The notes beneath the pieces are model-generated. The model searched no databases. It had not been told where the DNA came from and saw only the letters and a list, made by a program, of their open reading frames with translations. A stretch of DNA of 64,000 bases from NCBI GenBank assembly GCA_031274425.1, contig JAISQE010000067.1, positions 1 to 64,000 on the forward strand, in the 5' to 3' direction. Of the stretch, positions 1-64,000 are shown piece by piece. The position numbers and the translations under genes were made by a program. The number at the start of each line of letters is the position of its first letter. Position 1 is the stretch's first letter. The stretch comes from Synergistaceae bacterium. Its GTDB lineage: Bacteria > Synergistota > Synergistia > Synergistales > Aminobacteriaceae.

Positions 1-100
1 CCGTCGGCTTGGAGTATCGTCGCGACCTGTCCTGGGCGGAGGGCCTTGATGTCGTTGGTTCGGGCCGTGAGTTCGATTCTTCCTTTTTTCGTGTCCACCA

Positions 101-490
101 TCACCTTGCCGGCGGAGGAAGCCTCCCCGCCAGGCTCTCCATGTCGAGGGTCCCGTCCTCCTGGAACTTGAGGAACGTTTTGATCATGTAAAGAGAAAGA
201 AGCGCCAGCGTGATTCCCGCGCAGACCCCTAACAGCGAGGACATTTCTCTCGACGCCCCGGAGAGGGACGCCGCCAGAGTCACCCACCCATAGCCGACGA
301 AAAGCGCGACAAAGTTTCTGACGGAAAGGTAATCGGAAAGTCCAGCCGCGTCCGCGTCGAAATCGGAGCTCCCACCCCCGGTGGCCCCGCCCTCCGCGTC
401 CTCGACGGTTCCGAAAGTCTGGAAAAGAAAAACGAGCGTCGCTAGGCCGCCTATGGCGACGTGGGCCCACGCCCACGGGTCCATCGTCAT
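101..490 (-). CDS. NfeD-like membrane protein (flotillin-associated); C-terminal OB-fold continues in another frame (apparent frameshift)
   Basis: Hydrophobic N-terminus, acidic linker, 4-nt overlap with the flotillin gene. Reverse complement of bases 1-90 read in a different frame gives ...SSAGKVMVDTKKGRIELTARTNDIKALRPGQVATILQADG, an NfeD-type beta-barrel, running off the window edge. Confidence 0.5.
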   Translation of the reverse strand: MTMDPWAWAHVAIGGLATLVFLFQTFGTVEDAEGGATGGGSSDFDADAAGLSDYLSVRNFVALFVGYGWVTLAASLSGASREMSSLLGVCAGITLALLSLYMIKTFLKFQEDGTLDMESLAGRLPPPAR

Positions 491-2099
491 TTGGGGCGTT
501 TCGCTTGAGGCGTCTCCGGCGGTTTTGTCGTCGGTTCATCCTCGCGCTTGCCGAGGATTCCGGGGCTGGTCACACCCGTCATCCGCAGAAGATCCTGCAA
601 GGGCGGCAGGCTTGTCGCGTAGTCGCGAACCAAGTTCGAGATGGTTTTGCCATCCGCCTGACCGGAGTCCCAGACCGTCACCTTGTCTATCTTGAAGTTG
701 GATATGGCCTGAGCTTGAATACCCATCATCTCTGGGACCTTCTCGGCCATCATGAGGAGGAAAGCCGCGTTTGCGTCGCCCGCGGCGGCCTCCACCAGCT
801 TCCTGATGCCCTCGGAGTTCGCCTCGAACACGGCCTTCATGCCCTCGGAACGGCCGAGCATTTCGTTTCTGATCTTTTCGCCTTCGCCGCGCCCCTCGCG
901 GCTTTGGCGCTCCATCAGCGCCTCGGCCTCCAGGATTATGCGCTGTTTTTCGGCTTCGGCGGCCGGGATAGCGTCCGCGATGCGAGACGCCTTGTCGCGC
1001 TCCGTTCGGGCGGTTTCCGCCTCCATTTCGGCCAGGTAAGCGAGCCGTTTGGTTTCGGCTTCTTTCGTCTTCTCGGCGACCATACCGCGCCTGTTGGACT
1101 CCGCCATCTTCTCGCGCAGCTCCGCGTCGGACTCCGCCTTGATCTGGCGCGCAAGGTTTTCCCCTTTGACGGCTTCGGCGTCGACTGTGGAGACGCCTAT
1201 GCGCTGCTCCCTCACGGCGTCGGCAAGCCCGATCTCCTTCTCCTTGGAAGCGCGGGCTATGGCAATCTCTCGTTCTTTCGCGTTCTCCGCCAGACCGATC
1301 TCTTTTTCCTTGTTGGCCTCGGCTATGCCGATCTCCTTTTCCTTCATGGCCTGAGCGAGTCCGATTTCCCGTTCTTTGTCGGCGCCGGCCACGCCGATCT
1401 CCCGCTCTTTGGCGGCGTTCGCCACGCCGATTTCCTTCTCTTTGTCCGCCTGAGCGACGCCAATCTGGCCGTGCCGCTCCTGTTCGGCCACGTCTATCCT
1501 CGCCTGGTTGATGGCCTCGGATGCCGCCTTTTGCCCTAAGGCTTTGATGTATCCAGACTCATCGTCGATGTCCTTGATATTGACGTTGATGACGCGCAAC
1601 CCCACCTTGGCGAGCTCGACCTCCACGGACTCCATCACGGCCGACTGGAATTTCTCTCTGTCCTTGTTGATCTCCTCGATGTTCATGGTGGCGATCGTCG
1701 CGCGGAACTGGCCAAAGATGATGTCCTCCGCCACCTGCCTCACGGCCGATTGATTCAGTTCGAGGAGGCGCTCGGCGGCGTTCTTCATCACCACCGGTTC
1801 CGTGCTGATGCCGACGGTGAATGTAGAGGGCGCGGCGATGCGTATGTTCTCTTTCGACAACGCCCCCTGCAGAGGTATTTCTATGGAAATCGGGGTCAAG
1901 TCCAGATAGGAATAATCCTGAAGAAGCGGCCAGACGAACGCGCGCCCCCATGAATGCACTTCGCGCTTCCCTCGCCGGTTTTTCCGAAGATGACGAGAAT
2001 TTTGTCCGACGGGCAGCGTTTGTATCGTTTTATCAGCGATATGAACGAAAGAAAAACGAAAACAACAAGCACTGCGGCAAACACTATGGCGACATACAT
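487..2099 (-). pseudogene. flotillin / SPFH (band 7) family protein, frameshifted near 1930-1960 in this sequence
   Basis: 487..1959 ORF has an SPFH domain plus about eight 11-aa EA-rich repeats (EKEIGxAxAxK). The N-terminal hydrophobic hairpin (MYVAIVFAAVLVVFVFLSFISLIKRYKRCPSDKILVIFGK...CIHGG) is the separate 1896..2099 ORF in another frame. RBS GGAGGTG precedes the ATG at 2099. Confidence 0.75.
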
Positions 2100-2150
2100 G
2101 GGATCACCTCCGCGTTTTTTTCAAGATGTTGGATACGACTCGATTGTTTA

Positions 2151-3224
2151 TTATTCCCCGCTGACGACGTCGGAGCTGACGCCGGGGACATCCGTCACGG
2201 GCAGAACTTCTTCTGTTTGGGGCGGGAAAAGGGCGGGGTCGTGAATCACGACGCGAGCCCTGCCGAGCAGTCCCTGGCTGAAATTGGTCACGGCCGCGCG
2301 CTCTTTTTGCTGCTGCAAAAGCATACGAATGTCCGCGCTGACCTCGTCATAAGGTGATATTTTTTCGTCGACCGCTTCGCTCTTGACGCCCACCGCGAAG
2401 TCGTCGCTGGCGACCTCGAAAACGGCACTGACGGCCCCCAGGTCCAGGGACTTCATCGGCGCCAGATAATCGTCGAACGCGGATTCGGGAACGAACATCG
2501 GAGCGGTCGTCACGTTGATCACCTTTGCGGGATCGACGACGTCCCCAGAGGTCGCCGACTCCCACGGAGTCCCCTCAAGGAGCGAATTTCTGACCTTCTC
2601 GGCCTCGTCCTCGGACGCGAAGTTGCCCAAATGGATGTTGAACCCCGCGGGCTGCCTGAAAAAGAGGTTCTTCGTGCTTTCGTAGAACTCCGCCGCTTCG
2701 TCCTCACTGACCGTCACGGCGCCGATGGACTCCTGAAACAAGCGCTGGTTCGCCATCTGCTGGGCGATGTTTTTTTTGTAATCCTCGACCTTTCTTCCCG
2801 ATCGTTCGAGGAATTGATAGAAAGCCTCTCTCGTCGGAAAAACCTGGTCGGCGTACTCTTTCATCGCCTGGTCCGCGTCCGCGTCGGAGATGACGATGCC
2901 GCTCTCTTTAACCTCCTGGTCCATTTGCCGTTCCATAACATATTGGTCGAGCGCGGACTGATAGATGAAGGGCATGTCCGTGGACAAAATCTCTCGATTG
3001 CCTTGTTCTTCGATATACTGCCGAACCCTCTGATCCAGCGTGGATCGCATCAACCGGACGCCGTTGACATCGGCTACGGCGTAATCCGACATCTGGCCGG
3101 AAGAAGACGCTCCGCTACGCGACCCGGACTCGTACATCAAAAAGGTAGACACGAGGAAAGCCAGGACGATGATGACCATAATCCAACGCATTTGCGTTCT
3201 CAACTTATTCATCAAGGAAACCAT
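2151..3224 (-). CDS. SurA N-terminal-domain / PpiD-like membrane-anchored periplasmic chaperone
   Basis: N-terminal TM helix followed by a SurA_N-like region; 357 aa. Confidence 0.5.
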   Translation of the reverse strand: MVSLMNKLRTQMRWIMVIIVLAFLVSTFLMYESGSRSGASSSGQMSDYAVADVNGVRLMRSTLDQRVRQYIEEQGNREILSTDMPFIYQSALDQYVMERQMDQEVKESGIVISDADADQAMKEYADQVFPTREAFYQFLERSGRKVEDYKKNIAQQMANQRLFQESIGAVTVSEDEAAEFYESTKNLFFRQPAGFNIHLGNFASEDEAEKVRNSLLEGTPWESATSGDVVDPAKVINVTTAPMFVPESAFDDYLAPMKSLDLGAVSAVFEVASDDFAVGVKSEAVDEKISPYDEVSADIRMLLQQQKERAAVTNFSQGLLGRARVVIHDPALFPPQTEEVLPVTDVPGVSSDVVSGE

Positions 3225-3321
3225 CTTCTTTCAATAATCTTCTTTAATCTTCTTTTAAAATATAGGGACGCCGTCGGAGTCCGCAGAGTAAAATTTTAAC
3301 ACATCCTCTGGCCTCGATCGT

Positions 3322-4050
3322 TTATCCGTGCTTTTTGTCGCGGGCAAAGCGCCGATACCAAAGCAAGTATCCCGCAGCCAGGGCAACCGCGCAGGCGACG
3401 CTGAGAAATGTCAGCAAATGCAGGTAACGTTCGAGCAATTCCTGATGCTCTCCCAGCAAATAGCCGACCACCGTCAGGACCAGGGCCCAAAGCCCCGCCC
3501 CAATGGAGGTGTAGAGCACGAAAGTCCCCAGTTTCATCCGAACGATGCCGGCCGGAAGGGAGATGTATTGCCGAATGACGGGCAGCAATCGTCCCACCAG
3601 CGTGCTGACGTGGCCGTGGCGTTCGAAAAATGCGTCCGCTTTTCCGAGAGATTCCTCCGAAACGAAAAAATACCTTCCGTACTTGAGCAAAAACGGCCGT
3701 CCGAACTTGAGGGCGAACCAATAGTTGAAAAGGGCCCCCAGAATGCTCCCCGCGATCCCGGCGATCACGACGACGGCGAAGGACATCTCCCCTTTCCAGG
3801 CGAGATATCCCGCCGGCGGCAATACCACTTCGCTGGGAAACGGGAAAAACGAGGATTCTAGAAACATGAGCGTTACGATCCCCGCGTAGCCCAGTCTCCC
3901 GATCGTCGCCACCAGCCAGTTGGTAAGGCCTTTTATCAACGCGATCAGGGTCCCGAGATTATAAAAAAAGATCCCCCCCGCAACGACGACACCCGCCAAG
4001 CCGACAGCGAGAAGCGCTCCGGCCGAAACGCGTTTGCGCTGCTCGCTCAC
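3322..4050 (-). CDS. DedA/SNARE-associated family membrane protein
   Basis: Multi-TM protein with DedA-type motifs (FFPFPSEVVLPPAGYLAW...GRLLPVIRQYISLPAG). Confidence 0.75.
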   Translation of the reverse strand: MSEQRKRVSAGALLAVGLAGVVVAGGIFFYNLGTLIALIKGLTNWLVATIGRLGYAGIVTLMFLESSFFPFPSEVVLPPAGYLAWKGEMSFAVVVIAGIAGSILGALFNYWFALKFGRPFLLKYGRYFFVSEESLGKADAFFERHGHVSTLVGRLLPVIRQYISLPAGIVRMKLGTFVLYTSIGAGLWALVLTVVGYLLGEHQELLERYLHLLTFLSVACAVALAAGYLLWYRRFARDKKHG

Positions 4051-4940
4051 GACGGGATTTCCTCGCGCAAAGCGTCTTCGCGAATTCGCCCCTCCACCAC
4101 CAGCGCGGTCCTCCCTTTAAGCCAGGCATGGCAGGATCTCCTGTCGGGGGCGAAACTCAACCGAACCTCATTGATCCCTCCAGGGTTGCGGACGCGGATC
4201 GTACGCGCCGCATCTTCATGCATGGCATCCTCATGCGCGGCATCCCCGGCGACCGCAAAGGCCACGGCCACGGCTACGCTTCCCGTGCCGCAGGATTCCG
4301 TCAGGTTCTCGACGCCTCTTTCGTAGGTGACGGCTTTCGCCTCGGTTTGCGAGATCGACTGCGCGAAAGACACGTTGCTGCCCTCGGGGAAACGGGTAAA
4401 ATCGTGGGAGATCTCGCGTCCTATCTCGATTTTCGAGGGGGCGTCGATCGCGTCGTAATCCTCCACGAACAGCACGCAATGAGGAACCCCCGCCGTCAGA
4501 AAAATATAGGGAAACTCGACGTCGCGACATCGCAGGCTTTGGCCGAAAACGATCCCCGCGAGATCCAAATTCCCCATATCCAGTTCGACGTAGGGAGACT
4601 CCACGCGGGCGCGCATCAAACCGGCCGGGGTCGTAAAGCTCATGGACGCCTCCGCCAAATTTCTTTCGAAGGCATAACGAGCAAGGGCGCGCGCGCCGTT
4701 TCCGCACATTTCGCCCTCGCTGCCATCCGAATTGAAGATGCGCATGGCGAAATCGGCCGTTTCCCCGTCCGTGTTCTTTGGGTTTTCGACCACCAATATC
4801 CCATCCGCTCCGACCGAAAATTTTCTGCGGCACAAAAGCCTAGCGAACCGCGCGAGTTCCTGGGACGAATAGCGAAGGTCCCGATTTTCCAGCACAATAA
4901 AATCATTCCCGTTTCCATGGACTTTAGTAAAATCGATCAA
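4047..4940 (-). CDS. dapF: diaminopimelate epimerase
   Basis: MIDFTKVHGNGNDFIVLENRD...GEMCGNGARALARY motifs; 4-nt overlap with dedA. Confidence 0.85.
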   Translation of the reverse strand: MIDFTKVHGNGNDFIVLENRDLRYSSQELARFARLLCRRKFSVGADGILVVENPKNTDGETADFAMRIFNSDGSEGEMCGNGARALARYAFERNLAEASMSFTTPAGLMRARVESPYVELDMGNLDLAGIVFGQSLRCRDVEFPYIFLTAGVPHCVLFVEDYDAIDAPSKIEIGREISHDFTRFPEGSNVSFAQSISQTEAKAVTYERGVENLTESCGTGSVAVAVAFAVAGDAAHEDAMHEDAARTIRVRNPGGINEVRLSFAPDRRSCHAWLKGRTALVVEGRIREDALREEIPS

Positions 4941-4967
4941 AAAATATTCCTCTCCGTTCCGTTCGGC

Positions 4968-5237
4968 TCAATCGCGTTCCGAGGAAGGAATCCAAGGATC
5001 CAGGCTTTCCAGTCGCTCCTCCAAGGACTCCAGATTTTTCGAGATTGTTTCCAGGCTGTAGGCCAATTGCAAACACGTCAACATCAACAGATGATCTTGA
5101 TCGGTGCCGTCCCCTATGGCCTGCCCGACCTCGTCCACGATGGAGATCACTCGCGCGAGCGTGGGTTCGTCCAGCGCCGTCTGCATACGATAACTTCGCT
5201 TGCCTATGAGGATTCGCACTTCTCGCAGTTTAGCCAA
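4968..5237 (-). CDS. zapA: cell division protein ZapA
   Basis: 89 aa; VRILIGKRSYRM beta-hairpin motif plus C-terminal coiled coil. Confidence 0.7.
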   Translation of the reverse strand: MAKLREVRILIGKRSYRMQTALDEPTLARVISIVDEVGQAIGDGTDQDHLLMLTCLQLAYSLETISKNLESLEERLESLDPWIPSSERD

Positions 5238-5243
5238 GGAAGA

Positions 5244-5537
5244 TCAGCTCCGTTCGCCGTCGGCGTTGCGCACCAAGGCGATCAGCTTGTCGTTCAATTC
5301 CTGAAGTTTCGACTCTATCCTGAATTGCTCCTGTTCGAAACGCAACGCGTTCGTTTGAGCGACCTCCAGCTCGGACCTCATTTCCTGCGAGGTTTTCACG
5401 GCCTCTTTGTCTCTCTCCGTCAAGCAAACGCGCAGGCGCGTTATCTCCCCCAGCATTTCTTCACGCTCGTCGAGAAGCAACCTGACCTTGTTCATCAAAT
5501 ACTCGACCAGATTCTCAATATTCTCCAATGTGTTCAT
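5244..5537 (-). CDS. ZapB-like coiled-coil protein
   Basis: 97 aa all-coiled-coil; start MNTLENIENL at 5537 has RBS AGGTGGAG 7 nt upstream. Position upstream of zapA fits. Confidence 0.4.
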   Translation of the reverse strand: MNTLENIENLVEYLMNKVRLLLDEREEMLGEITRLRVCLTERDKEAVKTSQEMRSELEVAQTNALRFEQEQFRIESKLQELNDKLIALVRNADGERS

Positions 5538-5630
5538 GCCATCTCCACCTTGAAGTTTTTCTCGGGGACGCCGAGTTTCAGCCAAATCGCCCCGGAATAT
5601 AGGGATGTAGGGAGCCAGGAGCTTTCAATA

Positions 5631-5690
5631 ATCAACGCGATGTCAACGCAGTATCAATATCGACATCAACGCGATATCAACGCATATTGT
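5631..5690. repeat. array of five ~11-bp direct repeats ((A/G)TCAA(C/T)GC(G/A)(A/G)T) in the pheT-zapB spacer
   Basis: ATCAACGCGAT GTCAACGCAGT ATCAATATCGAC ATCAACGCGAT ATCAACGCATA, with periodicity 11/11/12/11 bp; the last unit overlaps the pheT stop codon. Confidence 0.6.
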
Positions 5691-8166
5691 ATCCTTTTTT
5701 ACTCAAGGCGTCGCGTACCGAGTTGTGAATTTTATCAACTTCTTCGTCGTTCAGAGTTCGGTCGAAGGCGCGATAGCAGAGCGAAAACGCCATGCCTCGG
5801 TATCCTTCGGGGATCCCCTTGCCGCTGTAAATATCGAACAGTTTCACGCTTTCCAGAATTTTCGCGGAAGATCGCTCGTCGACGGAAGCGCGTATCTCGG
5901 CCAGTACCTCGTCCTGTGTTCTGTCGTTCGAAACCAGCATCGAGATGTCGCGGAAGCTGGCGGGGAAGGACGAAGCCGGCGTATAGACGGGTTTTTCGGC
6001 GTTCTCCAGAACGGTCAGAGTCAGCTCGAAGACGTAGACGGGCTCGGCGAAGCCCAGCTCTCGTTCGATGGCGGGCGAAAGGCGCGCCAGATAGCCGATG
6101 CCCGGAATAAGCGCGGTCTGACCGGCATGTCCGAAGGGCTCGGAGCCTCGGGTAAACGCCGCGCCGCGCCCTCGGATCTCCAGCAAGGCGAGGACATCGG
6201 CCTTGACGCTGAGGAAGTCGTCGCGCGTCTCCGCCCACGGAGTGCGAGGATCCGTGCCGCTGTAAACCAACCCCGCCAGGACGTCCAGCTCGCGATGTCC
6301 CGCGGAATGAGAGCGGGAGTCAGAGTGAGGCTCGTCGCGCAGGAAGACCCGCCCGATCTCGAAAAGCCGGACGGGGCCGCGCCACCCGGAGGCGACGCTT
6401 TCCCTCAGGCCGTTCAGCAACCCAGGAAGCAAGGTGGTGCGCATGGTCATCCAGTCCTGGCTGATGGGGTTCGCCAAAAAGAGCGGGTGAGCGCGTAGGT
6501 CGTCGTCAGGCAGCCGCAACGTCGAGACGAAGGACTCCGGCAGGAAACTGTAGGTGATCGCTTCCACGTAACCTCGAGCGATGGCGCAGGCGCGCAGAAC
6601 GCCCGCCAGCGACGTCTCCGCGCCGATGTCGCCGCGCCTCGGCAGCACGCCCGGCAGGCGAACGGGGGCTTTGTCGTAACCGCGATAGCGCCCGATTTCC
6701 TCGATCAAATCCTCCTCGATGGCGATGTCGGGACGCCATGTCGGAGGCGTGAAGGCGCGAACGTTCTCCCCAAATTTTTCGCTTTCGAACTTGTTCGCGC
6801 GGCGGATGCCGTAGCCCTCGAGGATTTGGGTCGACTCCTCCATGTCGCTCCACAGGAGGTAGGTCTGGAGTTTTTTCTTCGTCAAAACGACGGGTTGGGG
6901 CTCCGGTTGGGCGTTGAACGCGGAGATCTTCTTGTATCCGGTCGTCGCCCCGCTCCACTCGCTCATCAAAAAGAGGGCATAATCGACGCCCAGAGCGGAA
7001 AGAGTGGGGTCCACGCCGCGGGAGTAACGGAACGCGGCCTCCGAGGCGACGCCCAGGCGGCGCGACGTGTGCCCGACGCGCCGGGCGGAAAAGCTGGCCC
7101 CCTCCAAAACGACGATGCCGGTGTCGTCGTGGACTCCGGTCTGTTTGCCGCCCATGACGCCCGCGAGGGATATCGGCCGAGTCCTTGCGCCGAGCGTCTC
7201 TTTGCCGCTGGTGACGAGCATGTCTTTTGCGGTCAAAAGACGCTCTTTGCCGTCCAAGGTGACGATCTTCTCTCCCTCGGAGGCGGAGCGCACCGTAATC
7301 TCCCGCTCCGGGAGGGTGTTCAGGTCGAACGCGTGCAAGGGCTGTCCCAAGAGAAGCATCACGTAGTTCGTCGCGTCCACGATATTCGAGATGGGGCGCA
7401 TTCCCAAACGGGCGAGCGCCACGCGGATCTCCAGGGGGGACGGGGCGATCCCGACGTTCGTCGCGAGCCCCAGGTGGTAGTTCAGACACCCGTCGTCGGG
7501 CAGGGCGATCGTCCCGAACTCCACAGGCCAATCTTTAGTTCCGGCAACGTTTTCCTCCCAGGGCATCGGCTTCAGGACGGAATCGGGGTAGAGTCCCTTC
7601 AGTTCCCGGGCTATGCCGAGGACGCTCAAAAGGTCGCCCCGGTTGGGAGTGACGGAAATATCCAGAAGGACGTCTCCGAGGCCGTAAAGCGAAAGGGCGT
7701 CCGCTCCCACCGGAGCGTCTCCCGGCAGCACGAGAATTCCCTCGACGATGTCCACGTCGGGGAGTCCCAGCTCCGCCGCGGAGAGCATCATGCCCTCGCT
7801 GCGGACCTCTCCGAAATCGCGCAGCCCCAACTCCACTTTCTCCGAGGCGGCGCCGTGGGGTGTGATCCCAGGCAGCGTCGCGCCCGGAGCGCCGTAAAAA
7901 ACTTTGTCTCCCGCCTTCAGGTTCGTCGCCGCCGTGACGCAGACGGCTTTGCCTTTGCTGGTATCCAGTTCCGCGACGAAAAGGTTTTCCTTCGACGGGT
8001 GCCTTTCGAGAGATTGGACGCGGGCCACGACGACGCCCGAAATCAGAGCGCCCGGGCGTTCTATGGACTCCACCTCCGCGCCGGACATGGTCAGGCGGAA
8101 CGCCGCCTCCTCGGGCGACGCGGATAAATCCACGAAGCGGTTCAGCAACTGCCACGACACGATCAT
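5677..8166 (-). CDS. pheT: phenylalanine--tRNA ligase beta subunit
   Basis: Full-length PheT homology starting MIVSWQLLNRFVDL; ATGA overlap with the pheS stop. The upstream ORF extension to 8361 is an artefact. Confidence 0.95.
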   Translation of the reverse strand: MIVSWQLLNRFVDLSASPEEAAFRLTMSGAEVESIERPGALISGVVVARVQSLERHPSKENLFVAELDTSKGKAVCVTAATNLKAGDKVFYGAPGATLPGITPHGAASEKVELGLRDFGEVRSEGMMLSAAELGLPDVDIVEGILVLPGDAPVGADALSLYGLGDVLLDISVTPNRGDLLSVLGIARELKGLYPDSVLKPMPWEENVAGTKDWPVEFGTIALPDDGCLNYHLGLATNVGIAPSPLEIRVALARLGMRPISNIVDATNYVMLLLGQPLHAFDLNTLPEREITVRSASEGEKIVTLDGKERLLTAKDMLVTSGKETLGARTRPISLAGVMGGKQTGVHDDTGIVVLEGASFSARRVGHTSRRLGVASEAAFRYSRGVDPTLSALGVDYALFLMSEWSGATTGYKKISAFNAQPEPQPVVLTKKKLQTYLLWSDMEESTQILEGYGIRRANKFESEKFGENVRAFTPPTWRPDIAIEEDLIEEIGRYRGYDKAPVRLPGVLPRRGDIGAETSLAGVLRACAIARGYVEAITYSFLPESFVSTLRLPDDDLRAHPLFLANPISQDWMTMRTTLLPGLLNGLRESVASGWRGPVRLFEIGRVFLRDEPHSDSRSHSAGHRELDVLAGLVYSGTDPRTPWAETRDDFLSVKADVLALLEIRGRGAAFTRGSEPFGHAGQTALIPGIGYLARLSPAIERELGFAEPVYVFELTLTVLENAEKPVYTPASSFPASFRDISMLVSNDRTQDEVLAEIRASVDERSSAKILESVKLFDIYSGKGIPEGYRGMAFSLCYRAFDRTLNDEEVDKIHNSVRDALSKKGYNMR

Positions 8167-9254
8167 CAGGCATCCCTCCCCGATAGAAAATAGGAGACGT
8201 TTCCGTCGAACAAATAGCGAAGATCGTTGATTCCATACTTCAGCATCGCCATGCGGTCGAGTCCCATGCCGAAGGCGAATCCGTTGTATTCTTCTGGGTC
8301 GATGCCGCCCGCGCGGATCACGAACGGATGCGTCATGCCCATGCCGCAGACCTCGAGCCATCCCGTTCCCCTACAGACCCGGCAGTTCGAATTTTTCCCG
8401 CCGCACTCCACGCACTCGATATCGAGCTCCATGGAGGGCTCCGTGAATGGAAAATAGCTGGCGCGAAAACGGCTTTTCAGCTCCCGGCCGAAGAAGCCGT
8501 TCATCAGTTCGATCAAAGAGCCCTTTAAAACGGAAAACGACACGTCCTTCTCGACCAACAGCCCTTCGAGTTGGTTGAACATGGGCGAGTGCGTGGGGTC
8601 GTTGTCGCGGCGGTAGACCCTTCCGGGACAGACGATGCGCAGCGGCGCTCCGTATCGCAGCATCGCCCGCACCTGCACCGGCGAGGTGTGCGTTCTCAGG
8701 AGCCGCCTCTTCGAGGTTTCCCCGTCGCTTTCTTCCGAGTCCGGAAAGTAAAACGTGTCCTGCATGTCGCGCGCCGGATGCCAAGACGGCATGTTGAGGC
8801 ATTCGAAATTGTAATAATCCTCCTCGATCTCCGGCCCCAACGCCACAGAGTAACCCAACCCCTGCATGATGGCGACGATCTCGTGCATCGTCTGGGCCAC
8901 CGGGTGGAAAGCGCCCGCCGGCCGGCCCCGCGGAGGCAGCGTGACGTCGACTCTTCCCAGGGCCTCGGCCTCGGCGTCCTCCGCTCGAATCAGGGTTTGT
9001 CTCTTATCTTCGATTTTTTGCTCCAGCGCGTCCCGAAGTGCGTTCAAGGTCTCTCCGGCAAGGGGGCGTTCTTCGGGCGACAGGCTTCCCAACGACTTCA
9101 AAAGGACCGTCAAAGCCCCTTTTTTCCCCAGGTACTGGACCTTCAATTTCTGCAAAGCGTCCGTCGTCGCGATGGATACGACAGCGCGATCGAAGGAGCT
9201 TTTGACCTCCTCCACCTGATTTTCCAAATCGCTCACTACAGTTTCCTCCTTCAT
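8166..9254 (-). CDS. pheS: phenylalanine--tRNA ligase alpha subunit
   Basis: PheS class II core. The true start may be GTG at 9236, which is preceded by a perfect AAGGAGG spaced 8 nt upstream and lying inside the annotated first codons. Confidence 0.95.
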   Translation of the reverse strand: MKEETVVSDLENQVEEVKSSFDRAVVSIATTDALQKLKVQYLGKKGALTVLLKSLGSLSPEERPLAGETLNALRDALEQKIEDKRQTLIRAEDAEAEALGRVDVTLPPRGRPAGAFHPVAQTMHEIVAIMQGLGYSVALGPEIEEDYYNFECLNMPSWHPARDMQDTFYFPDSEESDGETSKRRLLRTHTSPVQVRAMLRYGAPLRIVCPGRVYRRDNDPTHSPMFNQLEGLLVEKDVSFSVLKGSLIELMNGFFGRELKSRFRASYFPFTEPSMELDIECVECGGKNSNCRVCRGTGWLEVCGMGMTHPFVIRAGGIDPEEYNGFAFGMGLDRMAMLKYGINDLRYLFDGNVSYFLSGRDA

Positions 9255-9420
9255 TATAAAAGGCAGATATAGTGCTTTAACAAAAGAACGTACTGGTAAA
9301 AATGAGTTAAACCCTTCAAAAAACTGTTTTTAGCTATTCTAACTTTAGGCCTTTTACTTCAATTCACTATAAAAAGGCAGATATTAAGAGGGCTCCTGCC
9401 GTAAAGGACAGGAACCCGAT
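9255..9420 (-). promoter_or_regulatory. rplT-pheS spacer: duplicated 16-18-nt element TATAAAA(A)GGCAGATAT flanking a terminator-like hairpin
   Basis: Copies at 9255-9270 and 9368-9385. Imperfect hairpin 9393-9414 (TCCTGCC-GTAAA-GGACAGGA) followed on the minus transcript by a U-rich run. Confidence 0.4.
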
Positions 9421-9467
9421 ATTGTTCTTTGCGGCACGCAGAGAACGCGAGTCTCCATAAAAAGACC

Positions 9468-9821
9468 CTATTTCAGCGTGGATTTTGCTTGAGCGACAAG
9501 TTCACGGAACGCGGTCATATCGTGAATGGCCAGCTCCGAGAGCATTTTACGATTCATCGTGACGCCCGCTTTTTTGATGCCGTTGATGAAGGTGCTGTAG
9601 CTCATACCCTCCGCGCGAGTCGCCGCGCTGATGCGTGTGATCCATAGTTTGCGATAATCTCGTTTTTTGCGTTTTCTATCGCCGTAAGCCCTGGAAAGAG
9701 CGGCTAAAAAGGCTTCTTTCGCCCGGCGATATACATTTTTATGCTGACCCCAATATCCTTTTGTAATGGAAAAAAGTTTTTTCCTCTTTTGATTGCTGAT
9801 GCTTCCGCCTTTGACGCGCAT
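9468..9821 (-). CDS. rplT: 50S ribosomal protein L20
   Basis: 117 aa, canonical L20 sequence. Confidence 0.95.
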   Translation of the reverse strand: MRVKGGSISNQKRKKLFSITKGYWGQHKNVYRRAKEAFLAALSRAYGDRKRKKRDYRKLWITRISAATRAEGMSYSTFINGIKKAGVTMNRKMLSELAIHDMTAFRELVAQAKSTLK

Positions 9822-9882
9822 TCAACTTCATCCTTTCGTTAAGAAGTGCTCGAAATTTACTCGAATAAAGAGTCTCGACGCC

Positions 9883-10080
9883 CTAGGCGTAGGGAAGCAT
9901 CCTCTTCATCTGGTCCATGAGGGTAGGGGAGACATACCCTGTTTTGCGCATCCTGCGCGTGCGTTTGGCGCTTTTGTGCTCCAGAATATGAGAGCGTCCA
10001 ACCTTACGATAAGCGAGCTTACCTGTCGCCGTATAAGAAAACCTTTTCTTCGCACCGGAGTGCGACTTCAATTTCGGCAT
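9883..10080 (-). CDS. rpmI: 50S ribosomal protein L35
   Basis: [14 protein letters not shown]...; start at the internal Met of the 71-aa ORF. Confidence 0.9.
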
Positions 10081-10211
10081 ACGAATGTCCCCTTCCAATG
10101 TAAACGGCGTCTACGCCGTCGTCGATTTTTACACATTTTTAAAAATGTCAAAAACATTTCCTTCCGCCGGAGCGGAAAGCAACCGGTCCGTAAGACCCGC
10201 CGGCTCTATGT

Positions 10212-10805
10212 TCATGCCGAATCCTCCGTGGCGGCGGCGGATTCTAGAGTTTCCTCTTTCGGTTTGATTTTTTCCTTTTTTGTTTCCGATTTTGCTTCTG
10301 AAGGCGGAATCGACGCGCCCGTATGGCTTTTCTTGGGTTTGGCCGGCGCGACGGGGGTCAACATGATGCGCATGTAACGCCCCTCCATTTTGGGCGAACC
10401 CTCATTTTTGCCCAGGCCCTCGCATTCCGCGACGACGCGGTTCAGCACCTCTTCTCCTTTGGAAAGAAAAGACATCTCGCGCCCTCTGAAAAACACGGAG
10501 ACTTTCACCCGATGCCCTTCTTCAAGGAAATTTTTTATGGCCCGCACTTTGAAGTCGTAATCATGCTCGTCGATTTTGGGGCGCATTTTCATTTCCTTCA
10601 ACGTTTGCACCTTTTGTTTTTTGCGGGCGTCTTTTTCTTTCTTTTGGAGCTGGTATCGGTATTTGCCGTAGTCCATGATCCGGCATACCGGCGGTTTCGC
10701 CAAAGGCGCCACTTCCACCAAATCCAGCATACGCTCCTCGGCCATCTTCACAGCCTCAACTGTCGCAATCTGCCCGACCTTGACTCCATTCTCGTCTACC
10801 AACAA
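10212..10805 (-). CDS. infC: translation initiation factor IF-3 (start codon uncertain, probably non-canonical)
   Basis: IF3 N- and C-domains. Frame stays open upstream of the TTG at 10805 (…EPRINNEITSPQV LLVDENG) with no ATG/GTG/TTG. IF3 genes classically start with AUU/AUC. Confidence 0.85.
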   Translation of the reverse strand: MLVDENGVKVGQIATVEAVKMAEERMLDLVEVAPLAKPPVCRIMDYGKYRYQLQKKEKDARKKQKVQTLKEMKMRPKIDEHDYDFKVRAIKNFLEEGHRVKVSVFFRGREMSFLSKGEEVLNRVVAECEGLGKNEGSPKMEGRYMRIMLTPVAPAKPKKSHTGASIPPSEAKSETKKEKIKPKEETLESAAATEDSA

Positions 10806-11399
10806 AACCTGTGGAGAAGTGATTTCGTTATTGATTCTGGGCTCATCTTCTTCAGTTCTCGGGACTATAGCCTTTCACCTCCAGATTTTATAAAAAGCCT
10901 GAAAAGATGCTTCTCAAGCCTAAAACAACAAAAAAGGACCTACCTTTTGGCGGCCCCCGAATACAATACCATCATTTGCTTTTTTCCACGATGGAATTTT
11001 AACCAGGCAACAAAAAAACATCGCGCAGGTGAGAGGGGCTGACCTCTACTTTAACCGATTCGATTATGAAATATACCATACTTTCTTTTGACATACAACC
11101 TAATTTCTCGAATTTTTGTAGTGACTCAAACTTCGTTTTTAAAGCAAGGCCCTTGAAAAATCGATAATGGATAACAAAAACAAGCTAAAAAGAAACAGCA
11201 TGAGTTCTCTTTTTCCGATGATGGTCCGATGATCCATTCTTTCATTGCTCGTTGTGATCGCAGATCATGGCTAGTTAGGATATAATAAAAAGAAAAATCC
11301 CATTTGCGACAAAACATGCTGTTTGCACATTCATTATTCTTTTAAAAAAAATTATGGAATAGTGTTGTTTTCATCTAATCCAAAGGGAGCGGGGATGTC

Positions 11400-12227
11400 A
11401 TGGCAAAGGTAACGATTCAGAAATTGTACGAGATGAAGGGCAAGGGGGAGAAAATTTCCTACGTCACGGCCTATGATTTTGGGCAGGCGAGCTTGGTCGA
11501 AAAGGCGGAAATAGAAATGATCCTCGTCGGAGACTCTCTTTCCATGACCATGCTGGGTAACGCCTCCACCGTTCCATTGACGACCGACGAAATGATCCAT
11601 CACATCAAAGCTGTCGTCAGGGGGGCGTCCTCGCCCATGATCGTGGGCGATCTCGTCTTCGGCTCCTACAACGAGGGCCCGGAACAGGCCATCCGCAGCG
11701 CCAACCGACTGCTGAAGGAGGGCGGCTGCGACGTCGTAAAGCTCGAGGGCTGTATGCCCGAGATCGTCTCGGCTATGGTGAAAGCGGGCATCGGAGTCCA
11801 GGGGCATATCGGCCTGACCCCTCAGACCGCGGGGTTGCTCGGAGGCTTCAAACTGCAGGGCAAAAATCTGGACGCGGCGAAAAGGATCATCGATGAGGCC
11901 AAAGCCCTCGAACAGGCGGGTGCGTTTTCCCTCGTGGTGGAATGCGTCCCCGAGGAACTGGGGCGCGCGATCACCGAGGCCGTCAAAATGCCCGTCATCG
12001 GCATCGGCGCCGGGCGCTGGTGCGACGGCCAGGTGCTGGTGTACCACGATTTACTTGGTCTGTTCGACCGATTTACTCCGAAGTTCGTGAAAAAGTACGC
12101 CAACATTGGCGATCAAATCGTCAATGCCCTGAAGGACTACAAAGACGAGGTGCGTGGGGTGAAATTCCCGAGCGACGAGTACGTCTTCGGCGGCGTCACT
12201 CGGGAAGACATCGAGAAAATACGCTGA
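11400..12227 (+). CDS. panB: 3-methyl-2-oxobutanoate hydroxymethyltransferase
   Basis: KISYVTAYDF...ILVGDSLSMTMLG... PanB signature; RBS GGGAGCGGGG upstream. Confidence 0.9.
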   Translation: MAKVTIQKLYEMKGKGEKISYVTAYDFGQASLVEKAEIEMILVGDSLSMTMLGNASTVPLTTDEMIHHIKAVVRGASSPMIVGDLVFGSYNEGPEQAIRSANRLLKEGGCDVVKLEGCMPEIVSAMVKAGIGVQGHIGLTPQTAGLLGGFKLQGKNLDAAKRIIDEAKALEQAGAFSLVVECVPEELGRAITEAVKMPVIGIGAGRWCDGQVLVYHDLLGLFDRFTPKFVKKYANIGDQIVNALKDYKDEVRGVKFPSDEYVFGGVTREDIEKIR

Positions 12228-12299
12228 AGCCGCGCCTTTATGGTAGCAAGACATGAATCCGCTATGAGCGCTTTAGCGAGTATGAGCGAAAGTTTGAAG

Positions 12300-13238
12300 A
12301 TGAAGATGAAGACAGTAATACTGGGATCCGGAGCAATGGGTTGCCTTTATGGCGGAATGCTGGCGGAAGCCGGATATGATGTCGTTCTGATCGACGTATG
12401 GAAGGAACATATAGATGCCGTCAACGCTTCGGGTCTGAAAATCGAGGGGTTGAGCGGTGATCGAACCGTCCGCAATATTCGGGGCGTCACGAATCCCGCC
12501 GACGCGGGGTCGGCGGATCTGGTGATCGTTTTTGTCAAGGCCACGACGACAGAACAGGCGATGCGCGGCGCCCTCTGCCTAGTTGGAGAGGACACGACCG
12601 TACTCACGCTGCAAAACGGGCTTGGAAACGTGGAAAAGCTTTGCGACGTCGTCGACGCCTCGCGCGTTGTAGCGGGGACGACGGGGCATGGATCGACTCT
12701 CGTCGAGCCGGGACACATCCGCCATGCCGGCGCGGGGGACACCGTGGTCGGGTTCCCGAAGAGCGGGGAATCGAACGACCGCGTCGAAACGCTCGCCGCG
12801 CTCTTAAACGGGGCGAAACTGACGACCCGTGTTTCCACGAACGTCATGGGACTGATCTGGACCAAGCTGGTCGTCAACATTGGCATCAATGCTCTCACCG
12901 CTCTGACGGGCCTGAAGAACGGACGGCTCGTCGACATTCCCGAAACGATGGAACTGATGGAGATGGCTGTCGCGGAGGCCTGCGCCGTCGCGGAAGCGAA
13001 GGGCATTCGTTTCGAGGTTGACAACCCGCTGAAACACACGATGCACATCGCAAGGCTGACGGCCGCCAATCGTTCGTCGATGCTGCAGGATGTGACGGCC
13101 AAACGCCCGACCGAGGTTTCCGTGATCAACGGAGCCATTGTTGAAGAGGGCAAACGGCTCGGCATTGCCACACCGGTCAACGCCGTTCTGACCAACCTGG
13201 TGCTGACGAGGCAGAAGACATACGAAGAAATTCAATAA
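12300..13238 (+). CDS. panE: 2-dehydropantoate 2-reductase
   Basis: MKMKTVILGSGAMGCLYGGML Rossmann N-terminus plus ApbA C-terminal domain. Start placed at the internal Met; exact start uncertain (12240-12306). Confidence 0.8.
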   Translation: MKMKTVILGSGAMGCLYGGMLAEAGYDVVLIDVWKEHIDAVNASGLKIEGLSGDRTVRNIRGVTNPADAGSADLVIVFVKATTTEQAMRGALCLVGEDTTVLTLQNGLGNVEKLCDVVDASRVVAGTTGHGSTLVEPGHIRHAGAGDTVVGFPKSGESNDRVETLAALLNGAKLTTRVSTNVMGLIWTKLVVNIGINALTALTGLKNGRLVDIPETMELMEMAVAEACAVAEAKGIRFEVDNPLKHTMHIARLTAANRSSMLQDVTAKRPTEVSVINGAIVEEGKRLGIATPVNAVLTNLVLTRQKTYEEIQ

Positions 13239-13266
13239 ATCTAAAAACTCAGGAGGGATATGTACT

Positions 13267-14262
13267 ATGAAAAATTGTATTCGAAACGTTGCTCTGTTGC
13301 TTTTGATCGTTCTGCTCCACTCCGCCCCCGCCCTCGCCGCGCCCAAATTCTCCTTCAGACTGGGACACGCCGTCCCGGAGGAGAACGCATACCATTACGG
13401 CGCGACGAAGTTCGCCGAACTGGTGGAGGCAAAGACCAACGGCGAGGTCCACATCGACGTGTTCCCGAACAACCAGCTGGGCACGGGAGAGCGCGACCTC
13501 ATCGAGGGACTTCAGCTGGGGACCGTCGATATTTACGTGGGCTCTACGGGACCTATGGGAGGTTTCGAGAAACGATTTCTGCTTTTCGACTTCCCTTTTC
13601 TTTTCAGGGATAAAAAACACGTGTATTCCGTGCTGGATGGCGAGATCGGACAGCATATCCTGAGCTTGCTGGACGCAAAGGGCATGCGCGGCTTGGCGTG
13701 GATGGAGAACGGGTTCCGCAACCTCACCAATGTGAAACGAGCCGTCAATGGCGTCGAAGACGTCAAAGGACTAAAGATCCGTACAATGGAAAATAAAGTG
13801 CACATGGCGATGTGGCGCACACTAGGCGTCGACCCGACCCCTATGGCCTGGAGCGAGGTCTTCACCGCTCTGCAGCAGGGAACCATCGACGGACAGGAGA
13901 ACCCCATTCCCGTGATCTACACCTCGAAACTTTACGAGGTGCAAAAGCACCTCTCCCTGACCCGTCACGTTTTTTCCCCAGCCATGATTGTCGTGGCGAA
14001 GTCGGTTTTTGACTCCCTGCCCGAGGAGTACAGGACAATTTTCGCGGAAGCCGCGCAGGAGGCCGCGCTTTATGAGCGTGAGGTCTGCGACAAAATGGAA
14101 AACGAGTTCATCGAGTCTCTGAAGCAAAACGGCATGGAAGTTACGACTCCCGACCTCGCCTCGTTCCAGGAGGCGTGCAAGAGCGTATACGAGGAGTTCA
14201 AGGGAGAGCTCGACGAGGACGCCGGGCTGCTGGATCAGATTATCGCGATGGGTAAAGAATAA
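13267..14262 (+). CDS. TRAP transporter substrate-binding protein, DctP family
   Basis: Signal peptide; DctP-family fold motifs. Confidence 0.85.
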   Translation: MKNCIRNVALLLLIVLLHSAPALAAPKFSFRLGHAVPEENAYHYGATKFAELVEAKTNGEVHIDVFPNNQLGTGERDLIEGLQLGTVDIYVGSTGPMGGFEKRFLLFDFPFLFRDKKHVYSVLDGEIGQHILSLLDAKGMRGLAWMENGFRNLTNVKRAVNGVEDVKGLKIRTMENKVHMAMWRTLGVDPTPMAWSEVFTALQQGTIDGQENPIPVIYTSKLYEVQKHLSLTRHVFSPAMIVVAKSVFDSLPEEYRTIFAEAAQEAALYEREVCDKMENEFIESLKQNGMEVTTPDLASFQEACKSVYEEFKGELDEDAGLLDQIIAMGKE

Positions 14263-14277
14263 GGAAGGAATCGTCGC

Positions 14278-14784
14278 GTGGGAACCTGCAGGAAAACGCT
14301 GGACCACATTCAGCGGCTGACGGAATACGTCCTGTTTCTTATGGTGGCGGCGATGGTCGTCATCGTATTCGCGCAGGTGATTTTTCGTTTCGTTCTGCGT
14401 GCGTCTCTGCCCTGGTCGGAGGAGGCCGCTCGTTACATCATGGTCTGGATCTCCATGCTGGGTGCCGGCATCGGAATTCGCCGTAAGGGGCATATCGGAG
14501 TCGAGGCGGTGGTCATGCTTCTTCCCTCCGCGCTCAAAAAAGCCGTCGCCGTCCTGACGGCCCTGATCGCGTCCGGCTTTTTCCTCGGCATGGTCGTGTA
14601 CGGAGTGCAAATCTGTCGGGTCGTCGCGGCTCAGGAGTCTCCCGCTATGGAAATTTCAATGGCGATTCCTTACAGTTCCTTGGTCGCCGGAGGGCTCTTG
14701 ATGCTTTTCTATTCTCTGGAAGAGGCCCTGAACCTGACGATTGCCCCCGCGTCGTTGGAGGAGTTGGAGGAGGGCGGACGATGA
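14278..14784 (+). CDS. TRAP transporter small permease, DctQ family
   Basis: 168 aa, 4 TM; sits between dctP and dctM. Confidence 0.85.
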   Translation: MGTCRKTLDHIQRLTEYVLFLMVAAMVVIVFAQVIFRFVLRASLPWSEEAARYIMVWISMLGAGIGIRRKGHIGVEAVVMLLPSALKKAVAVLTALIASGFFLGMVVYGVQICRVVAAQESPAMEISMAIPYSSLVAGGLLMLFYSLEEALNLTIAPASLEELEEGGR

Positions 14785-16058
14785 TTACGATTCTTTTCGC
14801 CGCCCTGATCGTCTTTTTCGTCCTGAACATCCCCATAGCGATCGCCATCGGTTCGGCGACGTTTTTGGCGCTTTTCGTCAGCCCGATCCCTCCGATTGTC
14901 CTCGTTCAGAAGATGTTCACCGCCATGGATTCGTTCCCTCTGATGGCCGTGCCCTTCTTTATTCTGGCCGGGGCGCTGATGGAAAACGGCGGGATTTCTC
15001 GCCGCCTCATCCACCTGGCCAACACCTTCGTGGGGCATTTCGCCGGAGGGCTCGCTTTCGTCGCGATCATCGCCAGCATGTTCTTCGGCGCTATTTCCGG
15101 CGCGGCGGCGGCATGCGTCGCGGCCATCGGGTCCGTGATCATCCCAGAAATGGTCGCCCGCGGATATGGAAAGCCCTACACCGCAGCCGTTCAGGCAACG
15201 GCGGGAACGTTGGGCGTCATGATCCCCCCGAGCATTCCCATGATCATCTACGGGGTCATGACCGGCGTCTCGATCGGCGCACTTTTCATGGCGGGCTTTA
15301 TTCCCGGCGTTCTGGTGGGTGCGTCCCTGATGTTTGCGGCGTGGCGCATCGCGCGCAAACGCGGCTACCGGGGCGAGCGGCGCTTCACATGGAGCGAGCG
15401 CAAGGCCGCCTTCAAGGACGCGTTCTGGGCGCTCCTGATGCCCGTGATCATCCTGGGCGGCATCTACGGAGGAGTATTCACTCCGACGGAGGCTGCGGTC
15501 ATCGCGGTGGTCTACGGGCTCTTCGTCGGCTTCTTCATGTACAGGGAACTGCACTTCGCCCAGATGAAGAGCATCTTCGTCAACTGCGCGGTCAGTACGG
15601 CGATCGTCATGTTCATCATCGCGACGTCCTCCGCGTTCAGTTGGGTCATCACCTCGAAGCGCGTGCCTCAGATGGTCGCGGAGGGAATGTTGGCGTTCTC
15701 CTCGAACCCTTTCGTCATCCTCCTGATGGTCAACCTGCTGCTGCTTTTCATCGGCACCTTCATGGAAACGGTCGCCTCCATCATCATTTTGGTTCCCGTG
15801 CTGTTGCCCGTGCTGAAAAGCATCGGCGTCGATCCTCTGCACTTCGGCATCGTCATCGTGGTCAACCTTGCCATCGGCATGGTGACCCCGCCCTTGGGGG
15901 TCTGTCTTTTCGTGAGCTGCGGCATCGCCAAAATTTCGCTGGAGGACATTTCCCGCGCCGCGCTTCCCTTCATCGCGGTGATGATTCTGGACGTGTTGCT
16001 GCTGACCGCTTTCCCGGCGCTCAGCACCGTTCTTCCCAAACTGATGGGACTGTATTGA
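14781..16058 (+). CDS. TRAP transporter large permease, DctM family
   Basis: 425 aa polytopic protein; 4-nt overlap with dctQ. Confidence 0.9.
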   Translation: MITILFAALIVFFVLNIPIAIAIGSATFLALFVSPIPPIVLVQKMFTAMDSFPLMAVPFFILAGALMENGGISRRLIHLANTFVGHFAGGLAFVAIIASMFFGAISGAAAACVAAIGSVIIPEMVARGYGKPYTAAVQATAGTLGVMIPPSIPMIIYGVMTGVSIGALFMAGFIPGVLVGASLMFAAWRIARKRGYRGERRFTWSERKAAFKDAFWALLMPVIILGGIYGGVFTPTEAAVIAVVYGLFVGFFMYRELHFAQMKSIFVNCAVSTAIVMFIIATSSAFSWVITSKRVPQMVAEGMLAFSSNPFVILLMVNLLLLFIGTFMETVASIIILVPVLLPVLKSIGVDPLHFGIVIVVNLAIGMVTPPLGVCLFVSCGIAKISLEDISRAALPFIAVMILDVLLLTAFPALSTVLPKLMGLY

Positions 16059-16147
16059 TCAAGCGCCGGGGTCGCCACGCGTGGGCAATCGCCGCCTACG
16101 TTTTGAGTTTTGAGAAGTGGTTCCCGATGAATGACCACGCGTGTCGG

Positions 16148-17305
16148 TCACAAATACTTTTCAAAAGCGCTGATGAGAACGGGGATTTCATCCTCCTCTA
16201 GGCACTGCGGATTGATGACGAGTTCGGCGCCGGAAAGTCCGGTATAAATTTGCGGGTCGAGCCCCAGAAGTTCCGCATAAAGCTGCGGGGCCGTTTTACG
16301 GGTAGGTTTGACGTACACTCTCAGGATGTCGGCGGGTTGTATGCCGGGTTCCGTGGGAAATCCCTCCCGCACGGCGGCGTAAGGGATTTGAGATAGTTTT
16401 TCGCTGATCCGGCGCGTCATGGACTCCCAAATGACGACCTGCCGGTCGTAATCTTTGGCGACGAACAACTCCACCGCTTTTACGATGCCGGCGATGGTTT
16501 CCTTGTCGATTTTCATGGCGCGCCCGATGCTATAGTTGGGACAACAATTGGCGTCGCAGGCGGCGACCAGTTCCGCGTTCCCTAGGATCAAACCGGAGGA
16601 CTGAGGTCCGCGCAGTTCCTTGCCTCCGCTGAAAATCACCAGATCCGCGCCTTTTTCCAGATATTTGCGAATGTTGGATTTGGGGGGAATTTCCGCTGCG
16701 GCGTCTACAACTACGGGAACTTTGTACTTTTTCAAGATGGGGATGATGAGGCTCAAGTCGATGGAGCCGCGCATCGGCTCGGCTTCCGATGCGTAAAAGA
16801 AAAGCGCGGTCCGGTCGGAAACGGCGGCCTCCACCTGCTCGACGCAGGCAAAAGATGTCGTGCCGATTTCCTTCACTTTTATACCGGAAAGCAACAGCGC
16901 TTGATCGTATAACGTCCTGTGGCACTTGAGCACCAAGGCTTCATCCGGCATACCCGCGGTGTCGGGAAGCTGGAGTTTTTTCGCCTCGTCCCCGCGCGTC
17001 ATGCACGCGGCGGCCGCAATCGCGATGCCGGCAGCCGCGCCGCACGTTATGCAGCACGCGTCGACTCCCAGCAGTGCCGCGATGCGCTTGCCGGCGGCCT
17101 CGTGCAGCGTCGAGATTTCGACATAATGCCTCGAAGCCTCCCTCATGGCTTCGAGCACCTCCGGCGCCATCTTGGAACCGCCGACCTTCGTCACCGTACC
17201 CCACGCGTTGACCATTGTCTTCACATTCAGTTGTTCGTATATCGATTGCGTCATCGTATCGTCAGCGTCTTCTTTCTTTAAAAAATATCGATCTGAAACT
17301 TCCAT
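16148..17305 (-). CDS. SelA-like PLP-dependent enzyme (L-seryl-tRNA selenium transferase-related / DgaE-like family)
   Basis: 385 aa with SelA-related fold motifs. TAGATG junction with the upstream PIG-L gene. Confidence 0.6.
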   Translation of the reverse strand: MEVSDRYFLKKEDADDTMTQSIYEQLNVKTMVNAWGTVTKVGGSKMAPEVLEAMREASRHYVEISTLHEAAGKRIAALLGVDACCITCGAAAGIAIAAAACMTRGDEAKKLQLPDTAGMPDEALVLKCHRTLYDQALLLSGIKVKEIGTTSFACVEQVEAAVSDRTALFFYASEAEPMRGSIDLSLIIPILKKYKVPVVVDAAAEIPPKSNIRKYLEKGADLVIFSGGKELRGPQSSGLILGNAELVAACDANCCPNYSIGRAMKIDKETIAGIVKAVELFVAKDYDRQVVIWESMTRRISEKLSQIPYAAVREGFPTEPGIQPADILRVYVKPTRKTAPQLYAELLGLDPQIYTGLSGAELVINPQCLEEDEIPVLISAFEKYL

Positions 17306-18109
17306 CTAAATAATATGCCGATATTTTTCATAGTATCGCAGGTCTTCCCTTATCGGTTTCGATTCGATCAAGGCTTTCTTGATAAAATCCCGTTTATCTT
17401 TATAGAGCGGGTACCCGTTTACCGCCAGGTGCTCCTTCCACATATTATCGATGGGTGTCTGATGCATCTCGATCGCATCTATCTTTTTTTCAAGGACGTC
17501 CGAGATATCCACAATCAAATTGCTCTCCTGCGGGCCGCGCGCGCAATAATATTTTTCGGTCACAAAATGCGGAACAATCCCCATGTCTTTGAGTTCCGGC
17601 AAGTCGAGTTGCCGACCGGACATCCAGCAGGCCTGCTCTACCGCCATGGCGGTGATGTAGTGGTCAGGGTTTTCCTCGTAGTGCCCCCAAGGGTCAAATG
17701 AAATCACCGTGTCGACTTTTAAAAAACGGAACAACGCAATCAACCTGTGGCGCATTTCCGTTAAAAGAGCATGATCCAGATAATGATTCTTGTAGTTGAG
17801 ATCGTATACTTTTTGAATTCCGAAAAAATTGGCAACCGCCCGTGTTTCCTGTTCGATGCGGAATATGGTCTCCCCTGCCGTGAGGTCGTATGAATCCATT
17901 TCATCATTGGAGGTGCGGATGAAATATCCGGCGTACCCCTCGCCGATCAATTTGATGATCAACCCCCCCGCGGATAGGGAAAAATCGTCGGAATGAGGAA
18001 ATACCGCCGCACATACTTTCCCTTTGTGGGGAGAGCCCTTTTTCCAGGTCTCGATAACGATGTCGTCCATGCCGAATTTGACTCCCCTTTGCGCCTTAAA
18101 GCACGGCAT
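17306..18109 (-). CDS. PIG-L/LmbE family deacetylase
   Basis: AVFPHSDDFSLSAGG metal-binding motif typical of PIG-L N-acetyl deacetylases. Start could be the internal MDDIV. Confidence 0.75.
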   Translation of the reverse strand: MPCFKAQRGVKFGMDDIVIETWKKGSPHKGKVCAAVFPHSDDFSLSAGGLIIKLIGEGYAGYFIRTSNDEMDSYDLTAGETIFRIEQETRAVANFFGIQKVYDLNYKNHYLDHALLTEMRHRLIALFRFLKVDTVISFDPWGHYEENPDHYITAMAVEQACWMSGRQLDLPELKDMGIVPHFVTEKYYCARGPQESNLIVDISDVLEKKIDAIEMHQTPIDNMWKEHLAVNGYPLYKDKRDFIKKALIESKPIREDLRYYEKYRHII

Positions 18110-18124
18110 TGCCTGTTATCGGCG

Positions 18125-18892
18125 TCAGTTGTTGAATGTAGAGAGAAACTCCTTGAGTCTATCGGACTTCCGCTCCTCAAAAATTTCAGTGGGCGTGCCC
18201 ATCGAGGCGATTTTACCATTGTCCATAAAAACGACCTTGTCTGAAACCTCATAGGCAAAACGCATCTCATGCGTGACGATCAACATCGTCGCTCCGTCCG
18301 CGGCAAGTTGTTTGATGACGTTCAAAACCTCGCCTACAAGCTCGGGGTCGAGAGCCGACGTGGGTTCGTCGAACAAAAGAATTTTGGGGTTCATGGCGAT
18401 CGCGCGGGCAATAGCCACTCGTTGCTGTTGTCCGCCCGAGAGTTGCGACGGGCGGGAATGAGTTCTGTCCCCCAGTCCGACGCGCTCCAGCCAACGGGAT
18501 GCCTCTTTTTCCGCCTCCGCCCTAGGAAGTTTTTTTACCTTGCGCAACCCAAGGGAAACATTACCCAACGCCGTCATATGAGGAAACAGATTGAATTGTT
18601 GGAACACCATGCCCGTCAGCAAACGTTGACGAGCAATGATTCTTTCAGGAAAACGCTTTCTTTTAGAGTTTTCCTCGTGATACCCCACCGGATTTCCGTC
18701 CAAAAGAATCGAACCGGCCTGAAACGTTTCCAAAAGGTTGATGCAGCGCAGCAACGTCGTCTTGCCGGAACCGCTGGCGCCGATGATGGACACGACCTCT
18801 CCGGCGTTGACGTCCAAATCCACACCCTCGAAGACCTTCAGGGACCCAAACCATTTCCCCAGTCTTCTGATTCGCAGCAAGCTATCTTCCAT
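18125..18892 (-). CDS. amino-acid ABC transporter ATP-binding protein (polar amino acid type)
   Basis: Walker [28 protein letters not shown] signature, Walker [12 protein letters not shown]. Confidence 0.9.
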
Positions 18893-18897
18893 TAAAA

Positions 18898-19575
18898 TTA
18901 CCCCCCGTCAAAACGAAGTCGTTTCTCGGCCGCTTTGCCCGTAAATTCGATAACGGTGTTCAGCAGAAAATAGATCAGACCGATGAAACAATAATATTTT
19001 AAGGCATGGTTGTTGGTCGCGATCAGTTGTTGCGTTACCAAAAGCAGATCCGAAATGCCGATCAGCATCAATAACGTAGTCCCCTTGACCGTTTCGGTCG
19101 CGCTGTTCACCCAAGGCGGAAGCATTTGGATCAACGCCTGCGGCAGAAGAATGTAGTACAAAATTTGTCCGAAACGAAAACCGATCGCTTTACCGGCCTC
19201 GATTTGTCCTCTAGGAATGGCCTGTAGAGCCCCACGCGTCAATTCGGCCATTTGCGCGGTGTTCGTGACGGAAAGAGCGATAATTCCAGCCATCAGCGCC
19301 GGCAGTTTGACGCCATAAGATCGAAGGAAAACGTCCAGAAAATAATAAATGGTGAAAACGACGACCAACCCAGGAATTCCACGAACCACGTCTACGAAAA
19401 GACGAAAAGGAAACACGACGTACTTACGCGCGAACGTCATGATAAAGCCCATGACGATGCCGCAGAATGAACCGATCGCGATCGCGCAGACAGCCGCGAA
19501 CATCGAATGAAAAATTCCGATAAAAACAGCCATCCTCGCCGCCAGCAAACTTTCCCAAAAACCCACGGGGCTCAT
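18898..19575 (-). CDS. amino-acid ABC transporter permease
   Basis: His/Gln-type permease with EAA-like motif. Confidence 0.85.
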
Positions 19576-19601
19576 GTTTTTTCCTCCGAGTCAGGGGGGC
19601 G

Positions 19602-20261
19602 TCATTGGATTGCGAACCTGCGCTCGATACGCCTCAAAATAAAGGCCATCAGATAGCAGGCGATCACGTAGAGAGCGGCGGTTATCAACCATACTTCGAA
19701 CACCCGAAACGTGAGAGTGTTGATTTTTTTTGCGTTATAGGTCAGCTCTGGGATGGTGATGGACGCGGCAAGCGAGGTATCTTTGAAAAGAGATATCAGA
19801 TAATTGCCCAACGAGGGCAGAACGTTCTTAAACATGATCGGAAGCTGGATGTTCCAGAAAATCTGCAAAGGAGTCAACCCTATAGCCTGACCGGCTTCGA
19901 GAATTCCCGTCGGAATCGCCTCTAACCCCGCGCGGAAAACCTCGGTCATATACGCGCCGGCGTAAAGCGACAGGGCAAAAATAAACGACTCGCTCTTACC
20001 CAGTCGAATATGGAGGTCCGGCAGACCGAAATACGCTATAAAAATCAGCACCAGCAGAGGCGTATTGCGCAAAAGCGTCACATAGAACCGCGCAATCCCT
20101 CTGAGGAGGGGGTGCTTGGAAATCGCCGCAAGCGCCATGAACAATCCCAACGCCATGCCGATCATCAGTGAAGCCAGCGCCAGCAAAAAACCCAGGAGGA
20201 GCCCGTCGAGCAATAAATTTATCTGAGCGAACACGATATTGAAATTCCAAAAATATCTCAA
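19602..20261 (-). CDS. amino-acid ABC transporter permease
   Basis: Second permease of the same family. Confidence 0.85.
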   Translation of the reverse strand: MRYFWNFNIVFAQINLLLDGLLLGFLLALASLMIGMALGLFMALAAISKHPLLRGIARFYVTLLRNTPLLVLIFIAYFGLPDLHIRLGKSESFIFALSLYAGAYMTEVFRAGLEAIPTGILEAGQAIGLTPLQIFWNIQLPIMFKNVLPSLGNYLISLFKDTSLAASITIPELTYNAKKINTLTFRVFEVWLITAALYVIACYLMAFILRRIERRFAIQ

Positions 20262-20298
20262 TCGTTCTACCTCCTGGATGAAACTCTAAACGACGGGC

Positions 20299-21168
20299 TC
20301 AACGATACATGAGTGGTTTTCCGATAGGGGGCGTGGGGAGTTTTTCCCCAAACCATTTTTCGTAAGCGGTATTGTAGAGCTCGTAGGTCGAACCCGCCAT
20401 GCAATCGATAAACACGGTGTTCACGTAATTCAGCCATTCCTGCTCGTCGGGTCTCACTCCGCCGCCGTAAAGTTGTGGGTTGAACCCAAAACCGGAATCG
20501 ACATAGAGTTCCGGCTGTTTGCTGGCCAACCATTTAATCGAAGAAAGATCTACCGCGCCGGCATCCGCGCGGCCAGACGTGACCGCCTGATAAACCAGGC
20601 CCTGGTTTTCGTACTGATCGTCCTTGCTGCCCGGAACCATTCTCTGCACGTTATTGGCGGCGTCCGCGTTTTGCAGTATCGCGATGGTCACCGTCTTACC
20701 CGCCTGCACCGCCGCCACGAGGTCGTCGTATTTTTTATATTGGCTTTTAGGCGATAGAATGAGTCCGATGCCTTCCGTATAATAGGGAACGGTGAACGCA
20801 ATTTGCTGGGCTCGGGCCGGAGTGATCGTCATGAACTGAAGACAGATATCGACTTTATCCGCGAGCAAATTGGGAATACGCTGATCGGGCGCTTGCTCTA
20901 CGAACTCGACCTTCGTCTCGTCGCCAAACAACCCGCGTGCCAAAATTTTACCCATCTCAATGTCCATGCCTTCATATTCGCCGTTGTTATTTTTGAGATG
21001 CCAGGGAACGTTAGTGCTGCCCGTGCCCACGACCAACTTGCCCCGAGCAAGAATTTCCTGTAGTTTCCCGGCCGCCTCGGCGTTTCCGACCATACAAGCG
21101 AAAATGAGCGCCAAACAAAAAAAACCAACACACGACAGTTTTGCGAACTTTTTCATTACCCTCTCCAT
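20299..21168 (-). CDS. amino-acid ABC transporter substrate-binding protein
   Basis: Signal peptide plus type-3 SBP family; first gene of the minus-strand operon. Confidence 0.85.
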   Translation of the reverse strand: MERVMKKFAKLSCVGFFCLALIFACMVGNAEAAGKLQEILARGKLVVGTGSTNVPWHLKNNNGEYEGMDIEMGKILARGLFGDETKVEFVEQAPDQRIPNLLADKVDICLQFMTITPARAQQIAFTVPYYTEGIGLILSPKSQYKKYDDLVAAVQAGKTVTIAILQNADAANNVQRMVPGSKDDQYENQGLVYQAVTSGRADAGAVDLSSIKWLASKQPELYVDSGFGFNPQLYGGGVRPDEQEWLNYVNTVFIDCMAGSTYELYNTAYEKWFGEKLPTPPIGKPLMYR

Positions 21169-21318
21169 CTCCTTTTTTTAAAATAACCGATGAGCTTTTA
21201 TTATATTACCCCGATGTCTAAATAGGTCAAGTAGCATAAGCGATTGCCGGGTGCTCAAAGAAGTCGTCCAATGCTGGTCAAACTTCTTTAGAAATGGGTA
21301 AGATCCAGACGGGCTTCT

Positions 21319-22296
21319 TTAATAGCCCACGGCGTCGCGATCGGCAAGGCTGCCTCGGGCAATTTTGCGAGAGTTTCCTAAAAGCTGCCACAGCGCGACT
21401 TCAAAGCCGATCCAACCCTCGGCGAGCGAGGTTTTTTCGAGGTAGGAAAGGCGTATCAGGCTCAACATGAAGTGTTTGACGTTTTCTCGTCCAAAATGAT
21501 CGAGGGCGTTGCGCGCCATGCGCAGCGCGTATTCGCGTGTGGCTCCGATAGCCGAGAGGGCCTGCCCTTCCGTTTGGGGCGAGGAGCAAGCGATGTAAAG
21601 CGCTGGGCGCAGTCGGTTGTAGAGAGCGGTTAAAAGCGGAAGAGGGGATGGGTCCGATTCGAGGTATTTCAGAGCGTTCAGCACGTCTTTGTGGCGGGCC
21701 TGACAGACGCCGTCCAAAAAACGTAAAAGGGCGTTGCCCCCCTCGTCGAACGAAAGCTGCTTGACGGTCTCGACGGCGATGAGTTCCCCGGCTTTATAAA
21801 ACGCCAATTTGTCCAGTTCCGCGCGCAATTCCTCCAGCGACTCCAGCGACTCCGCCAAAAGCGCGGCGGCCGCTCCGTCCAGTCGGCAGGATTTTTCTCT
21901 CGCGAGGTTGATGAGCCACTCCCGACGCTTCCAGGGAGGAACGGAGGCGTCGGAGCGGATAAAAGCGATTTTTTGCAGAATTTCCTTCGCGAAGATCTTC
22001 TTCGTGTCCCCGTTGAAGACGGCGACGATAACGTCGTCCGCGTCGTCTTCCAGAAGGTCTACGAGGGAAAGCGGGAAGGCTCCGAGTTGCTCGGCGCCCT
22101 CTAGGATCGTCATTCTCTTATCGTCGAAAAGGCCCCCGCTGCGGGAGGCCGCGATCACCCCCGGCCAGCCGCCCGGCACGGACGCGGCCTCGAATTTGCC
22201 GGTCAAGGCGTATCCTTTCTTCGTGAGGTCCGACAGCGATTCTTCCAGTTTTCGACGCTGACTCTCGTGTCCCTCGATGGCGATCAGCTTCGGCAT
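21319..22296 (-). CDS. holA: DNA polymerase III delta subunit
   Basis: 325 aa HolA-like; lies immediately downstream of leuS (conserved leuS-holA linkage). Confidence 0.75.
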   Translation of the reverse strand: MPKLIAIEGHESQRRKLEESLSDLTKKGYALTGKFEAASVPGGWPGVIAASRSGGLFDDKRMTILEGAEQLGAFPLSLVDLLEDDADDVIVAVFNGDTKKIFAKEILQKIAFIRSDASVPPWKRREWLINLAREKSCRLDGAAAALLAESLESLEELRAELDKLAFYKAGELIAVETVKQLSFDEGGNALLRFLDGVCQARHKDVLNALKYLESDPSPLPLLTALYNRLRPALYIACSSPQTEGQALSAIGATREYALRMARNALDHFGRENVKHFMLSLIRLSYLEKTSLAEGWIGFEVALWQLLGNSRKIARGSLADRDAVGY

Positions 22297-22303
22297 TCGG
22301 GTT

Positions 22304-24880
22304 TTAAAGATCCTTGACGACGATGTTGACGAGCTTGTCGGGTACGGCGATGATTTTGACGATCTCCTTAGGGATGCCCTGGGGCGCGATCTTCTCCTTG
22401 ACCTGCGCGTCGCTCATCACGATGTCCTTCAACTGCGTTTCATCGAGTCCCGCCGGCATGGAGAGTTTGACGCGCACCTTGCCGTTCACCTGCACGACGA
22501 TGGTGACGACGTCCGCGACGAGCGCGTCCTCCTCCGAAACGGGCCAGGGCGTCTTGGCGAGCAAGGTTTTGTTGCCCAACATCCGCCAGAGTTCCTCGGC
22601 GATATGCGGGCTGAAGGGAGACAGGCAGTTCAAAAGGACGTCCACCGCTTCGCGCCGCAGCTTGTATCCGACGGGCTCGGCGGGCTGAAACGCATAAAGC
22701 GCGTTCGTCAGTTCCATCAAACGGGCGATGGCGGTGTTGAACTGCTTCTCCTCGTTGATGTCGCGCGTCACGGAGAAAATCGTGTTGTGGATCTTGCGCT
22801 TGAAATCGCGCTGAACCGGGTCGGACAGGGCGGACATGGGGACGCGGGCAGGATCGGACTCGGAGTAAACGTCCCCCGAGCTAGGCTCATGGGTCAGTCC
22901 CTCCAGGTTGTCCTCCACGAAGCGCCACACCCGGTTCAGAAAACGATGCGCGCCCTCCACGCCTTGTTCCGACCAGTCCAAGTCGTTCTGGGGCGGAGAG
23001 GCGAAAAGGATGAAAAGACGCACGGTGTCGGCACCGTATTTGTCGACGATCTCCGTCGGGTCCACCACGTTGCCCAGAGACTTCGACATCTTGGCGCCCT
23101 CTTTGATGACCATTCCCTGGGTCAAAAGATTGGTGAACGGCTCGCGCACGTTGCAGGGCAAGAGGCCGGCATCCGACAGGAACATCGTGAAGAAGCGCGC
23201 GTAGATCAAGTGGAGGCAGGCGTGTTCGATTCCCCCGATGTATTGGTCGACGGGCATCCAGTAATCCGTGTCCTTCGCGTTGAACGGCGCTTTGTCGAAT
23301 CCAGGCGAGCAGTAGCGGTCGAAATACCAGGACGAGCAGAAGAACGTGTCCATAGTCTCGGCCTCCCGCCGCGCCTTTCCCCCACAGACCGGACACGCGG
23401 TTTCGAGCCACTCCGGCAGGTCCAGAAGCGGAGAACGTCCCACGTCGACGACTTGAACGTCCTCGGGCAGCAACACGGGAAGCTGGTCCTCGGGTACGGG
23501 AACCAGGCCGCACTTCGGGCAGTGCACGAAGGGAATGGGCGTTCCCCAATAACGCTGGCGCGAGATCAGCCAGTCGCGCAAACGGAAGTTCACCTCGCGC
23601 TTGCAGAGCCCTTCTTTCTCGCCCCAGTCGATCATCGCCTGTATGGCCTTTTGCGTCGGCAGTCCGTTGAATTGCGCGGAGTTGCAGCTCAGCCCGTCGT
23701 CCTCGAACGCGGCCTCCATCGTCGCGCCGTCCAGCGTTTCCCCCTCCGGCTGAATGACCGGAATGATCGGGATGCCGTACTTGCGGCAGAAGTCGAAGTC
23801 GCGCTGGTCGTGCGCCGGAACGCCCATGATCGCGCCCGTGCCGTAGTCCATGAGAATGTAATTGGCGATCCAGATGGGGACGGGCTCGCCCGTGACGGGG
23901 TGCGCGCCGGTGAAGGGCGTCTTGAGGCCCAGCTTCTCTCCCCCCGCGTCGGAGCGTTCGATGGCGCTCTGGGCCGCGCATCGGGCCACGAAATCGGACA
24001 TTTGTTTCGCCTCGGAGGAACCGCCGTCCCCCGAGCCCTTTTTTTCGGCTTTTTCGGACAATTTGTCGATCATGGCCTTGATCAGCTCGTGCTCCGGGGC
24101 CAGGGCAATGAAGGTGATGCCGTATACCGTGTCGAAGCGGGTGGTGAAGGCTTCGATCGTGTAGTCCAGTTCCTCGACTCTGAAGGAGAGCCGCGCGCCC
24201 TCCGAGCGGCCGAGCCAATTGCGCTGCATGATGCGGACGCGCTCGGGCCAACCGGTGAGCTGCGTGTCGATGTTGTCCAGAAGCTCCTGCGCGTAGTCCG
24301 TGATCTTAATGAACCACTGTTCCAGGTTTTTCTTGACGACGGGCGTCTCGCAGCGCCAGCACGCGCCATTTACGACCTGTTCGTTGGCGAGCACGGTCCC
24401 GCAGGGCTCGCACCAGTTGACGGGAGCTTGTTTGCGGTACACCAGTCCCTTTTTGTACATTTGAAGAAAAATCCACTGGTTCCAGCGATAGTAGTCCGGG
24501 TTGCAGCTCTCGACGCGCCGCCTCCAGTCGTAGCTGTAACCCATGCGCTTGAGCTGATTCGTCATGTATTCGATGTTGTTCCAGGTCCACTCGTGGGGTT
24601 TGGTCTTGTATTTGATCGCGGCGTTCTCCGCCGGCATGCCGAAGGCGTCGAAGCCCATCGGGTAGAGAACGTTGAATCCCTTCTTGCGGAGGAAACGGGC
24701 AAGCATGTCTCCCATGGAGTAATTGCGCACGTGCCCCATGTGCAGCGCGCCGCTAGGGTAGGGAAACATCTCCAGGCAATAGAACTTGGGCTTGCCCGGA
24801 TCGGTCTCCACCTCGAAACTTTTTTGATTTTCCCATATCTTTTGCCACTTTGTCTCGATTGCCTGAAAATCGTAGCCCAT
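22304..24880 (-). CDS. leuS: leucine--tRNA ligase
   Basis: 858 aa; HMGH and KMSKS class I motifs plus CP1 editing domain. Confidence 0.97.
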
Positions 24881-25131
24881 CGTACATTTCCCCCCGAAAT
24901 TTTAAGAAAAAGGCTTGAGGCCGGAATCGCTGAAAACCCCTACGAACATCGCCCGGCAATTCAATATCAGAAAGGATTATAGCGTTTAACCCTCTCCGTG
25001 GCAAAGGCGGCGGGCATACGCTCCGCGCGGCGGGGAAAGCCGCGTTCCAAACCGGTATTATTATCGGTAAAGGCTTGCGTCGCCGCCTCCGAAAGTCGAG
25101 TATAATGAAAAATTATACGCGATAAGGGGGT

Positions 25132-26499
25132 ATGACTGTGCCGAACATAGACGCGAACGCTGGGGGAAGCACGGAAAAAATTCAGGGAAAAAATCAAGAT
25201 TTGAAAGAGCGCGCGTGGAAGGCGATCGACGAACGCGCGGAGGATCTCGGGCGCTTTGTTCGGGACATCGGAAAAAACGCCGAGGTCGGTTTCTTTGAAA
25301 CGCGGACCTCGGAGAAGGTCGCGGATTTTTTGCGGAGCCTGAGGTTGCCCGTCGAGAACGGATTTGCGTTGACGGGCGTCGAGGGGCTGTTCGACACGGG
25401 GAAACCGGGCCCGAAGGTGGCGGTGTTGGGGGAGTTGGACTCCGTGGTCTGTTTCGACGCGCCCGACGCGAACCCGGAGACGGGGGCGGCGCACCAGTGC
25501 GGGCACCATGTGCAGCTCGGGGTCATGCTGGCGACGGCGGTGGGGCTGACGGGTTCCGGAGCGGCGTCCGAACTTGCCGGCAAGGTGGTTTTTATGGGGG
25601 TCCCCGCGGAGGAATACATCCAAATCGAGCGACGCCTGAAACTCAAAGATGAGGGTAAAATCCACTTTATCGGCGGCAAAGCGGAGCTGATTCGCCTTGG
25701 GCGATTCGATGACGTGGACATGACGATGATGATCCACGCCTCCTCTAATCGTCCGAGGGCCAGTGTGGACCGAGGGCGGACGAGCAACGGCTTCGTCGGG
25801 CTCACGATTCGCTACATCGGGCGTCAAGCCCATGCCGCGGGCAGCCCGGACCAGGGGATCAACGCCCTCTCCGCCGCCGTTCTGGGCATTTCCGCAGTGA
25901 ACGCTTTGCGCGAAACGTTCCGCGACGAGGATCATGTACGGGTTCACTTCATCATCACCAAGGGCGGGGACCTGGTGAACTGCGTGCCCGACGACGTGCG
26001 GCTCGAAGCCTACGTCCGCGCCAGTTCCGTACCCGTGATCGAGGAGACCCTGACCCGAGTCGCCCGCGCGTTCAAAGCGGGAGGCGACGCCGTCGGGGCG
26101 AAGACGGAATGCAAGGTGTTGCCGGGCATGTTTCCCCTTGCCGGCTGCCCCGACCTGTACGAATTGTTCTATGAAAATTCCGAGCCCTTCGTCGCCCCGG
26201 AGGACTTCTTCGACGGCGGGCACATGGCGGGTTCCACGGACATGGGGGACATCAGTCAGATCATGCCGGCCTGTCATCCCATGACGGGCGGGATGGACGG
26301 GGTGCTCCACGGGGCGGACGCGCGGGTCGTGGACTACGGCGCGGCGGTGATCGCTCCCGGAAAGGCGATGGCCGCCACCGTGATCGACCTCTTGTTCAAC
26401 GACGCGGAGAAGGCCCGGCGCATCCTGTCCTCGTTCAAACCCAACCTGACGAAAGAAGTCTACCTCAAAAAACTGAACGATTATTTCGAGTACAAGTAG
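25132..26499 (+). CDS. M20 family amidohydrolase / peptidase
   Basis: AHQCGHH metal-binding motif and M20D-like fold; RBS AAGGGGG. Confidence 0.7.
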   Translation: MTVPNIDANAGGSTEKIQGKNQDLKERAWKAIDERAEDLGRFVRDIGKNAEVGFFETRTSEKVADFLRSLRLPVENGFALTGVEGLFDTGKPGPKVAVLGELDSVVCFDAPDANPETGAAHQCGHHVQLGVMLATAVGLTGSGAASELAGKVVFMGVPAEEYIQIERRLKLKDEGKIHFIGGKAELIRLGRFDDVDMTMMIHASSNRPRASVDRGRTSNGFVGLTIRYIGRQAHAAGSPDQGINALSAAVLGISAVNALRETFRDEDHVRVHFIITKGGDLVNCVPDDVRLEAYVRASSVPVIEETLTRVARAFKAGGDAVGAKTECKVLPGMFPLAGCPDLYELFYENSEPFVAPEDFFDGGHMAGSTDMGDISQIMPACHPMTGGMDGVLHGADARVVDYGAAVIAPGKAMAATVIDLLFNDAEKARRILSSFKPNLTKEVYLKKLNDYFEYK

Positions 26500-26523
26500 A
26501 ACACGTCACGTAGCATATAGAAC

Positions 26524-27138
26524 ATGGAGGAAATGAACATGCGCAGATTTTTGATTTTAACGGTCCTTGTTTCGATTTTTGCGTCGGGGACCGCGTTTGC
26601 GGAATACGACGTCAGTGGTTTGTGGCTGCTGGAGGGCAGCGGGTACGCCGAAAAAAGCCCCGTGCGGTCCGAGCTGACGGACACCGGGACGCTCGACATC
26701 AAAACCGAGACAAAGGACGGGGTCCAGTATATTGTGGGCTATTCCCTGGAACTGCGGCTCGACGCGTCGCGGTTCAACATCAACGCGTGGAAGGACTCCA
26801 AGATCGTGCTTCTGGACATCCCCGTCGTGGTTCCGGAGTTGAACCCCACGACGAACCGCCCCTTCGAGCTGCCCCCCGTCACCATCGACGGCTTGACCTA
26901 CGAGGTGACGTTCACCACCACGACGTCAGGAACCGTGAAGATTTACGGCTACATCGACGTGGACGTGGTGGGCAGCGTCGAGATCAACTCCATAAGCGTC
27001 ATTTGGAAAAGCGGAACCTCCAAACCGGATGTCCCCCAAATGACCAGCGGCTGCGATTCGGGTATGTCCTGGGTCTTGTTGGCGTTGGTTCTAGGGAGCG
27101 GGAGGGTTTGCCGACGCTTCCGGCGAGGCGGACTCTAA
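26524..27138 (+). CDS. small secreted protein with a C-terminal sorting-signal-like tail (SGC-DSG + TM helix + Arg-rich end)
   Basis: N-terminal signal peptide (MRRFLILTVLVSIFASGTAFA). C-terminus ...TSGCDSGMSWVLLALVLGSGRVCRRFRRGGL, tripartite like PEP-CTERM/GlyGly-CTERM-type signals. Confidence 0.6.
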   Translation: MEEMNMRRFLILTVLVSIFASGTAFAEYDVSGLWLLEGSGYAEKSPVRSELTDTGTLDIKTETKDGVQYIVGYSLELRLDASRFNINAWKDSKIVLLDIPVVVPELNPTTNRPFELPPVTIDGLTYEVTFTTTTSGTVKIYGYIDVDVVGSVEINSISVIWKSGTSKPDVPQMTSGCDSGMSWVLLALVLGSGRVCRRFRRGGL

Positions 27139-27900
27139 AACCCGGCGGAGGCCGGCGACGGTGAATCCGTTGGCTTCCAGAGCTTCTTTGACGGCGAACG
27201 CCAACTTTGCGGCGCCGTTGTAATCTCCGTGGATACCGATGGAGGATGCCTTCATCGGTATCGGCGTTCCGTTCGCGGACAAAAGCACGCCCTCCTTCAT
27301 CAGTTGTACCATGCGTTGGGCCGCGGTGGGGGGATCGGAAATAATCTCGCCCCGTTCGCCTTTCGGGATCAAGGAACCGTCCTCGCGATATCCGCGATCC
27401 GCGAAGACTTCGCTCGCAAAGGATATGCCCACGTCGGACGCCGCGGACTCGAAACAGGTTCCGCTTTGTCCCAAAAGGACCGCGCTCTTGTCCGTATCCC
27501 TGACGGCGCAGGCGATGGACTTCGCCGCCGCCAGCTCCGCGGCGGCCCTTCTATAGAGCGCGCCGTGGGGTTTTACGTACTCGAGCCTCACGTTGTTCGC
27601 CCGGCATATCGCCGCCAGCGCGCCTATCTGGTAGAGCGAGTAAACGTAAATTTCGTAGGGAGTCATACCGAGATCCCGCTGTCCGTAGCCCTGGAGATCC
27701 GGATAGCCCAATTCAGCCCCGATGTTGACGCCCGCGCGTCGAGCCGATCCGACCGTCGTCTGCATGACGATGGGGTCGCCCGCGTGCAGTCCGCAGGCGA
27801 TCGACGCCGAACTTACGATGCGCAGCATCGCGTCGTCCATCCCTCTTTGCCAGATCCCGAAGCTTTCGCCCAGTGTGCTGTTCAAGTCGATCAAAGGCAT
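27091..27900 (-). CDS. pxpA: LamB/YcsF family protein (5-oxoprolinase subunit A-like)
   Basis: MPLIDLNSTLGESFG...; no pxpB/pxpC nearby. Confidence 0.8.
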   Translation of the reverse strand: MPLIDLNSTLGESFGIWQRGMDDAMLRIVSSASIACGLHAGDPIVMQTTVGSARRAGVNIGAELGYPDLQGYGQRDLGMTPYEIYVYSLYQIGALAAICRANNVRLEYVKPHGALYRRAAAELAAAKSIACAVRDTDKSAVLLGQSGTCFESAASDVGISFASEVFADRGYREDGSLIPKGERGEIISDPPTAAQRMVQLMKEGVLLSANGTPIPMKASSIGIHGDYNGAAKLAFAVKEALEANGFTVAGLRRVLESASPEASANPPAP

Positions 27901-27907
27901 GTGGCGC

Positions 27908-29338
27908 TCAATCCTCCTGCTTGCGTGGAGCGAACATTTGAAGAAACGTCTTATGGGTGTCGCGCGGCAAAATACGATATCCTTTTTTTTCTTTGGTGAT
28001 CCATAAAAAATAATCTTTGTAAAACGAGGTCGCCATTTCCAGAATCGATTTGCCTTTATTGTCTTTGATGGTTTCGTAAGCGTTCTTCAAGATGCGGTCC
28101 TCGTCGCTGTCCCATCGAAACGTGCCCGCTCCGTAGGCGATGGCCTTTTCGGCGGATGTGGTCGGAAAGACCGGCAGGAGGATCGTATGATCCGCCCAAT
28201 CGTACGTCCCCAACCCCTGCCCGGGAATGAAGATCACCTGCGGAACGCCGTACATGCGAATGCGAGGCACCCCGAACATGTCCATGTCCAGGTCGCTCAT
28301 TTCTTCCATTATTCGAGACGCGGTTTCGTAAAGCATGGGCTCGGAGTCATGGGGGCACAAAAGCGATTGTTCGCAACGGGCGACCTTGGCGGGGACCGCC
28401 ATGTATTCTTTTTTCTTGGTCAGCATGTTCTTGAGTTCTTTACGCATCATCTGCTGAGAAAACTGGGCGCACGCGTGGGAAATTTTTTCGGCCTTGCGCC
28501 GGATTTTATCGCTTTCCTGCCGGCAGTAGATGATTTTACGCGCCAGGATTTTCGTGGATTCGTGAAGAGCGGTGAACATCTCGAGTTCCGGTAGCCCCAG
28601 CGGCTCTTCTTCGTCCTTTTGGGCTATGGAGAGCTGGGTCTCCATCACGCGTTCCGCTTCGTTGTAGCGAAAACGGTCCTGCGACATCGCCTGTTTCAGG
28701 TCGTCTTTAGCCTCGCGATATTCTTTGGTCCGCATGGAGGCCTTTGTGGCGGAGATCAGCGTCCGGCTCATGTCGGAGACCAGGGCGTCCAAATCGGTGC
28801 CCGTCATGTTCTTGCTGCGGGAGACGATCTTCAGGATCTCAGAGTTTCGTTTTTCCTGCAAGGCGGACAATCGTTTTTCGAGTTCCTCGATTTTGTCCTC
28901 CGTCTTTTCTCCCGACGGGGAGACCGGGAGGGGATTCCTCGTGATCATGCCCCAACAGTCCGCGATGAAGTCCGAAAAAGCTCGGTAGGAAAAAACCCCA
29001 AGGGCAAACTTCGACGTCAGGGCGAGGGACGCGTCGAATTTTTTGTTGCGCGGCGTGATTTCGTCGTGCAAAAATCCGAAGTCGATAAAGAGGCGCTCTT
29101 CCTCGTCGAAGGTCAAGGCGGAGGGAAATGACTCCGTCTGCGCGTCCAAAATCGCGAACAGAAGATCCCAATATTTATCCGAGAGCTGCCCCCAGGTTTT
29201 CCTGGCTTGCGCTTTGTCCTCGCTTTTATTCGAGGAAGCGTACTGCAGATATTTATCGGCGATCTTCCCGATTTCCTCCGCCGTGTTGACGACGTCGGGC
29301 ACGTTTTTCCATCGTTTGAACTCGATTTTCGCGGCCAT
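27908..29338 (-). CDS. hypothetical cytoplasmic protein, K/E-rich with coiled-coil segment; lower GC than neighbours
   Basis: 476 aa from ATG 29338 (RBS AGGGGGA 6 nt upstream; the TTG at 29368 is less likely). No recognisable domain. Confidence 0.5.
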   Translation of the reverse strand: MAAKIEFKRWKNVPDVVNTAEEIGKIADKYLQYASSNKSEDKAQARKTWGQLSDKYWDLLFAILDAQTESFPSALTFDEEERLFIDFGFLHDEITPRNKKFDASLALTSKFALGVFSYRAFSDFIADCWGMITRNPLPVSPSGEKTEDKIEELEKRLSALQEKRNSEILKIVSRSKNMTGTDLDALVSDMSRTLISATKASMRTKEYREAKDDLKQAMSQDRFRYNEAERVMETQLSIAQKDEEEPLGLPELEMFTALHESTKILARKIIYCRQESDKIRRKAEKISHACAQFSQQMMRKELKNMLTKKKEYMAVPAKVARCEQSLLCPHDSEPMLYETASRIMEEMSDLDMDMFGVPRIRMYGVPQVIFIPGQGLGTYDWADHTILLPVFPTTSAEKAIAYGAGTFRWDSDEDRILKNAYETIKDNKGKSILEMATSFYKDYFLWITKEKKGYRILPRDTHKTFLQMFAPRKQED

Positions 29339-29654
29339 CTCGATCCCCCTGAGTGGAATATCCAACATTCAGTGCTTACGTTCCTCCGCAAACTCCGAAA
29401 CTTGTTTTAAGTATAACACTTTCGTACGTTTGACCCAAAGGAAGAGCGAGACCCCAAAACCGTAAGGGAAAATATTGAAACGGAAGTTCGCCATTTGAAT
29501 CTTCGAAAAATCACCGTCCCCCCGGTCGCGCCGGGGTTCTTTCGCCGTTTCCCCCAAAGACGCGTCGCGTGAGACGTTTTATGTTGTTTCATGCGACGTT
29601 TCACGCGGCTTTCAGAGAAAATTTTAAGAGCAAAAGGCGGGCAGGGAATATTCA

Positions 29655-29725
29655 AGCAAATACAAAAACCGCATCCGTTCAATTCCCGAGCGCTTCAGGG
29701 AAGCTCTTGGGAATTGAACGGATGC
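29655..29725 (-). terminator. rho-independent terminator, 17-bp perfect stem (GCATCCGTTCAATTCCC / GGGAATTGAACGGATGC) plus U-tract
   Basis: Perfect inverted repeat 29671-29687 / 29709-29725 with a 21-nt loop. Minus-strand transcript continues GGUUUUUGUAUUUG. Lies 20 nt past the stop of the large oxidoreductase gene. Confidence 0.8.
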
Positions 29726-29744
29726 AGTATGTTCCGCTCTGACG

Positions 29745-32700
29745 TTACAGCGCCATCTCGGCCGCGGGGATCTCCTTACCCAACTTGCGCAGGGCGGAGG
29801 CTAAAATCCAGCGCAGGCTCCGCGCGCCCTGAGGCGGCAGCGGGCCCATGCGCACTTCCAGCTTCGCGCCGCTGAACGCGCCGGTGTAGGTTCCCTCGCG
29901 TTCCGCCCAAGCCGTGATCGGCAGAAGCAGGTCGAAAGAGCCTTCGCAAACGTTGGAGGCTAACAGAACTTTCTTCGCGCTTTTCGCTTCTTTCGGCATG
30001 TCCGCGAGACCGAAATCGTCGGGCGTGCAGTCGACGAAGAGGGCCACGTTGGCGTCGCCGGTTTTTATCGCGTCGACCGCCGCCTCCGGGCTGTGGGTGA
30101 CCAGGTTCGAACCCAGAAGCCCTCCCGCGTTCGCGCCCAGGGAAGAAAGGCTCTTCAAGTTTTCGGGGAAAGCGGACAGGTCGCCCCCGAACTCCACGGC
30201 TTTGGCCAAAAGCGTCGTCTTCCGAACCAACTCGGCGACGTCCGCCTTTACCTTGCCCTTCGGCGTCTCGGACTCGAAGGACGCCAGCAGCGCGTTCACC
30301 TGGGCGGCGTCGACCCCGAAACCCTTCGCGGCCACGACGCACCTCTGGCCTTCGCGGTCGCAGGCGTCGCGAAGGGACTTGACCGCCGCGATCTCCTGAT
30401 CCGTCAAAGAAGTCCCCAAAAATATGGCGACCTTGGCGTCCGCGGATTCCGAGGGGCTCAAAATTTCCGAGAGCTTTTCGACGGCCTCGCTCCAATCGAT
30501 GGATTTTTTTTCGGTTTTTCCGGCCATCGGTTCCGCCAAACGGTTGTTCGTCACGTCCTGGAAGTGATAGCGGCCCCGCAGACAGGTCAGACCGCGATTC
30601 GGGGAATCCACCGCGTCCATGTCCGTCGTGACGCGGGCGATTCGGGTGCGTTCCGCGTCCGTGTTCACAAGCAGCTCGCAGCCCAGGGGGCAGTGCGGGC
30701 AGGTGGTCTTCGTCGTCTTCATCTTGTTTTGGTGCGGCAGCCGCTCCACCCGGCGTTCCAATAGAGCCCCCACGGGGCAAAGCTGCGAGCACAATCCGCA
30801 GAACGTGCAGTCGGAGTGTTCCATGTCCTTGTAGAACTGCGGAGACAGAATCGATTCGAATCCGCGTTGGGCGAAATCGATGGCGTGAACCCCCGCCACC
30901 TCGTCGCAGACGCGGACGCAGCGCCCGCAGAGAATGCACTTGTCCATATTGCGGACGTAATAGCGGTTCACGACCTCCCGCTTCGGAACGTGAGCGCCAG
31001 CCACCCTCTCGGGGTGGACTTCCAGGTCAATGGCGAACTCCCTCAGCCGGCACTCGTGCACGTCGGGGCAGCCGCACTCCATGCAACGGGAGGCTTCGTG
31101 AAGCGCCTGAGGCTCCGTGAAGCCGTAGTTGTATTCCACGTCGGGGGCCTTCAGGCGCACCTCCGCGGGCTCCTCTCGGGGGTGCTCGCGCGGGGTTTTC
31201 TCCACGTGGGTGAAGTCCTTCGGTCCCAAATCGGGATTGGTGACGTCGTAGACGAATTTCTTTTTCGGCGTTCCCTGTTTGAAATAATGATCCACCGACT
31301 CCGCGCACCAGTGGCCGTTGCCGATCGCCTCGATGGCGATTTTCGCGCCGGTCTGCTGGTCGCCGCAGGAAAACACACCGGGCAGCGGCGTGGCGTAGTT
31401 TTCGTCCACCTTCATGCGCCGCCCGTCGTGCAGCTCGACGGGCACGTCGGCGAAGTTCACTCCCTGCCCGATGGCGGCGATGACGTTGTCCACGTCGAGA
31501 ACGAGTTCCTCGCCCGTGGGGACGGGGCTGCGCCGGCCGGAGGCGTCGGGCTCTCCCAGCTTCATGCGCTCGCACACCAGGCGCTCGACCTTGCCGTTCC
31601 CCTCGATGGCTTTGGGGGCCGCCAGGTAGACGAACTCCACCCCTTCCTCCATGGCCTCGCGAATTTCCACGTCCTCGGCGGGCATCTCCTCGCGCGTTCG
31701 GCGATAGACGACGTAAACTTTTTCCGCGCCCAGACGGCGGGCGCTGCGGCAGGCGTCCATCGCGGTGTTGCCCCCGCCGACGACGGCCACGCGATTGCCG
31801 AGCCGGAACCCGGGCTCGGGGAGGATGGTTCCGCCGAGCCCTCCCCTCGGATTGCGGGTGTTGACCGTGTAGAGAAAGTCGATGCCCCCCACGACCCCCG
31901 GCAGGTTCTCGCCCTCTACCCGCATGGACGAGGACTTCCAGCAACCCATCGCCAGCACGACGGCGTCGTAGCGAGAACGCAAAGCCGTCAGGCTGATGTC
32001 CTTGCCCAGCGCCGCGCCGGTCTCCACCGTCACTCCATGGTCCAGGATCCACCGCGCTTCGGCGTCCACCACCGAAGGGGGCAGGCGATAGTCCGGGATT
32101 CCGTAGCGCATCATTCCGCCCAACTGCCGTTCCCGCTCGTAGATCGTGACGCCGTAGCCCATACGCCGCGCAAAGTACGCGAAGGACAGCCCCGCGGGGC
32201 CGCCTCCGACCACGGCGATCTTCTTCCCGTTTTCGATGATCTTGGGGATGTCGCCCAGTCCCCGCTCCTCGCGGCTCATCGCCCAGTCCGCCACGAATCG
32301 TTTGATCTCTCGAATCGAGACCGTTTCGTCCACTAAGTTTCTGCGGCATTTCGTTTGGCATGGAGCGGGGCAGACGCGTCCGATGCTGGCGGGCATGGTC
32401 ACATGGTCGTGGAGCTCGTCGAGGGCCTCCCGATATTTTCCCTGCGCCGTCAGGTTGACGTAGGACTGCACCTTCCCCTGAGCGGGGCAGGCCAGGTTGC
32501 AGGGGGGGCGGCAGTCTCCCACATGGTCGGAAAGCATCAGCTCCAGGGCCAGCCGGCGGGCCGCCAAGACGCGGGTCGTGTCGGTGCGGACCACCATGCC
32601 GGGCGCAATGGCGTTGGTGCAGGCCCGCATCAGGGCGCGCGCGCCCTCGATCTCCACGAGGCACACCGAGCATCCTCCGTGAACGGACAAATGGGGGTCG

Positions 32701-32828
32701 TAGCAAAGCGTCGGGATCTTGATTCCGGCTTCGCCGCACAGCTCCAGCACCTTCTGCCCCGGATAGCCGTAAACGGCCTTTCCGTCGATCGTCACTTTTA
32801 TCGTTCTGTCGATTCTATTCATCGTCAT
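29745..32828 (-). CDS. NuoG-like Fe-S subunit with inserted GltD-like FAD/NAD(P)-binding domain (Nfn-Bfu-type catalytic subunit)
   Basis: N-terminal 2Fe-2S (CYDPHLSVHGGCSVC), GltD-like domain (AVVGGGPAGL...VAVVGGGNTAMD), 2x4Fe-4S (CILCGRCVRVC, CTFCGLCSQLCP), MopB-type Fe-S (TCPHCPLGC) and a truncated molybdopterin-oxidoreductase-like C-terminus. True start ATG 32828 with GGGAGG RBS; the 1171-aa ORF N-terminus is artefact. Confidence 0.8.
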   Translation of the reverse strand: MTMNRIDRTIKVTIDGKAVYGYPGQKVLELCGEAGIKIPTLCYDPHLSVHGGCSVCLVEIEGARALMRACTNAIAPGMVVRTDTTRVLAARRLALELMLSDHVGDCRPPCNLACPAQGKVQSYVNLTAQGKYREALDELHDHVTMPASIGRVCPAPCQTKCRRNLVDETVSIREIKRFVADWAMSREERGLGDIPKIIENGKKIAVVGGGPAGLSFAYFARRMGYGVTIYERERQLGGMMRYGIPDYRLPPSVVDAEARWILDHGVTVETGAALGKDISLTALRSRYDAVVLAMGCWKSSSMRVEGENLPGVVGGIDFLYTVNTRNPRGGLGGTILPEPGFRLGNRVAVVGGGNTAMDACRSARRLGAEKVYVVYRRTREEMPAEDVEIREAMEEGVEFVYLAAPKAIEGNGKVERLVCERMKLGEPDASGRRSPVPTGEELVLDVDNVIAAIGQGVNFADVPVELHDGRRMKVDENYATPLPGVFSCGDQQTGAKIAIEAIGNGHWCAESVDHYFKQGTPKKKFVYDVTNPDLGPKDFTHVEKTPREHPREEPAEVRLKAPDVEYNYGFTEPQALHEASRCMECGCPDVHECRLREFAIDLEVHPERVAGAHVPKREVVNRYYVRNMDKCILCGRCVRVCDEVAGVHAIDFAQRGFESILSPQFYKDMEHSDCTFCGLCSQLCPVGALLERRVERLPHQNKMKTTKTTCPHCPLGCELLVNTDAERTRIARVTTDMDAVDSPNRGLTCLRGRYHFQDVTNNRLAEPMAGKTEKKSIDWSEAVEKLSEILSPSESADAKVAIFLGTSLTDQEIAAVKSLRDACDREGQRCVVAAKGFGVDAAQVNALLASFESETPKGKVKADVAELVRKTTLLAKAVEFGGDLSAFPENLKSLSSLGANAGGLLGSNLVTHSPEAAVDAIKTGDANVALFVDCTPDDFGLADMPKEAKSAKKVLLASNVCEGSFDLLLPITAWAEREGTYTGAFSGAKLEVRMGPLPPQGARSLRWILASALRKLGKEIPAAEMAL

Positions 32829-32836
32829 GTCCTCCC

Positions 32837-34726
32837 CTAGTCCACCGAAATACACGAAACCGGGCAGTTTTTCTTGCAGAGGCCGCAGCGGACGCAGACG
32901 TCGTCGTCGATACGGTGCGGCGTTTTCACGGTTCCCGTGATCGCGCTCACCGGGCAGGCCTTCGTGCAGCGCGTGCACCCGATGCAGCGCGACGCGTCGA
33001 TGGAGTAATGGATCAGCGGCGCGCATACCTTTGCCGGGCATTTTTTGTCGACGATATGAGCGATATACTCGTCCCGGAAGTATTTGAGCGTCGTCTGCAC
33101 GGGGTTCGGCGCGGTTTGCCCCAATCCGCAGAGGGAGCCGTCCTTGATTTGTCCGGCGAGGCTCGACAGTTTGTCGATGTCTTCGAGCACGCCCTCGCCT
33201 CTCGTGATCTTCTCCAGAATTTCGAGCATCCGTTTGGTGCCGATGCGGCAGAACGGGCATTTTCCGCAGGATTCCTTCTGCACGAAGGCCAGGAAGAAGC
33301 GCGCCACATCCACGACGCAGGTGTCCTCGTCCATGACGACCATGCCCCCCGACCCCATGATGGCGCCCGTGGCGTTGATGGACTCGTAGTCCACCGGCGT
33401 GTCCAGAAGATGTTCGGGCACGCAGCCCCCCGACGGGCCTCCAAGCTGCACCGCCTTGAACTTGCGGTCGTTTTCGATGCCCCCCGCGATGTCGTAGATG
33501 ACCTCGCGCAGGGGCATTCCCATCGGCACCTCGGCCAAGCCGCCTTTTTTGATTTTTCCGGCCAAGGCGAAGACCTTCGTTCCCTTACTGCGGCCGTGTC
33601 CGTACTGGTTGAACGCGCTCGCCCCGTGCAGCAGAATCCAGGGCACGTTGGCGTAGGTCTCCACGTTATTGATGTTCGTGGGTTTTTTCCATACCCCGCT
33701 GTTGGCGGGGAAAGGGGGGCGCGGACGCGGCATCCCGCGTTGCCCCTCGATCGAGGCGATCAGCGCCGTTTCCTCGCCGCAGACGAACGCGCCGGCGCCT
33801 TCTTTGACGTAGACGTCGAAGTCGAAATCCGGGTCGCCCAGGATGCTTTTTCCCAAAAACCCTCGTTCCCGCGCTTGGTCCAGAGCGATGTTGACGTGCT
33901 GGATCGCCATGGGGTACTCCGCGCGGCAATAAATCACCCCGTGGGAGGCCCCGACGGAGTAAGCGCCGATGGCCATTCCCTCGATGACGCTGTGGGGGTC
34001 GCTCTCCAGGACGGAGCGGTCCATGAACGCGCCGGGGTCGCCCTCGTCCGCGTTGCAAACCATGTATTTATCGACGCCGTTCGGGTTCGAGGCGTTGGAT
34101 TGACCGGCCTTGGCGTCGCGGGCGAAACGCCACTTCATCCCCGTGGGGAAACCCGCTCCTCCTCTGCCGCGAAGCCCGCTGTCCAGAACCTCTTTGATGG
34201 CGTCGTCGCGAGTCATCTCCTTGACCGCTCTGGAGAGCCCTCTATATCCGTCGCGGGCGATATATTCGTCGATGTTTTTGGGGTCGATGAGTCCGCTGTT
34301 GCGCAGAACGATGCGCACTTGTTTGTCCGCGCGCGGGTTCTCGCTGCCTTTTTCGGTCTCGTTTTCGGCCCCGCCGCCTGGCGAAGCCTCCGATCCCGTC
34401 AGGATCAAGTGTTCTTTCACAATGCTGTTTTTATTCACGTGTTCGTCGACGACGCGGCGCAGGACTTCCACGTCCACTTTGCCGTAGGTGTAGCTTTTTC
34501 CATCCCGTATCACGCTCACCAGAGGCTCCATGTAGCAGTAGCCGATACAGCCCACCTTTTTGATCTCCACGTCCTCGCGGCCGGCCAGGAGCTTTTCCAA
34601 CTCCTCGGCGACAGGAAGCCCGCCCGAGGCGACTCCGCAGCTTGCCAGCCCAATCGTTACCGTCGTCTTGTTCAATGCGACACCCCCGTTTGTTTCAACT
34701 CGTGTATTTGCAAACTCCGCGGACAA
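32837..34726 (-). CDS. NuoF-like NADH-binding flavoprotein subunit (HydB/HndC-like) with extra N-terminal 2Fe-2S and C-terminal 2x[4Fe-4S] domains
   Basis: 629 aa: FMN/NADH-binding core (GGAGFPTGMKW), SLBB, 4Fe-4S, plus ferredoxin motifs CIGCTRCTKACP / CVRCGLCKKNCP. Confidence 0.9.
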   Translation of the reverse strand: MSAEFANTRVETNGGVALNKTTVTIGLASCGVASGGLPVAEELEKLLAGREDVEIKKVGCIGYCYMEPLVSVIRDGKSYTYGKVDVEVLRRVVDEHVNKNSIVKEHLILTGSEASPGGGAENETEKGSENPRADKQVRIVLRNSGLIDPKNIDEYIARDGYRGLSRAVKEMTRDDAIKEVLDSGLRGRGGAGFPTGMKWRFARDAKAGQSNASNPNGVDKYMVCNADEGDPGAFMDRSVLESDPHSVIEGMAIGAYSVGASHGVIYCRAEYPMAIQHVNIALDQARERGFLGKSILGDPDFDFDVYVKEGAGAFVCGEETALIASIEGQRGMPRPRPPFPANSGVWKKPTNINNVETYANVPWILLHGASAFNQYGHGRSKGTKVFALAGKIKKGGLAEVPMGMPLREVIYDIAGGIENDRKFKAVQLGGPSGGCVPEHLLDTPVDYESINATGAIMGSGGMVVMDEDTCVVDVARFFLAFVQKESCGKCPFCRIGTKRMLEILEKITRGEGVLEDIDKLSSLAGQIKDGSLCGLGQTAPNPVQTTLKYFRDEYIAHIVDKKCPAKVCAPLIHYSIDASRCIGCTRCTKACPVSAITGTVKTPHRIDDDVCVRCGLCKKNCPVSCISVD

Positions 34727-34739
34727 TGCGGCCGCCTGG

Positions 34740-35228
34740 CTACCTCTTGCGCAGCTCTTCCAACACCCCTACCGCCTTTTCGGGCGTCAGGCGGCCATGG
34801 ACTTCGGTCCCCACCAGCATCACCGGAGCTAGACTGCAACAGCCCAGGCACGCCACGTATTGCAGGGTGAACATCAAGTCCTCCGTCGTTTCCCCGTCTT
34901 TTATCCCCAAGGATCTTTCGATTTGCTCCGCAACGCGCCCGGAGCCCTGAACATGGCAGGCTGTTCCCCGGCACAGGCGAATGACGTGCTTTCCCTGCGG
35001 CCGAAAACGGAACATCGCGTAGAACGTCGCGACTCCGAAAAGCTCCGCCGCCGGAATCGCAAGCTGCGAACTGACGTAGTTCACGGCCTCCTCGGCTACG
35101 TAACCCACCTCCCTTTGTACGTCCGCCAACAGCGGAATGGCGACCCCCTCTTTACCGCGATACTTTTCGACGATCGGAGCAAGTCGAGCCTCCAGGTCCG
35201 GAATGGCTCCTGCAACAGCCGTGGTCAT
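34740..35228 (-). CDS. NuoE-like thioredoxin-fold 2Fe-2S subunit
   Basis: 162 aa; CRGTACHVQG...CLGCCSLAPV cysteine pattern of NuoE/HndA. Confidence 0.9.
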   Translation of the reverse strand: MTTAVAGAIPDLEARLAPIVEKYRGKEGVAIPLLADVQREVGYVAEEAVNYVSSQLAIPAAELFGVATFYAMFRFRPQGKHVIRLCRGTACHVQGSGRVAEQIERSLGIKDGETTEDLMFTLQYVACLGCCSLAPVMLVGTEVHGRLTPEKAVGVLEELRKR

Positions 35229-35315
35229 TAAACATCAGCCCCTCTATTGTGATATCATTTGCGATGACGGAGAACATTGCTTTAGTGTATCCTCAGGAAG
35301 TCATGAACGCAAGGC

Positions 35316-35336
35316 GACTTTCCGGGTGACTTTCCG
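35316..35336. promoter_or_regulatory. tandem direct repeat GACTTTCCG-GGT-GACTTTCCG in the divergent nuoE-like / V4R intergenic region
   Basis: Two exact 9-mers with a 12-bp period, seen directly in the sequence. Confidence 0.35.
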
Positions 35337-35415
35337 AGCGATCGAGGGTCCGCCGGCGAAAGCGCGAACTTGAAAATGAGATTCTCGAAAAAATCTTGAA
35401 GGAGGTTGTAACGAA

Positions 35416-35949
35416 GTGGAAAATGTATTTTCTGAGGGCATGGGACACAGTTCGTTTTCTTGGGAGAACCTTGGGGACATCAAAGAGGGCCGGGGAGATC
35501 TGGGCGAGGATATGCCGGTGTTGGTGTATCGTCTCATGCAGTACACGATGCTGGACGAGCTGAGCAAGGCTTACGGACCGGAGGTGGCCAACGACCACTT
35601 CCGCAACGCCGGGTTTTTGGCGGGTACCGAGTTTGCCAAAAACGTGTTGGATCTGACGCTGGATTTCAACGCCTTCGTCGCCAATCTGCAAAAAACTTTG
35701 CAAGAACTTAAAGTCGGTATTTTGCGCATGGAGGCCTTCGACGCCGGCACCGGAAATATCGTGTTGACCGTGGGGCAGGACCTGGACTGCAGCGGTCTCC
35801 CGGTGACCAATGAAACCGTCTGCAATTACGACGAGGGGTTCATCGCCGGGATTCTGGAGGCGTACACCGGTAAAAAGTACAACGTGCGCGAGGTCGACTG
35901 CTGGGCGAATGGAGACCGAGTCTGCAGATTCCAAGGCGCTGTTCTGTAG
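35416..35949 (+). CDS. V4R (4-vinyl reductase) domain protein
   Basis: 177 aa; V4R signature near the C-terminus (ETVCNYDEGFIAGILEAYTGKKY) with conserved Cys pair. GTG start with AAGGAGG RBS. Confidence 0.7.
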   Translation: MENVFSEGMGHSSFSWENLGDIKEGRGDLGEDMPVLVYRLMQYTMLDELSKAYGPEVANDHFRNAGFLAGTEFAKNVLDLTLDFNAFVANLQKTLQELKVGILRMEAFDAGTGNIVLTVGQDLDCSGLPVTNETVCNYDEGFIAGILEAYTGKKYNVREVDCWANGDRVCRFQGAVL

Positions 35950-35987
35950 TGTAAAGACGGCGTAAGGACAAGGAGGGAGAACGCATC

Positions 35988-38501
35988 TTGGCGGAGGATC
36001 GCCTCCAGGTTCTCGACGAGCACCTGTTCAAATACCTGCGTGATGTGATGTATGCCCCCTCCAAAGCGAAGTTGGATCTGAGCCTGATTCCAGACGAGCT
36101 GCAGCGGTTTGGCAAAGGGTTGCTGTTTTTTTGCGAGTGTGCGATGGAGACCGCTTCGGTGGCAAAAGCGATGTCGAAGGGGGCTTTGAGCGGCTCCTTC
36201 CCCTCGCGGCAGAACGAGATGGCGTCCCCGCTGAAATCGTTGCACGCTTCTCTGAGTCATTTGACCTGGCAGACGCAACAGGTTGCCCAAGGCGACTACA
36301 GTCAGCGCGTGAATTTTATGGGAGATTTTGCCGACGCTTTCAATACCATGGTCCAACAGCTGGACGAGCGCTGGAAATCCCTGGAGGACCTCTATCATCG
36401 GAACAGCGCGTATATCCGACTCATCCATAAGGTCGGGGGAAATTTGCTGTCTATCGGCGGTTCCGGATACGCCGACGCCGTGGTCAACTCCTTGAAAGAT
36501 CTGTGCGAGACCTTCGATTGCGCGGGTTTGTCGCTGTGGCAGGCGGACAACGAAGGAAAACGCTTCAAGCGCCTGTTCCACTGGCCGACGGACGACGGCG
36601 GTTTTTCGTTCATGATAAAAAAAGACTGGCCGACGGATTGGTTGGAAAAACTGTTCGCCGGAGAATCGATTTCCCTCGTTGGGGGGGTGTCCTGGGAGGG
36701 GCTTTTTCCTCAGGACGTCCATGCGTTTACGGCAATCCCGCTCGTGATCAAGGGCAGTTTCTGGGGGTTTATGGCCATGCCGAGCCGCCAAGAAAGGTCC
36801 TACTCCCAAGAGGAGATGTCGGTCATGACGGCCATCGGAATTTTGGTCGTTTCCGCCATTCTCGAAAAAGAGATGACCGACTCCCTGATCGCCGTCAAGG
36901 ACGCCGCGCTGAAGGCGACGCGCGTAAAAAGCGAGTTTTTGTCTCGAATGAGCCATGAGATGCGCACGCCGATGAACGCCATCATCGGCATGGCCAGTAT
37001 CGCCGAGGGAACGGACGACAAGGAGAAACTGCGTTTCTGCCTTTCCACCATCGGAACGTCGGCGAACCATCTGTTGAATTTGATCAACGACGTGCTCGAC
37101 ATGTCCAAGATCGAGGCCGGAAAACTCGAACTCGACGCCAGCCCTTTCGACATCGAAAAAATGCTGATGAAGGTCTGCAACATTCTCGAGGAAAAGGTGG
37201 ACCAGAAAAACCAGGACCTGCGCGTCGTGATAGAAAAAGGAACGGCTCTGCGCTACGTCGGAGACGAAATGCGCCTCTCGCAGGTGGTGACCAATCTCTT
37301 CGGCAACGCGGTGAAATTCACGCCGGAAAAAGGAAAGATCCTGTTGACCGTCAAGGAGGTGGAACGCCGAGGGGATCGCAGCCGGCTCCGATTTTCCGTT
37401 TCCGACACCGGAATCGGAATGACCCGGGAACAAACGGAACGGCTTTTCGGCGCTTTTCAACAGGCCGACGCCAGCATCGCCAAGCGTTATGGCGGGACGG
37501 GGCTCGGGCTCGCCATTTCGCAGAAGATCGTCGAACAAATGGACGGACGGATAGAGGTCGCGTCAGAGCCCGGTAAGGGAACCACGTTTGTCTTCGAGGT
37601 GGAGATCGAACGCGACCCCCGTCAGGAGAGCGACGCGGTTTTCGGCGGGCCGCCGGGGATTCGGGTGCTGATCGTAGACGCGGACCCCGATTCGTCGGAG
37701 CAGTTCAAGGCCGTTACCGACCGATTCGGCATTGCCTCGGACGTCGTCGCGACCTCCTCGGAGGCGATGCCGCTTCTGGACGCCGCGGTCCAAAACGGAA
37801 GCCCCTACGACGCGATTTTTCTGGATCAGGACCTGCCGGACGAGGACGTGCTCGAAGCCGTCGGCTCGCTCTCCTCCGGGATAGACAAAAATACCGTGGT
37901 CATCGTGACGTCCTTTCTAAAATGGAATAAAATCGAACAGGAGGCAAACCGGCTCGGGGTTCATCGATTTTTGACAAAACCTTTGTTTCCCTCCTCCCTG
38001 CGGGACGTGATCGAAGAACTGATCGAAAGCGGCAAAAGCGGCCCGAAAAGCGAGGCGGGCGAGGACGCCCCGGAGGGTTCCGAGGATCAGGCGATTGAAA
38101 ATCAGGCGATCGATCTTTCCGGAAAACGAATTCTCTTGACCGACGACGTGGAGATCAATCGCCTGATCGTCAGAGAGCTGTTGGAGGACACGAACGTCAG
38201 TATCGACGAGGCGGAAAACGGCGAAAAGGCCTTGTTCCTATTCGAACAATCGGCGGAGAATTACTACGACATGGTGTTCATGGATATTCAGATGCCCGGG
38301 ATCGACGGTTATGAAACGGCTCGACGCATTCGGGCATTGACGCGTTCGGACGCCAAAAGCGTGCTTATCATAGCATTGACGGCGAACGCCTACAAAGAAG
38401 ACGCCGAAAAAGCGCTGGAAGCGGGGATGGATGGGCACCTTGCGAAGCCAATCGATATCGACGAAGTACGGAATTTTCTCGCGGAACGATTGAAAAAGTG
38501 A
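35988..38501 (+). CDS. soluble hybrid sensor histidine kinase (HAMP-like, GAF, HisKA, HATPase_c, two receiver domains)
   Basis: H-box [14 protein letters not shown]; N/G boxes; two C-terminal REC domains (second has [10 protein letters not shown]...[13 protein letters not shown]). No TM segments. Confidence 0.9.
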
Positions 38502-38551
38502 TGACTGCCCTATCGAGTAAAATCTGGGATTTTTGAGAGGAGGTTTTACGG

Positions 38552-39937
38552 GTGAACGAAAAAACGCTTTTGTCGCTGGCTTATGGAGCGGCGTTCACGG
38601 GGGGCGAACGCGCCGTCGCCTTTTCCGAACTGGAGAGCTTGGCGCCGCGATTCAAAGACGGCGACGCCTGGTTGCGTAAAAACGCCTTGGAGGGCAAGGA
38701 AGGTTTTGGATGGATCGGCCTGCCCAAACGCAACGTAGACGACGTCCAAACCTTGTCGCGCTGGCTGGCGACGCGGGATTCGATCGTGCAAGTGGGAATC
38801 GGCGGCTCCGCCCTGGGGAATCTGATGCTTCACGGTGCGCTTCTGCCTCCGTATTGGAACGAGCGCTCGAAGGCAAAGCGAGGGGGGCCCCGCTTCTTTA
38901 TGTCCGACAACGTGGACCCCGTCGACAACCGCGCTATATGGGAGCTGATCGACCCCGAGAGCACCGCCGTGATCGTCGTCAGCAAGTCCGGCAGCACGGC
39001 GGAGACGGCCTCGAATTTCTTGTTCTTCTGGGAAAAGCTTAGGGATACCCTGGGCGAGGCCGCGGCGCGGGAGCGCGTCGTCGTCGTGACGGACAAAGAA
39101 AAGGGCATTCTGCGCCCCTTCGTCGACGAGACGGGCTGCAAAAGTTTGATCCTTCCCGAGGACGTGGGAGGTCGCTTTTCCGTTCTGTCCTGCGTGGGGC
39201 TGCTTTCGGCGTGGGCGTTGGGCATCGACTGCAAGGCGCTTCTCTCCGGAGCCGCCGCTGTGGACGAGTCTATCGCGAAAGCCGGATCGGTCTTGGAAAA
39301 TCCCGCTTGGATCCTGGCGGGGCTTTCTTATCTTCACATGAAAAAAGGACGTAACGTCAACGTCCTGATGCCCTACGTCGACGCGCTGGAGCGTTTTGGC
39401 GAGTGGTTCGCTCAGCTATGGGGCGAGTCCATAGGGAAGGACGGCCAGGGCTCGACGCCGGTGCGGGCGTTAGGGGCCGTCGACCAGCATTCGCAAATTC
39501 AGCTTTACACGTCGGGGCCGGACGACAAGCTCTACACGATCCTGACCGTGACCCAGGGACAAAAAGACATCGCTTTGCCCGCGGCCCCGGAAAAAGCCTT
39601 CGAAAAACTTTCGTATCTTTATGGGAAATCTATGGACGAACTGCGCAACTTCGAGGCCTTCGCCACCGCAGCCGCGCTGTCCAAAGAAGGGCGGCCCGTG
39701 ACGACGCTTTCGATTCCCGTTCTGGACGCTTACCACCTGGGCGGGTTGATCCAGTTTTACGAGTACGTCACGGGGATGATGGGGCATCTGATGCAGGTGA
39801 ACCCCTTCGACCAACCCGGAGTGGAGCAGGGCAAAAACTACACCTACGGTTTGATGGGACGGAGCGGTTTCGAGAACCAAGCGCGGGAGGTGCGGGCCCT
39901 TGCTTCCAAAATCAACGAGCGCGCGGTGACGTTCTAG
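38552..39937 (+). CDS. pgi: glucose-6-phosphate isomerase
   Basis: 461 aa bacterial-type PGI; QVGIGGSALGN motif. Confidence 0.85.
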   Translation: MNEKTLLSLAYGAAFTGGERAVAFSELESLAPRFKDGDAWLRKNALEGKEGFGWIGLPKRNVDDVQTLSRWLATRDSIVQVGIGGSALGNLMLHGALLPPYWNERSKAKRGGPRFFMSDNVDPVDNRAIWELIDPESTAVIVVSKSGSTAETASNFLFFWEKLRDTLGEAAARERVVVVTDKEKGILRPFVDETGCKSLILPEDVGGRFSVLSCVGLLSAWALGIDCKALLSGAAAVDESIAKAGSVLENPAWILAGLSYLHMKKGRNVNVLMPYVDALERFGEWFAQLWGESIGKDGQGSTPVRALGAVDQHSQIQLYTSGPDDKLYTILTVTQGQKDIALPAAPEKAFEKLSYLYGKSMDELRNFEAFATAAALSKEGRPVTTLSIPVLDAYHLGGLIQFYEYVTGMMGHLMQVNPFDQPGVEQGKNYTYGLMGRSGFENQAREVRALASKINERAVTF

Positions 39938-39982
39938 TTCCAATTTAAAGCTGACAAAGCCGATGAAGAAGGTGCGAACGCG

Positions 39983-40357
39983 GTGTTGAGGGTGATCGTC
40001 GGAGGACAGATGGAGAAACAACGCATTGCCGACTTGGTGAAAAAACTGGGGGGCGAGGGCGTCAGCGTTCAGGTCAAAAGCGATATCGAGGCGGCGATGC
40101 TGATAAAACGGGGCGAAGCCGACTACTACCTTGGATGTTGCGCCACGGGAGGCGGAGGATCCCTCGCGGGGGCGATCGCGATTTTGGGTTACGGCCGGTG
40201 CGTTTCCGTTTCCATGCCGGGCATCGCGCCGGAAAAGAACAAAGTCGAGCAGGCCGTGAACGAGGGAAAGCAGGCGTTCGGGTTTACCGACAATCACGTG
40301 GACGCGGCTGTCGGCATGATCATGGAGGCTATTTCAAACAGGCAATCCGCGCAATGA
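39983..40357 (+). CDS. DUF2620 protein (YhfU-like)
   Basis: 124 aa; YYLGCCATGGGGSLAGAIAILG motif as in E. coli YhfU. Confidence 0.7.
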   Translation: MLRVIVGGQMEKQRIADLVKKLGGEGVSVQVKSDIEAAMLIKRGEADYYLGCCATGGGGSLAGAIAILGYGRCVSVSMPGIAPEKNKVEQAVNEGKQAFGFTDNHVDAAVGMIMEAISNRQSAQ

Positions 40358-41484
40358 ACCGGGTCGACACGATAGAGACCCATCCCCTCGAAAGCCTGAG
40401 CGTAGCGGAGGCGAAGGCCATGCAGTTTCGGCTGGTAGACGCGGCGGCGCGGCGGCTGAGCGGAACGGAGGCGCTTTCGACCGGCGATCTGGGGGTTGCC
40501 GCGCGCCACGGTCGCCCCGAAACGACGGAGAAGATTGAGGGCGTTGTCGCGGATTTTTTCGGAGCGGAGGCCGCCGCGCTGGTGCGCGGAGCGGGCAGCG
40601 GCGCCGTTCGCTTTGCCGTGTGGGCCGTGGCGCGGGCGGGCGACGGCGTGTTGACCCACGACGCCCCCATTTACGACACCACAAAACTTTTGTTCGATTC
40701 CATGGGCTTGAAGGTGGGTTCTTGCGATTTCAACTCCTTGGAAAAGACGGCGGAAACCCTTCGGAATGGGAATTTCGCTTTGGCTTTGGCGCAGCACGCC
40801 CGCCAAAAGATAGAAGACCGATACGCTCTGGCCGACGTGATTTCCGTTTTAAAACGGAACGCGCCTGAAATGCCCGTCGTGACGGACGACAACTACGCGG
40901 CGTTGAAGGTCCCTCGCATCGGCATCGAACTGGGCGCGGACCTGTCGACCTTTTCGGCTTTCAAGCTCCTGGGGCCCGAGGGGGTGGGGTGCGTCGCCGG
41001 CAGAGCGGATCTGGTGGAACGCATCCATAAAATGAACTACTCGGGAGGCGGCCAGGTGCAGGGGCATGAGGCCATGGAGGTTCTGCGAGGGATGATTTGC
41101 GCGCCTGTGCTTCTGGCGCTGCAGGCCGAGGTGGTGGAGGAACTCCACGCCCGGTTGAACGCCGCGGAGATCCAGGGCGTCAAACGCGCTTTTATCGCCA
41201 ATGCCCAATCCAAAGTATTGCTCGTCGAACTGGAGCGCCCGTTTGCCCGCAAGGTTTTGGAGCGGGCGGAGCCTCTGGGGGCCGCGCCCTGGCCCGTGGG
41301 GGCGGAGTCGAAATATGAGTTTGCCCCGATGTTTTACCGAGTGTCGGGAACCTTTCTCGCGTCGAACCCCTGGCTGGCGGAGCGCATGATTCGCATCAAT
41401 CCGATGAGGGCGGGGGCCGATACGGTCCTCGGAATATTGGAAAGAGCGATAGCGGCCGCCTCGCCCGGCCGGGGATTTGCATAG
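40354..41484 (+). CDS. YhfS-like PLP-dependent enzyme
   Basis: Starts MNRVDTIETHPLESL with ATGA overlap to the DUF2620 stop; about 376 aa, size and order match E. coli yhfS. Confidence 0.6.
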   Translation: MNRVDTIETHPLESLSVAEAKAMQFRLVDAAARRLSGTEALSTGDLGVAARHGRPETTEKIEGVVADFFGAEAAALVRGAGSGAVRFAVWAVARAGDGVLTHDAPIYDTTKLLFDSMGLKVGSCDFNSLEKTAETLRNGNFALALAQHARQKIEDRYALADVISVLKRNAPEMPVVTDDNYAALKVPRIGIELGADLSTFSAFKLLGPEGVGCVAGRADLVERIHKMNYSGGGQVQGHEAMEVLRGMICAPVLLALQAEVVEELHARLNAAEIQGVKRAFIANAQSKVLLVELERPFARKVLERAEPLGAAPWPVGAESKYEFAPMFYRVSGTFLASNPWLAERMIRINPMRAGADTVLGILERAIAAASPGRGFA

Positions 41485-41495
41485 GGGGATTCTGT

Positions 41496-42653
41496 GTGTT
41501 TTTAGGAAAAGTGAGAGCGCGTAATCCCAAACTTTTGGACAAGGCGTTGGAACTCCACGCGTCAGGGCAAATTCGCCCCGATACCTGGGTTATCGATTTG
41601 GATTCGCTGTTGAGCAACGCTTCTTCGATCCTGAATGAAGCGAGAAAATACGGCGTCGAGCTTTACTATATGACGAAGCAATTCGGCAGAAATCCCCTCA
41701 TCGCGCGGAAATTGCAGGATCTGGGCTACGCGGGAGCCGTTGCGGTCGACCACAAAGAGGCGTCCGTTCTGCTAAAAAATGGGCTGCGCTTGGGGCACGT
41801 GGGGCATCTCGCGCAAATTCCGGCCGCCGACGTCCCGAAAATCGTGGCGGCGCGTCCTGAAATCGTCACCGTTTACTCTTACGAGAAGGCCGAGCACCTG
41901 TCCGCGGAGACGTTGAAAGCGGGACGGGTTCAACCCATCATGCTCCGAATGTGGGATGAAAAAAACCCCGTGTTCTTGGGGCAGGAGGCGGGCTACAGCC
42001 TCACCCAGCTGCAGGCGTTGCTCTGGAGGCTCGACGCGTTGAAGGGAGTCCGCGTCGCCGGCGTCACGGCTTTCCCTTGCTTTGTTTTCGACCCGGACGT
42101 GGGGGACATCGTCCCCACGAAAAACGCGGAGCTGCTGGGCCGCGCCAAAGAATGGCTGAAACGGAATTGGGCGGACTCCTCCTCTTTGCAGATCAACATG
42201 CCTTCCGCGACCTGCCTGAGGACGTTGCCGCTCATCGCCGAGAGAGGAGGAACCCATGCCGAGCCGGGACATGGGTTGACGGGCACGACGCCGCTGCACG
42301 CGGCGACGGACCAGCCGGAGGTTCCCGCCATGGTGTACGTCACGGAGGTGTCGCACCATTGGAAGAGGTCCTCCATGGTGTACGGCGGGGGCTTTTACCG
42401 GCGGGGACACCTGCGTAACGCCTTCGTGGCGGGGAAAGCGACGATGGTCTATCCCTTGGATCCTTTGACGATCGATTATCATTTCGAGATCGATGGACAA
42501 TTTCCCGTGGGAACGCCGGTGTTGATGGCTTTTAGAGCGCAGGCTTTCGTAACCCGCAGCGATATTGCCGTGGTACGGGGAATCCACGCGAAAAAAGGCA
42601 AAAGCAAGCTCTTGGGCATTTTCGATCCGCTGGGGGGGAAAATCGCATCGTGA
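41496..42653 (+). CDS. YhfX-like putative amino-acid racemase (alanine racemase N-domain fold)
   Basis: 385 aa; MFLGKVRARNPKLLDKALELHASG... similar to YhfX. Confidence 0.6.
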   Translation: MFLGKVRARNPKLLDKALELHASGQIRPDTWVIDLDSLLSNASSILNEARKYGVELYYMTKQFGRNPLIARKLQDLGYAGAVAVDHKEASVLLKNGLRLGHVGHLAQIPAADVPKIVAARPEIVTVYSYEKAEHLSAETLKAGRVQPIMLRMWDEKNPVFLGQEAGYSLTQLQALLWRLDALKGVRVAGVTAFPCFVFDPDVGDIVPTKNAELLGRAKEWLKRNWADSSSLQINMPSATCLRTLPLIAERGGTHAEPGHGLTGTTPLHAATDQPEVPAMVYVTEVSHHWKRSSMVYGGGFYRRGHLRNAFVAGKATMVYPLDPLTIDYHFEIDGQFPVGTPVLMAFRAQAFVTRSDIAVVRGIHAKKGKSKLLGIFDPLGGKIAS

Positions 42654-43930
42654 AAAGATTTGTCGTCGTCGTTCTCGACGGATTGGGGATCGGGGCTATG
42701 GAGGACGTGCCCGCCGTGCGCCCCGAGGACATGGGAGCCTGCACTCTGGGCTCGATTCTGGAGTCCCGCCCCGATCTGCGCCTGCCGAACCTGGAGCGCC
42801 TGGGTCTCATGAACGCGCTGGGAAGGGAAAGCGCCCGTATGCGCTTTTCCGCGTCCGGGATCTGGGGGAGGGGATCTTTGATGCACTGGGGCGCGGACAC
42901 CTTCTGGGGACACCAGGAGATCCTGGGGACCCTGCCCAAACGCCCCCGGTGCGAGCCGTTCTCGACCGTGGCGGAGAAGATCGAAAGCCTGTTGCTGGGG
43001 AAGGGCTATAAGGTCCGCCGCGTGGGATTGGGCGGGCTCCGTCCCCCTGGGGTTGAGGTTGGAGTTGGAGTTGAGGTTGAACCTTTACAAAATCTTTATC
43101 TGCTGCAGGTGGAGGACGCCGTGACCTTGGGCGACAACCTGGAGGCCGATCCTGGACAAAACTACAACGTAACGGCGGTTTTGGACAGAATTTCTTTCGA
43201 CGAAGCGCTTCGAATCGGGCGCTACGTGCGGGAAAGCGTGGAGGTCTCCCGCGTGATCTGTTTCGGGAACCCGTCCGTGAACATGGATTGCCTTTTGAGC
43301 GCCATGGAAGTGAGAGACGCGCGGTATATGGGGGTCAGCTCCGCGCGAAGCGGGGTATACGGCGAAGGATATCGGTGCATCCACATGGGCTACGGCGTGG
43401 ACTCCGCTCTTCAGATCCCGGCGTTGCTGGCGGAGCGCGGCGTCCCCGTCCTTTTGTTCGGCAAGGTCGCGGATATCGTGGAAAATCCGCGGGGGGAGTC
43501 CGTCTCCTGGGTCGACACGGAAGAGGTCCTCTCCATGACGATGGGCGCGCTGACGGCGCTGGAGAGGGGATTTGTCTGCACCAACGTTCAGGAGACGGAC
43601 CTGGCCGGGCACATGCAGAGCGCCGAGCGGTACGCGGAGGCTCTGGAAAAAGCGGACCCTTGGATCGGGCGCTTGATGGAGCGCTTGCGCGACGACGACG
43701 TTTTGTTGGTGATGGCGGACCACGGCAACGACCCCAACATAGGGCATACCCACCATACCCGGGAAAAAGTTCCGATTTTGGTTTACTCCCCCCGCGTTGC
43801 GCGGCCGGACGGTCTTGAACTGGGCGAACGCGACACGCTTTCCGACGTGGGGGCCACCGTGGCCGCCTACTTCGGCGCTCGCGCGCCGGAGAACCCCCAC
43901 GCGAAACCGATAAAAGAGCTGCTCATATAG
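42650..43930 (+). CDS. YhfW-like phosphopentomutase-family metalloenzyme
   Basis: MKRFVVVVLDGLGIGAMEDVP..., alkaline-phosphatase-superfamily mutase motifs; 4-nt overlap with the previous gene. Confidence 0.65.
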   Translation: MKRFVVVVLDGLGIGAMEDVPAVRPEDMGACTLGSILESRPDLRLPNLERLGLMNALGRESARMRFSASGIWGRGSLMHWGADTFWGHQEILGTLPKRPRCEPFSTVAEKIESLLLGKGYKVRRVGLGGLRPPGVEVGVGVEVEPLQNLYLLQVEDAVTLGDNLEADPGQNYNVTAVLDRISFDEALRIGRYVRESVEVSRVICFGNPSVNMDCLLSAMEVRDARYMGVSSARSGVYGEGYRCIHMGYGVDSALQIPALLAERGVPVLLFGKVADIVENPRGESVSWVDTEEVLSMTMGALTALERGFVCTNVQETDLAGHMQSAERYAEALEKADPWIGRLMERLRDDDVLLVMADHGNDPNIGHTHHTREKVPILVYSPRVARPDGLELGERDTLSDVGATVAAYFGARAPENPHAKPIKELLI

Positions 43931-43933
43931 ATA

Positions 43934-43972
43934 GACTTATTGATAGAGAGACTTATTATTGATTATTGATAT
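43934..43972. promoter_or_regulatory. TTATTGAT direct-repeat cluster immediately upstream of the TetR gene (candidate operator)
   Basis: GACTTATTGATAGAGAGACTTATTATTGATTATTGATATC; three TTATTGAT copies within 40 bp, ending 12 bp before the tetR ATG. Confidence 0.4.
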
Positions 43973-43984
43973 CGAGGGACCAGG

Positions 43985-44617
43985 ATGCCGACTCAGACTT
44001 TTTACAACCTGCCCGCCGAAAAGCGGGAAAGAATATTACAGGCCGCCATCGAGGAATTCGGCCGGCGCAACGTGCAGGAAGCGAATCTTTCGAACATCGT
44101 GAGCGCGGCGAATATCTCTCGCGGTAGCCTGTATCAGTATTTTTCGAACAAAGAAGACATGTACGTTTACATCTTCGACACCTTGCGGGCTCGCCGCGCC
44201 GAGTACGTCAAACCCGCGTTCTCGCTCTACAAAAAAGAGCCGTTCCTCAATTTCTTCGAGGCGTTTTATCTGCGCGACAGCGAGTTTTTGCTGAGAAACC
44301 CCAGCCATATCGAGCTGGGCAAGCAACTGTACAGCCACGCTCACGGCGTCTCGCGCGGTTTGATTCAGCGCGCGCAAAGTCACTACAAGGAGACTTTTCT
44401 TTTGGCCATCGAGTTCGACAAGGAGCGCGGCATCATCTCTCTCGAGATCGATTCCTCGGCGCTGGCGGATTTATGCGTCCACTTCGTCACCGACATTTTC
44501 ATCTTTCAAAGCGTGATGAGCCAACTCTCCATGTCCAATATCGAGCGACACGCGCGCCAAACGCTTTACATCCTCCAAAACGGGACAAATCCCAAGCGGA
44601 TGCCCGAGGGGTTATAA
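43985..44617 (+). CDS. TetR/AcrR family transcriptional regulator
   Basis: N-terminal HTH (EANLSNIVSAANISRGSLYQYFSNKEDMY). Confidence 0.85.
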   Translation: MPTQTFYNLPAEKRERILQAAIEEFGRRNVQEANLSNIVSAANISRGSLYQYFSNKEDMYVYIFDTLRARRAEYVKPAFSLYKKEPFLNFFEAFYLRDSEFLLRNPSHIELGKQLYSHAHGVSRGLIQRAQSHYKETFLLAIEFDKERGIISLEIDSSALADLCVHFVTDIFIFQSVMSQLSMSNIERHARQTLYILQNGTNPKRMPEGL

Positions 44618-45343
44618 CCGCATCCCGCCGTTGACGCTCAAAACATGCCCCGTGACGTAGCTGCTCTCGTCGCTGGCTAGGAACAGGGCGGCGCGCGCTA
44701 TCTCCTCCGGCTGGCCCAGACGGCCCAGCATGGTCAAGGCGGCGAACTTGTCCAGGAGGTCCTGCGGCACGGTCTTCATCATGTCCGTCATGACATAACC
44801 CGGCGCTATGGCGTTTGAGCGCACGGCGGCGCCTTTGCGCGCGAACTCCTTCGCCCAGGTCTTCGTCATGCCGATGACGCCCGCCTTGGTGGCCGCGTAG
44901 TTGGTCTGCCCGATGTTGCCGAATTCGCCCACCACGGAGGAGATGTTGATGATGGAGCCGTAGCCCTTTTCCATCATGAGGGGGCCGATGAGACGCGCCA
45001 TGTTGAAGACGCCTTTCAAGTTCACGTCGACGACCACGTTCCACAGTTCGTCGGTCATTTTGTGGATCAGGGCGTCGCGCGTGATGCCGGCGTTGTTCAC
45101 CAGCACGTCGATCCTGCCGTGTTTGGCGGCCAGCTCATCCACTACCTGCTTGCAATTGCCCACGTCGGTCACGTTCAGCTTGACGTACCCGACGCCGGGG
45201 GCCTCGTAGGACGGCGGGTTCATATCGGCGGCTATCGCGACCGCCCCCTCGGCGGCGAACAGTTTGCAGCATTCCCCTCCGATGCCGGCCGCGCCCCCTG
45301 TCACCAGCGCAATTTTCCCTTCCAGACGTTTTGACATAACCAT
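44612..45343 (-). CDS. SDR family oxidoreductase (FabG-like 3-oxoacyl reductase)
   Basis: TGGAAGIG Rossmann motif, NNAG, YxxxK catalytic tetrad. Confidence 0.85.
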   Translation of the reverse strand: MVMSKRLEGKIALVTGGAAGIGGECCKLFAAEGAVAIAADMNPPSYEAPGVGYVKLNVTDVGNCKQVVDELAAKHGRIDVLVNNAGITRDALIHKMTDELWNVVVDVNLKGVFNMARLIGPLMMEKGYGSIINISSVVGEFGNIGQTNYAATKAGVIGMTKTWAKEFARKGAAVRSNAIAPGYVMTDMMKTVPQDLLDKFAALTMLGRLGQPEEIARAALFLASDESSYVTGHVLSVNGGMRL

Positions 45344-45368
45344 GACCTCCTAATATATAATTAATAAA

Positions 45369-46187
45369 TTATGATACAACGCGGATGTCGAGGTCGCTGC
45401 CGACAAATCCTAGCACCAGCGAAACGAACTCCGCGGGTTTTTCGTACATCACCGCGTGCCCGGCGTTTTGTACGGTCACGTGGCTCGCGTTGGGGATCGC
45501 TTCCGCCAGCTCCTTCTGTTGGTACGGAGGCGTGACGAAATCGTATTCGGACGAGATGACGAGCGTGGGCGAGGCGATGGCGCTCAGGTTCCCACGCTCG
45601 TCGTGGGTTTCGGCGCTGCGGATCAGCCGTCCGAAAGCGTCGTAGACCTCTGGAGTGAAATGCGTCACGAACAGATCCTCCCGCGCCGCGACCCACGTGT
45701 AATGTTTTTCATAAAACCGCGGGGAGTAGACGATGGGGATGCAGGTTTTGAAGAACTGGCGGCCGTCGTGGCTCCGACAGGCGTCGTCCCAAGAGCGGCC
45801 GATGTCCCGCAGCCACTTGGACGTATAGGCTGCCGTATTCGATAAAATCAGCTTTTTCACCTTATCCGGACAGCGGGCTGCCGCCTTCATGGCTACCTCG
45901 CCGCCGTAGCTGACGCCCATCAGGTTGACCGACTCCAGTTTTATTTCCTCAAGGAGCGCCAGTACCATATCCGCCTGCGTGGAGAGCGAATATTCGCCAT
46001 CCATTTTCCCGCTTTTGCCCTGATCGAGGAAATCCACTAGAATCAGGCGATTTTTCGCCGCAAAACTGGGGACGAACGCCTCCCAGGAGGCGCAGGACAT
46101 GAAAATCCCGTTCAGGACCAACAGGGGCTCGCCCTTACCCATGTCCTCGTAATACACCCGGCGCTTGCCGAACGCGAACGTCGCCAT
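45369..46187 (-). CDS. alpha/beta hydrolase
   Basis: Start MATFAFGKRRVYYEDMGKGEPLLVLNG; nucleophile elbow GVSYGG. Upstream ORF extension is artefact. Confidence 0.75.
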   Translation of the reverse strand: MATFAFGKRRVYYEDMGKGEPLLVLNGIFMSCASWEAFVPSFAAKNRLILVDFLDQGKSGKMDGEYSLSTQADMVLALLEEIKLESVNLMGVSYGGEVAMKAAARCPDKVKKLILSNTAAYTSKWLRDIGRSWDDACRSHDGRQFFKTCIPIVYSPRFYEKHYTWVAAREDLFVTHFTPEVYDAFGRLIRSAETHDERGNLSAIASPTLVISSEYDFVTPPYQQKELAEAIPNASHVTVQNAGHAVMYEKPAEFVSLVLGFVGSDLDIRVVS

Positions 46188-46198
46188 GTGCCCCTCGC

Positions 46199-47521
46199 CT
46201 AAAGCCAATATTGCAGGTTTTTCGCGGCGGCCCGCAGCCCCTCCCGAAACCTTGGGTGGGCGATGGCGATCAAACGTTCGGCGCGCTCCCGCAGCGTGGT
46301 CCCCCGCAAATTCACGGCGCCGTGTTCGGTCACGACCCAATCCACGTCGTTACGGGAAAGCGAGACCGCCGCGCCTTGCCGGAGCAGCGGCACGATCTTC
46401 GAGACCTCTTCTCTTTCGCCGTTTTCCGCGTTTTTCACCATGGCTGTGCTATAGAGCGCGATGACGCTTCGCCCGTTTTTGCTTCTCTGGGCGCCAACGG
46501 CGGTATCGCCTTGGCCGCCGGTCCCGGAGATCTGCATCGGCCCTACGCTTTCGCTGCAACACTGGCCGGTCAGGTCTATTTCCACCGACGTATTGATGCT
46601 CACCTGGTTGTCGTTGCCGGCGATGGCGTAGGGATCGTTGACCCAACTGCCGCGGCTCACCCAAATGTCCGGGTTGTCGTTCATGAACTCGTACATCTCC
46701 TGGCTGCCCAACGCGAAAGCGCACACCACCTTGCCCACGTTCATCTGCTTTTTGCTGCCGCTCACCACGCCTTTTCTCATCAGGTTCATGATGCCGGTGG
46801 TCATCATCTCGGTGTGAATGCCCAGGTCCTTCTTTTCGGCCAAAAACTCGCACACGGCGTTGGGGATGCCGCCGATCCCCACTTGAATGCAGTCGCCGTC
46901 GTCGATGAGTCCGGCAATATGTCTGCCGATGTCTCGGTCTTTTTCGTTGGGCGGCACGTCGGGAATGGTGGGAAGAAAATAGTCGCACTCGACCACGTGG
47001 TCCACGTCGTCCCATTCGAGATAGTTGTCGCCGAAGCTGTGGGGCGCGTGAGGGGTGATCTCCAGGATGACGATATCGGCCAGCTTCGCGATCTCCTCCT
47101 CGTAGACGTTGCCGCAGGAAAAACGAACGCGGCCGTTTTCCTCCGGCATCGAGGCCGAGCAGACGAAAACGTTCGCTTTTTTATGGTAGTTACGCTTGGA
47201 GCCCGCAAAATGCAGATGGTTGGGAATGAAAGAGACCCTGCCGGTCTTGTGCAGCTTGCGCAAAATGGGAGAGTAGAACCAGGAGTCCAGCTTAAAAGCC
47301 GTTTCCAGATATTTTTCCGAAAGGTACTCGCCGGAGACGGTGGAAAGGCAACTGGTGACGGTTACGTCCTTTACGCGGTCGGCGATGGTGTGGAGGCGGC
47401 TCAGGAATTCGACCGGCTCCGCGCCCGCCATGCCCACCGTGATGTTGTCGCCGGATTTCACCATGTTCAGCGCCTGCTCCGTCGTAATTTTTTTCGAACT
47501 ATAGTCAAACATCGGAGTCAT
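46199..47521 (-). CDS. acetyl-CoA hydrolase/transferase family protein (4-hydroxybutyrate CoA-transferase-like)
   Basis: About 440 aa; family I CoA-transferase fold motifs. Start placed at MTPMFDY. Confidence 0.75.
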   Translation of the reverse strand: MTPMFDYSSKKITTEQALNMVKSGDNITVGMAGAEPVEFLSRLHTIADRVKDVTVTSCLSTVSGEYLSEKYLETAFKLDSWFYSPILRKLHKTGRVSFIPNHLHFAGSKRNYHKKANVFVCSASMPEENGRVRFSCGNVYEEEIAKLADIVILEITPHAPHSFGDNYLEWDDVDHVVECDYFLPTIPDVPPNEKDRDIGRHIAGLIDDGDCIQVGIGGIPNAVCEFLAEKKDLGIHTEMMTTGIMNLMRKGVVSGSKKQMNVGKVVCAFALGSQEMYEFMNDNPDIWVSRGSWVNDPYAIAGNDNQVSINTSVEIDLTGQCCSESVGPMQISGTGGQGDTAVGAQRSKNGRSVIALYSTAMVKNAENGEREEVSKIVPLLRQGAAVSLSRNDVDWVVTEHGAVNLRGTTLRERAERLIAIAHPRFREGLRAAAKNLQYWL

Positions 47522-48597
47522 CCCCTCTTGCCCCAGCGCACGCAGGTGGAGGCCCATACATATCCGATGCCCGCCGCAATCATGGCGACCACCGTGCCGT
47601 CTTCGATTTTGCCCTGCTCGATGCCCAGCGCTAGGGAGAGGATCTGATCGATCTGCCCCATGTGCCCGTAGTCCTCCAAATAAAGGCTCTGCTCGGGCGC
47701 GAGCCCCAGTTCCGCTACCATAGACAGGTGCTGGCTTCGCTTGAAATGCAGAATGGCGAGATAACCGATGTCCTTTCGGGAGAGCCCTCCGCTCTTGCGC
47801 AGGCTTTCGTCGATGCAGCGGTACCAGTTCGATATGCTCACTTCGTTCAATCGGGTCTTCATGTGTCCGGGGTTCATCACGCGCAAAGACCTGTAGCCCT
47901 CCTCCACGTTGTCGGGAGTGAAGGGTTTCGCGATGCCGCCGATCTCCACGCCGGCGTCCCGGGCCAGAGACCCGTCGGCCATGACGTGGGTGCCCAACAC
48001 CAGGTTTTTGTCCATGCCTTTTTGTAAAATCAACGCGCCGCCGCCCGCCGACAGGTTGTACATCATGCTCATGTCTTTATCGGTGTAGTCCACAAAATCG
48101 CCGTTGCGGTAGCCTCCGGCGATCAGGACGGTCTTGATTTCGTCGTCCGCGTTCAACATGTCTTTCGCCATTTTGATGGCGGTGCAGGTGGTGCAGCATC
48201 GGTTCGCCACATCGATGCCCCAGGCGTTCGCCGCGCCGATCTCGTCCTGGATGTAGAGCGCCGAGGTGGTGAGCGGATATTCCTTCCACTCCTCGCCCAT
48301 GCAAAGGATCACGTCGATTTCTTTCGGGTCCAGCCCCGTGCGGTTCAGCGCGTCCTGCGCGGCGCGCGCGCCCATTTTCTGAGTGCCGTCGTTCGGCCCC
48401 GGTATCGTTTTCCGCACGACGCCCAGTTTCTCCACCACGGCGTCTTCGCTCCACACGCCCTTCGTCGCTTCCGATATCTCCTTCGCGGTCATGACCCGCG
48501 AAGGCAAATACAGTCCGTAACCCAGAATGCCGACATTTTCGTTTTTCACATTTTCGTTCTTCACCCTACAAATCCCCTTTCCCGCAAATTCATACAA
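47518..48597 (-). CDS. 3-oxoacyl-ACP synthase III-like (KAS III / FabH-like) condensing enzyme
   Basis: Active-site Cys context NRCCTTCTAIKMA, C-terminal His/Asn region. N-terminal region contains a 15-bp tandem duplication (VKNENVKNEN); true start likely a GTG within it. Confidence 0.75.
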   Translation of the reverse strand: MYEFAGKGICRVKNENVKNENVGILGYGLYLPSRVMTAKEISEATKGVWSEDAVVEKLGVVRKTIPGPNDGTQKMGARAAQDALNRTGLDPKEIDVILCMGEEWKEYPLTTSALYIQDEIGAANAWGIDVANRCCTTCTAIKMAKDMLNADDEIKTVLIAGGYRNGDFVDYTDKDMSMMYNLSAGGGALILQKGMDKNLVLGTHVMADGSLARDAGVEIGGIAKPFTPDNVEEGYRSLRVMNPGHMKTRLNEVSISNWYRCIDESLRKSGGLSRKDIGYLAILHFKRSQHLSMVAELGLAPEQSLYLEDYGHMGQIDQILSLALGIEQGKIEDGTVVAMIAAGIGYVWASTCVRWGKRG

Positions 48598-48687
48598 GAT
48601 TCAGATTAAAAATATGACAACCATGTCATTTTTATTTTTCAGTATAACAGGCGTAATTGATTATTTCAAGAAAATGCGCGGACCTTA

Positions 48688-48716
48688 TTGCAAAGTTAGA
48701 AAACGGCAGTTATAAT
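48688..48716 (+). promoter_or_regulatory. sigma70-like promoter TTGCAA-17-TATAAT for the liv operon
   Basis: TTGCAA 48688-48693, 17-nt spacer, TATAAT 48711-48716; about 75 nt upstream of the livH ATG. Confidence 0.5.
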
Positions 48717-48793
48717 GGCGCTATACTTTCCTATTGGACAGCGTCGCCGCGGAATATTTTTAAAGTGTGACCCATATAAAAGGGAGGATAATA

Positions 48794-49696
48794 ATGACAA
48801 TGTTGTCATTGACCAACGAGTTGGGAACCGTCCTGCAATTGTTCATGCGCAGCCTGGAGACCGGAAGCGTGTATGCTCTTGCGGCCCTGGGCATCATCAT
48901 TATTTATCGCACGAGCAATATCGTGCATTTTGCTCAAGGTTCGCTGGGCATGTTCAACACGTTCGTGGTCACTTACGTGTTTTTGTCCTTCCGCCTGCCC
49001 CTGTGGGCCTCCACCCTGTGCGGCGTCGCCGCCGCCATAGGTTTGGGTTTTCTGGTTGACCTGCTCATCATCCGACATACCAAAAAAGTGTCCCCTCTGG
49101 CCAAGCAGATCATCACCCTGGGGCTCATCATGGTCTTTCTGGGGCTCGCTCCCATGTTGTTCGGCGTGGACCCGCTGTCGCTGCCCCGTTTTCTCCAGAG
49201 CGGAGACGTGAATTTCGGGGGCGCGTCCATCTCTCACAACGCTATCTTGAACATCAGCCTGGGCCTTGTGCTGATGGGCATTTTGTTCTACGTGCTGCAA
49301 AAAACCAAAATGGGGCTGGCCGTGCGGACCACGGCCTCCAACGAGCCCGTGGCGCGTTTGATGGGCGTGCCCACTCGGCGGGTGACTCTGGCGGCGTGGG
49401 CTCTGGCCGGGGTGCTGGGCTGCCTTTCCGGCGTGATGATCGCCCCGACCACAACGGTGACCACCTCCCTGATGGACGCCGTGCAGGTGAACGCCCTGTT
49501 CGGATGCGTGCTGGGCGGCTTCCAGACCTTCTACGGGCCGGTGCTCGGGGCCTACATCATCGGCGTAGGGCGCAATTTCCTCGTGTACTACGTCAGCTCT
49601 ATATGGGGCGAACAGATCATGTACCTGCTCATCCTGATCTTTCTCATCTTTCGTCCGAACGGGCTCATCGGTAAAAAATTCATCAAAAAAGTGTAA
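48794..49696 (+). CDS. livH: branched-chain amino acid ABC transporter permease
   Basis: LivH family; ATG 48794 follows RBS AAAGGGAGG. Confidence 0.85.
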   Translation: MTMLSLTNELGTVLQLFMRSLETGSVYALAALGIIIIYRTSNIVHFAQGSLGMFNTFVVTYVFLSFRLPLWASTLCGVAAAIGLGFLVDLLIIRHTKKVSPLAKQIITLGLIMVFLGLAPMLFGVDPLSLPRFLQSGDVNFGGASISHNAILNISLGLVLMGILFYVLQKTKMGLAVRTTASNEPVARLMGVPTRRVTLAAWALAGVLGCLSGVMIAPTTTVTTSLMDAVQVNALFGCVLGGFQTFYGPVLGAYIIGVGRNFLVYYVSSIWGEQIMYLLILIFLIFRPNGLIGKKFIKKV

Positions 49697-49710
49697 GGGG
49701 GTGTGATCTA

Positions 49711-50760
49711 ATGAACGATTTGTCTTCGCCTTTCACGAACGCCAAACCTGCGCTGTGGCGTAACGCTTATCTGCGGTTCGTCCTCTTCGGGCTGCTCATC
49801 GCCACGCTGCCGCTTTTTTCCAGCTTGGGGCTGATGAAGAGCAGCACGTTGAACTATATCGGCAACGTGCTGGTGTACGCCGTCGCGGCTTTGGGGTTGA
49901 ACCTGCTGTTGGGGTACGCCGGCCTCATATCCCTGGGGACGGCCGGTTTCATGGGGCTTGGATCCTATATCGCCGCCTACATCGTGAAGGACATGGGCAT
50001 GTCCTTTTGGGCGGCGCTTGTGGCGGCCGTTCTCATTCCGACGCTCATCGGGCTGCTCATCGGCCTCATCTCGCTGCGCATCGAGGGCATTTATTTGGCC
50101 ATCGCCACGCTGTGCGTGTCCGAAATTCTGCTGAAAAGCTTCGAACAGGCGGATTCGATTACAGGCGGTATGCAGGGCAAGAGCGTGTCCTACCCCGTCG
50201 TTTTCGGACACGCCTTCAACCGCAGTTCCACCTACCTCATGCTTGTCGTGGTGCTCACGTTGGTGATGATGCTGACCCACAGCTTCGTGAACGGCCAAAA
50301 GGGGCGCGCCCTTCACGCGATGCGGGGCAGCGAGGTGGCGGCCCAGGCCATGGGCGTCAACCTGCTGCAGTATCGTCTCATAGCTTTTTCCCTGGCCACG
50401 GCCTATTCCGCGCTTTCCGGCGTGCTGTACGTCTTTTTCGTCAAGTTTTCCTATCCCTCGGTGTGGAACATGAACCTTTCTCTTTACGTGCTGGCGGCGG
50501 TGGTCATCGGAGGTCTTCGCTCCATCTACGGCACCGTCATCGGCACCTTTGTGGTGTGGGCCGTGCCGGACCTCATCCTCAAAAACCTGCCGGTCGTCGG
50601 CGGCATCAACGGCCTGCCTTACATCTTCAACGGCATTCTGATCATCGTCGTCGTCATGTTCGCCCCGCAGGGCATCTCCGGTTTGTGGCCCCTGAAGAAA
50701 AAAAAGAAACGGCAGCAAGTTCCCCAGCAAGTCCCCCCGAGCGGAAAGGAGGCCGGGTGA
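49711..50760 (+). CDS. livM: branched-chain amino acid ABC transporter permease
   Basis: 349 aa LivM family. Confidence 0.85.
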   Translation: MNDLSSPFTNAKPALWRNAYLRFVLFGLLIATLPLFSSLGLMKSSTLNYIGNVLVYAVAALGLNLLLGYAGLISLGTAGFMGLGSYIAAYIVKDMGMSFWAALVAAVLIPTLIGLLIGLISLRIEGIYLAIATLCVSEILLKSFEQADSITGGMQGKSVSYPVVFGHAFNRSSTYLMLVVVLTLVMMLTHSFVNGQKGRALHAMRGSEVAAQAMGVNLLQYRLIAFSLATAYSALSGVLYVFFVKFSYPSVWNMNLSLYVLAAVVIGGLRSIYGTVIGTFVVWAVPDLILKNLPVVGGINGLPYIFNGILIIVVVMFAPQGISGLWPLKKKKKRQQVPQQVPPSGKEAG

Positions 50761-50762
50761 GC

Positions 50763-51611
50763 ATGGTGGAGCCTCTTATGGATCTGACGCTCGCCCCCCA
50801 AACGACCACCCGCACCCTGGCGGAGGATGACGCGCTGCGAGTGGAGCGCCTTTCTATCAGCTTCGGCGGGCTCAGGGCCGTGGATGACCTGAGCTTCGCC
50901 GTGAAAAAAAAGGAGATCTTCGGTCTCATCGGCCCCAACGGCGCGGGCAAGACCACGGTCTTCAACTGCATCACGCAGTTTTACAGGCCCGACGAGGGCA
51001 ACGTCTTCTTCCGTACCGGGAAAGGGGACGGCGTGGTCAACCTGGTGGGCCGTCCCGTGCACAGCATCATCGGCCTGGGGTTGGTGCGTACTTTCCAGAA
51101 CGTGGAGGTCATCCAGGAGCTTTCGTTGCTGGAAAACGTCCTTATCGGCGCTCACATCGACTTCAAGGCCACGATTTTCGAACAGGCCTTCAAGCTGCCG
51201 CGCGCCCGGCGCGAGGAAAGGCTGTTCCAGAAGAAGGCCGAGGAGGCGCTGGCCTTTTTGGGCATCATCGACCGGAGGGACCTGCTCGCCGGCGGGCAGC
51301 CCTACGGAGTCCTGAAAAAAGTGGAGCTGGCCCGCACGCTGATGGCGAATCCTCGTTTGATCATCCTGGACGAGCCGGCTGCCGGGCTGAACGACAGCGA
51401 GACCCACGAGCTGGCGTCGACGATCCGCCAGATACGCGACGCCTACGACTGCACCATCCTCCTGGTGGAACACGACATGCGCCTGGTGATGGGGGTATGC
51501 GACAGGATCTGCGCCATCTCCTTCGGCAAGTTCCTGGCCTGCGACGTCCCGGAGGGCATCAAGCGCAACAAATTGGTGCAAGAAGCCTATCTTGGAGAGG
51601 AAGAAGCATGA
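50763..51611 (+). CDS. livG: branched-chain amino acid ABC transporter ATP-binding protein
   Basis: GPNGAGKTT Walker A; the true ORF is the C-terminal 282 aa of the 534-aa frame. Confidence 0.85.
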   Translation: MVEPLMDLTLAPQTTTRTLAEDDALRVERLSISFGGLRAVDDLSFAVKKKEIFGLIGPNGAGKTTVFNCITQFYRPDEGNVFFRTGKGDGVVNLVGRPVHSIIGLGLVRTFQNVEVIQELSLLENVLIGAHIDFKATIFEQAFKLPRARREERLFQKKAEEALAFLGIIDRRDLLAGGQPYGVLKKVELARTLMANPRLIILDEPAAGLNDSETHELASTIRQIRDAYDCTILLVEHDMRLVMGVCDRICAISFGKFLACDVPEGIKRNKLVQEAYLGEEEA

Positions 51612-52327
51612 AGGGGACCGCCTTGAGCATAAAGGGTTTGAAAGTGCGTTATGGCGCCATCGAGGCCGTCAAGGGCATCGACATCGACGTTTCGGAGGGG
51701 CAGGTGGTCGCGCTTCTGGGGGCGAACGGCGCCGGAAAAACCTCCACGCTGCGCACGGTCTCCGGCCTGACGCCGGCCGCCGGGGGCCGGATTTCCTATT
51801 ACGGCCGCGACATCACCAACATGGACGCCGAAAAAATAGCGGGGTTGGGCGTCACGCAATCGCCGGAGGGAAGGCAGATTTTCGGCGATTTGACGGTGGA
51901 GGAAAACCTGAAGGTGGGAGCCTTCACCTTGCGCGACAAACGGGTGATTCAGGAATGCTTCCAGCGTTGTTACCGTTATTTCCCCCGCCTTCAGGAGCGG
52001 AAAAGGCAAATGAGCTATACGCTCTCGGGCGGCGAACTGCAAATGCTGGCCATCGCCCGCGCGATGATGGCGAATCCGAAAGTCCTGCTGCTCGACGAAC
52101 CGTCTTTGGGCCTGGCGCCCTTGGTGGTGCGCGACATCTTCGCCATCATCGACGAGATCCGGCAAGAGGGCACGACGGTGATCATCGTGGAACAAAATGC
52201 CCTGCAAACTTTAAAGATCGCCGACTACGGTTATGTGCTGGAGGTTGGCGAAATCCGCATCCACGGTCCGGCAGCCGAACTGATCAAGGATACTCGTTTG
52301 GTGGAAGCCTATCTGGGCTCGGAGTGA
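51608..52327 (+). CDS. livF: branched-chain amino acid ABC transporter ATP-binding protein
   Basis: GANGAGKTST Walker A; ATGA overlap with livG. Confidence 0.85.
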   Translation: MKGTALSIKGLKVRYGAIEAVKGIDIDVSEGQVVALLGANGAGKTSTLRTVSGLTPAAGGRISYYGRDITNMDAEKIAGLGVTQSPEGRQIFGDLTVEENLKVGAFTLRDKRVIQECFQRCYRYFPRLQERKRQMSYTLSGGELQMLAIARAMMANPKVLLLDEPSLGLAPLVVRDIFAIIDEIRQEGTTVIIVEQNALQTLKIADYGYVLEVGEIRIHGPAAELIKDTRLVEAYLGSE

Positions 52328-52403
52328 TCCGTTCCCCAGAGCTTTACATTAAATGTTTACGCGACGAGCGTAGAACATATATCTCAATCGATCTGGAGGG
52401 AAA

Positions 52404-53633
52404 GTGATGAAAAAAGCGTTTGTTGTAGTGCTGGCGGTACTGATGGTCTTCAATATGGCTGCCTGCGGAAGCGCCGCCAAGAAGTACTCTCAGGGAGTCG
52501 ACGACGCCCAAGTTGTGGTCGGCAATTCCGCGGCCACGTCCGGACCTTACGCCCCCGTCGGCGTGCCCTTCCTGGCGGGCATCGAGGCTTATATGGAGAT
52601 GGTGAACGCGGAGGGCGGCATCGATGGGCGCAAGATCGTCTTCAACCACATCACGGACGACGAGTTCGACCCCGCCAAGGGCAAGGCCGCTCTAGCCAAC
52701 CTGGTGGAGGACGAGAAAGTTTTCGCCATCGTCGGCCACTTCGGCACCCCCGTGGTGGCGGCCACGGTGGAGGACCTGAAGGAGTACGGGATTCCCGCCG
52801 TCTACTTCGCCACCGGCATCGGGCAGTTGTACGCCGATAACGCCAAAACCAACGCCGAGGGCTACAACATCTTCCCGGTGCAGCCCATCTACATCACCGA
52901 GGGCCGCATCATGGTCGCCTACGCCGCGGGCAAGTTCAACGCCAAGAAAATAGGGATCATTTACACCAACGACGACGCCGGCGTGAACCTCTATCACGGC
53001 GCGACCGCGCAAATCGAGGAAACAAGCGGACTCGAAGCGGTAGCCGCGCAGGTCACCGCCGGAACGGCCGACGTCTCGGCCGCCGTGACCACCATGAAAA
53101 ACGCCGGCGTGGATTTCGTCATCGTCGCCTCCATTCAAGGAACCATGCCCACCATCGTGAAAGAGCTGGCCGCTCAGAGCGTGAACAAGGATTGCATCAC
53201 CACTTACGTCAACGAGGCCCTGGCCATGAGCGAGGCCGTCGTGAACGACATCAAGGGCAAATTCGACGTCTACACTCTGGGTTGGGTCGAATACGCCGAC
53301 AAGGCCGCGCTGGACCTTTACGTCAAATGGGCGCCCGAGCGATACGCGATGAATATTTACGCCCAGACCGGCTGGATAGCGGGTCATTTCTTCTGCGAGG
53401 GGCTGCGTCGTCTGAAGGACAAGGACATCACCTGGGAAGCCTACATGGAGGCGTTGGAGAACGGGGGCCCCATCAAGAACCCGTTCGGCGGCGTCATCGA
53501 CTACGCCAACGGCAAACGCCGCGGCACTCAGGAGATGCACCTGTCCAAAGCCGTTCCCGTCTCCGAACAGTGGCCCTCCGGTTGGGAGCTGGTCTTCCCG
53601 CTGGCCAGCGTGGATTCCTTGCTGAGCAAATAG
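52404..53633 (+). CDS. branched-chain amino acid ABC transporter substrate-binding lipoprotein (LivJ/K-like)
   Basis: Lipoprotein signal MMKKAFVVVLAVLMVFNMAACGS; type-1 SBP. Located last in the operon. Confidence 0.8.
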   Translation: MMKKAFVVVLAVLMVFNMAACGSAAKKYSQGVDDAQVVVGNSAATSGPYAPVGVPFLAGIEAYMEMVNAEGGIDGRKIVFNHITDDEFDPAKGKAALANLVEDEKVFAIVGHFGTPVVAATVEDLKEYGIPAVYFATGIGQLYADNAKTNAEGYNIFPVQPIYITEGRIMVAYAAGKFNAKKIGIIYTNDDAGVNLYHGATAQIEETSGLEAVAAQVTAGTADVSAAVTTMKNAGVDFVIVASIQGTMPTIVKELAAQSVNKDCITTYVNEALAMSEAVVNDIKGKFDVYTLGWVEYADKAALDLYVKWAPERYAMNIYAQTGWIAGHFFCEGLRRLKDKDITWEAYMEALENGGPIKNPFGGVIDYANGKRRGTQEMHLSKAVPVSEQWPSGWELVFPLASVDSLLSK

Positions 53634-53698
53634 GCAAGCAGGCAAAGTAGACAAACAATCGAATCGTCGGCGACGGCGAGGCCGAGCGGCGCGGTTTG

Positions 53699-53750
53699 TC
53701 CCCAAGGGGCCGGCGCTCGGCCCCTTGGGGTTCGAACGTTTATTTATTTT
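53699..53750 (+). terminator. rho-independent terminator, perfect 13-bp stem CCCCAAGGGGCCG/CGGCCCCTTGGGG plus T-rich tract
   Basis: Inverted repeat 53699-53711 / 53717-53729 followed by TTCGAACGTTTATTTATTTT; lies between convergent liv SBP and pcm genes. Confidence 0.8.
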
Positions 53751-54451
53751 CAATCGATGCCTATGAGGAGAGGGACGAAACGGCAATAGTCGTACCACGT
53801 GTTGCGAAAGCCGGGCTCCAAATTTTCCCGCACCAACAGGCGTTGTCCTCCCGTCATGACGCTCAAGGGGACGATCAGACGTCCATTGGGGCGCAGCTGT
53901 CGATCCCAGGCGGGCTCCACGCGCGACGAGGCCGCCGTGACGATGATTCTGTCGTAAGGGGCTTCGCGGGGGTACCCGTTGCGTCCATCGCCGTGGATCA
54001 CCGAGACGTTGAAGCTCAAACTCCGCAGCCTTTCTCGAGCTTGGCGGGCAAGCGACTCCACCCGCTCCATCGACCAGACTCGAAGGCCCATTGTCGCGAG
54101 GATCGCGGACTGGTAACCGGAGCCCGTCCCTATCTCCAGGATCTTCATGCCGGGCTCCGCGGACAAGAGCTCCGTCATTTTGGCGACCATATAAGGCTGG
54201 GATATCGTCTGCCGTTCGCCTATGGGCAAAGGCCGATCGATATAGGCGCTTTCCGTGTACTCCTCCGGCACGAAAAGATGACGCGGCACGGAGGTCATCG
54301 CGTCGAGAACCCGTGTGTCCTTCACGTCGCGTCCGATGATTTGCTCCTCTACCATATCCGAGGCCTGCAAACACCACTTTTGCGTTTTCTTATCCTCCAT
54401 CAGAGGAATCGCCCCCCAGCGTGAGACCTCTCCGCGTCGTTCGGGAGACAC
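53750..54451 (-). CDS. pcm: protein-L-isoaspartate O-methyltransferase
   Basis: LEIGTGSGYQSAILA SAM motif. Start uncertain (GTG 54451 or ATG 54400). Confidence 0.85.
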   Translation of the reverse strand: MSPERRGEVSRWGAIPLMEDKKTQKWCLQASDMVEEQIIGRDVKDTRVLDAMTSVPRHLFVPEEYTESAYIDRPLPIGERQTISQPYMVAKMTELLSAEPGMKILEIGTGSGYQSAILATMGLRVWSMERVESLARQARERLRSLSFNVSVIHGDGRNGYPREAPYDRIIVTAASSRVEPAWDRQLRPNGRLIVPLSVMTGGQRLLVRENLEPGFRNTWYDYCRFVPLLIGID

Positions 54452-54469
54452 GGCGGTCGTGTCGTCGTC

Positions 54470-56389
54470 TTACTCCGTCCAGACGGTTACCACGGGAAAA
54501 CCGAGACGCGAATGTTTGATCTCGAAACGGGGAGCCAAAACGGCAGCCAGGCGCTCCGTCGATTTGGACGCGATCCAGAGAGGCGATTTCTCGTCCCCCG
54601 CGTCCATTGCGAAGATATTCGCTTTTTCGAGCAACCGTATCAAGGCGTTCTTGTCCGCGGTTCTATTTGTGTTCCCTCCCTTGTTTTCCGGCAGATCTAC
54701 CTGTATCAACAGGCTATAGGGCGGCAGGTTCAAAGATTTGCGTTCCTCCAGCTCCCGCCTCCAGAAATGTTCCCATCCGAGCCATAGAGAGCTTTGCCAA
54801 CTGCTTCCCGGACGGCGGGTCTGCATCAGAACGGTCCGCTCCTCTCCGCGTTCGTCCCGACCAAGTCCTCGCCAATAGGATTCCCACACCATACTGAAAG
54901 TCTGAAACCTCGCGTTATACTCCACCTTGCGGGCCTCGGCATCCAGGTCCAGCCACGCCACAAGCCCCACGTCAAGCGAAGCGCACGAGGACAAAAGCCT
55001 TCGAGTGCCCAAGATCAAAGATGGCGCGGTCAATTTTTGCCCTGCGTCGAGCAAAACTTCGCATCCTTTTAGATATCGCGCCGCCAGGGGAAGCAACGCC
55101 TCCAGCCCGGGCCTTTTTCCCAAAAGAAGGGTCCCTCGGCAGGTGGGGCACTGCGCGGGGAGAGCTTCGCGCAATCCGCACCTGAAGCAGCGCAAAATCG
55201 CGTTTGTCGGGCCGGAGTCCCGAAGGTTTTCGTTTTTCGCCACTCCGCCTCTTGCGCTCTCGACCCGCATGACGGAACCGCAGCGCGAACAGTAAAGAGC
55301 GTCGCCGCAATCGGCGCAACATACTTCCCCCGCTTGCCCCTTGCGGTCCATAATCCAAAACGCGTGACGCCCCTGATCCAAGGTCGTCCGGGTACGCTCG
55401 ATCAACGCCTTCGTGATGGGAATTTGCCCTTCGGTTCCGCGTATCTCGGTTTTGAAGGAACGCCCCATATCCACGAACACGAGGTTCCTGCGCTGCGGCA
55501 AAATCCGGCACTCGGGGCGAGAGCGCAAAGAGGTTTTAGCCGACGGCATGCGTCCCCCCAGGACGAGTCTCGCTTTCAGGAAAAGGGCCCGTCGGCCGGT
55601 CAGACTGCGAGCCGAAAGGCGAGGCGCCCGTTGGGATAAATAGGCCGGGTTGGATTCATCGTCCACGATGAACTCGTCGAAAGAAAAAGGGGCAAACACG
55701 GCGCCTCTCGCGCCAATTACGACGCGGACCTGGCCGGAAGCTGTTTTGTTCCACGCGTCCCATAGTTTTTTTCCTCCGGCGGAGGGCCACAAAAGCGCGT
55801 TTGTCTTGAGCGCTTTGGGCAAACGCGCAAAAAAAGCCGCGCTTTCTTTCGCCTCGGGGAAGAGAAGAAGGGTACGCGCCTCATTGCTGGAAAGCCTTTC
55901 GCGGTAATAGGCGAAACGTTCCTCGTCCAAGGGGTGGTAGAAGGAAATTTCCTGAAAGGTCCCTTCCTTTATCGCCGTCGTCGCCGATGACGGACGAGGG
56001 GAAAAAGGCTCTCCTCGCAGGATGGGGTTGGGGCAGATGACCTGAAGGGCTTCGCCCATGCCGCACAGGAAGGTTTTTCCTATCCAGCCGGCAAGGTCCC
56101 AAAGTTCGTCCCCCAACGCGGACGTTTCGTCCAAAACCTCCTTGACGTTTTTGAGCGTCGCGTTCGCAGGCGTTCCCCCTTCGCAAAGATCATAACTGGG
56201 GCGCGCCACAAAACCGACGCGCTCGCCTCTCCCCAAGGGCACCTTCACCCGCGCGCCCTCCGTTGGAAGCGGCTTTCCGTCGAAAACATAGGTCAAGGCA
56301 TTCCACCAAGGGCCGGGGACAACGACGTCGATACATCGCAAATCGGGCTCTCCGGCTAAAAGAGGCCGCCCGTGATCAGTTCTTCCCAC
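54470..56389 (-). CDS. priA: primosomal protein N' (PriA) homologue with degenerate helicase motifs
   Basis: 3'BD-like N-terminus, Cys4-Cys4 zinc region (CADCGDALYCSRCG...CFRCG...CPTCRG), conserved gmk-rpoZ-coaBC-priA synteny. Walker A is absent (PLDEERFAYY where GxGKT is expected) and DEAH reads DDES. Confidence 0.75.
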   Translation of the reverse strand: MGRTDHGRPLLAGEPDLRCIDVVVPGPWWNALTYVFDGKPLPTEGARVKVPLGRGERVGFVARPSYDLCEGGTPANATLKNVKEVLDETSALGDELWDLAGWIGKTFLCGMGEALQVICPNPILRGEPFSPRPSSATTAIKEGTFQEISFYHPLDEERFAYYRERLSSNEARTLLLFPEAKESAAFFARLPKALKTNALLWPSAGGKKLWDAWNKTASGQVRVVIGARGAVFAPFSFDEFIVDDESNPAYLSQRAPRLSARSLTGRRALFLKARLVLGGRMPSAKTSLRSRPECRILPQRRNLVFVDMGRSFKTEIRGTEGQIPITKALIERTRTTLDQGRHAFWIMDRKGQAGEVCCADCGDALYCSRCGSVMRVESARGGVAKNENLRDSGPTNAILRCFRCGLREALPAQCPTCRGTLLLGKRPGLEALLPLAARYLKGCEVLLDAGQKLTAPSLILGTRRLLSSCASLDVGLVAWLDLDAEARKVEYNARFQTFSMVWESYWRGLGRDERGEERTVLMQTRRPGSSWQSSLWLGWEHFWRRELEERKSLNLPPYSLLIQVDLPENKGGNTNRTADKNALIRLLEKANIFAMDAGDEKSPLWIASKSTERLAAVLAPRFEIKHSRLGFPVVTVWTE

Positions 56390-57588
56390 ACGGCGTCGGC
56401 CACTTCTTCCTTGCTGCCGGAAATGGAGATCTCGCCACCGGTACGCGAGATCATGTGGACGACGTTGGTGTCGACCCCAAACCCGCTGCTCGGCGCGGAA
56501 ACGTCGTTGGCCAGCATCACGTCCAGCCCTTTGCGCTCCAGTTTAGCGCGCGCGTTCGCCACGAGGTCGTCGGTCTCCGCGGCGAACCCGATCAACAACT
56601 GATCGGCTCTTTTCCGAGCGCCAACCTCCGCCGCGATGTCCGGATTTTGCACCAAAGAAAGCGAAAACGTTCTCTCTTGGTCATTTCCTCCCGTGTTTCG
56701 CTTGATTTTGTGATCGGCTTTCTCCTCCGCGCGATAGTCGCCTACCGCGGCGGCCTTGACGATGCAATCCGCCCACTCCAGGTTCTCCATGACCGCGTCG
56801 CGCATCTCCAGCGTCGAGACGACGCCGTGAATTTCCAAGCCGTGAGCGCTGCCGGCAGGCGACGCCGGCCCCAGGATCACCCGGACTTCCGCCCCGCGAT
56901 ACCAAGCGGTCCGCGCCATCGCCAACCCCATTTTGCCGCTGGAGGGATTCGAGATGAAGCGCACGGGATCCAAATACTCTCGGGTTGGGCCGGCTGTGAC
57001 AAGAATATGCTTTCCCGCCAGGTCGCGTCGAGGCGAAAGGGCGTAAGCGATTTCCTCCAAAATCAAATCGGTGTCCGGCAGCCTTCCCTTGCCCTCATAT
57101 CCGCACGCCAAGAGGCCGAACGCGGGGTCCACCACCCGTACGCCCCGCTGCGTCAAAATCTCCAGGTTCCGCCGCGTGGCCGGGTTTTCGAACATGTGGA
57201 CGTTCATTGCCGGGAAGAGCACCACCGGCGCTTGCGTGGCCAGGAGGGCGGCCTCTACGATGCCGCCGGCTCGCCCCTGCGCGACGCCGAACGCGGTGTT
57301 GGCGGAACAGGGGGCGACGACGACGACCTCCGCCCAGTCGGCCAAGTGGATGTGGGGGATTTCGAACCCCCGGGACGAGGCAAGAAAATCGCTCTGCAGC
57401 CAAGCGCGGCGATTCGACAACGTCGAAAGAGCCAACGGACTGACCAATGTCTCCGCCGCCTCGGTCATCGCTATCTCCACCTCGCAATCCAGCTTTCTCA
57501 ACCGGCTGACGAGATCGGGGATTTTATAGGCGGCGATGCCTCCCGTGACGCATAAAAGTATCTTTCGAGAGCGTTTCCAGGCTAACAT
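56356..57588 (-). CDS. coaBC: bifunctional phosphopantothenoylcysteine decarboxylase / phosphopantothenate--cysteine ligase
   Basis: 410 aa; N-terminal flavoprotein (ILLCVTGGIAAYK) and C-terminal CoaB domains. Confidence 0.9.
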   Translation of the reverse strand: MLAWKRSRKILLCVTGGIAAYKIPDLVSRLRKLDCEVEIAMTEAAETLVSPLALSTLSNRRAWLQSDFLASSRGFEIPHIHLADWAEVVVVAPCSANTAFGVAQGRAGGIVEAALLATQAPVVLFPAMNVHMFENPATRRNLEILTQRGVRVVDPAFGLLACGYEGKGRLPDTDLILEEIAYALSPRRDLAGKHILVTAGPTREYLDPVRFISNPSSGKMGLAMARTAWYRGAEVRVILGPASPAGSAHGLEIHGVVSTLEMRDAVMENLEWADCIVKAAAVGDYRAEEKADHKIKRNTGGNDQERTFSLSLVQNPDIAAEVGARKRADQLLIGFAAETDDLVANARAKLERKGLDVMLANDVSAPSSGFGVDTNVVHMISRTGGEISISGSKEEVADAVWEELITGGLF

Positions 57589-57609
57589 TTTTAAAGGTCA
57601 AAAAACGAT

Positions 57610-57915
57610 TCACGCGCCAACGGATTCCGTTGGTTCAATGTCGGGGACGTGTTGGGCGTTCGAGGCGTTTGGGGTATTTTTGGCATTGTGGTGGAACGAC
57701 GTTTTTTCGAGTCCTTCGACCCAGTCTCCGGGAATCGCGCCTTGTTCGATCTCCAAAAGAGCGGCCGAAAGATATTTTTCGTTTGCCGGCAGGGCGTCGA
57801 TCACCGTTTTCCTTTCGCTCAACCACCGAGCCCTGGCCGCCACCAGGGCCGTAATTTCATATTTGTTGTCCGTGCCGCACGTATTCTCGAGGGCATCTAT
57901 ATCGTAGAATTTCAT
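57610..57915 (-). CDS. rpoZ: DNA-directed RNA polymerase subunit omega
   Basis: 101 aa; NKYEITALVAARARWL motif; gmk-rpoZ synteny. Confidence 0.8.
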   Translation of the reverse strand: MKFYDIDALENTCGTDNKYEITALVAARARWLSERKTVIDALPANEKYLSAALLEIEQGAIPGDWVEGLEKTSFHHNAKNTPNASNAQHVPDIEPTESVGA

Positions 57916-57947
57916 ATTCGTTTACCCGCCTTTCGTAACTTTTCGCT

Positions 57948-58550
57948 TCACTGGTTTTCCCGTGATTGTTTTCTGTAATGCAGGATGATGCGACGCAGTT
58001 CCTCGGAAGCGCGTTCCAGAACGTCGTTGAGAACGACGTGATCGTATTCTTTCGCCCGCTCCATCTCCTTCTTGGCGTCCTCGAGCCTCAGATCGATCTT
58101 CTCCTCGGATTCCGTTCTGCGTCTGCGCAGCCGTTCCTCCAGAACCTCCAGCGAGGGCGGCAGAATGAAAATGAGAACGCTCTCCGGAAGGAGCGACCGA
58201 ATCTGTTGCGCTCCCTGGACGTCGATCTCCAGCAGGGCGTCCCGTCCCGATTCCAACTCGCGCACGATATCCTCCCGCAAGGTGCCGTAACGATCTCCGT
58301 GGACGACGGCGTGTTCCAGAAACAACCCCCCCGCGATCTTCTCCTCGAACTCCTCTCTCGTGACGAAATGATAGTCCACCCCGTCGCGTTCGCCGTTACG
58401 CGGCTTTCGCGTGGTGCAGGATATGGAATAAGTCAAATTTTCGACGTCCGCCAGCGCTCGCGTCCTCAACGTTCCCTTACCCACTCCGCTGGGTCCGGCA
58501 AGTACGAAAAGTCTTCCTTTATGCCTTTGTTCGCTCAACACGCAACCCTC
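57948..58550 (-). CDS. gmk: guanylate kinase
   Basis: GPSGVGKGT P-loop. GTG start at 58550 (VLSEQRHKGRLFVLAG). The 452-aa ORF extension is artefact. Confidence 0.9.
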   Translation of the reverse strand, partial: EGCVLSEQRHKGRLFVLAGPSGVGKGTLRTRALADVENLTYSISCTTRKPRNGERDGVDYHFVTREEFEEKIAGGLFLEHAVVHGDRYGTLREDIVRELESGRDALLEIDVQGAQQIRSLLPESVLIFILPPSLEVLEERLRRRRTESEEKIDLRLEDAKKEMERAKEYDHVVLNDVLERASEELRRIILHYRKQSRENQ

Positions 58551-58775
58551 TATTCCGCTTCCCCAAATCCAAGGTTTTCTTGGGCCTTCTCGATTTCTAT
58601 ATGATACGGCATTACCGACGGATATAGCAAGCGTTGTCTTTTTTGGAGGACTTGCGATAGAATAAACAGCGCATTTCCGAAAGGGGCGGAATATCATGGC
58701 AGAGATGAAAAACCTCAGGCTCCGTCCGCGGAGGGGATCTCCCCGATGTTGAAATCGGCCTCCGCAAAAGCCTCT

Positions 58776-59225
58776 ATGGTGAAAATGGACGCGACGAGCC
58801 TTGAAATCATAAAGCGTCTCAGTTGCCGCGAACAATCCGTCGCGCAGATCGCCCAGGAACTGGATGTCTCGGAGGGCACGGTGCGCAACCGCATCGCCAG
58901 ACTGGAAGAAGCCGGGATCTTGAATCGCTGCGCCATCGTGGACACGGACGCCTTGCCCGGACACATGGTCATCTTCATCGGGATGAAACTCACCAGCCCC
59001 CATATCGTGGGGAAGGCCGAAGAATTGCGGGATTTGAAAGGCGTCGTCTCCGTAGCCGCGGTGACGGGCAGTTACGATATCATCCTGATCGTCATGTTGA
59101 ACGAAAATTTCGGACTGCTCGAGTTTTTCAACGAGGAGTTTTCCGCTCATTCCGACGGAGTTCAATCCACGGAGACGTTCGTGGTCTATAAGGGCTTCAA
59201 CTTCAAGCTGCCGTATATGCTGTAA
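58776..59225 (+). CDS. Lrp/AsnC family transcriptional regulator
   Basis: HTH (LEIIKRLSCREQSVAQIAQELDVSEGTVRNRIARLEEAGIL) plus RAM domain. Confidence 0.85.
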   Translation: MVKMDATSLEIIKRLSCREQSVAQIAQELDVSEGTVRNRIARLEEAGILNRCAIVDTDALPGHMVIFIGMKLTSPHIVGKAEELRDLKGVVSVAAVTGSYDIILIVMLNENFGLLEFFNEEFSAHSDGVQSTETFVVYKGFNFKLPYML

Positions 59226-59294
59226 AAATGCCCCTTTTGGGCTATAATCTGCGTTGATGCGTCGGTGCGCGACATCCGCCGGATGTCGTCGGTC

Positions 59295-59918
59295 ATGGTT
59301 GGTCACTCTGAATGCTGGAGGTTTGGTCCCTTGAATCCCAAAACGAAGATTAAGGTTTTGAATTTACCGAATACGCTCAGCCTTGTGCGCGTTTTTTTGG
59401 CTCCCTTGGTGCTGTTGTTTCTTTCCCTGAGGATCAGCACTCCGGTCCCTTACGTGCCCGACATGGGGGGAGGGAGCCCCACCTGGGGGGATTTCCTGGC
59501 CGGCGGGGTCTTCATCGTCGCGGCGATAACGGACTCGTTGGACGGGTATATCGCCCGCAAGCACAAGTTGGTGACCACATTGGGGAAATTTATCGACCCC
59601 CTTGCGGATAAAGTCCTGGTCATTGCTGCGATGGTGGCGCTGGTGGAGTTGCAGCGCGTTCCGGCGTGGATGGTGGTCGTGATCATCACGCGGGAGTTCG
59701 TCGTAACGGGGCTGCGCTTGGTCGCGTCCGCGGAAGGGGTCGTCATCGCCGCCTCGCGCGGGGGCAAGATCAAAACGGTCTTTCAGATCATCGCCATCAG
59801 CCTCCTCATCTTGAAACTGCCGGGCGGAATGTGGCTGATGTGGGTGGCGATGTTCCTCACGGTTTGGTCGGGGATGGAATACCTTATCGACGGCGCGAAG
59901 ATGTTGATCGAGGAATGA
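59295..59918 (+). CDS. pgsA: CDP-diacylglycerol--glycerol-3-phosphate 3-phosphatidyltransferase
   Basis: CDP-alcohol phosphatidyltransferase motif DSLDGYIARK...GKFIDPLADK. Start uncertain (59265-59358). Confidence 0.85.
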   Translation: MVGHSECWRFGPLNPKTKIKVLNLPNTLSLVRVFLAPLVLLFLSLRISTPVPYVPDMGGGSPTWGDFLAGGVFIVAAITDSLDGYIARKHKLVTTLGKFIDPLADKVLVIAAMVALVELQRVPAWMVVVIITREFVVTGLRLVASAEGVVIAASRGGKIKTVFQIIAISLLILKLPGGMWLMWVAMFLTVWSGMEYLIDGAKMLIEE

Positions 59919-59960
59919 ACATAGTGAATATAGAGGAACGAACATAGGGAGGAAAACTCG

Positions 59961-61148
59961 GTGAAGCTCAAGACATTCGATTTCAAGGACGTGGAAAAAA
60001 AGAAGGTGCTGGTGCGCGTCGATTTCAACGTGCCTTTCAAAAACGGGAAAGTTCAGGACGACGCTCGTATTCGAGCTCACGCGTCCACGATCGATAAACT
60101 CGTGAACGCCGGAGCCAAGGTGGCTTTGGTCTCCCATTTCGGACGCCCCAAGGGGAAACCCATTCCCGAGATGTCCCTGGGACAGATCGCGGGCGATGTG
60201 GAGAAAGCCTACGGTAAAAAAGTGCGTTTCGTCGACGATTGCGTGGGCGAGAAGGTCGAGAGGGCGCTGGACTCGCTGGCGAAAGGGGAGCTGCTTTTGC
60301 TGGAGAACGTGCGCTTCCACGACGAGGAGCAGAAGAACGACGCGGGTTTTGCCGCGCGATTGGGGAAGCCCTTCGACGCGTTCGTCATGGACGCCTTCAG
60401 CGCGTCGCACAGAGCCGACGCCTCCACCAACGGAATCATGTCCGTGCTGCCCTCCTTCGCGGGAGACGTCCTTGTCAAGGAGGGCGAGATGCTGGGAGCC
60501 GTCAGCGAATCCCCCGCCAAGCCCTATGTCCTCATCCTCGGAGGGGCTAAGGTATCCGACAAAATCGACGTTGTGGGAAACTTATTGGACAAGGCCACGA
60601 CGATACTGATCGGCGGGGGAATGGCCTATACCTTCCTGAAGGCGCAAGGGCGCCCCATCGGAAAGTCCCTGTGCGAGGAGGATCGACTGGACTTCGCGCG
60701 GGCGACCCTGGAGAAGGCCAAGGCCAAAGGAGTGACGGTCCTTCTTCCCGTGGATAATATTGTCGCCGACGGCCTGGAGGCCACGGAAACGGAGACGGCG
60801 GAAAGCGACGCGATGCCGGAGGGCAAGATGGGGCTCGATATCGGCCCGAAAACGGCGAAGCTCTTCGCGGATGCCTTGAACGGCGCAAAATCCATTCTGT
60901 GGAACGGCCCTATGGGAGTGTTCGAAAACAAGCTCTTTGCCGCGGGCACGATTGCGGTGGGCGAGGCCGTCGCAAAGGCCACGGCCGCGGGGGCGACCTC
61001 CGTCATAGGAGGCGGCGACACGGCCTCCGCCGTTCGACAATTCGGTTTCGAGGCAAAAGTTTCCTACGTTTCCACGGGCGGAGGAGCCAGCCTCGAATAC
61101 TGCGAGGGTAAGAAGTTGCCGGGGATGGCCCCGTTGGAGGTCAAGTAA
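59961..61148 (+). CDS. pgk: phosphoglycerate kinase
   Basis: 395 aa PGK; GTG start with GGGAGG RBS. Confidence 0.95.
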   Translation: MKLKTFDFKDVEKKKVLVRVDFNVPFKNGKVQDDARIRAHASTIDKLVNAGAKVALVSHFGRPKGKPIPEMSLGQIAGDVEKAYGKKVRFVDDCVGEKVERALDSLAKGELLLLENVRFHDEEQKNDAGFAARLGKPFDAFVMDAFSASHRADASTNGIMSVLPSFAGDVLVKEGEMLGAVSESPAKPYVLILGGAKVSDKIDVVGNLLDKATTILIGGGMAYTFLKAQGRPIGKSLCEEDRLDFARATLEKAKAKGVTVLLPVDNIVADGLEATETETAESDAMPEGKMGLDIGPKTAKLFADALNGAKSILWNGPMGVFENKLFAAGTIAVGEAVAKATAAGATSVIGGGDTASAVRQFGFEAKVSYVSTGGGASLEYCEGKKLPGMAPLEVK

Positions 61149-61198
61149 AGAGCGCCGCGTTCGGCTTAGATTGATTGACGAAAGGAGTCTCTCCCAAT

Positions 61199-61993
61199 AT
61201 GAAGAAGATTTATCTCTACGGCAACTGGAAAATGAACATGAATCGAGAGGAAACGGAAAAATTTTACAAGGACTTCGGCGGGCAGGTTGCGGGCGACCCA
61301 GCGCTTCTCGCCGCGATGGGGAAGACGCTGGAGGTCGCGGTGTTTCCGCCTTTCACGTCTCTTGCGGCCGCGGAGGGCGCTTCGAAAAATCTCGATAAAA
61401 GAACCGTTCCGTTTCTGGGGGCGCAGAATGTCTACTTCGAGCCCAAGGGAGCTTTCACCGGCGAGATCTCCATCCCCATGCTGAAGGATTTCGGTTGCGC
61501 TCACGTCATTCTAGGGCACAGCGAACGCCGAACGATCTTCGGCGAGCCCGACGAACTGATCGCCGGAAAAGTCAAAGCCGTTTTGGACGCGGCGCTCGTT
61601 CCCGTGTTCTGCTATGGGGAGACGCTTGCGGAGCGGGAGGGGGACAAGACCTTCGACGTGGTGTCGAGACAGCTGCGCGCGGCGCTGTCCGGCCGGACCC
61701 CCGGGGAGGCGGAAAAGATCGTTTACGCCTACGAGCCCGTTTGGGCCATAGGGACGGGAAAGTCCGCAACCTCCAACGAGGCGCAGGAGGTTTGCGCCTA
61801 CAGCAAAAAACTGATTCGAGAGCTTGCCGGAAGCGCGGCGATGCCCGTCGTCGTGCTCTACGGCGGCAGCGTCAAGCCGGACAACGCCAAAGAGCTTTTA
61901 TCCATGGAGGCCATAGACGGCGCTCTGGTGGGAGGGGCATCCTTGAAAGCGGATTCTTTCCTGCAGATCTACAAAGCTTACGCCAATAATTAA
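61199..61993 (+). CDS. tpiA: triose-phosphate isomerase
   Basis: MKKIYLYGNWKMN...; AIGTGKSAT and ILGHSERR catalytic region. Confidence 0.95.
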   Translation: MKKIYLYGNWKMNMNREETEKFYKDFGGQVAGDPALLAAMGKTLEVAVFPPFTSLAAAEGASKNLDKRTVPFLGAQNVYFEPKGAFTGEISIPMLKDFGCAHVILGHSERRTIFGEPDELIAGKVKAVLDAALVPVFCYGETLAEREGDKTFDVVSRQLRAALSGRTPGEAEKIVYAYEPVWAIGTGKSATSNEAQEVCAYSKKLIRELAGSAAMPVVVLYGGSVKPDNAKELLSMEAIDGALVGGASLKADSFLQIYKAYANN

Positions 61994-62007
61994 GGGAGGT
62001 ATCACTA

Positions 62008-63750
62008 TTGTATAGACTACGTAAAGCCGCTTTCGCGGTGTTGTTCGTTTTCTCGTCGCTCGTTTTCTCCCCCGCCGCCGGCGCATGGGCGGCGAACCCG
62101 GAGGACGCGTTCAGCGCGAGGCCCGAGGCGTCCCTTTATTTCGCGTTGCGCCTGGAGGATCTGGGCGGGATGCTCAAAAAAATTTTTTCGCCGGCCAATA
62201 TGGAGATGCTCGCGAGCCTGGTGGATCCCGAGGACGCTCAGGGAATCCGGATCGCGGCGAATTTGGCGTCTCAGCTTCCCGCGAAGTCGGTCGCTTTCAT
62301 CGCGGGGATGGCGGGCAAGGCGGACCAAGAACTTCCCTTCCTCCAAATAGCGGCCTCCATGCCCGAGGAGGTTCGGGCCAAGCTGGACTTGGTCGCTCAG
62401 GGCAAGGCCACGCCCGAGGACCTGATCACGCTTCTTCTGGGCGACGCGGGACTGTTGTTCGCGGGAGAGCTGAACCCCGTCGTTCGAGAGGGCTCGAAGG
62501 GCCTGTATTACCTCCTCGACGAACTCGACGCGGGGAGCCCGGTTCTGGCCGCCCGAGAGAATTTGCTCTTGATCGCCCTTTCCTCGGCTGACCTGGAGGC
62601 CTCTTTAGCCGCGACGGAGAAGGCGGAAAACCGCCTTGCCTTCAAGCGCCGTTTCGAGAGCCCCAATTACTGGCTGATGCACTTGGACGTTCCGGCGCTC
62701 GCCAGCTTTGCCGAGGACGACCTGAAAAAGGAATTCGATCTGAAGCTCCTGAAATCGTACTTCAAAGCGCCGCTGGATTTCGAGGTGGCCTTCGACGCAA
62801 AGCCCGGGAGCTTCCTCGTTTCCAGTGAGGTCAACGCTCTGGAGGCTTTGACGGACGCATCCCGCTGGGAAAAAATAAAGCCGATACCCGGCGCGGGCCT
62901 GTTTCTTGCGGGAGGGGGCAAATTGTTTCTCGGTCTGAGCAGCGTGTACGCCTTTAAGGCGTCGGACTGGAACGTCTACCCGGAAATCGCCGCGACGTGG
63001 GGTAAATTCCTCAAGGAACTGGAAAAGAGGGGCCTCGCCGAAAAAGACGTGGAGGACCTTCTGACGGGCGCCATTTCCCTGGTCTTCGGAAGCGACGCCA
63101 CGATTTTGGGTAATCGGGCTCCGGGAGGGTACATCGCCTTGAGCGGGCAAGAGGGCGCCGCGTCCAAAATTTTGAACGCGATTTTGGAGGACGAGGCCTT
63201 TTCGCAGGCTGTCCCTCTATCGCCCTTGACGGTGGACGGCTGGAGTTCGCTCTTCATGGTGGATCCCGCCTTGGTTCCCGTTTCGCTGCTTTTGGGGGTT
63301 TCGAAAGACACGCTCTTCCTGGGCGTCGTTGACCCCAAAGGATTGGACAAGAAGCCGGAGTTCCCCTCGGAAGCCGCCGATCTGTTCGAAAACGACCTAT
63401 GTGTCTCGGGATTTTTCGACATTGCGGCGACGTGGGAATTTTGGAGAAAAGAGGCCTCCGACTCGACGTCGCCTTTGGGAGCGCTGCTGGCTCAGGATCC
63501 CGCCGAACTGGACATCATAAAAAATCTTCTGGAGTCGGAGCTTGCGGTGAGTTCCTTCAAGCTCTGGGCACCCACGCTGGAAACGTCCTTCGCGGAGCTC
63601 AAGATCGTCGACGTTCCGCGGGAAAAACGCCTTTTGCCCAAACTCCTGAAAGCGGTCGAGGCGTGGGAAAGTAAAGAAGAAGATAGAGAAGAAGAAAAAG
63701 GGGAAGGAGAGGAAAAAGAAGGGGAAGAGGAGCCTTCCGACCCCGAGTGA
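62008..63750 (+). CDS. secreted hypothetical protein with acidic Glu-rich C-terminal tail
   Basis: Signal peptide (MYRLRKAAFAVLFVFSSLVFSPAAGAWA); 580 aa; C-terminus KEEDREEEKGEGEEKEGEEEPSDPE. No recognisable domain. Confidence 0.5.
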   Translation: MYRLRKAAFAVLFVFSSLVFSPAAGAWAANPEDAFSARPEASLYFALRLEDLGGMLKKIFSPANMEMLASLVDPEDAQGIRIAANLASQLPAKSVAFIAGMAGKADQELPFLQIAASMPEEVRAKLDLVAQGKATPEDLITLLLGDAGLLFAGELNPVVREGSKGLYYLLDELDAGSPVLAARENLLLIALSSADLEASLAATEKAENRLAFKRRFESPNYWLMHLDVPALASFAEDDLKKEFDLKLLKSYFKAPLDFEVAFDAKPGSFLVSSEVNALEALTDASRWEKIKPIPGAGLFLAGGGKLFLGLSSVYAFKASDWNVYPEIAATWGKFLKELEKRGLAEKDVEDLLTGAISLVFGSDATILGNRAPGGYIALSGQEGAASKILNAILEDEAFSQAVPLSPLTVDGWSSLFMVDPALVPVSLLLGVSKDTLFLGVVDPKGLDKKPEFPSEAADLFENDLCVSGFFDIAATWEFWRKEASDSTSPLGALLAQDPAELDIIKNLLESELAVSSFKLWAPTLETSFAELKIVDVPREKRLLPKLLKAVEAWESKEEDREEEKGEGEEKEGEEEPSDPE

Positions 63751-64000
63751 GCCGCTTGGAGCGGGCTCTGCTCCCGTGAGCCGCGCCGCAAAGCAAAGTC
63801 CGATATTGCCCGAACGTTTACGTCCGGGCAATTAAATTTTTTCGAGAAGCGTCTATGTCAAATATGTTATTGTAGAATATCTTCATCGGCCGGATAAACG
63901 GCCGATGAGTTTTTTCGAGCCGAATTCGTGGGTTCGTTTGTATGAGTTCGTTTATAAAGGAGTGTCCGTCTTTGAATCGTTCGTTGAAAGAACGTTTTGC

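Follow-up and report, generated by a model that had tools for sequence, protein, structure and literature searches.

The window, by which I mean the whole 64,000-nucleotide stretch of Synergistaceae DNA analysed here, carries five co-directional genes on its + strand between 38552 and 43930 (Table 1), and the checked open reading frames agree with an initial annotation that had placed a yhfU/yhfS/yhfX/yhfW-like quartet directly 3' of pgi and in the same direction. The gap between pgi and yhfU is 45 nt long and contains a GAAGGTG ribosome-binding site, yhfU and yhfS share an ATGA overlap (40354-40357), 11 nt separate yhfS from yhfX, and yhfX and yhfW overlap by GTGA (42650-42653), where a GTG start codon overlaps a TGA stop codon, so that of the two ATGA junctions first described the one at 40354 stands and the one at 42650 needs a minor correction. 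A promoter/terminator scan, which is uninformative for this phylum, predicted no terminator from pgi into yhfU, and yhfUSXW are probably transcribed together with the upstream pgi; the reading of the quartet as one operon in the order DUF2620, YhfS, YhfX, YhfW also holds, in that order and overlaps are as described and co-transcription is likely. The AT-rich spacer that follows yhfW contains two copies of repeat family D2, ATAGATAGACTTATT and ATAGAGAGACTTATT, 16 nt apart, together with a sigma-70-like site at 43932-43959 (from the same scan, uninformative for this phylum), and is likely the promoter/operator region of the TetR gene that lies downstream; it marks the 3' limit of the unit.

Table 1. 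Genes and other features of the pgi-yhf locus (name, position in the window, strand, description and a profile score)
pgi	38552..39937	+	glucose-6-phosphate isomerase, housekeeping; Pfam PGI 125.6 bits
yhfU (DUF2620)	39983..40357	+	small RpiB/LacAB-fold protein; DUF2620/PF10941 146 bits
yhfS	40354..41484	+	fold-type I PLP enzyme, Cys/Met-metabolism-like group; YhfS-like_C (PF22475) 148 bits
yhfX	41496..42653	+	fold-type III PLP enzyme, alanine-racemase-like barrel; YhfX-like_C (PF21279) 100 bits
yhfW	42650..43930	+	phosphopentomutase-like metallo-phosphomutase, alkaline-phosphatase superfamily; NF009049 526 bits
AT-rich spacer 3' of yhfW	43927..43958	no strand	contains 16-nt tandem direct repeat
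TetR gene	43985-44617		downstream of yhfW

The four proteins are orthologous to the E. coli Yhf proteins: identities to the K-12 sequences are 33% (YhfU), 51% (YhfS), 43% (YhfX) and 49% (YhfW), and both sets fall into the same Pfam/NCBIfam families and match the same two structures from structural genomics, 4J8L (E. coli YhfS, E=9e-112 for the window protein) and 4KBX (E. coli YhfX, E=6e-106). Besides their own C-terminal families, YhfS scores 36 bits with PF01053 and YhfX 48 bits with PF01168, and the score of YhfW with the YhfW-type model NF009049 is far above its cut-off of 254. Membership in the Yhf group, as first proposed, is thus borne out by the profile searches, in which neither a genuine DeoB nor a genuine Alr appears. 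With the genuine DeoB models YhfW reaches 160 and 145 bits, where 256 and 341 would be needed, and the similarity to DeoB is partial (E 2e-33 in two stretches, with the equivalog cut-offs not reached), although DeoB and YhfW are both alkaline-phosphatase-superfamily metalloenzymes whose metal ligands and Thr nucleophile motif all align; the YhfW-type model NF009049 is separate from these and is not known to have an assigned substrate. Similarly, YhfX shares the alanine-racemase N-terminal barrel and the invariant PLP lysine with fold-type III racemases, but it is matched by no NCBIfam model, that for alanine racemase included, and its C-terminal domain is YhfX-like rather than Ala_racemase_C.

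The catalytic residues are intact in all four proteins. YhfS retains the PLP motif S201-x-x-K204 and D178; YhfU has an invariant Cys53-x-Thr55-Gly-rich loop; and in YhfW D10, T84 (in GADT), D317/H321, D357/H358 and H369 align with DSVG, KDT, DxxxxGH, ADHGNDP and HTRE in the Bacillus phosphopentomutase chain. In YhfX, K61 is shared by all 85 family members and C195 by 78 of them (92%), and Lys61 and Cys195 are the candidate catalytic pair; roughly 134 residues separate the lysine from this conserved Cys, a spacing that would be comparable to Lys36/Cys164 of the fold-III ornithine racemase OrnR, where Cys164 serves as acid/base (PMC13397332). At columns kept in at least 95% of about 80 homologues, the window proteins deviate at 0/18 (YhfU), 1/89 (YhfS), 3/74 (YhfX) and 3/86 (YhfW) positions.

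The locus is a modest variant of the known, and unexplained, yhf cluster rather than a new system. It has four orthologues in common with E. coli K-12 yhfZ-yhfY-yhfX-yhfW-php-yhfU-yhfT-yhfS (b3376-b3383; the gene written there as 'yhfV' is php), and its order, U-S-X-W, is that of Firmicutes and Synergistaceae minus T, A365 and php, whereas the E. coli order is X-W-php-U-T-S. With E. coli proteins as tblastn queries, none of yhfT, php, yhfY or yhfZ was found in the 64-kb window, in agreement with the earlier remark that the yhfT permease and php are lacking. Among 53 complete YhfX loci, all from other genomes, this absence of yhfT and php is exceptional: YhfT and YhfU are present and adjacent in 53/53, php and W each occur in 52, Y in 51 and Z in 49. 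The nearest relatives, Synergistaceae loci L002, L003 and L089, are the closest for all four proteins (their YhfU is 79-85% identical to that of the window, and identities to L089 are 79% for U, 75% for S, 73% for X and 67% for W), and share the relative order U..S-X-W with the window, but they do not lie beside pgi and they encode in addition a PRD protein (YhfY), a membrane protein in two copies (YhfT), an amidase-signature-like protein of about 365 residues (A365) and Php. All three have Y-U-T-A365-S-X-W and, after it, a second T; php is also present in L002 and L089, the contigs that reach that far, giving Y-U-T-A365-S-X-W-T-php as the full order in sister Synergistaceae.

Since these sister lineages have the full cluster, the window genes can be read as a reduced derivative of it, and the 'compact module' of the initial annotation keeps its four-gene compactness but is better described in those terms. 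On balance I lean, by a modest degree, towards a reduced and still functional derivative of a Yhf catabolic operon, in which the ancestor in this Synergistaceae lineage would have had the full yhf set and the present genome would have retained just the four soluble enzymes, tightly packed 3' of pgi. With YhfT, Php, YhfY and YhfZ missing, the substrate would have to be supplied by an unlinked transporter or arise within the cell; the portion of the genome outside the window could also contain yhfT, php or PTS genes.

One might instead see a decaying remnant, with piecemeal loss leaving four genes that serve no pathway and have not yet accumulated lesions. Such a course would fit the stepwise series among close relatives, from the full cluster (L002/L089) through U-S-X-W (window) and X alone (L092) to nothing (L113), as well as the loss of a transporter, hydrolase and regulators that are kept in 49-53 of the 53 other loci, and the three deviations each of YhfX and YhfW lie at the upper end of the family range. 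However, the four reading frames are intact and keep their catalytic residues, the 4-nt start/stop overlaps suggest that translational coupling is maintained, and purifying selection acts on yhfX, with a dN/dS of 0.106 at a dS of 0.89 against the lone yhfX of L092, similar to the 0.04-0.17 of nearby housekeeping genes; against L089, dN/dS is 0.05-0.14 across U, S, X and W. I therefore regard decay as improbable and retain the functional, reduced operon as the working view.

The initial annotation also gave weight to the pgi neighbour, and this is not supported by comparison. The pgi product scores 293 bits with the best NCBIfam glucose-6-phosphate isomerase model, under its cut-off of 443, and is an ordinary Synergistota copy, with orthologues of 50-92% identity bearing that name throughout the phylum; its position beside NuoE/NuoF-like genes is conserved in L092, L093, L095 and L113. 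What follows it varies, being U-S-X-W in the window, yhfX alone in L092, htpG in L093, a peptidase in L095 and an unrelated dehydratase with a TRAP transporter in L113, and, of the 53 complete YhfX loci in other genomes, none has a pgi homologue within 8-10 kb. The adjacency is thus lineage-specific and positional, and pgi is not a conserved partner of the yhf cluster. A pathway in which the quartet and Pgi act as one unit, feeding an amino-sugar phosphate or glycated amino acid via hexose-6-phosphate into glycolysis, accordingly seems unlikely, even though the genes are co-directional across a 45-nt spacer that lacks a predicted terminator, nagB (whose product is fructose-6-phosphate) directly follows yhfW in three other lineages, and the E. 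coli cluster, rather than lying 3' of pgi, adjoins the fructoselysine frl operon. The pgi-yhfX adjacency is also seen in L092, and its retention in two lineages over a dS of about 0.9 makes a functional link possible, but the slower evolution of pgi compared with yhfX (dN/dS 0.042 for pgi in the window against L092) is what one would expect if it were an independent core gene.

The fold of DUF2620 is that of the RpiB/LacAB isomerases, and the catalytic Cys-x-Thr aligns, but YhfU is about 25 residues shorter than those isomerases and lacks Asp9/His10, His99/Asn100 and the C-terminal Arg133/His134/Arg137 phosphate site of RpiB; it is no canonical isomerase and gives no match to Pfam LacAB_rpiB. 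Because YhfU and YhfT are adjacent in all other complete loci, YhfU may be a partner of the membrane protein, and it is possible, if doubtful, that it is a PTS EIIB-like phosphocysteine carrier for YhfT and not an enzyme, in which case it would be an orphan without a role in the window. Its matches to SFCGS, a Gly-rich family, are weak and below the curated cut-offs (E 0.004 in Pfam and 0.0013 with TIGR03577). Like the yhf cluster, the EF_0830/AHA_3911 'SFCGS' cluster brings together a PRD regulator and membrane proteins with a fold-I PLP enzyme and an amidohydrolase. A tentative parallel is the Salmonella D-glucosaminate (dga) PTS pathway, in which a phosphorylated amino-sugar acid is deaminated by a fold-I PLP enzyme; the window cluster contains no aldolase or SelA-like enzyme.

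As the initial annotation noted, the E. coli yhf cluster is functionally unassigned: no function is given for it in the searchable literature, and yhfW still figures as a putative, uncharacterised mutase in a paper of January 2026. For the putative amino-sugar-phosphate substrate, the PTS and nagB neighbours seen in other phyla and the RpiB-like fold of YhfU provide some independent, if weak, support. The PRD protein YhfY is present in 51/53 complete loci, Enzyme I adjoins the cluster in seven loci (six genome loci from three phyla and the metagenome contig L107), EIIA_2, PTS_IIB and EIIC-GAT flank it in Treponema, and nagB, encoding glucosamine-6-phosphate deaminase, lies directly 3' of yhfW in L016, L017 and L073, although such PTS and nagB neighbours are seen in only a minority of the loci and could stem from the transfer of a few blocks. 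When 81 co-directional neighbours are tallied by Pfam family, an ABC-transporter permease family leads together with PTS and glucosamine-isomerase families, and an alphaproteobacterial YhfX homologue is encoded within an ABC operon of the sugar type that also has a ROK regulator. With low confidence throughout, the substrate would be a sugar-like, phosphorylated, amine-bearing metabolite, whose phosphate might be shifted by YhfW as a Mn-type phosphomutase with a Thr nucleophile, whose amine-bearing carbon might be inverted by YhfX through the Lys61/Cys195 pair, and whose amino group might be removed by YhfS through transamination or elimination, while YhfU, with its RpiB fold and Cys53/Thr55 loop, could contribute sugar-phosphate isomerisation or act as a phospho-cysteine carrier.

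Little credence, in turn, can be given to an amino-acid pathway in which YhfX would be a racemase of the ornithine/lysine type and a free or modified amino acid would be the substrate of YhfS, as aminotransferase or lyase, since the sugar-phosphate mutase active site of YhfW is complete, the fold of YhfU is of the sugar-phosphate isomerase type, and the PRD, PTS and nagB neighbours, like the alphaproteobacterial ABC operon, point to carbohydrates. It does account for the fold-III barrel of YhfX, whose conserved Cys is spaced like the catalytic Cys164 in ornithine racemase, for the survival of yhfX alone in L092, for the methionine gamma-lyases as the nearest relatives of YhfS (E about 1e-9) and for the Synergistaceae locus L005, in which U-A365-S lies beside a pyrroline-5-carboxylate-reductase-like gene, and, if true, it would suit an amino-acid-fermenting member of the Synergistaceae.

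Five closely packed open reading frames run along the forward strand of the window from 38552 to 43930, and the identity that the initial annotation gave to the last four of them, that of a Yhf set of DUF2620 protein, YhfS, YhfX and YhfW, is borne out by Pfam, NCBIfam, PDB and E. coli K-12 BLASTP matches that all agree. The four proteins exceed the curated cut-offs and share 33% (YhfU), 51% (YhfS), 43% (YhfX) and 49% (YhfW) identity with their K-12 counterparts over the full length, and a PDB search pairs YhfS with E. coli YhfS (4J8L, E 9e-112) and YhfX with E. coli YhfX (4KBX, E 6e-106). From pgi to yhfW the spacers are 45, -4, 11 and -4 nt; of the two ATGA overlaps described earlier, the one at yhfU/yhfS stands and the one at yhfX/yhfW reads GTGA, which is the sole error in that description. 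The missing yhfT and php are genuinely missing, in that tblastn with E. coli queries found no match to YhfT, Php, YhfY or YhfZ within the 64-kb window, leaving the cluster with no YhfT (PF10797) beside YhfU, no Php (a phosphotriesterase-family hydrolase) and neither of the regulators YhfZ (GntR-type) and YhfY (PRD domain). Reading frames, family matches, K-12 identities and these absences together confirm the observation.

Features of the window and of loci compared with it
Locus	Positions	Strand	Feature	Evidence or note
Window	29745-35228	-	NuoE-like, NuoF-like and ~1000-aa oxidoreductase genes	
Window	35416-38501		V4R-domain protein and hybrid histidine kinase/response regulator	directly 5' of pgi
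Window	38552-39937	+	PGI-family gene (pgi)	ORF
Window	39983-40357	+	yhfU	ORF; Pfam DUF2620 146 bits
Window	40354-41484	+	yhfS	ORF; Pfam YhfS-like_C 148 bits
Window	41496-42653	+	yhfX	ORF; Pfam YhfX-like_C 100 bits and Ala_racemase_N
Window	42650-43930	+	yhfW	ORF; Pfam Metalloenzyme 139 bits
Window	43927-43958		yhfW-TetR spacer	AT-rich, tandem repeat
Window	43985-44617		TetR regulator gene	
Window	43985-48597		TetR regulator and opposite-strand genes	
L002	11751-12848		A365	
L006	11696-12769		A365	
L089	2067-3230		A365	
L005	4558-11207		reduced Yhf cluster	Synergistaceae
L091	117-4528		reduced Yhf cluster	Synergistaceae
L016	12420-15149		nagB-flanked locus	
L017	12590-13324		nagB-flanked locus	
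L073	12255-13001		nagB-flanked locus	
L115	262091-279266		YhfX homologue and its operon	Ruegeria sp. TM1040 megaplasmid NC_008043.1

For yhfU the public annotation (P0001) gives 115 aa from an ATG at 40010, and the GTG at 39983 gives 124 aa; since the family profile, the invariant Gly7/Gly8 and a confidently modelled first strand all need the GTG, the deposited annotation is probably 9 codons short. Exact look-ups of the window YhfX and of P0001 returned no record, and a metagenome scan with the window YhfX gave relatives of at most 47% identity and no further close relatives of this lineage. Over the whole window, an Rfam gathering scan and a tRNA scan had no matches, and matches in a promoter/terminator scan were no better than chance.

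This type of cluster is already recognised, with Pfam families named for YhfS, YhfT and YhfX, an NCBIfam model for YhfZ and two PDB entries, and what is new here is the unusual architecture of the window copy and not a solution of Yhf function. No functional study of the yhf genes, DUF2620 or the phosphotriesterase homology protein was found in the searchable literature, so that a conserved multi-enzyme cluster of E. coli K-12 stands there without an assigned function despite two solved protein structures. The comparison of gene neighbourhoods across phyla that the initial annotation proposed was run with one genome per species and found relatives of YhfX in 407 genomes. Proteins from E. coli, the window and Synergistaceae served as tblastn queries to annotate the best 80 loci, and components were counted in the 53 loci that extend 8 kb or more to either side. 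YhfT is present in 53/53, as is YhfU, which always adjoins it, followed by YhfW and Php (52 each), YhfY (51), YhfZ (49), YhfS (48) and A365, a ~360-aa amidase-signature-like protein (23). Writing each Yhf protein by its last letter, Firmicutes usually have the order Z Y U T (A365) php S X W, and enterobacteria have Z Y X W php U T S. The window order U S X W is the Firmicute order minus T, A365 and php, and its nearest relatives, in the sister Synergistaceae loci L089 (U 79%, S 75%, X 73%, W 67% identity) and L002 (YhfU 85%), have the complete set, ordered Y U T A365 S X W T php; the window cluster is therefore a reduced derivative. With L005 and L091, which hold Y U A365 S without T, X and W, the Synergistaceae lineage shows several different reductions of the Yhf cluster, and among the loci examined the window alone lacks YhfT, Php and both regulators.

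In L005 and L091 the genes encode a PRD protein, DUF2620, A365 and YhfS and follow a gene for a large membrane protein that no Pfam family matches; a pyrroline-5-carboxylate-reductase-like gene comes after the reduced cluster in L005. A365 itself is recurrent, at ~355-387 aa in L002, L006 and L089, and its sole database match is a weak one, under the Pfam cut-off at E about 1e-5, to the amidase-signature region. It looks like an unannotated family that goes with the Yhf operon.

A reduced cluster could be one on its way out. At conserved columns, defined as those kept in at least 95% of about 80 homologues, the window proteins deviate at 0/18 (YhfU), 1/89 (YhfS), 3/74 (YhfX) and 3/86 (YhfW) positions, and these changes are conservative or close to the C-terminus; the PLP lysines of YhfS (K204) and YhfX (K61) are kept. 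Compared with the lone yhfX of L092, a relative fetched by its Pgi, the window yhfX has a dN/dS of 0.106 at dS 0.89, inside the range of the neighbouring core genes in the same pair (pgi 0.042, NuoF-like 0.056, oxidoreductase 0.123, kinase 0.174), which argues against a decaying remnant and shows yhfX to be maintained even where it stands alone. On intact frames, conserved residues and dN/dS we reject a reading of the window yhf genes as pseudogenes, and decay of the set as a whole is, on the same dN/dS and intact sites, improbable.

The neighbour gene carries a PGI domain (PF00342, 125.6 bits) and is orthologous to Pgi-annotated proteins across Synergistota at 50-92% identity, and we take it as glucose-6-phosphate isomerase; it scores 293 bits against the NCBIfam equivalog cut-off of 443, a shortfall expected of a divergent phylum. 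Its 5' side is stable: pgi adjoins divergently transcribed NuoE/NuoF-like genes in four of the five relatives fetched by Pgi (L092, L093, L095 and L113; the upstream genes differ in L114), the ~1000-aa iron-sulfur oxidoreductase gene lies beyond them in L092, L093 and L095, where the contig extends that far, and a V4R protein and hybrid histidine kinase often stand immediately before pgi. What follows pgi differs per relative, namely yhfX alone in L092 (Pgi 92% identical to that of the window), a dehydratase and TRAP transporter in L113 (92%), htpG and liv genes in L093 (83%) and a peptidase in L095 (81%), which makes pgi a housekeeping gene with a variable slot. At the DNA level L092 is colinear with the window over 29745-39935 and then skips to 41483-42643, that is to yhfX, without yhfU, yhfS or yhfW. 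The initial annotation had given weight to the adjacency of pgi as a hint of a shared pathway, and this does not hold up, as none of the 53 loci has pgi near its Yhf cluster and the slot is variable; a true pgi-coupled pathway is accordingly given a low probability, and one false lead is removed. We lean, with moderate confidence, towards a trimmed and still selected Yhf enzyme set that lies behind pgi by position and not by function.

The profile searches that had been suggested as a check were run, and neither of the outcomes named as refuting, a genuine DeoB or a genuine Alr, emerged. YhfW scores 526 bits against the YhfW-type model NF009049 (cut-off 254) and falls below the cut-offs of the DeoB models (NF003766, 159.7 bits vs 256; TIGR01696, 144.7 vs 341.2). 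Like DeoB, it has metal ligands and a Thr nucleophile (D10, T84, D317/H321, D357/H358, H369) that align with the motifs of Bacillus phosphopentomutase, and all of these except T84 are conserved in at least 95% of 78 YhfW sequences. YhfX resembles alanine racemase in its N-terminal barrel (PF01168, 47.7 bits) and in the PLP lysine K61, found in 85/85 members, but its C-terminal domain is YhfX-like_C and not the Ala_racemase_C with the catalytic Tyr, and no NCBIfam model matches. YhfX is a fold-III PLP enzyme, and its C195 is conserved in 78/85 members (92%). The ornithine racemase OrnR, likewise a fold-III enzyme and without the usual Tyr, uses Lys36 and Cys164 (December 2025 study, PMC13397332); the spacing of Lys and Cys is similar, at 134 residues in YhfX and 128 in OrnR. 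A protein search of a plasmid collection for OrnR returned YhfX-family genes only. YhfS passes PF01053 alone of the Cys-Met PLP models (36.4 bits vs 27), and its best match among characterised lyase/synthase equivalogs, TIGR01328 (methionine gamma-lyase/Cys-Met PLP enzymes), reaches 49 bits against a cut-off of 550.

On a Ruegeria megaplasmid (L115), an alphaproteobacterial YhfX homologue of 36% identity annotated 'alanine racemase' lies within an ABC transporter operon of the sugar type that also encodes a ROK regulator and an M20 hydrolase and has no other Yhf gene. Plasmids of Aminobacter, Rhizobium and Nitratireductor carry similar genes.

Our comparison assigns DUF2620 the RpiB/LacAB fold with the catalytic Cys-x-Thr kept: YhfU has the RpiB-type alpha/beta fold, and in an hhalign alignment with E. 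coli RpiB (E 0.004) C53 and T55, invariant in 46 sequences, fall on the catalytic C66 and T68 in the loop after strand 3. Here the likeness to the RpiB/LacAB isomerases stops. The sugar- and phosphate-binding residues of E. coli RpiB, which we take to be Asp9/His10, His99/Asn100 and Arg133/His134/Arg137, are unmatched in YhfU, which has Gln9/Met10 and Ala/Val in the alignment and whose chain stops short of the Arg133 helix; Pfam LacAB_rpiB does not match YhfU, its comparison by sequence with RpiB in the PDB gives only E 0.82, and a DUF2620 profile search among 1.84 billion representatives gathered a small family (178 clusters at E<=0.001) and stopped short of RpiB at the sequence level. YhfU could be a minimal isomerase or a phosphocysteine carrier. 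The invariable adjacency of YhfT favours the carrier, and the enzyme is favoured by three Synergistaceae loci that keep YhfU in the absence of YhfT; YhfU lacks the active-site Cys in the loop after strand 1 of Cys-type PTS EIIB, and the YhfT profile shows no relation to a PTS EIIC-GAT protein or any PDB sequence, which leaves an EIIC identity of YhfT unsupported. For YhfU specifically, we regard an EIIB-like carrier as a possible but minority reading. Among the representatives, three single clusters have DUF2620 in a fusion (P0207, P0247, P0257): with a complete PTE/Php domain at 413 aa, with a PRD domain at 267 aa and with the beginning of YhfT at 294 aa. They may be real or gene-call artefacts, and, as single clusters that point in three different directions, they were given no weight.

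Enzyme I adjoins the cluster in seven loci, six of them in genomes of Thermotogae, Treponema and Paenibacillus and one on a metagenome contig (L107), and the Treponema cluster is flanked by a Mga/PRD regulator, EIIA_2, PTS_IIB and EIIC-GAT. In L038, L039 and L043, PTS genes lie both up- and downstream. The gene for glucosamine-6-phosphate deaminase, nagB, directly follows yhfW in one Thermotogae, one Clostridium and one Acidaminococcales genome, above NCBIfam cut-offs, and a Pfam tally of 81 co-directional neighbours is headed by an ABC permease family, PTS_IIB, PTS_EIIC, Fe-ADH and glucosamine-isomerase families. Taken together, the clues from YhfU, YhfX, PTS, nagB, the neighbour tally and the ABC context point to a PTS-linked, sugar-like, amine-bearing and phosphorylated type of substrate. 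A pure amino-acid pathway has little probability, set against the mutase, the RpiB fold and the PTS and nagB neighbours.

Going by family chemistry, YhfW would move a phosphate, YhfU would isomerise or relay phosphate, YhfX would invert an amine-bearing carbon and YhfS would take off the amine, a series that we think fairly unlikely to hold. It is a long shot that U-S-X-W and pgi, as one transcript, would form a self-sufficient cytoplasmic route from an amino-sugar phosphate or glycated amino acid (Amadori/Heyns-type) to hexose-6-phosphate without YhfT uptake; if so, DUF2620 would act not as a transport partner but as a minimal, Cys-dependent sugar-phosphate isomerase of a new kind, and the Synergistaceae 'deletion series' (full, U-S-X-W, Y-U-A365-S, X alone) would tell us the Yhf enzymes that act alone. 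The trimmed set behind pgi is, with four soluble enzymes under selection and no transporter, hydrolase or regulators, a natural minimal version of the cluster, which together with the other subsets in sister loci suggests a modular pathway. This minimal set, the DUF2620 fold and the PTS and nagB neighbours reduce the range of candidate substrates to phosphorylated compounds that resemble amino sugars, and such natural subsets and leads make Yhf function somewhat more testable.

Around the unit, the oxidoreductase on the reverse strand is a multi-domain protein of iron-sulfur/GltD/molybdopterin type, and its block lies next to pgi also in L092, L093 and L095; the mechanical ORF call of 1171 aa at 29745-33260 overlaps that of the NuoF-like gene, and comparison with relatives indicates a protein of ~1003 aa with a start near 32756. 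The hybrid kinase 5' of pgi combines GAF, HisKA and two receiver domains and is the fastest-evolving local gene (dN/dS 0.17); the V4R/kinase pair is kept in L092 and L113, and a methyl-accepting chemotaxis protein takes its place in L095. The spacer between yhfW and TetR holds a 16-nt tandem direct repeat (ATAGATAGACTTATT / ATAGAGAGACTTATT) and recurring TTATTGAT motifs and may be the TetR operator or promoter. Beyond the TetR gene, the opposite strand encodes an SDR, an alpha/beta hydrolase, an acetyl-CoA hydrolase/transferase-family protein and a KAS-III-like protein, and this block separates the yhf genes from a Liv-type ABC transporter whose syntenic counterpart in L093 comes after pgi-htpG.
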